Of a stretch of 64,000 bases of DNA, positions 1 through 64,000 are shown piece by piece. The translations under genes and the position numbers were made by a program. This DNA comes from Macrostomum lignano (taxonomy: Eukaryota), in NCBI GenBank assembly GCA_002269645.1, contig NIVC01001780.1:173999-237998 (forward strand). The letters are read 5' to 3'. The notes beneath the pieces are model-generated. The model saw nothing but the letters and a program-made list of their open reading frames with translations. It was not told the origin of the DNA and did not search any database. Position 1 is the stretch's first letter. Each line of letters opens with the position of its first letter.

Positions 1-745
1 GGAGGGAGAGTAGATGGAAGATGGAGAAGGTAAGAGGGATAGAGGGTGGGGGATGGAGGGTGATAGGGAGAGGGATAGAGGGTGGGGGATGAAGGGTGAT
101 AGGGAGAGGGATAGAGGGTGGGGGATGGAGGGTGATAGGGAGAGGGATAGAGGGTGGGAGATGGAGGGTGATAGGGAGAGGGATAGAGGGTGGGGGATGG
201 AGGGTGATAGGGAGAGGGATAGAGGGTGGGGGATGGAGGGTGATAGGGAGAGGGATAGAGGGTGGGGATGTAGGGAGAAAGGGAGAGGGATAGAGGGTGG
301 GGGATGTAGGGAGAAAGGGAGAGGGATAGAGGGTGAGGGATGTAGGGAGAAAGGGAGAGGGATAGAGGGTGGGGGGTGGAGGGTGATAGGGAGAGGGATA
401 GAGGGTGGGGGATGGAGGGTGATAGGGAGAGGGATAGAGGGTGGGAGATGGAGGGTGATAGGGAGAGGGATAGAGGGTGGGGGATGGAGGGTGATGGGGA
501 GAGGGATAGAGGGTGGGAGATGGAGGGTGATGGGGAGAGGGATAGAGGGTGGGAGATGGAGGGTGATGGGGAGAGGGATAGAGGGTGGGAGATGGAGGGT
601 GATGGGGAGAGGGATAGAGGGTGGGGATGTAGGGAGAAAGGGAGAGGGATAGAGGGTGGGGGATGTAGGGAGAAAGGGAGAGGGATAGAGGGTGGGAGAT
701 GTAGGGAGAAAGGGAGATGGAGGGAGAGCGATGGGGAGGGCAGAG
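1..745. repeat. G-rich minisatellite, ~36-bp unit (GGAGAGGGATAGAGGGTGGGGGATGGAGGGTGATAG variants)
   Basis: The tandem unit is directly visible. The ORFs here ([12 protein letters not shown]) are repeat translations. Confidence 0.95.
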
Positions 746-1499
746 GAGGGGAGAGAGGCGGGCAGAAGGAAATGTTAATTCAGTAATTTTTTTAAATCAC
801 CTTCCAAAGCGAAATACATTGAGGAAAATCTGCATATAGCAGATTGGCCAGAGCTATCTCAGGACACTCATTGATAAATAAATAATTCTATTCACTGTAT
901 AGAACTGTAAAACACCGCTAACAACCGTTTGTTTTGATCCTACTGGGACTCAACAGTAAGTAAATTTCAGATTTGGCACTTTTACGGCAGAAACACAAAG
1001 AAAGAAGATACACAAACACAAACACACATTAATATTTGGACTTTGCACGCGAAAATTGACATTTCTTCGAAAACTGATTGCGTAATTTTAATCATGACTG
1101 TTTAAATTCTTGACGCAAATTTAAGCGTATATAAATTTGGCAAATTAGGTTGCTAAAAAGATTAGCTAACTATCTGATACAATAGGGATAGAGTTACGAT
1201 AGTAAGATAGTGAAATATAAACCGTCATTAAAGAATTTTAATTAGCAGTACTACTTACCAAGCAGTAGAAAAACTGGAAAAAAACAGATTCAGAAAGATG
1301 TTTTAATAATAAACAAAAGATATAGCAGTTGCCAGCACTACTTTAGATAGAAAGTAGTATGTAATTGCATTAGAGATGGCCAGCTTTAATTAGCAAGATA
1401 AATGAAGAAAACTTTAGTATCTAATTTTAAAGTAAAATAGTTGCGAGTAAAAAGTCTTTAACTCACTAATTCACTCTCAATTGTTTATTTTCACTTTAT

Positions 1500-2065
1500 T
1501 TTTGCCCTATGTCACTCTTTACTGTCTAATGTCACTCTTTACTGTCAAAGGTCACTCTTTATTGTCTAATGTCACTCTTTACTGTCTAATGTCACTCTTT
1601 ACTGTCCAATTTCTCTCTCTACTGTCTAATTTCACTCGTTACTGTCTAATTTCACTCTTTACTGTCTAATTTCACTCGTTACTGTCTTATTTCACTCTTT
1701 ACTCTCTAATTTCACTCTTTACTGTTTAATGTCACTATTTACTGTCTAATGTCATTCTTTACTGTCTAATGTCACTCTTTAATGTCTAATGTCACTCTTT
1801 ACTGTCTAATGTCACTCTTTACTGTCTAATGTCACTCTTTACTGTCCAATTTCTCTCTTTACTGTCCAATTTCTCTCTTTACTCTCTAATTTCACTCTTT
1901 ACTGTTTAATGTCACTATTTACTGTCTAATGTCACTCTTTACTGTCCAATGTCACTATTTACTGTCTAATGTCACTCTTTACTGTCCAATTTCACTATTT
2001 ACTGTCCAATACACTCTTTACTGTCTAATGTCACTCTTTACTGTCTAATTTCACTCTTTACTGTC
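1500..2065. repeat. 20-bp minisatellite (ACTGTCTAATGTCACTCTTT)n
   Basis: About 28 visible tandem units. Confidence 0.95.
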
Positions 2066-2164
2066 AAAAATTTATTTTTCAATATTATGATTTTTACTAC
2101 TAATGTTAGTTCTTATAGTAAACCTAGAATTAAAGAATGAATATCTCTCTTAACGATTACTCAC

Positions 2165-2595
2165 TCAGAAACCTGCACGCCAGTTGTTCCATCCGAGACG
2201 TCGGTAGCTCCTGACTCGCTCACCGAATGCGGCGACGACGAAAGCACAGTCTCCCAAATAGTGACCTTCTTGCGTGCCCGGCCCCCGAACCCGCCGCCGC
2301 CAACTCTCAGCAGAGAGCTCTTTAGCGGCTGCTGTCGGGCTGCCGAGCTGCTGGAGCCGACAGAATGCGGAGCCGGCGTAGCATCAGATGGGCCGCCGCC
2401 GCTAATAGCCGATGTGCTAGCGGTGTCGATTCGCAGCAGGCCAGTAGAATTTGATCGAGACTCTGGCGAGCTGATTGAACGATTCTGTTGAAATATTTGC
2501 TGCTGATGCTGACTAGAGGAATTACTTGTGTTACTGCTGTTGTTAGCAACGTGACCGCCGCCGCCGCCTTCGCCGTTGCCTTCCGTGGTAGACAT
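2165..2595 (-). CDS. Probable first coding exon of an unidentified gene (low-complexity Ser/Gly/Gln-rich N-terminus); gene continues leftwards
   Basis: GC-rich island in AT-rich DNA, ATG in good context (GACCATG), and the ORF ends at a canonical GTGAGT donor at 2164. No recognisable domain. Confidence 0.6.
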
Positions 2596-2754
2596 GGTCT
2601 TTTTGCCTAACTAAATAGGCGCTAAGACACTGTAGATTGTGGTTATGGTATGCATAGATTAATAGACTCTACTTAGTTAAGTAGTCTGATTAGTATATTC
2701 TTTTCAAATGTCCTATGTTTGTGGTGGAGGGTGTTATCGACTGTCTGCTGACCA

Positions 2755-3680
2755 CTTAGCTTTAATTTATCCCTGACGTGTTTGGTGTGGTGGGTGCTAT
2801 CGACTGGCTGCTTGCTGACCCAATTAACTCCAATTTATCGCTGGCGTGTTTGGGGTGGTGGGTGCTATCGACTGGCTGCTTGCTGACTCTTAACTCCAAT
2901 TTATCGCTGGCGTGTTTGGGGTGGTGGGTGCTATTGACTGTTTGCTGACTATTTAGCTCCAATTTATCGCTGGCGTGTTTGGGGTGGTGGGTGCTATTGA
3001 CTGGCTGCTTGCTGACCCTTAACTCCAATTTATCGCTGGCGTGCTTGGGGTGGTGGGTGCTATCGACTAGCTGCTGACCCAATTAACTCCAATTTATCGC
3101 TGGCGTGTTTGGGGTGGTGGGTGCTATTGACTCGCTGCTTGCTGACCTTTAACTCCAATTTATCGCTGGCGTGTTTAGGGTGGTGGGTGCTATCGACTAG
3201 CTGCTGATCCTTCAACTCGCACTTATCGCGGGCGTGTTTGGGGTGGTGGGTGCTATTGACTGGCTGCTTGCTGACCCTTAACTCCAATTTATCGCTGGCG
3301 TGCTTGGGGTGGTGGGTGCTATTGACTGGCTGCTGACCCAATTAACTCCAATTTATCGCTGGCGTGTTTTGGGTGGTGGGTGCTATCGACTGGCTGCTTG
3401 CTGACTCTTAAATCCAATTTATCGCTGGCGTGTTTGGGGTGGTGGGTGCTATTGACTGGCTGCTTGCTGACCCAATTAACTCCAATTTATCGCTGGCGTG
3501 TTTGGGGTGGTGGGTGCTATCGACTGGCTGCTTGCTGACTCTTAACTCCAATTTATCGCGGGCGTGTTTGGGGTGGTGGGTGCTATTGACTGGCTGCTAA
3601 CCATTTAGCTCCAATTTATCGCTGGCGTGTTTGGGGTGGTGGGTGCTATCGACTGGCTGCTGACCCTTTAAAGCGTGTTT
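2755..3680. repeat. ~59-bp tandem repeat (CCAATTTATCGCTGGCGTGTTTGGGGTGGTGGGTGCTATCGACTGGCTGCTTGCTGAC...)
   Basis: About 15 visible units with small length variants. Confidence 0.95.
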
Positions 3681-4944
3681 GGGGGTGGCGGGGGGGGGGT
3701 GGGTGCTATCTTAAACTTGCTGGCCCCTCTGCCTTAACAAATCTCTGGCGTCCTTTTATGAAGTAAGTGTTATCGACAGTCTGTCCTGAATTTTCTTCTT
3801 GAATCTAACTTTTGCACTTAAGTTAAAGAAAAAACCCAGAAGTAAGCCATCAAATAAATTTTGTGCATTCACGCATTTATTATTCATATATGTCAGTGGC
3901 AAAGTTAATTATAGTAGTATATATTATAGATGTTAATCGCAGCACACTGAATCGTTGCGCTCGCTCCCGCTGTTCATGATCGCAAAAGTTAGCGGACACA
4001 TTTTAAACAAGTTGGATAGATAAAAGAGACACAAACAGAGTCAGTTAGGCATACCATAGGAAAGAAACAAACAAAAAACGACACAAGAATGATAAAAAGA
4101 CATTAGAGTCAAAGCGCAAATAAATGTAAACACGTGCAACATACCACTCTGCTACTACTTAGAATATTAGTCAGCAAAGTAGTGCACAAAGAACAACACG
4201 CGTTCGCTTTTCATGCATTGTTTTAAAAAGCGTTTTTTTCAAGTTTTGTACAAAAGTTTTTATTTATTCAGAAAAAAACTGATTACCATCGGCAATAATT
4301 GTAGAAGCTGACACTGATAATTAAGTCGGTGCCAAAAAACAGACATTATTTGATTTATTATTAATACATGTGGAATCGGGAATCAAAAGTATAATATATA
4401 GCACATTCATTAGTAATCAACAAGCAATTCACAAAGACTTTTTAAAAGGGGAGAAAAAGTTACATTGGCAATAAAAATATTATGTTCCACAGACAGACAA
4501 GCGTAGGGATTAACTATCGAATAACTCACTGGGATAGCCGTTACGGGGGGGGGGGTCAGACTCTGCTCAAATGTATCTCGCATTACACATTAAATTATTA
4601 GAACTGAAGGAAATAAGACAAATGTTTGTCCAGTTTCACATCACTAACACATCAATAATAGGAAGATGCTCAATATATAATCATTAAGTTTTAATTGAAA
4701 GGCATAGAATATAGACACGGTGAAAACAATTAAAATTATTAGATTTGCATAGAAAGGAAAGCCGAGTCAAAACTAAAAACTACAAAACACGATTAGCAGT
4801 GTAATAACAACAAAACAAAGGAAAACAGTCTTAAAATATACACTAAAACAAAAAAGTTAAACAAAAAAATCTAAAAACTACGAGGGATGTTGCAAAAGCT
4901 TTCCGGACTGTGTTTCTTTCACTGTGTAAAACAATTTGACATCC

Positions 4945-5180
4945 TGGGTCGGGGGTTCGATTCTTGACCCACTCGGAACAATTAAATATTTGTGTCCTTG
5001 AGCAAGACACTTATCTCTGCATTGCTTCAGTTCACACAGCTGTAAATTGGGTGCCAGCATTAGCTGGGGTAATTGACGGTGTGTGTGGCGACCCCCCAGT
5101 CCTTGGACTGAACAGCCGTACGCAGCCTTCAGATGCGCCGCGCAAATAGCTGCGGCTGAGCTGTCGGTTGCACATCTGGC
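4945..5180 (+). mobile_element. tRNA-derived SINE family A, 5'-degenerate copy
   Basis: B box GGTTCGATTC; body is highly similar to the copies at 11984, 25802 and 28557. Confidence 0.85.
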
Positions 5181-5824
5181 CCAACTGTGGCAGGTGTAAT
5201 CAATTATTAATTATGATAATTCAATCAATCAGTAAACGTACAATCCACGAAAAATGATGCAGCACCCCTCGTATTAACTAAATATTAAAACATCAACAAC
5301 AGAATTCTGAATGATTCATAAAGATTTTATCTCATTGAAAATCAAACGCACAATAATTTTTTCTCAGAAATGATTTCAAAAACGAATCAAAATTCAATCA
5401 AAACAATCTCAAATACGTATACAGCTATTGAATCATAAAGCATAAAAATTCTAGAATAAAAACTGACAAAAAGCGGCTATCAACCTAAAAAGCAAGCAAG
5501 CGAATAAGCGAATACCATAGAAGACGCGGAGTTGATAAGCATTCAATTTTAATTATATAAAAACAAATGATTATATTGAAATAGTAGACTAATAAAAATC
5601 GCTTACAGAGGTACACACTGATTAAACTTTCTTCTTTTCTGCAACCAACACAAAATCAATTGTTGCTAAAAAGTTTTTGATTTATAACACGTTAAACCTA
5701 TTTATAATAGCTCGTAACTCTGCATTTACCATTTCTTTTTCATTGCAATTATCAGACAGAATCAGACTGTGCGGCAGCAGAAATCCTTTTCAATGAGCGC
5801 AAAGACAAGTCAGGCGAAGTTCAC

Positions 5825-6163
5825 TCAAGATTCCTCATCCTCTTCTTCATCCTCTTCTTCATCATCGTCTCCGCCCTGCATCTTGTTGGTGCCCCTGTCG
5901 CTATCAGTGTCCTGGAACCGGAACTCCGGTCCGGCCATGTCGATGGCCCATTGAAATTTCTCACGCTGCGTTTTGTTATAAACTTTCTCAACTGGAACGT
6001 TGAACCGGCGGCACCAGGCCACCGTGATGCGCGGGTCCAGGTAGTTTAGCTTGGACGTGCCCAGTGCGATCTCTTTGTTCTCGTCTTTGTCCGTCTTTTG
6101 CACTTTTAGCTTGAGCAGCTGATCTTCTAGGCGACGTAGGGCGGCCTTCTTCTTTTCGTAGGC
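5825..6163 (-). CDS. TOP1: DNA topoisomerase I (type IB), last exon with catalytic Tyr
   Basis: [45 protein letters not shown]. Acceptor TCATCAG| at 6164, phase 0, matching the upstream donor. Confidence 0.97.
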
Positions 6164-6249
6164 CTGATGAATATTCGATAAGGTTGGAATTTTGTCTTAA
6201 TAGTCTAATTAGCCTTCAAGCTTTTTAATTAGGATAAAAATAGTCGGAG

Positions 6250-6745
6250 ATACACATAAACTGGGGTCATGACCTCGGAGATAACACCTAAACTAGGGTC
6301 ATGACCTCGGAGATAACACCTAAACTGGGGTCATGACCTCGGAGATAACACCTAAACTGGGGCCATGACCTCGGAGATAACACCTAAACTGGGGTCATGA
6401 CCTCGGAGATAACACCTAAACTGGGGTCATGACCTCGGAGATAACACCTAAACTGGGGTCATGACCTCGGAGATAACACCTAAACTGGGGCCATGACCTC
6501 GGAGATAACACCTAAACTGGGGTCATGACCTCGGAGATAACACCTAAACTGGGGCCATGACCTCGGAAATAACACCTAAACTGGGGCCATGACCTCGGAG
6601 ATAACTACACTAGGGTCATAAACTCGGAGATAACTACACTAGGGTCATAAACTCGGAGATAACTACACTAGGGTCATAAACTCGGAGATAACTACACTAG
6701 GGTCATGACCTCTGAGACAACTACACTAGGGTTATGACCTCGGGG
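6250..6745. repeat. ~32-bp intronic minisatellite (GGAGATAACACCTAAACTGGGGTCATGACCTC) in the TOP1 intron
   Basis: Visible tandem units that change to a ~29-bp variant at the 3' end. Confidence 0.95.
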
Positions 6746-6804
6746 ATACCAAAGTGTCAAAGTGCAAGAGTCCAAAGACAACTTCCATTTCACACAAAAC
6801 CCAC

Positions 6805-8727
6805 CTGTTTATTCTTGACGCTCTTCTGCCTCTTAGCAACCACCTTAGCTGCCTTAGCCTCACGTTTAGCTGCCTTGACCGCTTTCTCTTTCTCTTCCAC
6901 CTTTTTGTTGAGATTCTCCATTGACTTCTCGAAAGTCTTGGGCACGGCGCGCTGGTGATTGCAGAGTATGGCCACCTCGCGATTGGCCCGATTGTAGCTG
7001 AGAATCTTGGCGGCAACCGGTTCCTCGGGATTAGTGAGCTTGTCCAGCTGCTCCTCCAGCGTCTTACTGGCGTTGTACGTCCTGAACACCTTGGCGGTTA
7101 GACCGTCCATGAGCTCTTTGAGATGAGCATTCAATATGCTAGTGTTCAGCCGGTCAAACAAGTCGTCGCCCTCCTTCTTATTCTCCATAAAGAGGCGCAG
7201 ATTTTTGAAGACCCGCTTCTCAACAGGCACTGCATTGTTGTACCGAATCGAGTCTTTGCCAAGAAAGTCGAATTCGACAACGTAATTGCCCATCTCCGGA
7301 TGCTGCTTGTGCAGCTTGATGTGCTCGTAGCGCAGCGAGCAGCATCCAACAGTATCCGCTTCATCGTCATCCTTTTCATTACCAGCACGAAGCGCCAATT
7401 TGTCAATAAAGTACAGAGCAACAGCCCTCTGCCTGAGGCGCATCTCTTTGCTCTTTAAATCAGCTCGATACTGCGACCGGATCTTATCCACAACTTTGTG
7501 CAACTGTCTGGCTGTTTCGTACTTTTTCCAATCTTTTTCGCCTTTCAACCGACTGGCGGCATTCAGCATGACGTACTTGAAGTTGCCCTGCACATTCTCT
7601 ACCCAGCAAGCTAACCAGCTGACCGTGTTATCGTGACGGACCTCCTTCCACTTGCGACCGTCTGGCGGTTTGGGCACTTTCGAGTCTTTGCTACAGTTAA
7701 TAATGACATCCTCCGGACGGACTCGCCTCTTTAGTTTGCCCATTTTCGGATGATTACCCCGACCGCGGAACAGGCCGGGCGGTTCGATGCGAAAGTTAGC
7801 AATCTTCTGCTTGTGCCCATCCAGGGTGCACACTCCGTACTCTTTCATCAGGCGCTCATTCTCCTGTTTGAGTTTGAGTTTCTCCTCTTTACTGCGATTC
7901 TTGCGCTCCTCAGCCTGCTGAGTGAAGTACCGATGCATCTCTTTAAAGTCGCACTTCTTTAGGGACTTGATACGCTTCTGCTCGTCGTGAGTCATCACCG
8001 AGCGCCAGTCCTGGAAGAAATTATTATTGAACACATCCTTGCTAGTGTAGTCATGGTCCAGCATTCTGGCGTAGAAGCCAGCCACCTCCTCAGCCTCCGG
8101 CGACAACTGCATCGGTTCGCCATCGTAGTAGAATTTCACCGATTTGGGCAGCGGCTCGTAAGCGGGCGCGAACACCGGACCTTTGTGCTCGAGAAATTTC
8201 CACTTGGAACCGTCGCTAGGTTTGGCCTCCTCCCACCAGCGCCAGACTTCCGGCTCGTCTGGCTTGCCTTCCTTCTTCACGGGCTTTTTGTCCTTATTAA
8301 CTGTCGGCTTGGACTTCTCTTTAGCCTTGGCAGCGAGGCGCTCCTTTTCTTTCTCCTTCTCACGTCGCTTCTCTTTCTCCAGTTTCTTTTTCTTCTTCAA
8401 CTCTCTCCTAGCCGCAGCCGAGGCTGATGACGAAGACGCTTCAACGCCGTTGGATTCAATCGGCTCCTTTTTGACCTTCTTGCTAGACGGTTGGTCGCCG
8501 TTGGCTTCGGCGGAAGCTTTACCGCCAGACGAGGCGCCAGCAGTAGCGGCAGCGGCTGACGACGACTGCTCCGACGAAGGCGTCGGCGGCGGAGACGCTT
8601 TCCGCTTGGCGACGTTGAACTTCTTAGCTAGAGGCACGTCATCATCACTGCTGCTGGTATTGCCGTTTTTGAAATCGCCGGAACCGCCTGGCGCCAGCAT
8701 CGGCTCGCGTTTCACAGCAGCGGACAT
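6805..8727 (-). CDS. TOP1: DNA topoisomerase I, large first coding exon (641 codons; full protein ~753 aa)
   Basis: Hallmarks [67 protein letters not shown]. Donor CAG|GTGGGT at 6804. Confidence 0.97.
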
Positions 8728-8995
8728 GCTTTTATTTTAATAACAAAAATTGCTGTCTGCTGTGTCCGAATTTGAGATGCTAGTACTTTTAGAGTAGACT
8801 AGAAGAGGAGCCTGGATAGATAAGACGCTGTTATGCTAGAGTCTACTCAAATTTAGTTTAGCAACAACAACAATAACAACAGCGGGATACGGAACAGCAT
8901 GAATTGATAACACAAAGTTGAATATGACTAATAATGATAATATCAACTGAGCCTACCTACTTATATAGTAATGACTGGAGTTAATTACTGCACTA

Positions 8996-9045
8996 ATCGT
9001 TAGGCATGTACAATTTTACACTTTCTGTGCCTTGGGGATTGGCCT
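8996..9045 (-). mobile_element. 3' fragment of SINE family B
   Basis: ATCGTTAGGCATGTACA...GTGCCTTGGGG matches 11748-11790. Confidence 0.5.
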
Positions 9046-9677
9046 ATTCTATTTCTATACTTTTAAGGTATATAAAAGATACAAGATGAAAACAAACAGT
9101 TATAATTTGCACCGTCAAACTGACCAAAATTGACCACTTTATTGTAGTTAAATAAATCATAACCACACAAGGGAGGGAGAGAATAATTGGGGACGGTAAA
9201 AGTTGTTTCTTGGAAAATATATTTTTTGAAGGCTGACTTTACCTTTATCCAATTAAGTCATAGGGATAAATATTATATACTATAGGAGACATAAAAATCT
9301 TTTAATCAGGCTAAATCGATTATGTACTGAATCAAGCAATGTATTATGCTAGACGTATCGTCACATACTAGATATGGTATTAAAAAACGAAACATACTCT
9401 ACATAAACTGATCATGAAGTATGTGTTACAATCGAGGCAATCATATGTACTCAAATCACTAGCCTAGAGATACTAAAAAGCATACAAGTCATTAGCATTA
9501 TTATATTATTATTGGCACTCAGTAGTATAACTTGTTACTATACTACTTAAGCTAATGAGTAGTATCCACTTGAAATTAAACAACCACAAAATCATGATCG
9601 CAGGAACTCACTATAGGCATAGGAAACGTCTTTCTAACTACTACTCAGAATATACTACTGATTAGGAAAAAAGTAGT

Positions 9678-9777
9678 TTAAGAATTCACGGAAGCTGCGG
9701 GTTTCGCAGCGCTTCCGCCGCCGCCAGTGGCTCCTCCGGCGGGTTGTTTCTCTTCGATCTGTTTGCCCAGATACTCC
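9678..9777 (-). CDS. ATP6V1H: V-type proton ATPase subunit H, exon 6 (last)
   Basis: (W)EYLGKQIEEKQPAGG...VNS*. Acceptor TGCTAG|, phase consistent. Confidence 0.93.
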
Positions 9778-9883
9778 CTAGCAACGAATTTAGTAGTTAA
9801 AAATAAACATTATCAGCGTGTTCAAAAGACCAAATTCAAAATTCAAATTAAACAAGATATCCAACTTGGGTAAGACTGCTTAC

Positions 9884-9997
9884 CAATTATGAACCATAAT
9901 TTTCTGCACTGCAATGAGAGCATTGTAACGAACATTCGGATCTTCGCTAGACAGCATCTTCATCACCAGCTCTTTGGCGCCGAGCTGCTCAATCACT
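9884..9997 (-). CDS. ATP6V1H: V-ATPase subunit H, exon 5
   Basis: [44 protein letters not shown]| acceptor, |GTAAGC donor. Confidence 0.95.
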
Positions 9998-10079
9998 CTG
10001 GAATTTGAGTCAATTGTGCATTCTTAAAGTTTATGTTATGTTCTGGACTGATACTGCTGCGAATGAGCGGTGGCTCATA

Positions 10080-10915
10080 ACATGGCACTTAAATTAATGA
10101 TCATGCTAAGGTACTCTAGGGAGACCTGTAACAATGGTCCACTCATATAGGCTGGGCATACTATGACACTCGTATAGGCTCATACTATGACACTCGTATA
10201 GGCTCATACTATGACACTCGTATAGCCTCATACTATGACACTCGTATAGGCTCATACCATGACACTCGCATAGGCTCATATTATGACACTCGTATAGGCT
10301 CATACTATGACGCTCATACGGAATCAGACTATGACGCTCATACAGCCTCATACTATGACACTCGTATAGGCTCATACTATGACACTCGCATAGGCTCATA
10401 CTATGACACTCGTATAGGCTCATACTATGACACTCGTATAGGCTCATATTATGACACTCGTATAGGCTCATACTATGACACTCGTATAGGCTCATACTAT
10501 GACACTCGTATAGGCTCATACCATGACACTCGTATAGGCTCATACTATGACACTCGTATAGGCTCATACTATGACACTCGTATAGGCTCATACCATGACA
10601 CTCGTATAGGCTCATACTATGACGCTCATACGGAATCAGACTATGACGCTCATACAGCCTCATACTATGACGCTCATACGGAATCAGACTATGACGCTCA
10701 TATAGGCTCATACTATGACACTCATACAGCCTCATACTATGACGCTTATACGGAATCAGACTATGACGCTCATTAAGGCTCATACAATCACGTTCGTTAA
10801 GGCTTATACTATGACGCTCATATAAGCCCAAACCATGACACTTATACAGGCTTATATTATGACGCTCATTAAGGCTCATACTATGACGCTGATAAACAGA
10901 AGTATATTATATGAC
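10080..10915. repeat. 24-bp intronic minisatellite (CATACTATGACACTCGTATAGGCT)n
   Basis: More than 30 visible units; source of the MSLYECHS ORF. Confidence 0.95.
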
Positions 10916-11044
10916 GCTACTTAAGAATGTCATTCTAAATTTATAACTCTTTTATAACTCGAAAAAACTCACACAATGAAAATGAAAGGATTATACAATA
11001 ACCAGGATAAGAGGGAGGCTCATCTATAATAAGCCAGCACTCAC

Positions 11045-11536
11045 GTCTTGCCCCTGGGATAATGCCGGACATACTCGCCAACATCGTGAGCAGCCACGCA
11101 CAGCACTAGCGAATCCTTGCTGCTCTCCAGCAATCGAACAAGAATCTTCAACAGTTCATAGTTGCGCTCATTCAGTCTGATGGCATTCTCGCGCCAGAAC
11201 CGCTCAGACTTGTGCACCGGACTCCATTCGAGTCGGCCTGCCTTGAGCTCGCTGGCGTACTCATCGAACGAGCTCAAATCGTGAATAGAATTGCTCAACA
11301 CTTCAACAAGATATTTGAGATCATCTTCGTGCTCAATATCGTCGTACTTCTTCTGGGCTAAGAGTTCAACCTGTTTGAGCACTTTGCAGTGAACCATGGC
11401 CAATGCGCTCTCCTGGGTGAGCTGGGAGTCGGCCGGCTTCTCAAGCAGATGACGAAAGAATGCGCACACAATGCGGTTCACCTTCTCCTTCTCGGATTCG
11501 CACAGGATGTCTGCGCAGATTGGGATCAGGTTGTAC
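11045..11536 (-). CDS. ATP6V1H: V-ATPase subunit H, exon 4
   Basis: [22 protein letters not shown]...[32 protein letters not shown]...[16 protein letters not shown]. Canonical splice sites. Confidence 0.97.
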
Positions 11537-11740
11537 CTGCGGAGTGGGGTGAAGTTTAATTGGGATAGTTAGTTATAATCAGCTACTCATTTGTGCAGCA
11601 GTAGTATCATTAGAATATAGTAGGAAAATAGTATTATATAATTGGTGCCGTGTGCACCCTAGCGCACTTTAAGCGACATTGTCGCACAACCGGCGAGAGG
11701 CATTGCTGCCTATTTCGCAGGAGTGTACAGCGGCCCTAAC

Positions 11741-11927
11741 TTTATTTATCGTTAGGCATGTACACTTCATTGTGCCTTGGGGGGTTGGCCCTAAAGGGCG
11801 TTAATTGCACGAGCAGAGCCAAGCGGAGATTCCAATTCAGCCCCAAATTAATGTGACTGCACTTGGAATCGAGCCTGGGTCGCTGGCACATCAGAGCGCC
11901 GCGCCAGACCACTGGGCTACCAGCGCC
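11741..11927 (-). mobile_element. tRNA-derived SINE family B
   Basis: Minus strand starts GGCGCTGGTAGCCCAGTGG (A box) ... GGCTCGATTCC (B box), then a non-tRNA body ending ATAAATAAA. The 3' part recurs at 8996. Confidence 0.65.
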
Positions 11928-11983
11928 TTAGTAGTATATAGATACTACTTAGTAATTATTCTCGTAGTAGTAGGTTAAATGGC

Positions 11984-12259
11984 CAGATGTGCAACCGACA
12001 GCTCAGCCGCAGCTATTGCGCGGCGCATCTGAAGGCTGCGTACGGCTGTTCAGTCAAGGACTGGGGGGGTCGCTACACACACCCTCAATTATTACCCAAG
12101 CTAATGCTGGCACCCATTTTACAGCTGGGTGAACTGAAGCAATGCAGAGATAAGTCTCTTGCTCAAGGAATGACACAAAGTGTTCCCGAGTGGGTGGAGA
12201 ATCGAACCCCCGACCTTTCAGTGGTGAGTCGGACGCTCTAAGCACTAGGCTATAACTTC
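11984..12259 (-). mobile_element. SINE family A, full-length copy (intronic)
   Basis: A box TAGCCTAGTG, B box GGTTCGATTC, CORE-like central block and shared 3' end. Confidence 0.9.
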
Positions 12260-12403
12260 CCTTTACAAGAAGTAGTGGTATTGCTAGTGTTTTTATAATA
12301 GCAGTAGCATGAAGAAGTATTAGGCGCACTACTAATAATGAAGAGTAGTATGCCTATCGATTCTTTCAACAATTCAACAATTACAATAACAAGGGCGACT
12401 AAC

Positions 12404-12609
12404 TTTTTCATTCTGGCAACAATGTCGGCATCGAAGCTTAAGCACCACAGGCAGAACACCAGCTGGTATTGAATCTGATAATTCACTTTGCCGCTGAGCA
12501 CGTTGGCTAGAGTGCCAATGCCGTCAATATCGCAGAACACCTGCCTGTACTGGCTCACCCGCAGCAGCATTTGAAGGCAGCGAGCTACCGTCTGTAGGTA
12601 TTCGTTTGA
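12404..12609 (-). CDS. ATP6V1H: V-ATPase subunit H, exon 3
   Basis: SNEYLQTVARCLQMLLRVSQYR...YQIQYQLVFCLWCLSF. CCCCAG| acceptor, |GTTAGT donor. Confidence 0.95.
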
Positions 12610-12699
12610 CTGGGGAAGTGGGTAGATTAAATTTGTACTTTTAATATATCGTAATTAAAACATATTGAATATCCACTAATGAGATACAGCAAATTATCT

Positions 12700-12995
12700 C
12701 ATAATCCATAATAGAGATGGATAGTCAGGATAGACAGTGAGATAGAGATGGATAATGAGGATAGACAGTGAGATAGAGATGGATAATGAGGATAGAAAGT
12801 GAGATAGAGATGGATAATGAGGATAGACAGTGAGATAGAGATGGATAATGAGGATAGAAAGTGAGTTAGAGATAGATAATGAGGATAGACAGTGAGATAG
12901 AGATGGATAATGAGAATAGACAGTGAGATAGAGATGGATACTGAGGATAGACAGTGAGTTAGAGATGGATAATGAGGATAGGAAGTGAGATAAGC
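12700..12995. repeat. ~31-bp intronic minisatellite (GAGATAGAGATGGATAATGAGGATAGACAGT)
   Basis: About 9 visible units. Confidence 0.9.
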
Positions 12996-13008
12996 ACAGG
13001 TATCTCAC

Positions 13009-13423
13009 AGGAATTCTGAGCTGCTCATTTAGCCAGTTAAGATAGTGCACCAAGTCAGTCTGCTCCATCAGGCGGCTGCCCCAGCAGGCGAACTTGGCCA
13101 CAATCCTGGACGCCTGGTTAACAATAAAGCCGTCCTGCCGGTGCAGCAGCGAGAAGAACGGACTCCAGACGTTCTCTTTCCGCTGCTCCATGTAGCGTTT
13201 AAACACATCGACGCGAGTTTTCTCTTCTTGAAGCAAATCGTCCAGCAAAGTGAGCACGTATTGCACAGTTTGATCCTTTGAGATCTTAGCTAGCATGGAG
13301 AAAAATGTGCGAGCGAACTGATCCGAGTTGGCCTCCAGTAGAGCCTTGCGCTGCTCGGGGACGGCCGAGAGAGACTCCAGCTTCACCATGAAGTCGTAGT
13401 CTTCGGGGTCGATCATCTGGCCT
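13009..13423 (-). CDS. ATP6V1H: V-ATPase subunit H, exon 2
   Basis: GQMIDPEDYDF...ISKDQTVQYVLTLLDDLLQE...LHRQDGFIVNQASRIVAKFACWG. GAGCAG| acceptor, |GTGAGA donor. Confidence 0.96.
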
Positions 13424-13554
13424 CTGCTCGGGGTCAGGGGAGGTGAGGGGCGCTGGGCCTGACTTGCGGTACTTGAAATTGGAGGGATTGTCATGTGGGA
13501 AAATAGGTGAGCTGGCATGCTCAGATTGAATTAAACAAAGACAGGCCGATCTAG

Positions 13555-13587
13555 AGTAGACAGAAAGACGGGCAGACAGACAGACAC

Positions 13588-13662
<75 letters not shown>

Positions 13663-13729
13663 CACACACAGACAGACAGACAGACAGACACACACACACA
13701 GACAGACAGCCAGACACTAAGACAGACAC

Positions 13730-13760
<31 letters not shown>

Positions 13761-13913
13761 CACACACACAGACAGACAGACAGACAGAGACAGACAAACA
13801 AACACAGACAGACAGACAGACAGACACACAGACAGACAGACACTAAGACAGACAGACAGACACTAAGACAGACAGACAGACAGACACACACACACAGACA
13901 GACAGACACACAC

Positions 13914-14008
<95 letters not shown>

Positions 14009-14045
14009 CTAAGACAGACAGACAGACACTAAGACAGACAGACAG
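13555..14045. repeat. (GACA)n microsatellite, intronic
   Basis: Directly visible. Confidence 0.97.
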
Positions 14046-14175
14046 GGGACACATAGAAGCAGAAAACAGAAAAATATACAACACCAAACTACAAACCAAG
14101 AACACACAAGACAGATTTGAAAGCCGAACAATAAGCCAGTGAAAATAAATGGAAGCTGTTAAAAGATCAACTCAC

Positions 14176-14255
14176 TGTAGGTAGGACTGCCAGTTAATGC
14201 GGGTGTTGCGCACCTCATTGGCCCGGTGTTGTAACTGGTTTGTGGCAGCATACAT
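14176..14255 (-). CDS. ATP6V1H: V-ATPase subunit H, exon 1 (not in the ORF track); the six exons total 1407 nt = 468 aa + stop
   Basis: MYAATNQLQHRANEVRNTRINWQSYL(Q) resembles the conserved AEVRANKVNWQSYLQGQM N-terminus. |GTGAGT donor, phase 2 joins exon 2. Confidence 0.93.
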
Positions 14256-17200
14256 GCCTAAAATTGTCGTAAACCAACAAAGGTGTTATTTTCATTATTT
14301 AAATTTTAACAACTTTTAAAATTAAAAAAAATTTTCTAATTTTTTAGACTAGCCAAATTTTTGACAAAACAAACATTAAGAAAATATTTTAAGATTCTCA
14401 CAATGTTATCGACACTTAGAGTATTTGTAATAATTATATTATTTGTTTTAACATGCTTATTTGCAATTCTCTTACTAAACAATTTGCCAAGGGCACCAAG
14501 GTTTGTTTGGGGCTATAATGGATATAAAAGATATCCAGTTGAAAATGGATTTTATAGCTAACACTTCTTGTGCACCTTCTGATATTTTGTGGACTGGATT
14601 AGAACTTTGATTCAATGATTTATTTGAGCATGCTATTAGTAAGTTCAATTTATATATTAGTAAGTAACAATTTAAAAGCCTTTTTAACTTTACTAAAATA
14701 CAATATTAGGCCATAATAATAGTTTAAATTTTATTTATTTACTTCTAAAAGGTACCAACAAACTCAGGTTTTGGTTGAGTCAAGTACTTTAGAAAACTTT
14801 GGGAGTTTAAGCTGAGTATTAAAGTTGAGTTTTGTCAAGTAGAGTGAAGTTAAATTGTCAATAAGTATGATTTCCATGTAATGTGCATTACATTATGCTA
14901 GTATAAGGCATATGATAGATAAACATAAGGCCATTAGTAGCAGAATGTTTTTACTATTAGAGGAAAAATTTAGTGAGTGGTTTTTTTGGATCCAGGTAAA
15001 CTCGTCAACTTTTTATTCATCAACTGTGTTGATGAGTTTATCACAGTTTGCATAGCACTTAAGTAATGTGCAGTATAATAAAGTGAATAGAAGTAAGAAA
15101 TGCAAACAAAAGGAAAAGCAATAAAGTTTTAACATATACATGTAGAAAAAGTTTTTTAAGTATTAATTTTAGGTTGAATTAAATTTATTAAAACTGATTA
15201 AAATTAAAATTGATTAAGATTGCCAGGATCCTGCCTTATAGAATTTTGGTCCCTTGACATATAAGATTCTTGGTTTCATTGTTTGCATTGTTATAAATTG
15301 TCACAATTGACAATTGTCATGTCCTATGCCTAAAAACTAGCATTACAATGACATTGCTCTGCTAACATAAATGCCTAACACCTGGTTACCTGTCCAAACC
15401 AGACAGGTGAAATGGCTGCCAGCCAAGGTAAGTTGCAAAATTAAAAATGCAAAAAAATGGAGGAAGATAGAAAGGAGAGGAAAAGAAAAGGAAAAGAAAG
15501 AAGGGATAAGAGAGGGAAGGGAAAGAGGAGAGAGAAAGACAAAGAGAAGAAAAGAGAAAAGGGCAAGAAAAATCATATACAAAGTAAAAATTAAGTTGCA
15601 ATTAAGGGAACTTAGTTTCTCCAGATTGCAACTTAGTTCCTCCCGATTGTGACTAAGTCACAAAACTAGACAAATCTAAGTCACACTGGACAGGTAAAAT
15701 TTTGAGGTTGGGTATGTATATCTACTCATTGGCCAGACTCTGGAGGGTTACATATATGCCAAAAAATTCTGGCATACAAATGACACCTTTAAAAGTTGGC
15801 ATACAAATTTTGGCATACAAATTTTGGTAAAGAATTGATGCTATGCATGGAAATTTTAATGTAATTGTAAATTAATGCTTTAAAATAAAATAAAGGAAAA
15901 TTTGTATAGTGTATATACAGCCAGTAATTTACTTTTTGCTTCTGTAAATTTAACATAATTAAAAATTAGTAAAAGTTATTGATAAAAATCTAGATTTTGC
16001 ATTATTATTTTTATAAGTATAATTTAAGTTTGTTTAAAAACAAAAATATTTGTAATATTTTAAAAAATATTTTTTGTACAAAAGCTTTGCTTAGAAAACT
16101 CAACTTATGAAAACTAAATGACCTTTTTTAGGGCAAATTTTTAGTATACATTTTTAAAAGGCTTTTTTTTGTTTTTGATGTACATTGGCATACATTTAGC
16201 CAAGATAGGATTCTTGTTCTGTGTATACTATTACACAATCCAAACCTTGGCTCATTGGTTTCATCATATATGTGCAACCTTGGGAATCACTTAGTTGTTT
16301 CTATTGGCAACATATACATATAAGTTGTTATTAGCTAAGAGCAATCACGTGATTATTATTCTGTCTAATAGCGACTGTGTTGCTAATGTGTTGCTAATAG
16401 AAATAGCTAGATGAATCCCTAGGTTGTACCCAAGCATACATGCGCAACAGTCGGCCGAGTCGGCCGATTTGGCCAACCAATTTGGCAGCCAACCAAGGAA
16501 GTTGCAAAAATGCCCACCCAAAAAACACCCAAGTAGTAGTACTAAGTAGCTGATGAGGCATTTTGGCTTAATAAGACAGTCATAGTTACCCCTGCCGTTT
16601 ACCTAAAGTTGCCTTAATTTTGCTTTAGGGTTTTTTACATGTAAGTCACATTTTTAGCCAAAAACTACTTCGAATTTTTGTTAAAACTAAGTTGCACAGC
16701 CAACTGAATTTTGGAGGTTGTGCATGTATGTACATAAGCATGGGTTTTATGAATCTATTATTATATCTATGCATTTAGACTGCCACTGCAGATATTGCAT
16801 TATACTAAGGAATTTATCATTTGACAAATTTACCATGAATGGCTAGGCCAGTTAACAAAAAAAAGTTGACGAGTTTACCAGTACCCATTTTATAGAGGCA
16901 TTAAATAAGATAAAAATGTATAATTAAAAAATATATAATTAGTTTGTTTATAAGTGTATATATACACATATATATATATATGCTACATCTTTAGTTTAGT
17001 TTTAATAGAAGCTTATATAGTGTAAAAATTAAAATTATTAAAAGGTTTATTTATTATTGCAACTGCAAAAAGGTCCTTTATTGTTACAACTGCAATTGGT
17101 ATTATCAAAGTATATTTACTAGTATCAATATGCATTGGTTCAAAGCACTTAGCATGATCTAGACTATAGACTTTGGATCATCTAGAACTAATAGGTGCCT

Positions 17201-17283
17201 TATATACCCAAAAATTAGGTAGGCCTAGAGCATTAGCCTTGTATGCCAAAAGTTAGGGATATACAATTGACATGCACAGTTGG

Positions 17284-17578
17284 CAATGGCTAGAGTTCTG
17301 GCACCGGAATGGAACCCATTTTTTAATGGCTATGGATCCAGTAATCATATTCCAATAGTGCAATTTATGGGTAAAATATAGCAGAAACATTTTACTTTTT
17401 AATTAGTGGTTGATATTGAGATTAGTTCAAAAGAAGATCAAAATGAAATGATAAGATTCAAATCAAGATACTTCTAATGTTCAAGACTTCATTAGTAGAT
17501 AACTGCTTGCAGAAGACTGCCACTCTAGATCAATAGCCATTAGAAAATAGGTTCCTATGCCGGAACCCTAGCCATTAC
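17284..17578. mobile_element. Degenerate MITE-like element (~50-bp inverted termini)
   Basis: CAATGGCTAGAGTTCTGGC...GGAACCCATTTTTTAATGGCTAT is inverted at ATAGCCATTAGAAAATAGGTTCC...GCCGGAACCCTAGCCATT. Confidence 0.55.
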
Positions 17579-17696
17579 TGCATAGACACCTGGCATGCAC
17601 TTCATAGAATCATGTGGAAGAGTTAGTATTTAGTAGAAAAAAATATAGAAATAAGGCATTTAAACTATAGGCCTAGTTGTAGATAGTATAAACAAG

Positions 17697-18378
17697 GGGT
17701 ACTAGTTGTTTGAATGACAAGTTGTTTCGATAACAGACATTTAGGTGACAAATAGTCTTTTCGGTAACAAGTTGCTTTTGTGATAAACACATCATTTTTA
17801 TGAAAAAATTAAACATTTCATGAATATTGACATTTTAGTGATAAGAGGCGCTTTATAATATTAGCTAGTAGTAATTTTGTTAAGATTTATGTTTCATACT
17901 ATATTTAAAAATTTTTGTCAAAAGATTGATACATATAAGAAAAGAAAAATCAAACTAATTATTTTGTTTTCTTCTTGTGCAGATCATTTTGAATTAACCC
18001 AGAGTATTCAGTTACATAAACCATAATAAACCTAATAGAGAATCCTCATGAAATTCTAACTACAAAAAAGCAGAGATATTCACAGGATGTTGACTACATT
18101 TAGATTAGAGAACATAATTCAAAAAACCACAACTTTGTAATTGTGAATAAAAAAAATCAAATAAAGCAATTACTTTACCATTTCAAAAAATTATAAAATT
18201 TTAGGTTCTATAATAGACTATATCCCTTAAGATTTGTGCAAAAATAAAAGGTAATTTTCTGTTTAAAAACAGAATAGCTATCACTAAAAGGGTATTTTTC
18301 TTGTCATCGAAATGACTTTTGCTTGTCACCAAAAGGACAATTACCAAAATGTCTTGTCACCAAAACAACTGTAATCCT
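17697..18378. mobile_element. Degenerate MITE-like element with subterminal TGACAAG repeats
   Basis: The left end carries repeated (GG)TGACAA motifs and the right end carries their reverse complement CTTGTCA(CC). Confidence 0.4.
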
Positions 18379-18859
18379 AAACAAGAAAGATAAACAAGCA
18401 GCCAAATTATCTGCCAAAAAGATGATTTATGAAACACAAAAAACCTTCCCCTATACAAAAAAGGTCATTTGCCATGGCGATGCAAAAAACTAAAAAGGTT
18501 ATTTATTATTGCAATGCTTGCATAGGACTAGCCATAGATTTGAGTGTAGGCATGCCATAGTCCTGTAGTCAAGATCATACACGCACAACCCCCTTGATTT
18601 ACACTGGCCATGCGACTTACCTTTTTGACCAAAAATGCAACTTACCTATAAAAGAAACTCTAACGCAATTTTGGGTAAACAGTAACTTGTAAGAGTAACT
18701 ATGACTATCTTATAAGGGCTAAATGCCTTGTCATCTAATTAGTATTATGTCTATTCTTTAGCCTAAAGTTTAGGCTAGGCATTTTTGCGACTTACCCCTG
18801 GTCCACCACAATTTACGGTGGCTAGATCGGCTAGGTCGACCAGCAGTTACGCATGTATG

Positions 18860-19397
18860 GTACAGATCATGCTGGGTGCATGCCCAAACAAAAATTGAAC
18901 AATTATAAATGCACGCCAAAAAATTGAGTGCATGCCATTTGTCAAAAATATGCCAGTATTGTGAGACCCCTACTAACAGATAATTTAGTTGATTTTTATG
19001 CTTTTTTGGCAATATTATTCATAGCAGAAAATTGATACACACAAACATCTATTGAAATGCTTATTTACGAGCTTGAAAAAATAGGAAAGTTTGAAATTTA
19101 ACTTTTTTCAGTTTTTTTCTATTTCGCAATAACTCTTACACGTGAATGTATAAATTGTATACCAGGTATGCACACATACTTTTTTCCCACAAGTGATGCA
19201 GGCCAATTGTGCATGCTTAATTTTGGTGTGCAAGGCCAATGCCGGATCATGTTATCTGTATCTGCATATGTTATGCAGATATGTTATGCAGAGTTATCTG
19301 CATATTTGCATGTTATCTGCATGCACTAATTATTTGGCATGCATTAGTAACTATTCAATATTTGTTTGGGTGTGCAACAAGCATGATCCAGACTAGG
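18860..19397. mobile_element. Degenerate MITE-like element (~70-bp inverted arms)
   Basis: GATCATGCTGGGTGCATGCCCAAACAAAAATTGAAC vs TTCAATATTTGTTTGGGTGTGCAACAAGCATGATC. The ORF track shows the same pseudo-peptide on opposite strands. Confidence 0.6.
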
Positions 19398-21287
19398 CCC
19401 CAATGCACTTAAAGGCTCAAAAATATAAATTATAAATTCAGATCAAATTATTTTATATTTCACCTACCAATTTTATCAATGTCTTCAATGTGTCCATTGA
19501 ATGTGTCCATGCGCAGCAAAGTAGAAACACTTCCTTCTGTTGCATTCTGGCTTAACTGTGTATAGGACATATTTACGCGAGAAAATGGTTAATAAATATA
19601 TAAGGAATTGGGGCGATATATCAGAAGAAGACAACGCAAATGGAATCGATATTATTTAGAAAAACACAAGTCAAAAAATTTGATCATGTTTCTTAGTTTG
19701 AACTTTTTTCACTAAGTTAAACAAATATATAAGCATAATTGTCAGCTGCAATAATTATAAAGGGGCACTTTCTCAAGCTATATGCAATATTAATTTGCGC
19801 AAAACACATTTGCGTGCAGCATGTACAGTGTACGTGTACATTGTTGTTCCTTGTACTAAACGCGATAAAATAAAAGAAATGCATGTACACAGTCCTGAAA
19901 ACGTGTGCAACCCTAAATTAGAAATCCCTAAACTCGATCTATTTTATCTCTGGCACCGACAAGCGCACGGGCATACATGCATATGTATGTACTGCGCACA
20001 TGCATGCTGCATGAATGTGTTCGGCTGTGCTGTACTGTTGTGGCGTCTACAGGCCTGGCCATCAGCATCATATACATGTACATGTAGGCAACGGACATGC
20101 ATCCTACGAAATCATGTTAACTTCAAATTGAATGAAGTACTAAAAACAAATGATCGAACATGTTAAACGAGCAAATTAAGCTGCTGATATCCGGCCACTC
20201 GCTTTTCTATCAGCACTTCTTGGAATCATTTAGAAGTATTGCAGAATTGCAGCCTTTAATTATTGATGCATGTCGTCTGCATGGCAGAGCCCGACAGTCT
20301 TCAAAGTGTTTTTACCACTGATCCCGACACTATATAGCCGCAATGGCAATCAACGTACAGCAGGCGGAGGTCGACGTCGGCATATAGCCACAAGGGAGAC
20401 ACTCTTCGCTAGACGCGCGTCGACAAACGCATTTTTGCAGCAGAAAAAGTTATCGTCGCACACATGATATGTATGCAAATACATGTATTAATTGTTTCAA
20501 ATTCGAAATTAGTTTGTATTTTTTAAACTAATCAGCAAAAAATTAAAACGTGTTTGATAAATTATAGAAAACCTGGTAGCTAGGTATAACCATCCACTTT
20601 ATTGTATTCAATATGATTCAGCTAGTTACAAACAGAAGTAAAATCTCATTAGGTACTAACCAAAGGGAAATATATATGCAAACTGATCGCTAGTTATTTG
20701 TGCGATGATTTTTCAATTCCATTTAATTGACGCGATTGCGAAAACTTATCTATGTATTTATAGTTGGGTTTAATAAACACGTAAAAACTGACACAACATA
20801 AACATTACTCGTACATAGATTTTGTACCCTCTTATAAAATATCTGGTGTTGCTAGAGCTAGTTTGGTGCAATGTTGATTTTGAGGTGCGGATCAATCAAA
20901 AAAATAAAATTACAAGCTAAAGCTAAACACGAAAAGGACGTGACAAAAACAAATTAAGATATAGATGTACGTTTTTTATGAAGCATTGTTTCTTTGTTTC
21001 GGTGTTTCAAACTTTTGGTGTGTATTACGTAACGCAAAAACGCAGCTTACTTGTATCTAATATATGAAATATTTGTATAGTTTTGCTTTATACAGTATAA
21101 GGTGCAGTTCCTAGGGTACATTGTGCATGGAGCGCAAGTATTTTTGTACGTCGTAGAAAAATAGTATTAGATGTAATATTAGAAAAATTAATTTCAAATT
21201 TAAGCCGCGAATTGAAAACATGATTTTTAAAGTTCGTCTACTGACAAGACTGACAAATAGTCGAATTAGAAATATAATTCTTAGAGT

Positions 21288-21607
21288 CTGGGGGCATCGC
21301 CACCTGGGGCTACAGGGGTGGACATGTCCTCCCAGTAAAAGCTGTGGTTGGCATGCCAATGCTTTGTCCCCCCACCCACCTTGTTTTTTACCCTAGGAAA
21401 CGAATAAGTTTGCTTCAGGGCGCCAAAATAAGTTTTGTCCGCGGAGCTAAAACGAGTGTCTGTGGAGCTAAAATGAGTGCTTGAGGAGCTAAAACGAGTG
21501 TCTGCGGAGCTAAAATGAGTGTCTGACTGCGGCGCCAAAAGAATCAAATTTAGTCATTTTTCTTGGCTTTGTCCCCCCCCCCATTCACAAGTCCATGGCG
21601 ACGCCCA
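21288..21607 (-). mobile_element. MITE family 'CAGGGGCG', copy with ~4-5 units of the 21-bp internal repeat
   Basis: The end reads TTCTTGGCTTTGTCCCCCCC...TCCATGGCGACGCCC, the reverse complement of the 40711 start, and the internal repeat is the same. Confidence 0.75.
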
Positions 21608-21712
21608 AGTTGCGTAGTGTTTGTGAGCTACTAAGTGTACATGTACATGTAATATAAAGTTATATGTGTGTGAAACAAGCCCTTGCAGTTACAAATCGCA
21701 GTTCTCGATCTG

Positions 21713-22864
21713 TCAGGCTGCTCGATCTGGAGCTTGAGCCACGTTAGCACGGCCGCCTGCTGCGTTCGACTCCCGATGAGACATCAAATCTGCCATCAGA
21801 TTTGAAAAGTACACACGAAATTGCGGATTTCGCCGCATTACTATTGGAAAACTGCATGACTGGCCGATCAAAGACAGGGATCCAATGATAGCTAGAGAGT
21901 TCACCATTGTCCGCGAGGTATCATCAGTTGGATCAGCAGAGTAACCCCGGATTGTCAGGGCCCAGTAGAGAGCGACGGTAGGAAGCTGAGCAACCAATCT
22001 CACCATTGCCAAGAGTAGCACAACGATGGCTCCGTTTACTCCGTCGTGTCCTGGCGGCCCGTTTGCACTGCTGGGTGCATTGGCATGCCTTTCGAGGTTG
22101 TGCTTTCTTGCCCAGACAAGTCTCGTAATGAAGAACAGCAGGCCCAGATTCAGTAGCAGAACCATAACCAGAATTACAGTTGGCGGATTGCAGATTAGAC
22201 TCCAGTAGAGCAAGGCAAGATTGTCGTTCGTTTCGAAGAAGCAGGCCACGATTATGCTTCCATTTGAGTTTGTAAAAGACCTTCGTTTGCCAGCTAAGAT
22301 AGGCGGTATGGACAGCAAAGCCGATGCGAGCACAGCTACCAGCATTGCCCGCAAGGCGGTCTTAGGACCAAAAGTTCTGAATCGAAACGGCGCCAAGAAT
22401 GACATTGTTCTGTCAGCTACCATCATCAATAGTACCGATGCGGACATCAACGGGCAGACAGTGATGATTGCCATGTACATTTTGCAGCCCAAATATCCGT
22501 CATTCTGCATGATGTAGCCAACAGTGCCACCGCTGAGCCAGGGAAGTCCTCTGCTCAAAAAGAAGTTCACTAAGCCGAACACAGGCATGGATACAGAGTC
22601 TACAAGAGCGACACCGCCAACGTAGACATTCTGCCGATTGATGGGTCGGATTTTTACCAGCATGCCGTAGGCAACAAAGCCGTTACCAAGGAAACCAAGA
22701 AGGATGATGAGCGGAAGCAGACAGCCGCAGGCAATACCCGCTATCTTGGCCGTGATGCAACGAATCTGCCTAACCGAGTCGCCTCCAAAGCATTCGACTA
22801 GCAGGATGAACATGTTGTGATAGTAGATTATTCCACCCGAGGAGCTGGCCGACGTCGAATTCAT
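21713..22864 (-). CDS. Intronless class A (rhodopsin-like) orphan GPCR, 383 aa
   Basis: Seven hydrophobic segments: TM1 GFLGN, TM2 ALVD, Cys at the start of TM3, DRT in place of DRY, TM4 SIP, TM6 QLP, TM7 SFPIV followed by helix 8 NPQFR. Confidence 0.88.
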   Translation of the reverse strand: MNSTSASSSGGIIYYHNMFILLVECFGGDSVRQIRCITAKIAGIACGCLLPLIILLGFLGNGFVAYGMLVKIRPINRQNVYVGGVALVDSVSMPVFGLVNFFLSRGLPWLSGGTVGYIMQNDGYLGCKMYMAIITVCPLMSASVLLMMVADRTMSFLAPFRFRTFGPKTALRAMLVAVLASALLSIPPILAGKRRSFTNSNGSIIVACFFETNDNLALLYWSLICNPPTVILVMVLLLNLGLLFFITRLVWARKHNLERHANAPSSANGPPGHDGVNGAIVVLLLAMVRLVAQLPTVALYWALTIRGYSADPTDDTSRTMVNSLAIIGSLSLIGQSCSFPIVMRRNPQFRVYFSNLMADLMSHRESNAAGGRANVAQAPDRAA

Positions 22865-23535
22865 GGTGGGTACTTTTCTACGGAAAATTGTTTTAAACGA
22901 GAAAAACTGATGAAACTAAAGACTTACGCGTTTGAAGATGAATTAAGACAGCTTCTGCCGTTCGTGGTTTCCTTCTAGCCCTTGGACCAGTCAAGCCAGG
23001 TTTAGCAAGTTCCAGTTTTCCCATTTTATAGGATAATGGAAAACTATTGGACACTTTAATTGGGACGGTTTTTGTCTGTTGCCTATTTCGGTAATGGATG
23101 TTTTCACTAGTCCAGTAGTACTGCATGTAGTCCTAGTCAGGAACAAATCTCCTCCAAAGTATAATTAGTCCGTCTAAAATTTTCATCAGTGCCATAGGGA
23201 CTCTGACAGTTCTAATTAGTTTTTAATAGCTCTAATAAATGAACTCGACATGCTGGTTGTGCCAAAACACGGGGCCATCATTTAATTGCTCTATAGCTCT
23301 AGGTAAGTCTAGGAGTCTGAATTGAATTACGAGGTATTTTCACTTGACCAATCAATCCGACTAAGTGATCGACTTTTTAATTTATTAGATGCTGTTTATT
23401 TCAGTTTAATTGCGACAACTCAACCAGTTTGGATAATTATTCTGTAGCTGGTTTTATTAACAAATTCTCCCTTGCTTCAACACTCTGCCTTTTGCCATTG
23501 AAAATATGAAATCAAAGGTCGAAAAACAGACCTAA

Positions 23536-24071
23536 GGCAAGGGCTACTAAAGTAGAAGGACGCCACACTCGAAATCTATGAAAAAAATGTTTTGAAGGCC
23601 ATTTTCTCCGAAAAATACACTCTGGAGATGGAAAGTTTTAATTTTTGTCAGCACAAAATTGCTATTGCTTTCGATAGTTCATATTTTGATATGTTGTGCC
23701 TTTTTCATAGCTCTATTGATATTCATAAAGCTTTTCGTTAAAAAAATAGAATTCTGTGTCAATTTGTTATTTAATGTACATTTCCTTTCACCTAAAAATC
23801 ATAAAAATGCGTGGCACAGCTCGAATCTAGAATCCTAATTTTCTGAACGTAAAGCTTTATGAATGTCAATAGAGCTAAGTAAGGCACAGCATATAAAAAA
23901 AATAAACACTGGGTCTGTCTCCTATCGAAAGCAATAACGAATTTTGTGCTGAAAAAATGAAAGCTTCCTATCTCCGTAGTGTATTTTTCGGCGAAAATAG
24001 GCCTTCAAAACTTTTCCCATGAAACGTGAGTGTTGCGTCCTGTACATACGTTGCTTTAGTTGTCATTGACC
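23536..24071. mobile_element. Tourist/PIF-Harbinger-like MITE with ~200-bp inverted arms
   Basis: Long imperfect IR (23560-23735 vs 23850-24040), termini GG...CC, and TAA on both flanks (23533-35, 24072-74). A related arm occurs at 59722-60001. Confidence 0.7.
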
Positions 24072-24977
24072 TAAGGTATAGCGGCACAATGCCAGATTCT
24101 TGACTGATTGCAACCATAAGCCATAAGTCAGTTCTCAAAAGCCGATCAGCTGCAGAAGCCGCTATCAGCCAATTGAGCCCATTTATAGCCCAGCTCTTCG
24201 AGTTGGTGTCGGTGCCCGTTCCAGAGCCAGTCCAAACAGAGCCACAAGGCAACTGCCACTCGCTCCTCCTGGGGGTCAGTGGACTGAAGCAAAACGAGTG
24301 TGAAAGCGGTTTTTACAAATCGAAGGTTATATGTATGAATTATGAGTTCTTGGCTCACAGAATCAATGCATGAGGCCGCCGAGGGTTCTGTCTGTTCATC
24401 CTGGTTCCTCTTCGTGCGTGGAGTATCGGAGGACCTGATCAGGAGTCAATTTGACTGTTCCTTAAGGACTCTGATGGTGATTCTTGTAGTGCTAATTAAC
24501 TCTGCTTAGCTTTAAAAAAGTCGTCCAGTCTAGATTCTGAGTACTCTGCATTCGTGTCTATCAGACAGATTGGGTGTTGCAGTTGAGCGGAGAATGTATA
24601 CAGTCAAGTCTGTTTTCGATTCCGAGACAGCTGCCAGAGGGTTGAGCCATAGACTAAGTTTCATGAGAAGAAGATCTTGTAGATGTCCCTGGAAGACAGT
24701 GAAAGATAATTAGACTTTTTCACTTTAATCTGAGGAGGGCCGATACAGAGTTTTGTTTACAAAGCACTCTGATCTGCTTACTACTCGTACGTCCAGATAA
24801 TCTTTCTACCAACTTTTTGTTTGTCAAGATTATAGATGAGTATGGGAAATTTGAGACTAAATTTTATCTATTGATTCCCTGAAAAATTATTGTTCACGGT
24901 CTGATTTTCTTGTAATAGAAGTTCGATTTATTCAGACTACTCAGACTCAAAAGCTTTCCTTACTAACCACACTGTAC

Positions 24978-25345
24978 TCACAGAGGTTTAAAACCTTCAT
25001 CTTTCCTGCACCGCTGCAGGCACTCTCGCAGCACAAGCCACTGAGCCAGACGAACGGCTACCAGCAACGGTAGACGCCTCATCTCCGTTCTACTCAGAGG
25101 CAACTCGGACATAAATCCTCGGATTAGCGGTCCAACCACGGATCGAAACGGATCTACGATTGCCGGCGAGTGAGCACTCGACAGTTGGAGAAGTCTTCTA
25201 CTGGCCAGCATGACTTGCAGAGCCAAGTCGAAGGACCCCCGTCCGGAGACGGACTGCAGCCACGGTCGGACTGCCTCCGCGCTCTCGATTGTGGCAGACG
25301 GCTTGGTGATGTTGTCAACACGTGGATACTGCCACATGCCTGCTG
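24978..25345 (-). pseudogene. Degraded aminoglycoside-phosphotransferase / hydroxylysine-kinase-like fragment
   Basis: FDLAL...GPLIRGFMSELPLSRTEMRRLPLLVAVRLAQWLVL resembles the HYKK C-terminus (GHVLAGFESxxPLTxxExxALFLLVxSRFxQSLV). The HGDLNxxN and DFGD motifs appear eroded or deleted (IH/VDNI in different frames; VSG runs straight into RGSFD). Confidence 0.4.
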
Positions 25346-25801
25346 CGTCCTCTGGAGTAAGAGCAGAACCAATTTTAGACTACGAGCTACGATGAGCTAT
25401 GGATTTTCAGACTATACTCGTAAAATGATATTTTAACTGAATTTGTTAGAGTGTACTCTTTCACCCTTAAATAAAATTAGCTTATTTACAATAAATTTGT
25501 TTAAATGATTATAGCTGTCCAGTTTGCATGGGTAGTAGTACCGGATCCTGTAGACCAGATTTCCAAACATGTTGGCCCTGAAATGCGACGCTTCCACGAC
25601 ACTGGCTAGTCAACAATTCAATGCACGCAAGAAGCAACCTATTATAAAGTTCATCCTGTCACTAAATTACAAGTAAAGGATGGATGTCTTACAATAGCAT
25701 ACTCGTAGAGTTAATCATTGTTAAAAAGCTATTAAAAGTACAGTGAAAGTGTAATTATTACTCAAATCAAAACTAAATACATTAATTGATTACACCTGGC
25801 C

Positions 25802-25970
25802 TAATGGGCAGATATGCACCAACAGCTCAGCCGCAGCAATTGTGCGGCGCATCTGAAGGCAGAGTTAAGTGTCTTGTTCAAGGACACAAATTGTTCCAGT
25901 GAGATCGGAAATCGAACTCCCGACCTTCAACTCGTGAGTGCGACGCTTTGACGCCTGGGCTGCAACCCCC
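25802..25970 (-). mobile_element. SINE family A, internally deleted copy
   Basis: The head (A/B box) and 3' stem-loop are present, but ~105 bp of the middle is missing (AACTCTGC joined directly to CTTCAGATG). Confidence 0.85.
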
Positions 25971-26775
25971 GTAGGCTACAATCCCGAATGTACACGTACT
26001 TCCGTTTTTTGTATTTAAACAAATTTACTGTAAAATAAGCTATTTTAATTTTAGGATGAAATACTATAGGCTTCGCCCCCCCCTTCATGACTCAGTCTTT
26101 AAACATAACGAAAATATTCTGGTTTCTGATCATATCTCTTTACTGTTCAAAGCAACAGGCCGGGAGTTCAGATTTTTGCTGCTGAACTCTCTGATTGCTG
26201 ACGAAAGCAAGCCTGAGGAGGCTCTGGGAGGATACTGGGAAGATCCTCACAGCTGGGCCCAGCGGCAGGCTTTAACTCAGAACTGAAGAAAAGGTATAAG
26301 GCTGTTGGCTAAGGTGAGGCACTTTATCTAAAATTTCAGAGGGACAGCGTCAGCATCTCAAAACCAGAGCCCGTTACCCCCTTCCCTCTCTTGAGCCGCT
26401 ATTCCACACAGTGCCTGCCAAGCAGTCCTTAGAGAAACGCGAATGTGAGCGTAAATTTGTCTTAAAAATCTCAAATCTAATGAAATTCTAACATCGGATG
26501 ATGACGTGAGAAGTAAATAGTGTGGCAGGAAAAAGCAACAGAGAATGCAATGAAAAAATCTGCACCGCTTTTGCTAACGAAAGCAGCAGAAAAAGCAGAC
26601 AGTTGAGACTGAAAAACTCTGACAATGAGACGCTGACGGATTAAAAAATTCGCAAAATTCACGCAAAAATGCATTCGAACAATCCGAGCGCTGCACTGGG
26701 ATTTTACGCGTGAAGGAGCAGCCACTGGCAGCAACCCAGCCTCCCAAAGGCATCGCACAGCAAACCGTTTTCTCT

Positions 26776-26789
26776 GTCGCTATGGCAAC
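26776..26789. promoter_or_regulatory. Candidate RFX X-box GTCGCTATGGCAAC
   Basis: Close match to the GTNRCCATGGYAAC-type palindrome, in non-coding DNA ~230 bp upstream of the WSC gene ATG. Confidence 0.35.
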
Positions 26790-27020
26790 ACGACGCTGAA
26801 TTCAGCGCAGACAGCAACAGAAAGACAACAAAGAAGACAACAAAGCTTCATCGGGAACGACTGGCTCGACTCTGCGCCCCCCGCGCTGCCATCGCAACGC
26901 CCGCCACCCCAAATGGGGAGTTGGGAAACTGCATAAAGCCAGCAGTCCTGCAGCAGACGAGAGGCACAAAAGCGACAAGCAAATCCCATCTCTGTAAGAC
27001 TCTCCACAGCCGCTCTGACC

Positions 27021-27429
27021 ATGCAGACTTTGTCTATTCTGCCGCTGATTCTCTGCTGCTGCATCGCTTTCGGCCACTCACTGGGCACTGAATTCGGCCT
27101 GTTAGGCTGCTTTGTGGACACCGCAACTCGAGATATCAACGGTCTGGATGGCTGGTCCACCATCGGGCCCTACTCGGTGACGTGGAGCTCCGGGGGGACC
27201 GTCACACTCAGCAGCATGACTGTGCAGCTTTGCAGTGAAATCTGCGCCTATGGAAAATTCCGCTACTTTGGCGTTCAGTTTTCAAGTTATTGTTTCTGCG
27301 GAAACTCGTATGGCCGACACGGCAGGGCAGCCGACAGCCACTGCAACATGGCGTGCGCTGGCAACTCCGCCCAAATCTGTGGAGGGGCTGATCGAAACTC
27401 CGTGTACCGGCAGATCTACTATCGTCCAG
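27021..27429 (+). CDS. Secreted WSC-domain protein, exon 1 (signal peptide + WSC)
   Basis: Signal peptide, LGCFVD...MTVQLCSEIC...YFGVQFSSYCFCG...CNMACAGNSAQICGGADRNSVY. Donor CAG|GTGAGC, phase 1. Confidence 0.9.
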
Positions 27430-27653
27430 GTGAGCGTAGCGGAATTCACAATCGGTACTGTTCTAATCCTAAATGTACATGCACTCCTCCCCTTGCACTA
27501 GGCATAGCATCCATGGTTTAACACGCATTTAGACACGCAATCTATGAATGCAGCTTTAGCATTTGATCGACTGCAAGTTGATATGGCGAACGAAGCACTC
27601 GTGTTGATCTCAGCAGAGTAGCAGCGTGCTCGATATCTCGTTTGTCATTCCAG

Positions 27654-27883
27654 AAGGCGAATACTTCACTCACGTTGACCGAGACTACGTGAACGTGACC
27701 TCTACCAGCGGGCCCTTCTACCGCACCGAGCAGCCCGTCAGGAGTCTAGTTGAGTGCGTGTATCGCTGCGAAGCTGACTGCCAGGCCGTGCTGTTCCACC
27801 TCGACGCCTGCCACCTGCTGAGATTCCCCGTTCTGCCGCACGAGCTGAAGACCGTGGCTGGGAAGTTCGCCATCCGTGTGTGA
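27654..27883 (+). CDS. WSC protein exon 2 (PAN/apple-like Cys module)
   Basis: TTCCAG| acceptor in matching phase; SLVECVYRCEADCQAVLFHLDACHLL. Total ~212 aa. Confidence 0.8.
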
Positions 27884-28556
27884 GGGACCGCTTGATTCGG
27901 AGCAAGGAGTCTCGGTTGCTGAAGCCTTCTGTGATTGTTGCAACTCTCTGATTGCTGAAACTCGAATCATGGTTAATACGTACTCTACTCGTACGCTCGT
28001 ACTCTAGATACGTCCCCTGAGTTCAAATAAAAAGAAAATTTTCACTGCCGAAAAGAACGAATTTTAGCGGCTTGTGTGCATTACATTTTTGGCAAATAAA
28101 CTCCCTGTTTTTTATTTTGATCCGTTGAAGCAGTTGCAGCATAAACAATTCCTGTAGCAACCAAACCATATCGACTCTAGCATTTATCAGCCACAACAAC
28201 AGCAAATTAAATTCATAGGCCGCTCAATTCACGGAATGCGGTTTCAGCTCTTGCGATTCACATATTAACGCCAATTCAAGAGGTGCTATTTTGATTTTCA
28301 CCCAGCGCAACAAATAAGCTGTGTGCATCTGACGTTTCTCTGCATCGGATTACTTTTCTGCCTCCATAAGGCGCTCTAGCATCTCAGAGGTTGCGGGATA
28401 ACGGAGGTTATTTTTTAATTTTATATCATTTTCCATGTTTTCCTCATGTAATACTCAGTTCATTTTTTTCTTTCAATTTCTCAGCTAAATTGTGCAGCTA
28501 ATGTTTAGTCCTTAAGTCCTTAGTCCTTAAGTTCTTAGAAACTCGTATATATGAAA

Positions 28557-28830
28557 GGGTTGTAGCCTAGTGGTTAGAACGTCGGACTCATGAGTTGAAG
28601 GTCGGGAGTTCGATTCCCGATATCACTGGAACAATTTGTGTCCTTGAACAAGACACTTAACTCTGCATTGCTTCAGTTCACCCAGCTGTAAAATGGGTGC
28701 CAGCATTAGCTGGGGTAATTGAGGGTGTGTGTGGCGACCCCCCAGTCCTTGGACTGAACAGCCGTACGCAGCCTTCAGATGCGCCGCACAATAGCTGCGG
28801 CTGAGCTGTCGGTTGCACATCTGCCCATTA
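28557..28830 (+). mobile_element. SINE family A, full-length, best-preserved copy
   Basis: TAGCCTAGTGG (A box), GAGTTCGATTCCC (B box), central GTGTCCTTGAACAAGACACTTAACTC...CAGCTGTAAAATGGG resembling the CORE (MIR-type) domain, and a 3' hairpin. Confidence 0.92.
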
Positions 28831-31605
28831 ATAGGGCATTATTTTTATCCGTAGGTAGAAAAATTTTACTATAACTTTACTTGAAAAATTTTTCTTCGTT
28901 GAAAACGGTCCCAATCTTCTGAGTGTTATACGTAAGTGCTTAATAAATTCTTAGGAGTGTTTAACCAGCTAAGGTCTTATTCATACTGTGTCTGAGCGTC
29001 AGTCCTAGTGTGTTTGACATCTATTTTATCGTTCCAGTGCTGTATAGTATCCTTCTAAATTTTGGCAACGACTTAAAAAGGTTTGGCTTTCAACGTTGTT
29101 TCAAGCAAAAAACACAAACCCGTGACGCAATCGGACAGGCGTCGATCGAATTCCTGAAAAATCTCGGTCGCCATGCACCGTCGGGCGTCGCCGCCACGCA
29201 CGTGATGGCACAGGGTTTCTAGGCGGGCGGCGCCGCTCACTGACCACGGATTGAAGCTGGACAATGGGGATGAGCTGCTGGCGGATAACGTTTCCCTCAT
29301 GTTCCACCGCGGAAACTGCGATTGGTGGGCTGTTTGAGACCGGCTACTCAACGCTTGAGCTCGACCGATCTGCTCAAGCATCAGCGGCGTGAGCGGCTGC
29401 GTCTCAAATCCTGACTGGTCAGCAGAGACGCCGAACAAATTAAAATTGTCGTCCAAAAGGCTGCGAGTTTCAGCTGAATCGATCATTCGGGAGTTTATTA
29501 CGCAATTTCAAATATTAAAAGACTATTGTTTAAATGCAGCAAATTCTTTGCAAGATCTTGACACCACTGTACGAGCGATACAGTAGATGAATTCAGTCAA
29601 ACTGTTATGCTTCTCAGTAGTCCCTGAGTCTTGCTTTGAATTGAAGCTTTATAGCCTTTTTAAAGAAGTCCGCATCATGGATGGAATCTTAATTTCGTCA
29701 CTGCTAGCTCCGTTTTTTGTTTAATTTCTCAAGGGACAGCTGCCATTTAAAATCACGGTCCTGAAAGTTTAAATAGGAAAGTGCAAATTGATGAACTTTA
29801 AAACTTTGATCTCATGTGGTGATTTTTAATATGTTCAGATAAATATGAAAAATAGAAAACACAAGAAAAATTTAGAAAGTTCGAGAGAAGAGACAGGGAG
29901 ATGTTCTCTTGAGAGTTGGGAGAGTTAGAAACAAAAGAGACAGTCGACGGGAGGCAAGAGCCGTCCATTCTGACAACCCCTGAAGATCCACCTGAAGAAA
30001 TATTTACCAAGGGGTCATATTGCAACGAGCTCTACAGTACAGAGACTACTACAGTACTTAAGACTGACTCGTCTGACCAGCTGTCTGCCGACGCAGTGAA
30101 GCGTGCCCAGACTGTTTTCAGTGACCCCATTCTGATTCTAATTTTAAGCTCTGCCAGGTACAACGCTGTCCGACTTTCTACCGGTGAGTAGATCAGTCTG
30201 TCCAAGCAGCCGTTGTCTCCTCTAGTTGCTATGGAAGGGTCTCGCGAGCATCGGTCACCAGCATGAGAACGCAATTATTATCTTCATGAGTTGTTGTAAC
30301 CAACTGACACGTCGCCCCCAGCTTTTGTATCTGACGGAAGTCACCTTATGATACGTATTCATACAAAAACAAACAGGACGACTTTTCCACCTTCACTTTT
30401 CTTAAAGGAGCTCCTGCTTCGTTGTTTTTAAATCTTGGGTGGCCATAATCTACCGTAGGTAGAAATTCTTTCCCAGAGTGAGATTAGTTAGAAAAATCAA
30501 CTTTACATAACAGCAGCTCTGTTGCAGTTGTTACATCTATTTGGTTGGTACGGAAAGCGTTTGGTTTGCTCATCTCTGAGGATCGACCGAAGGTTTGATC
30601 TTGAGATACGTACCCTAGAAGACATTGACTTGTTGATTCTTAGCAGATCTTGTCTATCTTCTTGGGTTGCTGCGCAAGTACTTGCAAGAACGTGCAAGAT
30701 CTTCGCCATAATAATAATTAGGTAAACTTACCAGATCTGGGCGACTTGCTACATCGTACAAGATCTTAGCTTTTATATCTTTTTATAGCTTTGAATCGCA
30801 TATTTTCTTAAATTTATTGTCCCTTTTTGTCATAAAATACATATAGTTCAGCTAGAACACTTTAGCTAAATGAATAACAAAATGTATCTCCCATCTTAGC
30901 AGATCCTGCAAAAAACGAGCAGATTGAGAAGATCTGCTCAGAATGGCACAGAGACAAGATCTGCTAAGTTTGAGAATCAGAATGTCCTCTAGGGTACTAA
31001 CAGTAGAATGAATGCAATTTACAAGCTATTAGCTATTAAGGGCTTTTAGCTGCCAAAATTGGCATTCTTATCAAGGCTGTACCATCAATAAGTTTCACAC
31101 AATCTGGCCACATAAGGCCGCAAAGTCACAAGCCGTAATTGCATGCAGGAATCGAACCCCTAATGCGTACAGATATGTAATGTAGACATTACATAATCAT
31201 ATGCACGTTAATATGTAATTTATGCAGAATATAAGAATCCACAGTAGTACGCACAGATACTATAAAGCTTTTTATTATTTCGATTGTAATTGCATCTTAT
31301 GTACAGTTTAATCAGTCATTGTCCTAGCTTCCATGGATCATAAATTATAGGCAAAATTATGTCAAGACCATATGGATCGTTGAGACGATCTGCAAATCCA
31401 ATCAGCATGTTCAAAACAACAAGTTTTTTTTAAGTCAATTTAAGTAAAATAAAGTCAAGTGTGTTAAAACTGACTGTCAACTCGCTCCTGCTCGAGATGC
31501 TCATCGAAGAAATTTATTCCTGTTGTGCTGTAAGTTATGAATAAGATTTTTAGTGCCAGAATTCAATTCACGAGATCAGTTTAACATGGCCTTGGTGACT
31601 TACTA

Positions 31606-32241
31606 ACGCAGCAGCTCAGCCAGTTGGCTCTTCCCCTTCTCTGCGGCCCAGTCTCGAAGTTTTGTCTTTCCCGCGTCTTACGGCACTCCAGTCCGACCCT
31701 GCGTCCAGCAGAACTCGATCAACTGCTGCTGTGGCGGCGTCTGGCGCCTCAACGGCTACCCACAACAACGGTGCAGCTGGCGTTCGATGTAGCTGGCCAG
31801 CTCTGAGTGGTCGTTGAGCCTCGCCGGGTCCAACGCTGTCCGACCCACGAGGTTCTTCATTTCAAGCAGCCGTTTCCTCTTTGAGCTGCGGAGCTTTCTG
31901 CACTCGTCGAACCTCCCCTGCCTGAGCAGGTGCAGCAGGTGTTTGGCGCATCTCCAGCTGTCAGTCCGCGCCGCCTCCATCAGCGGAGTGGGGCCCCGTT
32001 GGTTCTGCAGCCACTTGGCTTCAAAAGGCAGCTGCGCCAGAAGCCGCAGGTGGTCTCGCCGAGCTGCCAGGTGCGCCGCCGTGTCACCCGCGCCGTCTTG
32101 TTCGTGGGCATTCGCGCCTAACTCAAACAAGTACAGAATGCACTTTTCAGACAGAACGGATGTCCCGGAAGCGTCAGCCACCAGCATGAGGACGGTGTGA
32201 TGATCTTCATCAGTCTTTGCGACCTGAATTGCCGAAGTCAC
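31606..32241 (-). pseudogene. Ankyrin-repeat gene fragment with frameshifts
   Basis: GDTAAHLAA, GPTPLMEAA, GRTALD. It continues in shifted frames as PLLWVAV...LLDAGSD and LRDWAAEKGKSQLAELLR*. Confidence 0.7.
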
Positions 32242-32569
32242 CTTGAATTACTGACTGAGAAATTTTCTGAAGCTGATGTGTTCAGAAAGGAATGATAGTT
32301 CGATGAGTTCAATGTAGCTCAAATCAAAAAGCAATGTCAGTTGGAATTTATTTTACCATACCTCCAAATTGCACGAATCGCAAAAAGAGACATTTAGTTT
32401 GAGTAAAGAGCCTCAAGTCGTTTTAGCTAAGCGAAAGAAGGAAGCTGACTCAGTGCTTGAGAATTTCTTTAAGAGTTTTTCTCTGCCCATTTTTATGTTA
32501 TTTATACGAGTGAGGGCATGTTGCTTCTTTTAGACTCACTTGTACAACTTGTACACTTAACAGTAGAAG

Positions 32570-33849
32570 GACCATGGGGGTGTATTTCAAATACACACAT
32601 TTTTCTTTTGTCTGGATCTCCGAAAATATTCAACCAATTGCCATCAAAATCCAGAACACAGGCTAAAATTTTCCGCTCTATTCGATGAAGCAACTCCGAG
32701 AATCACGAAAAATCGGCATCGTCAAGATATTCAACGATTCTCCTCGGGGTGTCCGGTGGGAAAAACCACCAACATTGGCAAATTTTTTCTGTTCACAAAA
32801 TCTCATCATGAAACCACGTCGGCTCAGGAAACTATGCATACCAGTCCTAAAGGCCTTTCTTCTTAGCATCCCAGGAACCAGGGTCCCCTTCATCACCGTC
32901 TGGAGCATCGGCAGCGACCGTCACGACCTTCAACAAAAGCACCCGATCGGCATCGCAGAGACGGCTGCGTTCCCAAAACTGAAATGGAAGAATCCTCTTC
33001 TGCATGCAGCATTCGTTCAGTAGACATAATCGGTGAATGAAATGGACGACGGCGACCCTCTAGGTTGACCTGTAGACATACAAGCGACCTTCGGGACCTT
33101 CAACGGAGTGCCACCACGCGGCCCCGACTAGCTGGCACCCCCAACATCGTGATTTTTCTGTCAAGGCACCAAACCAGGCATGTCTGCATATTATACAATG
33201 GTCCTGCACCATGTTCAGCATTCAGCTCTGTCTGGACGACCTTCGGGACCTTCAACGGAGTGCCACCACGCGGCCCCGACTAGCTGGCACCCCCAACATC
33301 GTGATTTTTCTGTCAAGGCACCAAACCAGGCATGTTGGGGGTTCCAGCTAGTCGGGGCCGTGTGGTGGCACTCCGTTGAAGGTCCCGAAGGTCGCTTGTA
33401 TGTCTACAGGTCAACCTAGAGGGTCGCCGTCGTCCATTTCATTCACCGATTATGTCTACTGACTGAATACTGCATGCGATGCCGATCGGGTGCTTTTGTT
33501 GAAGGTCCCGAGGGTCGCCGCCGATGCTCCAGACGGTGATGAAGGGGACCCTGGTTCCTGGGATGCTGAGAAGAAAGGCCTCTCCGACAGATGGACCCAG
33601 ATTATTGAGCCAATTTGGATTCACCATACAGGTTTATACAGTGTAGTGTTGGTTGTCCTTGCCACCAGTGTCTTCGACAAGAATCGTTGAATATCTCGAC
33701 GATGCTGATGTCGGATGACTTTGAAAGTTTATTCGTTGGAAAGAGGGGGAAATTTTGATTCAAATAGTGGACTTTTACGAAAATCGGTTATTCGGTTTGC
33801 GAGCTATGGTGAAATTGGTTGGGTGTATTTGTAATACACCCCCATGGTC
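32570..33849. mobile_element. Foldback / long-TIR non-autonomous element (~1.28 kb)
   Basis: Termini GACCATGGGGGTGTATTTCAAATACAC / GTGTATTTGTAATACACCCCCATGGTC. Several internal blocks are present as inverted copies. Confidence 0.85.
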
Positions 33850-34214
33850 TTTCCCCCAGGAAAGAGGTTTGCAAAAAATGACCTAATAAACTAGACTAGG
33901 CTTTGATAAACTACATTAAACTGCATATTATACAGAGAATGTAGAAATAGTTTAAAGTGCGAGTCTTATAAGTGACAATTTATATAATGTTAATACTTCA
34001 CTGCCATGTACCACTTTAGCCTTATCTAACAAATTAATAGATTGACAATAGTAACCAATGCCCAATAAGAATACTAGGGGTCGCTTCCACAAACCCTGAA
34101 TTTCACATTTTCGCAAGACACAAACTTCACAAGCTCTAAATTTCATAAACCTTAACTTTCACAACGCCTAAAAGCACTATGGAGATATAATATTTTAGAG
34201 CTTGTAAGATTCTG

Positions 34215-34340
34215 TAAACTACTGTAAACTACTGTAAGCTATTGTAAACTACTGTAAACTACTGTAAACTACTGTAAACTACTGTAAACTACTGTAAACT
34301 ACTGTAAACTACTGTAAACTACTGTAAACTACTGTAAAAT
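34215..34340. repeat. (AAACTACTGT)n 10-bp repeat
   Basis: Directly visible. Confidence 0.95.
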
Positions 34341-34399
34341 ACTATTAATATAAACGAGAGACGAAATGACGCTTGGGTTTGAAACAAAACACTGCCCGT

Positions 34400-34732
34400 T
34401 CTGGCGCCCATTCTGCTGGTGACGGCGCCCATTCTGCTGGTGACGGCGCCCATTCTGCTGGTGACGGCGCCCATTCTGCTGGTGACGGCGCCCATTCTGC
34501 TGGTGACGGCGCCCATTCTGCTGGTGACGGCGCCCATTCTGCTGGTGACGGCCTCCATTCTGCTGGTGACGGCGCCCATTCTGCTGGTGACGGCGCCCAT
34601 TCTGCTGGTGACGGCGCCCATTCTGCTGGTGACGGCGCCCATTCTGCTGGTGACGGCGCCCATTCTGCTGGTGACGGCGCCCATTCTGCTGGTGACGGCG
34701 CCCATTCTGCTTGTGACGGCGCCCATTCTGCA
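34400..34732. repeat. 21-bp minisatellite (GGCGCCCATTCTGCTGGTGAC)n
   Basis: About 16 near-identical units. Confidence 0.97.
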
Positions 34733-35060
34733 GGAAATCGCAAGGCAGCTGGAAATCAAGAAAAATCAGCCAGGTCTAATATCAATCATTAGCACTGTTC
34801 TGATGAAGAGAGTCCAGTCAGAGGCTACTGACTGCTCAGTGCTGCAGAATGAGGACCCAACAGAGATTCTGGAGCAATCGTTTCCGACATCACTGGCAGA
34901 GATGCTGGACAAAGTGGTGCGTATATTGCCGCAGTGATTGTTCAATGATTGGAGGTGCTCGGACCTCTCAGTGCTGTAACTGCCCCAATCACAAGTGCAA
35001 GCTTATTTATAGTCACACTTATTTTCTGCCAAGTTGTTCTTGAAAATGATTGCTAAAATA

Positions 35061-35662
35061 CACTCAGCAACAGTCAAAACCGCCACCCTACCGAGAGAGG
35101 CGACTTCTCTCTCACCTCAACTGCAAGTGACGTAACTTGCGCCACGGCGTGGCTAAAGCTGGGTGAGAGTCGGATGATCTGGGCACTCAAGCTGTTGCCC
35201 CATCTGCTTCTTTCACCCCACATTAGACAGAGCAGGGTGGCTGGCGCGGTCGGAGTTCGCCTGACAATCCGCAGCAGACGTCGATTTGCCCTGGCTGTTT
35301 AGCCACGGAGATCATGGCGCTGGCTGCCTATGGCTGCGTGCTGAACGCTACCAGTCTCTTGGGACTTCGTTAACAGCGCTCGAATTGTTAAACCTGATCG
35401 GCCAAATTGGCGAGCAACTGCGCTGATGAATGCACCAGCTTATAGCATGCCAACAGCGCGCCATCGTCCAGCGTCTGTCATATGCCTGACCATTGTCACG
35501 TGTACTGTTGCACCCCAACCCAGTCCCTTTTGTACTCTCACCCTGGAATTCACTCTCACCCAGCTTTAGCCACGCCCGTGGCGCAAGTTACGTCACCTGC
35601 AGTTGAGGTGAGAGAGAAGTCGCCTCTCTCGGTAAGGTGGCGGTTTTGACTGCTGCTGAGTG
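35061..35662. mobile_element. TA-flanked MITE with ~110-bp TIRs (Tc1/mariner-like target)
   Basis: TA|CACTCAGCAACAGTCAAAACCGCC...GCTGGGTGAGAG is inverted at CTCTCACCCAGC...GGCGGTTTTGACTGCTGCTGAGTG|TA. Confidence 0.8.
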
Positions 35663-35666
35663 TATG

Positions 35667-35996
35667 CAGCGGCGTCGCCATGGATTTTATGGTGGGGGAC
35701 AAAGCCAAGAATTGTACATGTACATGTACGTGACTATACATTTCTACATTATTTTCAGAATCGATCGGCTGTTGACTGCAGCACAGCTCATTGTAGCGCC
35801 GCACGGCCGCAGGCACTCATTTTGCCAGGCGCTGGCGCAGGCGCTATGTTTCGTCGCCCTGCAGCAAAATTATAGATTTCCATACTTCCATATAGCGCGG
35901 GTCACAAACAAAAGGTGGGGGGGGGACAAAGCATTGACATTCATGGCTCCCCATATCTACTGTGGGGAAATGTCCCCACCCCCGATGACGCCCCTG
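35667..35996 (+). mobile_element. MITE family 'CAGGGGCG', short copy (1-2 degenerate internal units)
   Basis: CAGCGGCGTCGCCATGGATTTTATGGTGGGGGACAAAGCCAAGAAT ... GATGACGCCCCTG. Confidence 0.8.
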
Positions 35997-36814
35997 TGCA
36001 TGTACCGTGTAAACTCGTACCAGTTAGATTGTGAAGGGAAGGGATGGTTAACTCACTCACCCCACTTAACTTGCACAACCTGCATGTTCTGTCTATATAA
36101 GCATGCATTTACATGTGTACATGTACATGTACCATTAATTGATGTCTCGTCCTTTTCAATTTTCCATTTTCGATGATAATGTCAGCCTCGCTAATGCTAT
36201 TAATATTTTTAAAACTACATACTGAACGCGTATTATATTGTACAAGTCTACATGTACATGCTCATCACTTGGTGCAACCCTTGCTACATCATTTCAGTTC
36301 AAATGTGACAATGGATTTTAGTAAAATTATTCGACATTAAATAACTAACTAATTAGCAAACTAAAACAAAAATAACCCAGAAGGAAAAAGTTAACTATAA
36401 GAATGCAAAAAAGCAAGAAATACATCATATCCGTATATTTCTATAAAAGAAATAAATTGCCAGGACCTGTGAAGCTACCACGCTCACAAAGCGTACATGT
36501 ACACTGCACACACACAACATTTACATGTGCATGTACTGCATGTATAGCTTGATAAGGTTGCCAGGGCCTTTCACCGGAACCAATTAGAGATGCAGTGTTT
36601 CTACGAGTATATATCATTGTGTATATTATTTCGGAGTTATGTTTCGAAAATTATGAACAACCTTGGTTCCTTATTGAAATATTTATATTGTGTAAAGTTT
36701 AATCTATGTATAACTTTGGTATTGGTTTCATTTTACACGTGGAAAGCATCGTGAAACTCATAAAAATCGATTGCTCAAACTAACACTATGCAGTCTATTC
36801 GAATTGAGTTAAAA

Positions 36815-37150
36815 TTACTTCGGTGGCAGGTGCATCGCGTCGCGCAGCTGGGTGATCGCCTTCCTCACCACCTGCTCACTCGAGTTGTCGCTGCTCATCG
36901 CCCTGTCCAGCGGGCCGGAGACGCTGCTCCGCTCGCGCGCAACTCGACGCTTGAGCACGAAACTCGGCTGTCGGGATGACGATTTTCCGGCTTTAACGAT
37001 GCCGGTAGAGGTGGAATTGTCCGGCTGCGTCAGCACGTTCGAGTAGATCACCTGGCTGAACGGGTAGCGCTTGCAGAAACCGCTCCATTCCGCTGATGGC
37101 ATCGCCTGATCATCGGGCTGTCCGTCTGTAGCTGCTGCAGCAGGAAATTG
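36815..37150 (-). CDS. Candidate terminal exon of an unidentified gene
   Basis: GC-rich open frame (AEWSGFCKRYPFSQVIYSNVLTQPD...AITQLRDAMHLPPK*) with a possible CTGCAG acceptor. No recognised domain. Confidence 0.4.
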   Translation of the reverse strand, partial: QFPAAAATDGQPDDQAMPSAEWSGFCKRYPFSQVIYSNVLTQPDNSTSTGIVKAGKSSSRQPSFVLKRRVARERSSVSGPLDRAMSSDNSSEQVVRKAITQLRDAMHLPPK

Positions 37151-37242
37151 CTTCTTTGTGTGAGTTGTGTAATAGCGAGCCGTTAGCAAGGCGTTGGGCG
37201 TCAGTGAGAGACTCGTCTGCAATGTTTTTCGGAGAAGTTGAT

Positions 37243-37955
<713 letters not shown>

Positions 37956-38384
37956 GCTAGTCTCAGGCAACAAAACGCAGACCTGTCCCTTGAAAAAGCT
38001 GCCACCAGATTCCCTGTGCAGCACCGGGTGCGGTTTATGCGTCGACCGATGCCAGCCGTTAAGGCGACCGGTGTCGGCGGCCGGCAGGTGCGAGCCACCG
38101 TGCCAGTTGCAGTAGTCCTTGAGCAGAGTTGGTGGTTGCACTGACGAGTTGAAGGCCCGTCTCTGTCCGGCAGGCTTCTGCTGTTGCAGCTCCTGCTCAG
38201 AACTGAAAACTGACATATTTTTTTTCCAAACTGAGAAAGATAATTAGCGCATATATACACTAGCATAAAACTATTTTTTTCTTTCTTTTTTGATAGTCCA
38301 GTTTCTTTTATAGTAGTAGCTAGGCTTTTTCAGCTTCGGGTGTCGACTAAATGCTTCATGGATAACTCTGCTCTAGAAAGGGCG

Positions 38385-40310
38385 AGAGGAGAGAGAGATG
38401 GAGAGGGAGAGAGAGATGGAGAGGGAGAGAGAGAGATGGAGAGGGAGAGAGAGATATAGAGGGAGAGAGAGAGAGATGGAGAGGGAGAGAGAGAGAGATG
38501 GAGAGGGAGAGAGAGATGGAGAGGGAGAGAAAGAGATGGAGAGGGAGAGAGAGAGATGGAGAGGGAGAGAGAGAGAGAGAGATGGAGAGGAGAGAGAGAG
38601 AGAGATGGAGAGGGAGAGAGAGAGAGATGGAGAGGGAGAGAGAGAGAGATGGAGAGGGAGAGAGAGAGGGAGAGGGAGAGAGAGATGGAGAGGGAGAGAG
38701 AGAGAGATGGAGAGGGAGAGAGAGAGAGATGGAGAGGGAGAGAGAGAGAGATGGAGAGGGAGAGAGAGAGATGGAGAGGGAGAGAGAGAGATGGAGAGGG
38801 AGAGAGAGAGAGAGATGGAGAGGGAGAGAGAGAGATGGAGAGGGAGAGAGAGATGGAGAGGGAGAGAGAGAGAGATGGAGAGGGAGAGAGAGAGAGATGG
38901 AGAGGGAGAGAGAGAGAGATGGAGAGGGAGAGAGAGAGAGAGATGGAGAGGGAGAGAGAGATGGAGAGGGAGAGAGAGAGAGAGATGGAGAGGGAGAGAG
39001 AGAGAGATGGAGAGGGAGAGAGAGAGAGAGATGGAGAGGGAGAGAGAGAGATGAAGAGGGAGAGAGAGAGAGATGGAGAGGGAGAGAGAGAGATGGAGAG
39101 GGAGAGAGAGAGAGATGAAGAGGGAGAGAGAGAGATGGAGAGGGAGAGGGAGAGAGATGGAGAGGGAGAGAGAGATGGAGAGAGAGAGAGAGAGATGGAG
39201 AGGGAGAGAGAGAGATGGAGAGAGAGAGAGAGAGATGGAGAGAGAGAGAGAGAGATGGAGAGGGAGAGAGAGATGGAGAGGGAGAGAGAGAGATGGAGAG
39301 GGAGAGAGAGATATAGAGGGAGAGAGAGAGAGATGGAGAGGGAGAGAGAGAGAGATGGAGAGGGAGAGAGAGATGGAGAGGGAGAGAAAGAGATGGAGAG
39401 GGAGAGAGAGAGATGGAGAGGGAGAGAGAGAGAGAGAGATGGAGAGGGAGAGAGAGAGAGAGATGGAGAGGGAGAGAGAGAGAGATGGAGAGGGAGAGAG
39501 AGAGAGATGGAGAGGGAGAGAGAGAGGGAGAGGGAGAGAGAGATGGAGAGGGAGAGAGAGAGAGATGGAGAGGGAGAGAGAGAGAGATGGAGAGGGAGAG
39601 AGAGAGAGATGGAGAGGGAGAGAGAGAGATGGAGAGGGAGAGAGAGAGATGGAGAGGGAGAGAGAGAGAGAGATGGAGAGGGAGAGAGAGAGATGGAGAG
39701 GGAGAGAGAGATGGAGAGGGAGAGAGAGAGAGATGGAGAGGGAGAGAGAGAGAGATGGAGAGGGAGAGAGAGAGAGATGGAGAGGGAGAGAGAGAGAGAG
39801 ATGGAGAGGGAGAGAGAGATGGAGAGGAGAGAGAGAGAGAGATGGAGAGGGAGAGAGAGAGAGATGGAGAGGGAGAGAGAGAGAGAGATGGAGAGGGAGA
39901 GAGAGAGATGAAGAGGGAGAGAGAGAGAGATGGAGAGGGAGAGAGAGAGATGGAGAGGGAGAGAGAGAGAGATGAAGAGGGAGAGAGAGAGATGGAGAGG
40001 GAGAGGGAGAGAGATGGAGAGGGAGAGAGAGATGGAGAGAGAGAGAGAGAGATGGAGAGGGAGAGAGAGAGATGGAGAGAGAGAGAGAGAGATGGAGAGA
40101 GAGAGAGAGAGATGGAGAGGGAGAGAGAGAGATGGAGAGGGAGAGGGAGAGAGAGAAAGATGGAGAGGGAGAGAGAGAAAGATGGAGAGGGAGAGAGAGA
40201 GAGATGGAGAGGGAGAGAGAGAGAGATGGAGAGGGAGAGAGAGAGATGGAGAGGGAGAGAGAGAGAGATGGAGAGGGAGAGAGAGAGAGATGGAGAGGGA
40301 GAGAGAGAGA
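38385..40310. repeat. ~1.9 kb polypurine (GGAGAGGGAGAGAGAGAT-type) repeat
   Basis: Directly visible; source of the MERER/SLSL ORFs. Confidence 0.97.
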
Positions 40311-40710
40311 GTTTCAAAACTGGTTTTGCGCGAGACCTCCAGAAGACGCAATATTGGTCCCGACTGCGGTCTTTTCTTTCCCAGCCGCCTGCCTGCTTTG
40401 ATTCTAACGGCCTTTATAGACAGCTTTGCATGGGGTATTAGTGAATGCAAGCGGGTGTTGAGATACGTAATGCGTTCTGACCTCTATAAAGTACTCTAGA
40501 AAGACAGAGATGGAGAAAGAGTCTGGGGAGAGCCTATAAATTGTCTGCTATGGTGGACACAGGCACAAAAACAAATAATATGGACTTGTAAAGGTGATGC
40601 CCTACAATACAATACAATACAACCATACAATATGGTTGAACCCACACTGTATGCCCTCCGATATGAAATACTCAGCCCTTGTATAAGACATTTAGAACCT
40701 TCGCGATCCA

Positions 40711-41300
40711 CAGGGGCGTCGTCATGGATTTTATGGTGGGGGGGACAAAGCCAAGAATTTTAAAAGTGCATGTACATGAAAAATAAGTTCCTACTTGTAC
40801 ATTACATGTATTTTTTAATCAGTGTCGCCAGCACTCATTTTAGCGCCGCAGGCACTCATTTTAGCGCAGCAGACACTCATTTTAGCGCCGCAGGCACTTA
40901 TTTTAGCGCCGCAGACACTCATTTTAGCGCCGCAGACACTTATTTTAGCGCCGCAGACACTTATTTTAGCGCCGCAGACACTCATTTTAGCGCAGCAGAC
41001 ACTCATTATAGCGCCGCAGGCACTCATTTTAGTAGAGCCGCAGGCAGTCATTTTAGCGCCGCAGGCAGTCATTTTAGCGCAGCAGGCAGTCATTTTAGCG
41101 CCGCAGGCACTCATTATAGCGCAGCAGACACTCATTTTAGCGCAGCAGACACTCGTTTTGGTGCTACAGGCGCTATATTTTATTTTGTCGCCCAGAAGCA
41201 AAATAATTTATTTTCATAACAGGTCAACAAAGGTGGGGTGTGGGGGAGACAAACCGCTGGCCCCCTTGTCCCCCTGTCCCTCCTGGTGGCGAAGCCCCTG
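40711..41300 (+). mobile_element. MITE family 'CAGGGGCG' with ~16 units of the 21-bp internal minisatellite
   Basis: TIRs CAGGGGCGTCGTCA / TGGCGAAGCCCCTG. Flanks GCGATCCA / GCCATCGA are 6/8 identical, a possible decayed 8-bp TSD (hAT-like). Confidence 0.82.
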
Positions 41301-41342
41301 GCCATCGATCCATTCTCAGACCTTTCTTGATGAAGAAGGAGC

Positions 41343-41849
41343 TCAAGAATCCGCATTCACCCGGTCACTCTGCCCATCAGTCGTCTGCATCTTAGCGCTC
41401 AAGCAGATCCTCTCCGATAGCATCTCGTGCAGCCAGTCGGGCACGCAAGCAACGATCGCATGCAGTTGACGCTTCAACGCTTCCCGTCGAAAGTTGTCGT
41501 CCGGACCGGGAGTCAACTGCAGCAGGTCGGCGGTGGCCTGTTGTACTGCCGCCAGCACTTCAGGCTCGTTCGACAGAGTGTTGCAGACGAATTCCACCAT
41601 TGAACGGGCGTGCAGGCGCTCCCAGCGTTGGAGAAATCTTGCGATGAGTTGGCGAAGTTTACTGTCGATCAGCTGATTGTTGGAACTCACTGCCGTGTTG
41701 CTATGACGACGACGAGTTACGCGTGAAAATTGCTGGCTGTCCGGTGTGGGCACAGCGCCGTGCATGTCGAATATGAGAGGGCAAGATCTATTTATAAATA
41801 AAACCAAAGCTTGAAGTTGTCTGTTGATAGCTCGTATCGAACGCTTCAA
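41343..41849 (-). CDS. Candidate coding exon of an unidentified helical protein
   Basis: Non-repetitive, GC-rich open frame of ~168 codons with a possible donor CGG|GTGAAT. No recognised domain. Confidence 0.4.
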   Translation of the reverse strand: MKRSIRAINRQLQALVLFINRSCPLIFDMHGAVPTPDSQQFSRVTRRRHSNTAVSSNNQLIDSKLRQLIARFLQRWERLHARSMVEFVCNTLSNEPEVLAAVQQATADLLQLTPGPDDNFRREALKRQLHAIVACVPDWLHEMLSERICLSAKMQTTDGQSDRVNADS

Positions 41850-42174
41850 ATCCCTACGTTGGTGAATGGTGTGTTTCCGGGATGTATTTTTACCATAGAC
41901 ATAAATCTCAGGGTTTAGATTTAGGTTAGGGTCAGGTGACGCATTGTTAAAAACAATTCAGTTTGTTCCAATCACAACTAAGGAAGTCACTATGTAGCGT
42001 ACTTAAAATCAATTGTTAACAACGACGGAGCAGTTATTGAAGTTAAAATTCTCGGAGATTCTGTATGGCTCATCTCCTAGCATTAGGCGATTCTTTGTAT
42101 GTAATCAAATATGCGCAGTATCGTGCACAGATATTAAAACACTAGATATTTCACTCCGCATTGAGTTAAGACCT

Positions 42175-42585
42175 ATTTGTTTATTCGATTGCCTATTTTT
42201 TTATTTGATTGCCCTTTTTGTTTATTCGATTGCCCTTTTTGTTTATCTGATTGCCCTTTTTGTTTATTCGATTGCCCTTTTTGCTTATTCGATTGCCCTT
42301 TTTGTTTATTCGATTGCCCTTTTTGTTTGTTCGATTGCCCTTTTTGTTTGTTCGATTGCCCTTTTTGTTTGTTCGATTGCCCTTTTTGTTTGTTCGATTG
42401 CCTATTTTTTATTTGATTGCCCTTTTTGTTTATCTGATTGCCCTTTTTGTTTATTCGATTGCCCTTTTTGTTTATCTGATTGCCCTTTTTGTTTATTCGA
42501 TTGCCCTTTTTGTTTATTCGATTGCCCTTTTTGTTTATTCGATTGCCCTTTTTGTTTATTCGACTGCCCTTTTTGTTTATCCAAA
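42175..42585. repeat. 21-bp minisatellite (TTGTTTATTCGATTGCCCTTT)n
   Basis: About 19 units. Confidence 0.95.
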
Positions 42586-43129
42586 TGCTCTTATTGTGAT
42601 AAATATTCATTGAAATTATTATTGTTTAAGATTGCATAAACATTGCAATAAATTTTACAATTTTAATACTTCAAATACAATTTTAATATTAGAATAATAA
42701 TATTAATATAATAATGCTCTAATACTTTTAATACAATTTTAATATAGTATATCATTTTTAGTAGGTAACAGGTGGTTTATCGGTAGTCTCTAAAGGCCTC
42801 TCACGCCAACTACCTTACACGCCTGCTACCCCTCTGCCACGACAGACAGAAGCTTCGAAGAACTGAGACAAGTCATTTTCTTAGTTTGAGCTCAAACTCT
42901 ACTAAAACTCGGCAGTGGAGAGCCTCGGCTCTTTCAATTGCATTGTATTTATAACGCTCGGCATTGTGCTCGGGGGCAGCGTTGGGGTGGTGGCGTGATA
43001 TTTTTCCGCCCCACCCATCTTATTTTCTTTTTTGCAGTTAGCTAGTTAGATAAATTAACACAGAGAGGGCATGCATGGTCTAACAGGCCAATGGGTGGGT
43101 CTAACATTAAATATCTATGATTAATTTGT

Positions 43130-43390
43130 AATATCTAGATACTGGTGTCACCTGTTAGATACTGATGTCACCTGTTAGATACTGGTGTCACCTGTTAGAT
43201 ACTGGTGTCACCTGTTAGATACTGATGTCACCTGTTAGATACTGATGTCACCTGTTAGATACCCATGTCACCTGTTAGATACCCATGTCACCTGTTAGAT
43301 ACTGGTGTCACCTGTTAAATACTGATGTCACCTGTTAGATACCCATGTCACCTGTTAGATACCCATGTCACCTGTTAGATACTGATGTAA
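43130..43390. repeat. 20-bp minisatellite (ACTGGTGTCACCTGTTAGAT)n
   Basis: About 13 units. Confidence 0.95.
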
Positions 43391-43990
43391 AGTGTCGCTG
43401 GCAAACCCAAGCAACATTCTCCATCTGTTTCGAGCTCAGCAACACAAAATCCTCAGTCATAAGCATTTTTCTGCAAAATATTTGCCATACAATTGCAAAC
43501 TAAATTGAAAATCGTCAGAGAGCTCCGCTTGGTTTCCAGGCCTCAGCCCTGCCCTCCCTCCCCTCTCCATCTCTCCCCTCGTTTCTCAGCTGCCCCACCC
43601 CTGCCCACTGACAATGCACTTGCTATGCCCAGCACGCAGCCACAGTCAGCTCTCATTGTTTAACTCAGCAGAGCTCGCAGCATCTCACTGCTCCTGCATC
43701 TCTCACCCCGCTGAGCAGAGCAGCTGCCGGGCCCCCTGGCACCCAATCAGGCCTCAAACACAGCCGCTGGGTCAGAGAAGAGAATCGGCCTCAGTCCATT
43801 TAAACAAATTTCTCTGCACAGGGAGAGCTCAGAGATTTCAGTCCGTGACAGCGGCACTTTTGCTGCTGCTGCTGAGCTGGCAGGCAAATTCGCTTGAAGA
43901 AGAGCAAAGCACTCAGTTTGAAGCCGTGTGGAACAGCTGCGGCAGACAGCAGATCGGCAGAGAAGCGCTGCTAGGAGAAGCAGTGTAGCC

Positions 43991-45561
43991 ATGGCAACGC
44001 AGATAAAGCGGAAGCTGAGAGCGGCGCTGGAGGCTGGAGACAGCGAGGAGCTGCAGCGACTGTGCGGTGAGGTCAGCAGCAACATCGAGCTGGAGGTGGG
44101 CGGCTTCGACAAGCAAGAATATCCATCTAAAGAGCTTTTCATGCCGCTGGCCCATCACGTGGCCTGCAAGCCGGTGAGCTCGTCGTGCCTGGAGCTGCTG
44201 ATTGACAGATTCGGACGCGACTGTCTGACACATGGAAATGGTAGGCTTATTCGTGAGACTCCAGTGCACTTGGCTGCCCAGCATCAGGACGAATCTTGGA
44301 TGGAGCTGGTTAAAGAGAAGGGAGGCAGAGGCTGCTTGAGAATTGCCAATGAACATGGAAAGACAGTCGCTCACTTTGCCGCTATGAACAGAAAAAGCAA
44401 CTCTTGTCTGAAGTGGCTGGTGAAGGAGCTCGGCAGCGTCTGTCTCACAGTTCCTGACGAAGACGGTATCACGGCAGTCCATTTGGCCGCTGAGCATCAG
44501 GGCATCGAGTCGCTGGAGTGGATCAAGAGACAGATCGGAACTCGCTGCTTTCGGCTGAAGGGAGGATTGAGGTATAGAACAGCATTTCACTTCGCTGCTC
44601 AGAAGTCTGACAATTCAAATCTGAAGTGGCTGGTGAAGGAGCTCGGCAGCGACTGTCTCACAGTTCCTGACGAAGACGGTGACACGGCCGTCCATTTGGC
44701 CGCTGAGCATCAGGGCATCGAGTCGCTGGAGTGGATCAAGAGACAGATCGGAACTGGCTGTTTTCGGCTGAAAGGAGGGTTCTGGAAGAGAAAAGCATTT
44801 CACTTTGCTGCTCAGAAGTCTGACAATTCAAATCTGAAGTGGCTGGTGAAGGAGCTCGGCAGCGACTGTCTCACAGTTCCTGACGAACACGGTGAAACGG
44901 CCGTCCATTTGGCCGCTCAGTATCAGGGCATCGAGTCGCTGGAGTGGATCAAGAGACAGATCGGAACTGACTGCTTTCGGCTGAAAGGACCCTTGGATAG
45001 AACGGCATTTCACTTTGCTGCTCAGAAGTCTGACAATTCAAATCTGAAGTGGCTGGTGAAGGAGCTCGGCAGCGACTGTCTCACAGTTCCTGACAAAGTC
45101 GGTGACACGGCCGTCCATTTGGCCGCTGAGCATCAGGGCATCGAGTCGCTGGAGTGGATCAAGGGACAGATCGGAACTGACTGCTTTCGGCTGAAGAAAT
45201 GTTCAGGTAGAACAGCATTTCACTTTGCTGCTCAGAAGTCTGACAATTCAAATCTGAAGTGGCTGGTGAAGGAGCTCGGCAGCGACTGTCTCACAGTTCC
45301 TGACAAATACGGTGACACGGCCGTCCATTTGGCCGCTCAGCATCAGCCAGTCGACTGTCTTCAGTTCATTTTTGACCAAATCGGAGCCGAAATGTTCAGC
45401 TTGAAGAACAACAGGGGCGAAACACCGGCTGATGTTGTTGCGAGTCGGCGGTGCCTCACAGACAAGTCAGCAAAGCGGGCCTGGATTTCCTCCACGCAGC
45501 GGCAGCTCGAAGCCTCTCGGCCTCCCGCTGGCAGCTCAGCGCCGACTGCCGCCTCAGCTGG
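43991..45561 (+). CDS. Ankyrin-repeat/protein-kinase gene, exon 1 (about 12 ankyrin repeats)
   Basis: GCCATGG start at 43991; repeated GxTAVHLAA / RTAFHFAA motifs; donor GG|GTGAGT, phase 2. Confidence 0.92.
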
Positions 45562-45704
45562 GTGAGTCCTGACTGAGAACTGCTGCCTGACACTGAAAAT
45601 ACTGAAAATATTGTTTGGCGAAATTTCATTGCGCTTTGATGATCGGCGCTCTGAAATTCTCAGCAGCGCCGCAGTCAAGCGAGGGCGTCATGAATGTCAG
45701 TGCA

Positions 45705-46135
45705 GCTCCTCATGGCGCCCCCAACCTCCCCATGGTGCCTCCAACCTCCCCATGGCGCCTCCAACCTCCCCATGGCGCCTCCAATCTCCTCATGGCGCCC
45801 CAACCTCTCCATGGCGCCTCCAACCTCCCCATGGCGCCCCAAACTCCCCATGGCGCCTCCAATCTCCTCATGGCGCCCCCAACCTCCCCATGGCGCCCCA
45901 AACTCCCCATGGCGCCTCCAATCTCCTCATGGCGCCTCCAATCTCCCCATGGCCTTCCAATCTCCCCATGGTGCCTCCAATCTCCTCATGGCGCCTCCAA
46001 CCTCCCCATGGCGCCTCCAATCTCTTCATGGCGCCCCAAACTCCCCATGGCGCCTCCAATCTCCTCATGGCGCCTCCAATCTCCCCATGGCCTTCCAATC
46101 TCCCCATGGCGCCTCCAATCTCCTCATGGTGCCCC
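45705..46135. repeat. ~21-bp intronic minisatellite (CCTCCAATCTCCCCATGGCGC variants)
   Basis: Visible tandem units. Confidence 0.92.
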
Positions 46136-46222
46136 AACCGCCTTGGCGCCTTGGTGCCGCCAAGTGCCGCCTTGGCAACCCAGACATGTTTAACGGGCTC
46201 ACTCGTAAAACTCTTCCTACAG

Positions 46223-46294
46223 CGCTGCAGCTCCGCGTCCCCGCCCACGAGCTCGACAGACCCTCCGGCCGTTTGGACTGCCTGAGGAGACTCG
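46223..46294 (+). CDS. Ankyrin-kinase gene, probable 72-nt exon 2 (AAAPRPRPRARQTLRPFGLPEETR)
   Basis: CTCTTCCTACAG| acceptor and |GTGAGA donor. Symmetric phase 2-2 and open in the joining frame. Confidence 0.65.
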
Positions 46295-46403
46295 GTGAGA
46301 AATGATGAGGCGACAGTTGGTGAATTCGTCAAAACCTGCAGTCTGAGCGCAGGCACCCAGCCAAAAGGAACCTGGCACTTCATGGCCCCCGAGGATGCTC
46401 ATG

Positions 46404-46838
46404 GCAGAAGGGTGGTGACGCAGAAGGGTGGTGACGCAGAAGGGTGGTGACGCAGAAGGGTGGTGACGCAGAAGGGTGGTGACGCAGAAGGGTGGTGACG
46501 CAGAAGGGTGGTGACGCAGAAGGGTGGTGACGCAGAAGGGTGGTGACGCAGAAGGGTGGTGACGCAGAAGGGTGGTGACGCAGAAGGATGGTGACGCAGA
46601 AGGGTGGTGACGCAGAAGGGTGGTGACGCAAAAGGGTGGTGACGCAGAAGGGTGGTGACGCAGAAGGGTGGTGACGCAGAAGGGTGGTGACGCAGAAGGG
46701 TGGTGACGCAGAAGGGTGGTGACGCAGAAGGGTGGTGACGTAGAAGGGTGGTGACGCAGAAGGGTGGTGACGCAGAAGGGTGGTGACGCAGAAGGGTGGT
46801 GACGCAGAAGGGTGGTGACGCAGAAGGGTGGTGACGCA
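46404..46838. repeat. 16-bp intronic minisatellite (CAGAAGGGTGGTGACG)n
   Basis: About 27 near-perfect units. Confidence 0.97.
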
Positions 46839-46916
46839 GTAGGCTGAGTGACTCCAAAGTACTCAGAAAGCCCCAAGCAACACAAAATTCATCAATTCCT
46901 TCATTTTATGCTTCAG

Positions 46917-47022
46917 CGCCAAGAAGCAGCTGGACCCCAGCTTCACCAACTGGGACTTCATCCTGCAGGACGACAAGAAGCAGCTCATCGGTCGTGGCGG
47001 ATTCGGTGAGGTGTACAAGGCA
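46917..47022 (+). CDS. Ankyrin-kinase gene, exon with the kinase Gly-rich loop; truncated by the retrotransposon
   Basis: GCTTCAG| acceptor in phase; AKKQLDPSFTNWDFILQDDKKQLIGRGGFGEVYKA (GxGxFG.VY). I found no later kinase subdomains downstream. Confidence 0.85.
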
Positions 47023-47141
47023 AGCGGTCCCCCTCCTGGTGTCGGGCCAGCCTTGAGGGTTCTATTGGCCTACTGCCCGGTCAGGTGGAGCGGCCAGGTG
47101 GGTACCGCGCCCCTTTGAGGGTAGCCCACCAACCTTTTATC

Positions 47142-48667
47142 ATGGCCTTCGAGCCGATTATGGATAACAAAGCTTTTTCTAGGGACGGGGACCCTTCTAA
47201 ACCCCAACCTCAGTCCGAAGGACCGGCCGGCCCTGCTGGCAGATCCCAACCGACTGATTCAACTGTGGCAAAGGAAGGACCGGCTGGCTCTGCTGGCAGA
47301 TCCGACCAGAGCTACCAAACTCATAATACCCAAAGACCTGCCAGCTCCGCTGGTGGATCTAAGGGAACCGCGAGCTCTGAGCCTAAAGGACCGGCCAAAT
47401 CTGGCAGATCCGATGAAGCTCAGCGGGCTCGGCTTGAGCGCAAACGCGCTAAACAACGCGCCAAAAGGCAGGCCAAGAAGGGAGCTGCGGGGGCCAAAGC
47501 GGCGGCGTCCACCATGGATGCTGAAGCGACTGGCGTCCCAAGGCAACCAGACGGGCCGGCCGGTGGAAGCTCCGGTAGTTCAGCGGCGGCGCTCCCTGGA
47601 GATGCTGCTGCGGCTGCTGAGGCCGAAACCACGGCGCAACAAATGGCCACTGCCAACAAGGAGGTTCCTTCGGGAGCTACCTTTGCGGCGAAGGCCAAGG
47701 CCAAAATCCCGGGAGTGATCATCCAAGGTCGCGACCAGGACTGGACCACTGATCAGCTTCAAAAAGTGTGTAGTGCTGTTGACTCCTATCTGATTGGGCT
47801 GACTGTCGAGGAGGGAATCTCCATCGGCATTGAGCGGATGGTGCTGCGAAGCACATTCGTTCTTATTGCTCCTAGCAGCGAGGAGGACGCTCGGCAGCTG
47901 CTCCAGCGGCTACCAACGGTCTCCTTGGATGCTGACCTTGGCGAAGCTCTTTTTCTTCGCGAGGGCCAGCGTCCAAAGACGATACCCTATGTGGTTTTCG
48001 TCCCTGCTAAGAGCACCGCAGCTGGACCAGACGTTATTCGCCGGGTCCTACTGCGTCTGAACCCCGACCTCCCTGCTAGTGGACTGGTGTATCATCGTAA
48101 AGTCCGCAGGGGGAGACGGGCAACTCAATTGTCCTCGGCCTTTCCAGCACTTGGGCGAGTCGGTACCCTAATGGATCCTCTTTCCAGCTGGGTGCCCTCA
48201 AGCTCAAGATGCGCCGAGGAAAGTCTGCCAAAGGGAAGGCTACTGCCAACCCCGGCATCTCCGGCAAGAGCGGGGCGCAGTCTAAGGCCCAAGGAAAGGC
48301 GCAAGCCGATCCCAAAGCCAAAGTTGCATCTCGCCCCTCTGCTAGCAGCAGTTCGGCGACCGCGGTAACGGCTCCGGCCAAGCCCCGGGAACCAAACCTG
48401 CCAGTCGGAGAAGGAGTTGAGGACGAGGCCGGGTCTTCGGAATCCGAGCTCTCCTTGGCCATCCTGGTGGGGTCTGAAGGTAAAGATGCAGGTGAGGAAG
48501 CTTCCTCCATCCTGTCATCGGAGCCTGAGGACTCTGCTGGGGGGGGGGGGGCGGTGGGGGTGAGGAGGCCATGGACGTCGACCAACTTCCATCTCCCAGC
48601 CAAGCCCCAGCGGCCTGGGACGAGGACGATCTGTTGTCCAAGTCTCCTTGCTGGCCCTGGGCTCTAG
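47142..48667 (+). pseudogene. Retrotransposon ORF1, split by a frameshift near 48.1-48.2 kb
   Basis: ATG at 47142; basic/low-complexity N-terminus; PKTIPYVVFVP...LLRLNPDLP; C-terminus continues in ORF 48209-48667. Confidence 0.75.
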
Positions 48668-48690
48668 CCAGAAATTGCATTTAATACAGT

Positions 48691-51600
48691 ATGACTAAGC
48701 TCCACGCTGCCAAAAGAGCGACATTCTGTCTGCAAATTAATTTACAGCATTGCGTATCTGCGTCAGTAAATCTGATGAAGATTGCTGAGCTGTACAGGCC
48801 AGGCCTCATCCTGATCCAGGAACCCTGGATGCGCAACGGTAAGTTGCCCAACATTCCCTATGGCTACTCTGATTTTTATGTGTGTGGCCCGGGGAACAGC
48901 CGCCCTAGAGCGGCTATCCTCGCTGCTAGCCATCTCCAGGCTTGGCTGAGGACTGATCTCTCTGATGGAGACCTTTGCGTCATTCAATCTAATCATTTCT
49001 CTCCGCGTACGTGTCTTGTTGCCTCGGTTTATATCCCAGGCGACAGAGACCCTGCTCCTGAGAGTTTACTGCGCCTCGCGCAGTACTGCAAGTCCCAGAA
49101 CGCTGAGCTGTGCTTAGGGGGTGACCTCAACGCGCACCACAAGCACTGGGGCAGCAAAGATACCAACACTAGAGGAGAGGAGCTTCTGGCCCTCATCTCT
49201 AACACAAACCTCATGCTCTGCAACCGCGGCAGCACTCCTACCTTTAATAATGGCAGATGGACCGAGGTCCTCGACGCCACACTCGTTACCCCTCAAGACT
49301 CTTTGACAGAGTTGAGGAGTGGAGAGTCTGGTCTGAGGAGCCCTCCCTGTCTGACCACTGCTTTATCGCCTTTAACATCGCGGACACTAAAACCCAGTCT
49401 CCGATCACTTGGAGACACAATATCCGCAACACTGATTGGGCGGCCTACAAGGCTGCCCTTGATCTGCACCTGCAGGAACTCACGGACTTACGTCCGATTG
49501 AGACCTGCGAGGATGTGGATCATATGGCTGAGACGCTGACAGGTTGCATTATTGAAGCCTACGAAGCGGCTTGTCCTGCTCGCGCCTACAAAGGCAAGAC
49601 CTCGGCGCCGTGGTGGAACCCGGAGCTGGGGAAACTCAGGCGGAAGGCCAAAAGCCTTCATCGCCGTGCCATGAAGACCGGAAACCCGGAGGACATGGAG
49701 CTTTTCGGGCAAGCCTCCCGCAATTTCAAATCTGAAGTGCGCAAGGCCAAGGAATGTAAGTGGCGCCAATTCTGCAATGAATTGGATCAAGACAGACCTA
49801 CTTCTAGGCTTGTCAAGGCCCTTACAATGGACAAAATGTCCAAATTAGCCATGATCAAAAAAGATGATGGCTCTCTTACTAAAGACCCTGAAGAAGTGCT
49901 TCAGCATATGCTTAGCACATTCTTCCCGAGGGTACCTACTGCTAGACCGGAGCCCAACCATTCGATGGATGGAGCCACCCTAGCGGCGGGCATTGTCACT
50001 GAAGACCTAATCGCTCGTGCGGTCAGAACCTTCAAACTTCAGCCTACAACCTTCAGAACCTGATGGTATCTACCCTGTTCTCCTTCGTGAAGCAGCCAAG
50101 ATACCCTCGTTCCTGAGACTCACCCGCAATCTTATGCGGGCCTCTATCCAGCTGGGATACGTTCCCAAATGCTGGACTGAAGCTCGGGTAGTCTTCATTC
50201 CCAAACCTGGGAAGGGTGACTACCAAAGCGTCAAAGCCTTCCGGCCTATTAGCTTAACGTCAGCAATGCTTAAGCTCACTGAGAGGCTTATTCTCTGGCG
50301 GCTGCTGTCCTGCGAGCTGACAGCGATGCCCCTCAGCAATAATCAGCAAGCCTTCCGTACCGGGAGGTCGACTGACAGCGCCCTGCATGCGATTGTCGAG
50401 AAGATTGAAAGGGCGGTACTGGGTGACGGTTACGCTCTGGCTCTCTTTCTTGACATTGTTGGCGCCTTCGACAACGTTATCTTTGAAGCGTTTCAGAGGG
50501 CCCTTCAAAATCGCAAAGCTCATGCTACCCTCATACGGTGGATCATGTACATGATCTCCAACCGTACGGTCACTGCCCAACTTCTTGGGCAAACTGCCTC
50601 CACCAGAGTATGTAAGGGTGGACCCCAAGGCGGAGTCCTCACCCTGACGCTCTGGAACCTGCTCATGGACGCTCTTTTGAGTGACTCCCGACCCGACCCC
50701 GTCTTCAAAGTCGGGTATGCTGATGACGTCACGGCCATTGTGGCAGGACCGTCTCCCAGCACGCTCAGGGATCTGATGCAGAGCTTTATCCGCAATGCAG
50801 AATCCTGGGCCAATGACAATGGTCTGGAACTCTCTGAGCCCAAAACCGTTGCCATTATGTTTACCAGCAGACTACGCTGGAACATACGTCCTCTGCAGCT
50901 CTACGGCAGAGATATTGCCTTCGCGCACCAGACCAGATGCCTCGGGGTCATACTTGACCACCGGCTCAACTGGTCCTCCCACGTGAAAGCAAAAGCCAAG
51001 CGTGCCTCAGCCATCCTGGCCCAGCTCCGACGAGCACTTGGCACTTCTTGGGGTCTATCCCCAAAGCGGCTTTGGTGGATCTATACTTCCGTAGTTAGAC
51101 CTGCCATTACGTACGCCTCTGTTGTCTGGGTTAGCGCTACCCAGGTCAAAAGCCATGCAGACCTGCTCAACACGATCCAAGGCAGAGCGTGTAGGCTCAT
51201 CTGCAACGCCACCAGGTCCACGCCCTTTGCTGGCATGGGGGCCTTCCTTAATCTTCCGCCTCTTGACCTCTTCATCAGGGGTGAGGCGGCTAGAACGACG
51301 CGGCGTCTAATTGATGCCGGCGTCAAATTCATTTACATGAGAGCACCTGCTAAGCGGAACCTTGTCCCGCATAGCGATCTGTGCCTCAACTTTCTCAACG
51401 AGTGTCAGGCCAATCGCGTCTTCACCGATGGCATTGCCTCAACGCTCAACCTGAGACAGCGCTACTCCGTAGCTATCGACTCGCGCGATAACATCAATGA
51501 CCAATGGAACCCTGGTGAGCTTCATTGCTACACCGACGGTTCTAAGCAGTCAGCCAACACCGGCTTTGGTGTTGGAATCTTTCTGAACGGGAGGGTCATC

Positions 51601-52437
51601 GCTACCCACGCTCAATACACTGGGGTCAACTCCAGTGTTTTCCAAAATGAAGTTCTGGCCATCAGCTCCTGCACTGCAGAGCTTCTCGCCACTGGCGTTA
51701 CTGGTAAGAACATCATTTTCCATTCGGACAGCCAAGCTGCCTTGCACGCCATCAGTGGCTGCAGCACCAACTCTGCTACAGTCCTCGACTGTATCAAACT
51801 CCTCAACGTGTTGGGTTCCGCCAACAAAATTACCCTTAAGTGTGTTCCGGGGCATGTGGGGATCCGAGGAAATGAGTTGGCTGGCACCTTTGCAAAAGTT
51901 GGTGCCTCCGGCTCCTCTCTCGGCCCCGAACCTCTTGTCCCGATTCCTGGCTGTGTCATCGACTCGCGCATCAAAGCGTGGATCAGGACTCAGCACCGCT
52001 CGACTTGGGCGAACCGCACGAACTGCAGGCAATCCAGAGGCGCTGTCCCTCAGCCCTCTCACCAGCTCCAGAAGCTCCTCTTGCGCCTCTCGCGCAGAGA
52101 CATCCGGGCTGCCACCATGACCCTCTCTGGTCACGGCTGCTTCTCCAGGCACCAGTACCTGCAGGGCAACGCCACCAACGCCACCTGTAGTTTCTGCAAC
52201 TCAGGTGACGAAACCGCTGAGCATTTCGTCAGCATCTGTCCCGCCTTCACGCGGGCCAGACTCACTTACCTCGGGCCACACACATCTATTACTGAAGCGT
52301 GCAAACCCGAAAACTTTAATCAGCTCATGCGCTACCTTCGGGCCACCCGCAGGGCTGAACTCTCCTTTCCAGAGAGCACCATAGCTGCTGGCGACACTGG
52401 GGGACCTCCCTGGGCGGCGCCAACCCTCCGTCCATAG
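48691..52437 (+). pseudogene. Retrotransposon ORF2 (pol), split over three frames
   Basis: Track ORFs 48691-49539, 49257-50063 and 50017-52437 carry consecutive domains. Some motifs deviate (CVPGH, GNELAG). Confidence 0.92.
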
Positions 52438-53504
52438 CGACGCGTCGGCCGTTCAGGGACTAGCGGAATGGGCGCCCGCGCCTTCCCGCTGTGTCCCCTC
52501 CGGGACAGCCCTGCAGCTAAGTCTAAAAAAAATCTTTCAGTGCGGACTTTCTTAAATTTTACACCGACTTAATGCGAGCGCTTATATCGAGGCTCAGGGG
52601 TATCAGGGTATAAAGCTGTTCATGTACACTCACACTCACTCTGGCCTCCGCGATGCTATTGACTGGCGCAGGTGAGGCATAGCAAATGGAAGGAAAGGGA
52701 GGGAAAGAGTTTCACTCTATTTTTAGCTCGAGGCAAGCCCGGTTTGTTTACTTAGCTTGGGTTGAGGGCAGCAGTAATAGGACTGTATTAGCTGCAGCCT
52801 GTAAGATCAATTATAAGGTTTAGCTAAAGACCTGTCTCTAGCTTTATTTCGTCAAATGCATAATTGCATGATTGATTACACTCGGAGTCATCCAATCTTC
52901 CCTTTTGTGCTATTTATGATTTGCACCTACAGACTCCAAAGCAGTTAGTGCCAGTTTGCTACAAATTATAGATTAGACACAAACGCTAGCAGTCATTCGA
53001 CAATCGACAAGGAAAACAAAGTAAAAAACTGACTATCGAGTACTTTTGTCACTAAAATCAGTTTGATGCTGGAAACTTGGTGCATTTAATATTTGGTGTC
53101 AGTGTGGAAGCATAGAAATGACCCAGCAATTACATCATGGCATCTAAGTTACATTAGAGCTAGAAATTAGCTGCAATTCACATACTCAAATATGCAAAGC
53201 AGGATTCATTCGATACTCAAAGTGAGTATGTTTTCCAGGAAATAGCTGTAGGATTAGCTCGATGGGTAAAAAACTCGACCTAATCTACGGTGCTGTGTAT
53301 TCTGTCCAGGAAACTTTTGGGATGTCCTGACTCTTCAAGGGCTACTTAAAAGTAGCCACTAAGGCATAAAAAGCTTTATTTTGAAAAATCATCTCAACAG
53401 GAGAGCGGGAAAATTAGCCTCGATCTAATACCTCGAGTGTAAAATAACCTCGAACAAGCCGTGACTTCCAACTTGCAGAGTATCGACCTAATCCGGCACA
53501 GATA

Positions 53505-53765
53505 AACACTCACCCACTCGCTCACACTCACTCACACTCACCCACTCGCTCACACTCACCCACTCGCTCGCTCACACTCACCCACTCGCTCACACTCACT
53601 CACACTCAGTCACTCGCTCACACTCAGTCACTCGCTCACACTCACTCACAGTCACTTAATCGCTCACTCGCTCACACTCACTCACAGTCACTCACTCGCT
53701 CACACTCACTCACTCTCTCTCACTCGCTCACACTCCCACTCACTCTCTCACTCGCTCACACTCAC
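53505..53765. repeat. CA-rich (CTCA/CTCG) low-complexity repeat
   Basis: Directly visible. Confidence 0.9.
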
Positions 53766-54748
53766 GAAGTTTGAGATTGGGTTTTTAGTTAAGTTTTCTT
53801 ATTTTAGGTGTATATTGTAAAACATTTTGTTTTACAAGACGAACTGTCGGCAGATGAATGAACTGGAAACCCTTGACGGTGCACACTATATTATCCCTCC
53901 ATTGTCATGTTGCTCACTACTTATTTTGTAATTAACATTGTAAACTGCAAAAAACGCAAATTTTTCACTTCGCTGGAATTAATGAATTTTTTACATTAAT
54001 GTTAACATCAAAATACTCATTGATGTTATTCAACAAAAATCTCAAAATTCTAATTTAAAATTAATTATATGACGATTACGAGAATCTTAGTATGCAGCTT
54101 ACTAGGCAACAATTTTCACTGCTTTGAGACGATTTATATAACTACACTCCGAAATATATCAAGCAAATCTCTGTGAGCTCGTACAAGCCCTGGACCCCCC
54201 ATTTCGCACACCATGCATGCACCAACCCCAATTATCCCCATCCCCAGGGGGTTTTCTCTCTCGATTCAGCCTACAAGCTCAATAAACGCTCAGCCAATGG
54301 AGAGAGAGTTACACACAGATTCTCGCGAAATCTCGCGAGGGTCTCGCGAGATTTGAGCCTTTCCTCGCGAACCCAACTGTGAGATGAGCAAGTATATTAT
54401 GTAGAAGATTAAACATGGACTTTTTAGGGATTTATAAAAGTACATGTAGCTTCGAAATCGCATAATGTTTAATCTCATAAAAAATTAACATAACGATTAT
54501 CCTGAAAATTTTGTGAATTCAGGAATTTGCGAATAGAATTCCTGAGAACGAAGTAAATGTCTATAGTATGCGATCAACTACTGTCCGTCATATATTTATT
54601 CAGTTTAACGCTAATCTAAATCATTTACTGTCTGTAATAAATAAACGGTGTTAATTACTTCATAGTATTTGCTTGTTGAAAGATGCGCGCAACTTTGCTG
54701 CCATTCGATATCTTAATCAAATTTAGTAGTTTAAATGAGTTTCCAATT

Positions 54749-55237
54749 CTATCCATTCGTGTGGGTGAGCGGCACCACAATCACTGGCCGGTGCGCATGG
54801 TGAACAACATAGTCCGATACGCTGCCAAGCATGGTTCGTTGAAGTCGTTTCAATCCGCGAGTGCCCATTAGAATGGCGGCAGCGTCTAGTTCTGTTGCCA
54901 TGGCAACAATCGCCTTGCTCGGTTCGGCTTCGTACTTGTCAATGAACTTGACGGAGTCTGCTGGCAAGCCCAACTGTTGGCAGAGTGCCAAGCAGTGTTT
55001 GCGCACCCTGTCGATCTGGGCTGACGATTCTTGCATCAGCTGGGTGTACAGCTCTGTCTTGGACATCTTCAAGGTCGTGTTGCCGCGAGGCAGCGGCGGG
55101 GCTTCAACTGAATAAAAGATCACCAGCTGAGTGTCTCTTTCAGCATTGAGTCTGGCGAACCAGCTCAGAGCGGCCTGGCTGTTCTCACTGTTGTCGTAGG
55201 CGAGTAGAAACACGGTGGGCTGCTGGGGCGAGGTCAT
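54749..55237 (-). CDS. Universal stress protein (USP domain), intronless, 162 aa
   Basis: N-terminal LLAYDNSENSQAAL and C-terminal ILMGTRGL...LGSVSDYVVHHAHRPVIVV, the G-x2-G-x9-GS nucleotide-binding motif. Confidence 0.93.
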   Translation of the reverse strand: MTSPQQPTVFLLAYDNSENSQAALSWFARLNAERDTQLVIFYSVEAPPLPRGNTTLKMSKTELYTQLMQESSAQIDRVRKHCLALCQQLGLPADSVKFIDKYEAEPSKAIVAMATELDAAAILMGTRGLKRLQRTMLGSVSDYVVHHAHRPVIVVPLTHTNG

Positions 55238-55499
55238 GGCCTATGAGCAGTATATGAGCAGCTTGTGATATCGCTTAGCATAAAACTATTTAGTGTTACA
55301 TTACTTATAAATTAAAATCTCATAACAAACTTTCTCTCGTTCGAGATCAGATAAGAAAAGAGCTGCTGGTTCGGTCTTATTTGTATACGTACTCGATACG
55401 GTTTGAACAAATTTGAAACTCGAGAGCTCTGCACGCATGTTGCACTGACATAAACTGCACACGATTCAAAGGGGACAAAAAAGCAGAAAAACAAAAACG

Positions 55500-57245
55500 A
55501 ACCGTAAATTGCGAGCCGGAGAAGGGGAGTGAGGAGGGAATAGAGATAGGAGAAGATGAGTGAAAAGGAGGAGAGGAAAGAAGAGGAGAGATGTAATTGA
55601 TGAAGGAAGAGAAGATAGGAAAGAAGAGGAGAGAAGGGAGAGAAGGGAGAGAAGGGAGAGAAGAGAAGAGAAGAGAGAGAAGAGGAGAGAAGGGAGAGAA
55701 GAGAAGAGAAGGGAGAGAAGGGAGAGAAGGGAGAGAAGGGAGAGAAGGGAGAGAAGGGAGATAAGGGAGAGAAGAGGAGAGAAGGAGAGGAAAGAAGGGA
55801 GAGAAGGGAGAGAAGGGAGAGGAGGGAGAGAAGGGAGAGAAGAGGAGAGAAGAGAAGAGAAGGAAGAGAAGCTAGAAGGGAGAGAAGAGAAGAGAAGGGA
55901 GAGAAGGGAGAGAAGGGAGAGAAGGGAGAGAAGAGAGAGAAGGGAGAGAAGGGAGAGAAGAGGAGAGAAGGAGAGGAAAGAAGGGAGAGAAGGGAGAGAA
56001 GGGAGAGGAGGGGAAAGAAGGGAGAGAAGCGGAGAGAAGGGAGAGATGGAGAGAAGGGAGAGAAGGGAGAGAAGGGAGAGAAGAGGAGAGAAGGAGAGGA
56101 AAGAAGGGAGAGAAGGGAGAGAAGGGAGAGGAGGGGAAAGAAGGGAGAGAAGCGGAGAGAAGGGAGAGAAGGGAGACAAGGGAGAGAAGGGAGAGAAGGG
56201 AGAGAAGAGGAGAGAAGGAGAGGAAAGAAGGGAGAGAAGGGAGAGAAGAGGAGAGAAGGAGAGGAAAGAAGGGAGAGAAGGGAGAGAAGAGGATAGAAGG
56301 AGAGGAAAGAAGGGAGAGAAGGGAGAGAAGGGAGAGGAGGGGAAAGAAGGGAGAGAAGCGGAGAGAAGGGAGAGATGGAGAGAAGGGAGAGAAGGGAGAG
56401 AAGGGAGAGAAGAGGAGAGAAGGAGAGGAAAGAAGGGAGAGAAGGGAGAGAAGGGAGAGGAGGGGAAAGAAGGGAGAGAAGCGGAGAGAAGGGAGAGAAG
56501 GGAGACAAGGGAGAGAAGGGAGAGAAGGGAGAGAAGAGGAGAGAAGGAGAGGAAAGAAGGGAGAGAAGGGAGAGAAGAGGAGAGAAGGAGAGGAAAGAAG
56601 GGAGAGAAGGGAGAGAAGAGGAGAGAAGGAGAGGAAAGAAGGGAGAGAAGGGAGAGAAGAGGAGAGAAGGAGAGGAAAGAAGGGAGAGAAGGGAGAGAAG
56701 GGAGAGGAGGGGAAAGAAGGGAGAGAAGCGGAGAGAAGGGAGAGAAGGGAGAGAAGAGGAGAGAAGGAGAGGAAAGAAGGGAGAGAAGGGAAAGAAGGGA
56801 GAGAAGGGAGAGAAGGGAGAGAAGGGAGAGAAGGGAGAGAAGCGGAGAGAAGGGAGAGAAGGGAGAGAAGGGAGAGAAGGGAGAGAAGAGGAGAGAAGGA
56901 GAGGAGAGAAGGGAGAGAAGGGAGAGAAGAGGAGAGAAGGAGAGGAAAGAAGGGAGAGAAGGGAGAGAAGAGGAGAGAAGGAGAGGAAAGAAGGGAGAGA
57001 AGGGAGAGGAGGGGAAAGAAGGGAGAGAAGGGAGAGAAGGGAGAGGAGGGAGAGAAGGGAGAGAAGAGGAGAGAAGAGGAGAGAAGGGAGAGAAGGGAGA
57101 GAAGGGAGAGGAGGGGAAAGAAGGGAGAGAAGGGAGAGAAGGGAGAGGAGGGGAAAGAAGGGAGAGAAGGGAGAGAAGGGAGAGGAGGGGAAAGAAGGGA
57201 AAGAAGGGAGAGAAGGGAGAGAAGGGAGAGAAGGGAGAGAAGGAG
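55500..57245. repeat. ~1.7 kb almost pure-purine repeat (GAGAAGGGA)n with higher-order duplications
   Basis: Directly visible. Confidence 0.97.
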
Positions 57246-57519
57246 TCAAAGTGTTGTATTTGTCCAGCTGGCCCACTTAAGCGAGAAAAGTCAGAGATTT
57301 CCCAGGAAATTTGGTAAAATTTTACACAGCAACATTTTTTGTCAATGTCGCTCACTGCAAGGAGCAAATTTACCTGACACTGCATGCTTACTGGCAGATT
57401 CCGGTTTTATTTCGGAAAACGCTGGAATAACAAATTTAATAATCTGCTAATAGCCCTTATATTGTATCTTAATCTTCTGTCCAAGTGTGTGTCTTTGTGT
57501 CAGTCTGTTTTTGCACCTG

Positions 57520-58648
57520 TCTGCCAGCGCCAAAACGAGTACATTTGGCGCAAAAATGAGTGCCTGCGGCGCCAAATTGAGTGCCTGCGGCGCCAAAATG
57601 AGTGTCTGCGGCGCCAAAATGAGTGCCTGCGGCGCCAAATTGAGTGCCTGCGGCGCTAAAATGAGTGCCTGCGGCGCCAAAATGAGTGTCTGCGGCGCCA
57701 AAATGAGTGTCTGCGGCGCCAAAATGAGTGCCTGCGGCGCCAAATTGAGTGCCTGCGGCGCCAAAATGAGTGCCTGCGGCGCTAAAATGAGTGCCTGCGG
57801 CGCTAAAATGAGTGCCTACGGCGCCAAAACGAGTGCCTGCGGCGCCAAAATGAGTGCCTGCGGCGCCAAAATGAGTGCCTGCGGCGCCAAAATGAGTGCC
57901 TGCGGCGCTAAATTGAGTGCCTACGGCGCCAAAACGAGTGCCTGCGGCGCTAAAATGAGTGCCTGCGGCGCTAAAATGAGTGCCTACGGCGCCAAAACGA
58001 GTGCCTACGGCGCCAAAATGAGTGCCTGCGGCGCCAAAATGAGTGCCTGCGGCTATAAAATGAGTGCCTGCGGCTATAAAATGAGTGCCTGCGGCTATAA
58101 AATGAGTGCCTGCGGCGCCAAAATGAGTGCCTGCGGCGCCAAAATGAGTGCCTGCGGCGCTAAATTGAGTGCCTATGGCGCTAAAATGAGTGCCTGCGGC
58201 GCCAAAATGAGTGCCTGCGGCGCTAAATTGAGTGCCTGCGGCGCCAAAATGAGTGCCTGCGGCGCCAAAATGAGTGCCTGCGGCTATAAAATGAGTGCCT
58301 GCAGCGCTAAAAGGAGTGCCTGCGGCGCCAAAATGAGTGCCTGCGGCTATAAAATGAGTGCCTGCGGCTATAAAATGAGTGCCTGCAGCGCTAAAAGGAG
58401 TGCCTGCGGCGCCAAAATGAGTGCCTGCGGCTATAAAATGAGTGCCTGCGGCTATAAAATGAGTGCCTGCGGCTATAAAATGAGTGCCTGCGGTGCCAAA
58501 ATGAGTGCCTGCGGCGCCAAAATGAGTGCCTGCGGTGCCAAAATGAGTGCTGACAACACCGATTCTCAAACTAATGCAGGAATTTAGTCAATTCTTGGCT
58601 TCGAGTCCCCTCCCCCTTACCATGAAATCCATGGCGATAAAAACCCTG
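57520..58648 (-). mobile_element. MITE family 'CAGGGGCG' copy with ~48 units of the 21-bp minisatellite (GAGTGCCTGCGGCGCCAAAAT)
   Basis: Same unit as at 40830 (opposite strand). The right flank AATTCTTGGCTT...CCATGAAATCCATGGCGAT...CCCTG matches the family terminus; the left terminus was not found. Confidence 0.75.
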
Positions 58649-58971
58649 CATAATGTGAACAGTAAACAAAATAATAGCGACTGTGTTTTTGTTAACAGAT
58701 GTTGTCGTCTGCTGCTATCAGTTCAATGCTAAAAATGAGTCTCTTTGTTATTTTCGTCATAATTGCAATCTAGAAAGCTGCGGAAATGCCGATCTGCTCA
58801 ATTTTTTTTTTCAGAGCCCAGCTGAATCGCTGGCTGCCAGTCAATTCTAGCCCACAATTTTGCACCTGTTCGTTCCATTAAGGTTCATATAAAGACGCAT
58901 TCAAGTCTACTCTAATAAACGGCTAGGTGCATACCGGAGGTAACCTGTAGTTTTTATCATTTCTCCATGAA

Positions 58972-59367
58972 ATGGTGCGCCAAAATTTGGTTGCCCAAAT
59001 CAAACTGGCCTTTTTAGCCCTGATTGTCAGCATATCGACCATTTGCATCGTTTCTACGGTCAGAAATAACCAAAATTATCAACAGAGAGCATGCTTAGCA
59101 AATAACCACATAACAACTCAGTCAAGGATGACGACAGCAATGAGAAATGTCAGCACCACTACTGTTCCTACCGTGAAACCTCTAAGACCAGTCAGACCTC
59201 CCAGCTGCGACTACCACCAGGAGCTATCGACGCTGAACTTCCTCAAAGACGACTCTCTGCGCTGGAATTTGTGTCGAAAAGTTGATGCAGCTGAAACTTT
59301 CCAGCCTACAATATCCGTCGGGGGCGATTCCCGTTGTGCCGACTGGTTGACAGTTTGCCGACAGCGG
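58972..59367 (+). CDS. Probable exon 1 of the FkbM-type methyltransferase (cytosolic tail, TM anchor, Thr-rich stem)
   Basis: Basic N-terminus, hydrophobic LAFLALIVSISTICIVSTV, Thr/Pro-rich stem. The exact donor is uncertain (ACA|GTTTGC or CG|GTGATG). Confidence 0.6.
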
Positions 59368-59425
59368 TGATGAAGGTTCGATTTGTCGAATTGATTTTTT
59401 TACACAATAAAACACAAAACGCAAA

Positions 59426-59721
59426 ATTTCACAATATTCAACACTAAAATAGTGATTGGGTCTCTTAACAGTGTCAGAGAAAGTTCTAATCACACTATTT
59501 TGTGCCTTACAGGCTGCTCTAACGACGCATTAACCGATTCTTCGTGTTAAATTGGACTTGTCATTGGTTTAAACTTTTTTTCAAGTGACAGACCAATTTA
59601 ACAAAAAAATCGTTTAATGCGTCGTTAGAGCAGCGTGTGAGGCACAAAATAGTGTGATTAGAACTTTCTCTGACACTCTTAAGAAACCCAATCACTATTT
59701 TAGTGTTGAGAATCGTGAAAT
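59426..59721. mobile_element. Near-perfect ~295-bp palindromic (hairpin) MITE, intronic
   Basis: CAACACTAAAATAGTGATTGGG...GCTCTAACGACGCATTAA is mirrored by TTAATGCGTCGTTAGAGC...CCCAATCACTATTTTAGTGTTG. Confidence 0.88.
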
Positions 59722-60001
59722 ATCCTATCTCCGTAGTGTATTTTTCCGGTGAAACCTGCCTTTAAAACTATTTCTGATTGAAAAGCTTTATGCATATCGA
59801 TAGAGCAATAAGAAAGGCACAAACATATCAAAAGATGAACACTGGATCTGCCTCCTATCAAAAGCAATAACAATTTTTGTGCTGAAAAAATTAAAACCTC
59901 CTATCTCTGTAGTGTATTTTCGGCGGAAAGTTGCCTTCAAAACATTTACGATGGATTTCGAGTGTAACGTCCTATATATGTTACTTGAGTAGTCCTTGGT
60001 C
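59722..60001. mobile_element. Partial relative of the Tourist-like MITE at 23536
   Basis: Shares CCTATCTCCGTAGTGTATTTT, AAAGCAATAAC..TTTTGTGCTGAAAAAA and GCCTTCAAAAC with 23850-24040. Confidence 0.75.
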
Positions 60002-60351
60002 ATAAAGCATCGCGTACGGAAAGCCTTTAAAGAGGATATCCGAATTAAAACAAATCCTCCACAACCAGCAACGACGGCAATTCTGTCCTGAGCACAACCA
60101 CTCGATCACTGGCGAATTTCCGCGCACAAAGCTCCAAAGTTAATGTCAACGCTCACGGAATCACCCGCGGCACTTTTACCATCTGCTCTGCACTTAAGAA
60201 TATCCAGATGCATCAGTTAGAGACATGACTTTTCACTAAGCAGCACTAGAAGTGATAGGTTTAGTACCTTATAACTACATGCAAGCATTAAAACTCGCTT
60301 AAAATTGCAGTAAGTATCCAAACTAGCAGTTCAATTGAAGCTTCATAACAG

Positions 60352-61239
60352 AGCTACGAATCGTTTGATACCAATTTACGGCTACAATACGACTTTATCT
60401 CCCAATCGATTGCCAGACGACACACCTGGGAGCCGGTCCTTGTCCATCAGTTGATCCACATCAGCCTAAATTTAAAAGGAAACGGCCGCACCGTCTCCTT
60501 CCTGGACGTGGGCAGCAACATTGGAGTGTACAGCCTGTCTGCACGAGACGCCGGTCTGATCACGGTGGCAGTGGACGCGAATTTGCGCAACCTCGCTCGG
60601 ATTCGTCTGGCAGCTTCGGCCATGCGGTTGCCCTCACCCGATCCTCACCTGGCCCTCGTGTGGGCCTACTTCTCCGACCGGGTCGGGCTACGCTACCTGC
60701 AATTCTCTACAAAGTTCTGCAACGTCGGAGGAGCTGGCGCCGAGAATAAGTTCGATGCGGAAGGCGGCTTCTGGGCCATCGACACTGTGCCCGTGATGAC
60801 AGCCACCGGAGACGACCTCCTGCCGCTGATTTCAACAGACCTGGTAGTGGCAAAGATTGACATTGAGACCAGCGAGAACATCTTCCTGAGTACGGGCCAG
60901 CGACTCTTCAGTGAGCATCGCATTGTGGTAGTGCAGATGGAGTGGTGGCGGGCGAGTCATTCAATTCCGGCGTCTGAGAGTCCGAACTACCCGCACGATA
61001 GTCGAGTTCTTTGCAAGGAGAAACTACACTCTGCTGTCGGCGACCACACGGCAACGGCTGAATCGGAGCAAATTTTACGACTGGGATACTTTGTGGGTTC
61101 GAGGAGACTACCTGAGCATTGTGGAAGCCATGCTGCGAAGATGACGACTAGTAGGTTGACGGATGTACTGGATACTCCTTGTAAACTGGAGAGCAAATAT
61201 GTCGATTTAATTGTTACTAGGAGGTTAAGGGTTTGTTAA
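60352..61239 (+). CDS. FkbM-family (Methyltransf_21) SAM-dependent methyltransferase, catalytic exon
   Basis: YDFISQSI...WEP...FLDVGSNIGVYSL (motif I), VAVDAN, KIDIE, VVQMEW. Acceptor CATAACAG| at 60351; possible frameshift near 60385. Confidence 0.85.
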   Translation, partial: SYESFDTNLRLQYDFISQSIARRHTWEPVLVHQLIHISLNLKGNGRTVSFLDVGSNIGVYSLSARDAGLITVAVDANLRNLARIRLAASAMRLPSPDPHLALVWAYFSDRVGLRYLQFSTKFCNVGGAGAENKFDAEGGFWAIDTVPVMTATGDDLLPLISTDLVVAKIDIETSENIFLSTGQRLFSEHRIVVVQMEWWRASHSIPASESPNYPHDSRVLCKEKLHSAVGDHTATAESEQILRLGYFVGSRRLPEHCGSHAAKMTTSRLTDVLDTPCKLESKYVDLIVTRRLRVC

Positions 61240-62139
61240 AGTTGGCTACAAACTTGGAAGTGCATTTGCTTGCTTTTAGTTCTAAATCTAAAGAAAACTT
61301 GCAAAGCTGGTTTGATGTTGAAGAAAAATTTTGCTGATGCGATCAGTTTTTCGATGTCTGAATTTGTTTATTTGCTAGGCAAATTCAAGATTATTTTTCA
61401 TTTAAAACTGTGGTTGAATTTTTTGATTAAAGTGAAAAATACGCACTGTTTTGCCGCTAAAACTCGACCGGAAAGGTGAAAGGCGCTGCGCATGCACACA
61501 CAGGTGCCGCGGCGTGACTTCTGCCAGCCAGTCATGAAGTAAACAAGCCAGTTCCAATTTAGCTTCACACCCTTATGGCTTTTCTGCCCCATATAAGCCC
61601 TATAAAAATACATTGGATCAAGCAGGTTGCGGTATAAGAGAAAGTCAAACGGCTCCGCAGGCGCGCCTGAAGTCGAGATGGCAACTCGGCGTTTGTGCAA
61701 CGAATTCGCGAGCGTGAAGAGCTGCGGAGGGAGAGCAGACGCGAGGAGCTGCTGGCATTTGCTGAAAGCTGCCAGCATTTGCAGGCTAAGACAGTCGACA
61801 ATGCCAAGGCACTACTTGGTCGGCAGTTGCTGAAGTCTGCAGAAGGCAGTGTTGCAGAGTTTGCCAATATCACTCGCGTAAGAAAGAAGTACTTAGAGTT
61901 ATTTGTAGTGACGTGTTTGACTATTGCGCAGTCTTTTCGAGCAGTTCATGCACCTGGAACAGATCGCTGAAGCACAGTATATGCGCGTGACTGACGAAAA
62001 TAAAATCAAGTCTTGAAGGCTGCTGTACTACGCTACTGTGCCTGAAATTTGCAGGTACATTGTACGTGCATTGTACAAGCATTAGGCAGGATTTTTATTG
62101 GGGAGGGAAGTGCAGGTGTTGGCAATAGTGAGGGGTTTT

Positions 62140-62795
62140 GCACCAAGGAGTTTTGCACCAAGGAGTTTTGCACCAAGGGGTTCTAGCAAAAAGGGGCGCC
62201 AGCACCAAGGGCGCCAGCACCAAGGGGCGCCAGCACCAAGGGGCGCCAGCACCAAGGGGCGCCAGCACCAAGGGGCGCCAGCACCAAGGGGCGCCAGCAC
62301 CAAGGGGCGCCAGCACCAAGGGGCGCCAGCACCAAGGGGCGCTAGCACCAAGGGGCACCAGCACCTTGGGGCGCCAGCACCAAGGGGCGCCAGCACCAAG
62401 GGGCGCCAGCACCAAGGGGCGCCAGCACCAAGGGGCGCCAGCACCAAGGGGCGCCAGCACCAAGGGGCGCCAGCACCAAGGGGCGCCAGCACCAAGGGCG
62501 CCAGCACCAAGGGGCGCCAGCACCAAGGGGCGCCAGCACCAAGGGGCGCCAGCACCAAGGGCGCCAGCACCAAGGGCGCCAGCACCAAGGGCGCCAGCAC
62601 CAAGGGCGCCAGCACCAAGGGGCGCCAGCACCAAGGGGCGCCAGCACCAAGGGGCGCCAGCACCAAGGGGCGCCAGCACCAAGGGGCGCCAGCACCAAGG
62701 GGCGCCAGCACCAAGGGGCGCCAGCACCAAGGGGCGCCAGCACCAAGGGGCGCCAGCACCAAGGGGCGCCAGCACCAAGAAACGCCAGCACCAAG
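62140..62795. repeat. 16-bp minisatellite (CACCAAGGGGCGCCAG)n
   Basis: About 38 units. Confidence 0.96.
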
Positions 62796-63214
62796 GGGAC
62801 ATTGCATTGGGACACCCTTTGTAACGTACTTCATTAAAAAAGCAACGAAAACCGTTAGAAAACACTATTGCGAATCTTGAAGTCATGCAAGTAAAACAAA
62901 CAAAACTGCTCATCGAAATCCACTGAACAGAGATCCGAAATCGAACTCGCTCGATGGCAGCGAAGCCGATTATAATGAACTCGGGACTTCACCGACTTTG
63001 CTGGCGCTCCCAATCGGCTGGACCCGCTGGTAGAGAAGCGAATCGAACGGCTGAGACAAGAGAGCCACCGAGATGAGGTGGAGAATCTGGGCGCAGCTAC
63101 GGGTGTGGGCTACTACGATCACGGAGACCTTGGCAGGGAGGATCCGACTAGGAATCGCGGTGAGCAGTCCAACCGAGAATATGGTAGTGATTTGCCTATT
63201 GGTGAAAGACTAAT

Positions 63215-63690
63215 ACCGATGGGACAGGCTATCGATGGGACAGGCTATCGATGGGACAGGCTATCCATTAGATGAGCTACCGATGGGACAGGCTATCGAT
63301 GGGACAGGCTATCGATGGACAGGCTATCGATGGGACAGGCTATCCATTAGATGAGCTACCGATGGAACAGGCTATCGATGGGACAGGCTATCGATGGGAC
63401 AGGCTATCGATGGGACAGGCTATCGATGGGACAGACTATCGATGGGACAGACTATCGATGGGACAGGCTATCGATGGGACAGGCTATCGATGGGACAGAC
63501 TATCGATGGGACAGGCTATCGATGGACAGGCTATCCATTAGATGAGTTATCGATGGACCGGCTATCCGTTAGATGAGTTACCGATGGGACAGGCTATCCA
63601 TTAGATGAGCTACCGATGGGACAGGCTATCCATTAGATGAGCTACCGATGGGACAGGCTATCAATTAGATGATCTACCGATGGACAAGCT
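63215..63690. repeat. 16-bp minisatellite (ATCGATGGGACAGGCT)n with variants
   Basis: Directly visible. Confidence 0.95.
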
Positions 63691-64000
63691 ATCGTACATA
63701 AGGGACATGCCATACATGGAGAAACTTTTCATTTATAAAATTATGCAAAAGATCACAATAATGAAAAATAGATGATTTCGCTTTGTCACCAATGTAAAAT
63801 GTAGTAAACAGACTCCAAAACATGCACCCACTTAATTGATAACTTCCTCCTCAGAGATTCTCTACAACCAGTCTGTTGACTACGAAGTTCAAGCGTCCAG
63901 TGGTGACGCTACCGCGACAGCGGCGGCTGCCTCCCTGCAGCAGCAGCAGCAGCTGGCCAGAGCGGACGACGACGACCACTTCTACTCCGCGGAGATCTGC

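What the first reader, a model, noticed from the sequence alone, without database searches (positions are those of the whole stretch)
43991..47022. Natural DARPin-like hypervariable ankyrin array spliced to a protein kinase: candidate variable-specificity sensor kinase
Seen: the core is ~4.3 tandem units (starts 44439, 44652, 44865, 45075, 45285; lengths 213, 213, 210, 210 bp; two ankyrin repeats each). Their framework is nearly identical at DNA level, including most synonymous sites. Amino-acid differences cluster in short windows: EDGI/EDGD/EHGE/KVGD/KYGD before TAVHL; AAEH/AAEH/AAQY/AAEH/AAQH after helix 1; and GGLRY/GGFWK/GPLD/KCSG (with a 1-codon indel) before the AFHFAA helix. The exon splices in phase (45561>46223..46294>46917) to LIGRGGFGEVYK. 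Known: these beta-turn and helix-1 positions form the ankyrin binding surface and are the ones randomised in DARPin libraries. Inference: homogenised framework plus diversified binding loops suggests a receptor family under diversifying selection, i.e. a possible invertebrate intracellular recognition (immune-like) kinase system.
Basis: partly seen in the sequence, partly recalled or inferred. Interest (0 to 1): 0.78.

Follow-up and report, generated by a model that had tools for sequence, protein, structure and literature searches.

The report
Hypervariable ankyrin array, kinase cut off
This flatworm gene belongs to an undescribed, fast-diversifying family in which a near-identical tandem ankyrin scaffold carries binding-surface residues under strong positive selection and is normally fused to a protein kinase, but in this copy a retrotransposon has cut the kinase off.

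Summary
Window 43991-45561 is one exon of Macrostomum lignano encoding 13 ankyrin repeats. Its core is a 213/210-bp coding tandem array of 4.4 copies, each unit two ankyrin repeats.

Amino-acid differences cluster at the positions randomised in DARPin libraries (P=1.4e-5 within the window).

I collected 39 units from this locus and eight paralogous loci. Seven codons per unit change amino acid 4-8 times faster than the synonymous rate. The framework has dN/dS about 0.6 and the kinase domain about 0.37. Arrays hold 2-13 units.

Two corrections:
- In this copy, homology to all eight paralogues stops at 47021, inside the first kinase exon. A non-LTR retrotransposon follows, and the other ~250 kinase residues are absent from the whole window. 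This copy is therefore an ANK-only remnant or pseudogene.
- Nothing links the family to immunity. A role in reproduction is equally open.

The evolutionary regime is already known from fungal NLR repeats and PRDM9. What is new is the setting: an animal, an STE-like kinase as partner, and no NOD domain.

The parts
43776..43990 (+). Conserved 5' flank / 5'UTR of the gene
   Evidence: It is 98-99.5% identical to the same position in L001, L004 and L007, and 96% to L008. This is more conserved than synonymous sites of the adjoining coding sequence (N-cap dS 0.108).
43991..45561 (+). Exon 1: the complete ankyrin domain (523 codons), made of N-terminal cap repeats, the tandem array, and the C-terminal cap plus linker
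   Evidence: The frame is open from the ATG at 43991. Pfam finds Ank_2, Ank_4 and Ank. The AlphaFold2 model has pLDDT 91.8 and pTM 0.82, with 13 helix pairs. The best structural matches are long ankyrin solenoids and extended DARPins. It is 86% identical to P0002 over residues 1-522.
44408..45253 (+). Four full di-ankyrin units (44408-44620, 44621-44833, 44834-45043, 45044-45253; 71, 71, 70 and 70 codons). Codon k of a unit lies at unit start + 3(k-1); in the two 70-codon units, subtract 3 for k above 55. The strongly selected codons are k = 18, 19, 21, 29, 53, 54 and 65.
45254..45346 (+). Partial fifth unit (first 31 codons), after which the sequence diverges into the C-terminal capping repeats
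   Evidence: Tandem Repeats Finder ends the array at 45346.
45562..46222 (+). Intron 1, carrying a 20-bp minisatellite (45706-46137, 22 copies)
   Evidence: GT donor and AG acceptor. Tandem Repeats Finder result. The intron and its minisatellite are shared with the paralogues.
46223..46294 (+). Exon 2: Pro/Arg-rich linker (AAAPRPRPRARQ...GLPEETR), present in some paralogues only
   Evidence: The in-frame splice reproduces the sequence of P0002, P0003 and P0009. P0006, P0008 and P0014 lack this exon.
46322..46393 (+). Relic of a kinase activation-loop exon (TCSLSAGTQPKGTWHFMAPE) lying inside intron 2
   Evidence: tblastn matches it to P0007 at 83% and P0010 at 75%. The same relic follows exon 2 in L001 at 12471-12596 and at 3664-3807.
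46404..46852 (+). 16-bp minisatellite (28 copies) in intron 2
   Evidence: Tandem Repeats Finder. It is present with other copy numbers in L001-L004 and L006.
46917..47021 (+). Remnant of exon 3: 35 of 129 codons, ending in the glycine-rich loop (LIGRGGFGEVYK). This is the last family-homologous base.
   Evidence: It is 97% identical to P0002 residues 552-586. Alignments to all eight paralogous loci end at 47021. The breakpoint is GTGTACAAGGC|AAGCGG.
47022..52532 (+). Non-LTR retrotransposon that replaces the rest of the kinase. It has an ORF1 with no Pfam match, then endonuclease, reverse transcriptase, RNase H and a short poly(A). ORF2 is split over three frames.
   Evidence: ORFs. Pfam finds Exo_endo_phos, RVT_1 and RNase_H. 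The poly(A) is at 52525-52532. It has no match in the eight paralogous loci.

Best explanation
The window holds one copy of a recently expanded gene family. In the databases I searched, the family appears only in the flatworm Macrostomum lignano. Intact members are soluble proteins with an N-terminal ankyrin solenoid, a short linker and a C-terminal STE-like serine/threonine kinase.

Shown:
- The solenoid is built from a 70/71-residue di-ankyrin unit encoded by a 210/213-bp coding tandem array within a single exon.
- Unit number differs between loci (2 to 13), and units at different loci are about as similar as units within one locus.
- Seven codons per unit accept amino-acid changes several times faster than the synonymous rate. 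They lie in the beta-turn before helix 1 and at the end of helix 1 of each repeat.
- The framework and the kinase are under purifying selection.
- In this window's copy, a non-LTR retrotransposon replaces everything after the glycine-rich loop, so the copy cannot be a kinase.

Inferred:
- Unit number changes by unequal recombination, and units are exchanged between paralogues.
- The concave ankyrin face binds rapidly changing protein ligands.
- Ligand binding controls or targets the kinase, which signals through a MAP-kinase-type cascade.
- This copy is either a pseudogene or an ANK-only product ending in about 36 residues read from the transposon.
For: Species and family: all close hits are M. 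lignano proteins. About 25 carry both Ank and Pkinase domains.

Array.

Position of variability: among 41 units from annotated proteins, entropy peaks at alignment columns 18, 19, 22, 30, 53-58 and 66. In the 71-codon numbering used elsewhere these are codons 18, 19, 21, 29, 52-57 and 65.

Selection, measured on 39 DNA units from nine loci:
- Pooled Nei-Gojobori at 13 a-priori DARPin-equivalent codons gives dN 0.377 and dS 0.153. The framework gives dN 0.035 and dS 0.060.
- A tree-free lower bound on substitution events gives a nonsynonymous rate at those codons 2.4 times the pooled synonymous rate (P=6.6e-6). Fisher's test of hypervariable against framework codons gives P=1.5e-4.
- Nineteen disjoint closest pairs give a ratio of 6.3 (P=1e-29).
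- Per-site counts on a neighbour-joining tree single out codons 18, 19, 21, 29, 53, 54 and 65, at 4-8 times the synonymous rate, significant after Bonferroni correction.

Kinase: dN/dS is 0.36-0.38. VAVK, HRDIKSSN, DFG and APE are intact in six paralogues. The best solved relatives are SLK, STK25, MST4 and ASK1, at E about 1e-35.

Fold: pLDDT 91.8. The variable residues flank helix 1.

Solubility: no 19-residue window exceeds hydropathy 1.3, which argues against a membrane span.

Truncation.
Against: - No expression, ligand or phenotype data exist for any member, so the sensing mechanism is inference.
- Recombination among units violates the tree assumption of the per-site test. The tree-free and disjoint-pair tests reduce this problem but do not remove it.
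- Synonymous divergence is also about 3 times higher at the hypervariable codons (0.104 against 0.032). This could reflect old patches moved by micro-conversion, a local mutation bias, or a path-averaging artefact in multi-hit codons.
- The cap regions also show high dN/dS (0.84 and 1.48), so part of the signal may be general relaxation.
- Unit counts depend on a long-read assembly of a difficult polyploid genome. Annotated proteins disagree with their own loci: P0003 has 4 units and L002 has 13.
- The truncation rests on a single assembly.
Confidence: 0.72

Rival explanations
1. The family is real and under diversifying selection, but it serves reproduction or another internal conflict (sperm or seminal-fluid interactions, meiotic drive, transposon control), not pathogen recognition.
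For: Nothing found ties the family to immunity. Papers returned report that reproduction-related genes evolve rapidly in Macrostomum (PMC7336406, from its title and abstract only). The best-known animal case of this evolutionary regime, PRDM9, is a germline gene (PMC8925151, from its abstract).
Against: There is no evidence for a gonadal role either. The flanking genes (universal stress protein, topoisomerase I, V-ATPase subunit H) are uninformative.
Confidence: 0.3
2. This copy is not dead. Having lost its kinase, it is expressed as an ANK-only protein that acts as a decoy or regulator of its kinase-bearing relatives.
For: The 523-codon ankyrin exon has no stop or frameshift. The 5' flank is 98-99.5% identical to those of intact paralogues. 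Reading on from exon 3 reaches a stop after about 36 codons. Related ANK-only proteins are annotated in the species (P0001, P0016, P0017, P0024-P0026).
Against: An intact frame is also expected if the truncation is simply recent. The transposon's ORF2 is broken into three frames, so the insertion may not be very recent, although long-read indel errors could produce the same breaks. No exact product of this locus is on record. The closest annotated protein is only 86% identical.
Confidence: 0.25
3. The truncation, the unit numbers, or both are assembly artefacts of a repeat-rich polyploid genome, and the real locus is an ordinary intact ANK-kinase gene.
For: Annotated proteins and their own loci disagree in unit number. 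No target-site duplication is visible at the transposon's ends. The sequence after the transposon corresponds to DNA 4.4 kb downstream of a paralogue's 3' end. That pattern is what a chimeric join, or equally a real deletion, would look like.
Against: The array has no frameshifts. The break falls at a clean single-base boundary, next to a complete transposon with a poly(A) tail. Upstream and downstream flanks are colinear with those of paralogous loci. A deletion by recombination between two transposon copies explains the missing duplication.
Confidence: 0.12
4. There is no adaptive diversification. The loops are merely unconstrained surface positions in a very young, partly decaying gene family.
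For: Paralogues are young (dS 0.05-0.17). The caps show dN/dS near or above 1. Gene fragments lie around the loci, and this copy is itself broken.
Against: Relaxed constraint gives omega near 1. It does not give 2.4-6.3 relative to the pooled synonymous rate, or 2.0-3.0 relative to the local one, in four separate tests. The kinase (0.37) and the framework (0.6) are constrained. Nine arrays are all open.
Confidence: 0.08

Closest known systems
Fungal NLR repeat domains with high internal conservation (ANK, TPR and WD repeats of Podospora and other fungi; PMC4986451, PMC12222747, PMC2873952)
   Same: Repeats are near-identical to one another, repeat number varies, and repeats are shared between family members. 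Positive selection acts on a few positions that map to the beta-hairpin and inner helix of the concave ankyrin face (compared).
   Different: The organism is an animal, not a fungus. There is no NACHT or NB-ARC domain. The repeats are N-terminal. The partner is a C-terminal STE-like kinase. The repeating unit is a pair of non-equivalent ankyrin repeats (70/71 residues), not a single repeat.
DARPins (designed ankyrin repeat proteins)
   Same: A constant consensus-like framework carries diversity at the beta-turn positions and at the end of helix 1. In the first repeat of each unit the motif DxxGxT...AAx varies at exactly the x positions. Extended DARPins are among the best structural matches.
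   Different: Diversity here is natural and germline-encoded. Only four or so positions per repeat are strongly variable. The second repeat of each unit has a longer loop whose length varies. The DARPin position list is from my own knowledge (Binz et al. 2003); the paper I opened (PMC8683736) does not give it.
PRDM9 zinc-finger array
   Same: A coding minisatellite within one exon, a homogeneous framework, positive selection on a few contact residues per unit, and variable unit number (PMC8925151 abstract).
   Different: PRDM9 has zinc fingers that bind DNA, is a single gene with many alleles, and acts through a histone methyltransferase. Here there are ankyrin repeats, many paralogues and a kinase.
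RIPK4 / ANKK1 and integrin-linked kinase (the known animal ankyrin-plus-kinase proteins)
   Same: They combine ankyrin repeats and a kinase-fold domain in one cytoplasmic protein. RIPK4 appears among the distant hits.
   Different: RIPK4 and ANKK1 have the kinase at the N-terminus and the ankyrin repeats at the C-terminus (my knowledge). They match here only through the repeats, at 26-30% identity. ILK is a pseudokinase (my knowledge), whereas this family keeps HRD, DFG and APE. Neither is among the best kinase matches, which are STE20-like kinases and ASK1. I know of no report that either has hypervariable, internally conserved repeats.
Plant kinase-fusion / tandem-kinase resistance proteins (my own knowledge, not checked here)
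   Same: They are intracellular proteins in which a kinase is joined to a variable recognition or decoy module, and they lack a NOD domain.
   Different: They are plant proteins with different recognition modules and are not known for internally conserved repeat arrays. The comparison is by analogy only.

Membership tests
Ankyrin repeat proteins | Pfam ankyrin models match above their gathering scores, and the protein folds as a stacked helix-turn-helix solenoid | tested here: met
   Ank_2 scores 133.7 bits against a cut-off of 27.3. The AlphaFold2 model has pLDDT 91.8 with 13 helix pairs. Foldseek's best matches are NOMPC, ankyrin-B and DARPins.
Protein kinases (this window's copy) | A complete kinase domain with the catalytic lysine, HRD, DFG and APE | tested here: not met
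   Only the glycine-rich loop is present (about 13 residues of the domain). Homology ends at 47021, and no further kinase sequence is found in the window.
Protein kinases (intact paralogues) | A complete kinase domain with the catalytic lysine, HRD, DFG and APE | tested here: met
   Pkinase scores 189.7 bits in P0002. VAVK, HRDIKSSN, DFG and APE are present in six paralogues, with dN/dS 0.36-0.38.
STE group kinases (STE20 / MAP3K) | Groups with STE kinases in a kinome phylogeny | tested here: inconclusive
   The best solved relatives are SLK, STK25, MST4 and ASK1, at E about 1e-35. I built no phylogeny. No close relative was found outside M. lignano.
RIPK4 / ANKK1 | N-terminal RIP-type kinase followed by C-terminal ankyrin repeats | tested here: not met
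   The domain order is reversed. RIPK4 matches at 26-30% identity through the repeats only. RIP kinases are not among the best kinase matches.
Integrin-linked kinase | N-terminal ankyrin repeats joined to a pseudokinase lacking catalytic residues | tested here: not met
   The domain order is the same, but the catalytic motifs are intact. ILK is not among the 60 best solved matches.
High-internal-conservation repeat receptors (as defined for fungal NLRs, PMC4986451) | Repeats more than 85% identical to one another over at least 100 residues | tested here: met
   The four window units (282 residues) are 86-90% identical in protein. The mean over 39 units is 85%.
High-internal-conservation repeat receptors | Variation in repeat number | tested here: inconclusive
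   Paralogous loci hold 2 to 13 full units. Variation between individuals or alleles could not be tested.
High-internal-conservation repeat receptors | Positive selection on positions of the binding surface | tested here: met
   The positions lie in the beta-turn and at the end of helix 1.
NOD-like receptors (NLR / STAND) | A central NACHT or NB-ARC nucleotide-binding domain | tested here: not met
   Neither the window protein nor P0002 or P0004 has such a domain.
Innate immune receptors (functional class) | Expression in barrier or immune tissues, induction by microbes, and a loss-of-function infection phenotype | not testable with these tools
   No expression or functional data were found.

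The most novel reading that the evidence does not exclude
Macrostomum carries a germline-encoded repertoire of DARPin-like intracellular receptors. Each paralogue, and perhaps each allele, presents a different ankyrin binding groove. Ligand binding switches on an attached STE-type kinase. This would be a NOD-less class of animal innate recognition receptor, diversified by unit shuffling and positive selection, that converges on fungal high-internal-conservation NLRs and on plant kinase-fusion resistance proteins. Kinase-less copies such as this one would act as decoys.
Probability: 0.2. Interest if true: 0.85.

Novelty: new variant of a known kind. Interest (0 to 1): 0.62.

Why it matters
Internally conserved repeat arrays with positively selected contact residues mark molecules caught in recognition arms races. 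Known examples are the fungal non-self receptors and PRDM9.

I found no description of an animal ankyrin example, nor of one joined directly to a kinase. The family is annotated only as 'hypothetical' or 'protein kinase domain-containing'.

M. lignano is a transgenic, RNAi-amenable laboratory model. The questions 'what do the variable grooves bind' and 'does binding switch the kinase' are therefore directly testable.

The family is also a natural experiment in the DARPin design principle. It shows which scaffold positions evolution chooses to vary, and that a two-repeat unit with one long variable loop is tolerated.

For genome annotation there is a warning. Unit numbers in the deposited gene models do not match their own loci, and truncated copies like this one lie among intact ones.

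Tried and rejected
- Rest of the kinase. I searched the whole window on both strands with three paralogues. I also searched the sequence after the transposon against eight loci. Nothing was found, which rules out a long intron or an inversion within the window.
- The locus in public assemblies. I looked it up through the exact product of the neighbouring USP gene. It is not on record.
- Expression data. I searched full text for six gene identifiers and the supplements of two M. lignano transcriptome papers. Nothing was found.
- Literature on the family. Three searches found none (and the reads).
- RIPK4/ANKK1 or ILK membership. Rejected on domain order, catalytic motifs and best kinase matches.
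- An NLR-type architecture. Rejected because there is no NOD domain.
- Homogenisation within each gene (concerted evolution in the strict sense). Units differ by 7.3% within loci and 9.0% between loci, and only 13 of 39 nearest neighbours lie in the same locus. The units therefore behave as a pool shared across the family, not as arrays homogenised gene by gene.
- Other copies of the transposon to define its ends. None occurs in the window or in the eight loci.
- A citable list of DARPin positions. The paper I opened does not give one, so the list rests on my own knowledge.
Full report
**1. What is in the sequence**

The region lies in a eukaryotic genome rich in minisatellites. [quoted passage not shown]

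- From the ATG at 43991 an uninterrupted frame runs to a GT donor at 45561/45562.
- Its 523 residues are ankyrin repeats throughout (Pfam Ank_2 E=3.4e-39).
- AlphaFold2, given an alignment of 23 family members, models it with mean pLDDT 91.8 and pTM 0.82. The model is a continuous stack of 13 helix pairs.
- The nearest solved folds are the long ankyrin solenoids of NOMPC and ankyrin-B, and extended DARPins.

**2.

- Tandem Repeats Finder reports a period-213 array of 4.4 copies with 93% matches (44407-45346).
- In codon register the units begin at 44408, 44621, 44834, 45044 and 45254. They are 71, 71, 70 and 70 codons long, and each encodes two ankyrin repeats.
- The units are 91-93% identical in DNA and 86-90% in protein.
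- Among the window's own units, 14 codon columns differ in amino acid and 4 differ only synonymously.
- I fixed in advance the 13 columns that correspond to DARPin library positions. These are the x positions of xDxxGxT...AAxx in each repeat, taken from my own knowledge of Binz et al. 2003. Nine of the 14 variable columns fall in that set (P=1.4e-5).
- In the model these residues lie in the turn before helix 1 and at the end of helix 1.

**3. The family**

- The search returned about 25 M. lignano proteins with both ankyrin and kinase domains. The closest is P0002, at 86% identity over the full query.
- Related ANK-only proteins were also returned.
- I fetched eight paralogous loci from assembly GCA_002269645.1. 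From these and the window I extracted 39 complete units in frame.
- Arrays hold 2 to 13 full units, all in open frames.
- Two pairs of genes lie on the same contigs.
- Units at different loci differ by 9.0% and units within a locus by 7.3%. Only 13 of 39 units have their nearest relative in their own array. The units therefore form a pool shared by the family.
- Among 41 units taken from annotated proteins, amino-acid entropy is near zero over most of the unit. It peaks sharply at alignment columns 18, 19, 22, 30, 53-58 and 66. That alignment carries one extra gap column; in the 71-codon numbering used below these are codons 18, 19, 21, 29, 52-57 and 65.

**4. Selection**

Four tests agree.

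| Test | Hypervariable (a-priori) codons | Framework |
|---|---|---|
| Pooled Nei-Gojobori | dN 0.377, dS 0.153 | dN 0.035, dS 0.060 |
| Tree-free lower bound on events (minimum spanning network of codon states) | nonsynonymous rate 2.4x the pooled synonymous rate, P=6.6e-6 | Fisher's test against framework P=1.5e-4 |
| Nineteen disjoint closest pairs (statistically independent) | pN 0.26; pooled synonymous pS 0.042; ratio 6.3, P=1e-29; 2.5 against the local pS | 0.65 |
| Parsimony counts on a neighbour-joining tree of 38 unique units | codons 18, 19, 21, 29, 53, 54 and 65 at 4-8x the synonymous rate, Bonferroni-significant | – |

In the fourth test, the 4-8x figure comes from a tree built on all columns. 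A tree built from framework columns only gives 6-16x.

For comparison, dN/dS in other parts of the gene is:

| Region | dN/dS |
|---|---|
| Kinase exon 3 | 0.36 |
| Kinase exon 4 | 0.38 |
| N-terminal cap | 0.84 |
| C-terminal cap plus linker | 1.48 |

Caveats:
- Recombination among units inflates the tree-based counts.
- Synonymous divergence is itself about three times higher at the hypervariable codons. I cannot explain this with confidence.
- The sample is nine loci from one assembly.

**5. The kinase**

- Intact members carry a full Pkinase domain (189.7 bits in P0002).
- VAVK, HRDIKSSN, DFG and APE are conserved.
- The nearest solved relatives are STE20-like kinases (SLK, STK25, MST4) and ASK1, at E about 1e-35.
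- Outside M. lignano, only generic kinases at 30-34% identity were found.
- No 19-residue window has a hydropathy above 1.3, so the proteins are probably soluble.
- One paralogue (P0004, locus L005) has the same ankyrin exon joined to a kinase only about 40% identical. Ankyrin exons have therefore moved between kinase subfamilies.

**6. This copy is truncated**

- In intact paralogues the exon that starts with AKKQLDPSF... is 387 bp long. It runs on through the catalytic lysine.
- In the window the same exon starts at 46917. Alignments to all eight loci stop at 47021.
- The base-level alignment places the break at GTGTACAAGGC|AAGCGG.
- What follows is a non-LTR retrotransposon with endonuclease, reverse transcriptase and RNase H domains and a short poly(A) at 52525-52532.
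- No further kinase-coding sequence exists on either strand of the window.
- Sequence from 54380 onwards matches DNA that lies 4.4 kb beyond the 3' end of a paralogue.
- So about 250 kinase codons and several kilobases of flank are missing.
- There is no target-site duplication. This fits a deletion, for example by recombination between two transposon copies, and it also leaves misassembly possible.
- Read on from exon 3, the frame closes after about 36 codons.
- No annotated protein is closer than 86% identical to this copy. No exact product of the neighbouring gene is on record.

**7. Interpretation**

The scaffold is constant, diversity sits on the binding face, and selection there is positive.

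The architectural part is true of the family but not of this locus.

The functional part, an immune-like sensor kinase, is untested. I found no paper on the family and no expression data. A reproductive role is a serious rival, because reproduction-related genes are reported to evolve rapidly in this genus (PMC7336406, abstract).

My preferred mechanism is as follows. The concave ankyrin face binds rapidly changing protein partners. Binding regulates or targets the attached STE-like kinase. Diversity is produced by unequal recombination and exchange of units, then sorted by selection at seven codons per unit. Only the last of these steps rests on data here.

**8. Comparison with what is known**

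- The regime is the one described for the ANK, TPR and WD repeats of fungal NLRs. It combines high internal conservation, repeat-number variation, and positive selection on the concave face. There, ankyrin sites also map to the inner helix and beta-hairpin (PMC4986451; PMC12222747; PMC2873952).
- The same regime holds for the PRDM9 zinc-finger minisatellite (PMC8925151).
- The differences are the animal host, the absence of a NOD domain, the N-terminal position of the array, a kinase as the only other domain, and a two-repeat unit.
- The family is not RIPK4/ANKK1, because the domain order is reversed.
- It is not ILK, because the catalytic motifs are intact.

I therefore rate it a new variant of a known kind. 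Interest is moderate to high for the family and lower for this particular broken copy.

Noticed in passing
window 46322-46393; L001 12471-12596 and 3664-3807: A fragment of a kinase activation-loop exon (TCSLSAGTQPKGTWHFMAPE) sits in intron 2 directly after exon 2. It lies upstream of the true kinase exons. The same relic is found at the same place in a paralogue's intron. This points to an old internal rearrangement shared by the exon-2-bearing subfamily.
   Followed up: partly
L001 3508-3986: An orphan copy of 'exon 2 + kinase relic + 16-bp minisatellite', 92.7% identical to window 46162-46627, lies about 6 kb upstream of the P0002 gene. It is evidence of gene fragments, and of birth-and-death turnover, around these loci.
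   Followed up: no
window 43776-43990: The 215 bp before the start codon are 98-99.5% identical between paralogues whose coding synonymous divergence is about 0.1. This could reflect a conserved promoter or 5'UTR, a trans-splice site, or gene conversion.
   Followed up: no
L002 10001-13459, compared with protein P0003: The locus has an open frame of 1153 codons with 13 full units. The deposited protein for that gene has only 4 units. P0002 and L001 likewise differ (4 against 5). Repeat arrays appear collapsed or spliced out in the annotation.
   Followed up: partly
L005 8535-9445 (P0004): This paralogue has an ankyrin exon 81% identical to the window's, joined to a kinase only 38-41% identical to that of the other paralogues. 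The ankyrin module has been exchanged between kinase subfamilies.
   Followed up: partly
hypervariable codons of the 39 units (window 44408-45253 and loci L001-L008): Synonymous divergence at the hypervariable codons is about 3 times that of the framework (0.104 against 0.032 in disjoint closest pairs). Possible causes are old sequence patches moved by micro-conversion, local mutation bias, or a counting artefact in multi-hit codons.
   Followed up: no
window 45706-46137, 46404-46852, 40003-40310, 40832-41159, 42172-42580, 43136-43388, about 57500-58550: The region contains many 16-22-bp minisatellites. The two in the gene's introns, and the one in its upstream flank (43136-43388), recur at the same positions in paralogues with different copy numbers.
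   Followed up: partly
window 47022-52532: This non-LTR retrotransposon has an ORF1 with no Pfam match, plus endonuclease, RT and RNase H domains. ORF2 is split over three frames (48691-49539, 49257-50063, 50017-52437). It has no other copy in the window or in the eight fetched loci.
   Followed up: partly
window 54752-55237 (-): An intact 162-residue universal stress protein gene (Pfam Usp E=2.3e-25) lies just downstream. Its surroundings are colinear with the region downstream of paralogue P0008.
   Followed up: partly
window 38000-40500 and 55300-57400: These are strongly strand-skewed, purine-rich, low-complexity tracts (GC skew 0.83 and 0.64). They give very long spurious ORFs in several frames on both strands.
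   Followed up: no
window 6793-8727 (-), 12697-13518 (-), 21716-22864 (-), 27021-27518 (+), 31759-32241 (-): Other coding ORFs in the window are topoisomerase I, V-ATPase subunit H, a rhodopsin-type GPCR, a WSC-domain protein, and a separate short ankyrin ORF distantly related to the family.
   Followed up: partly
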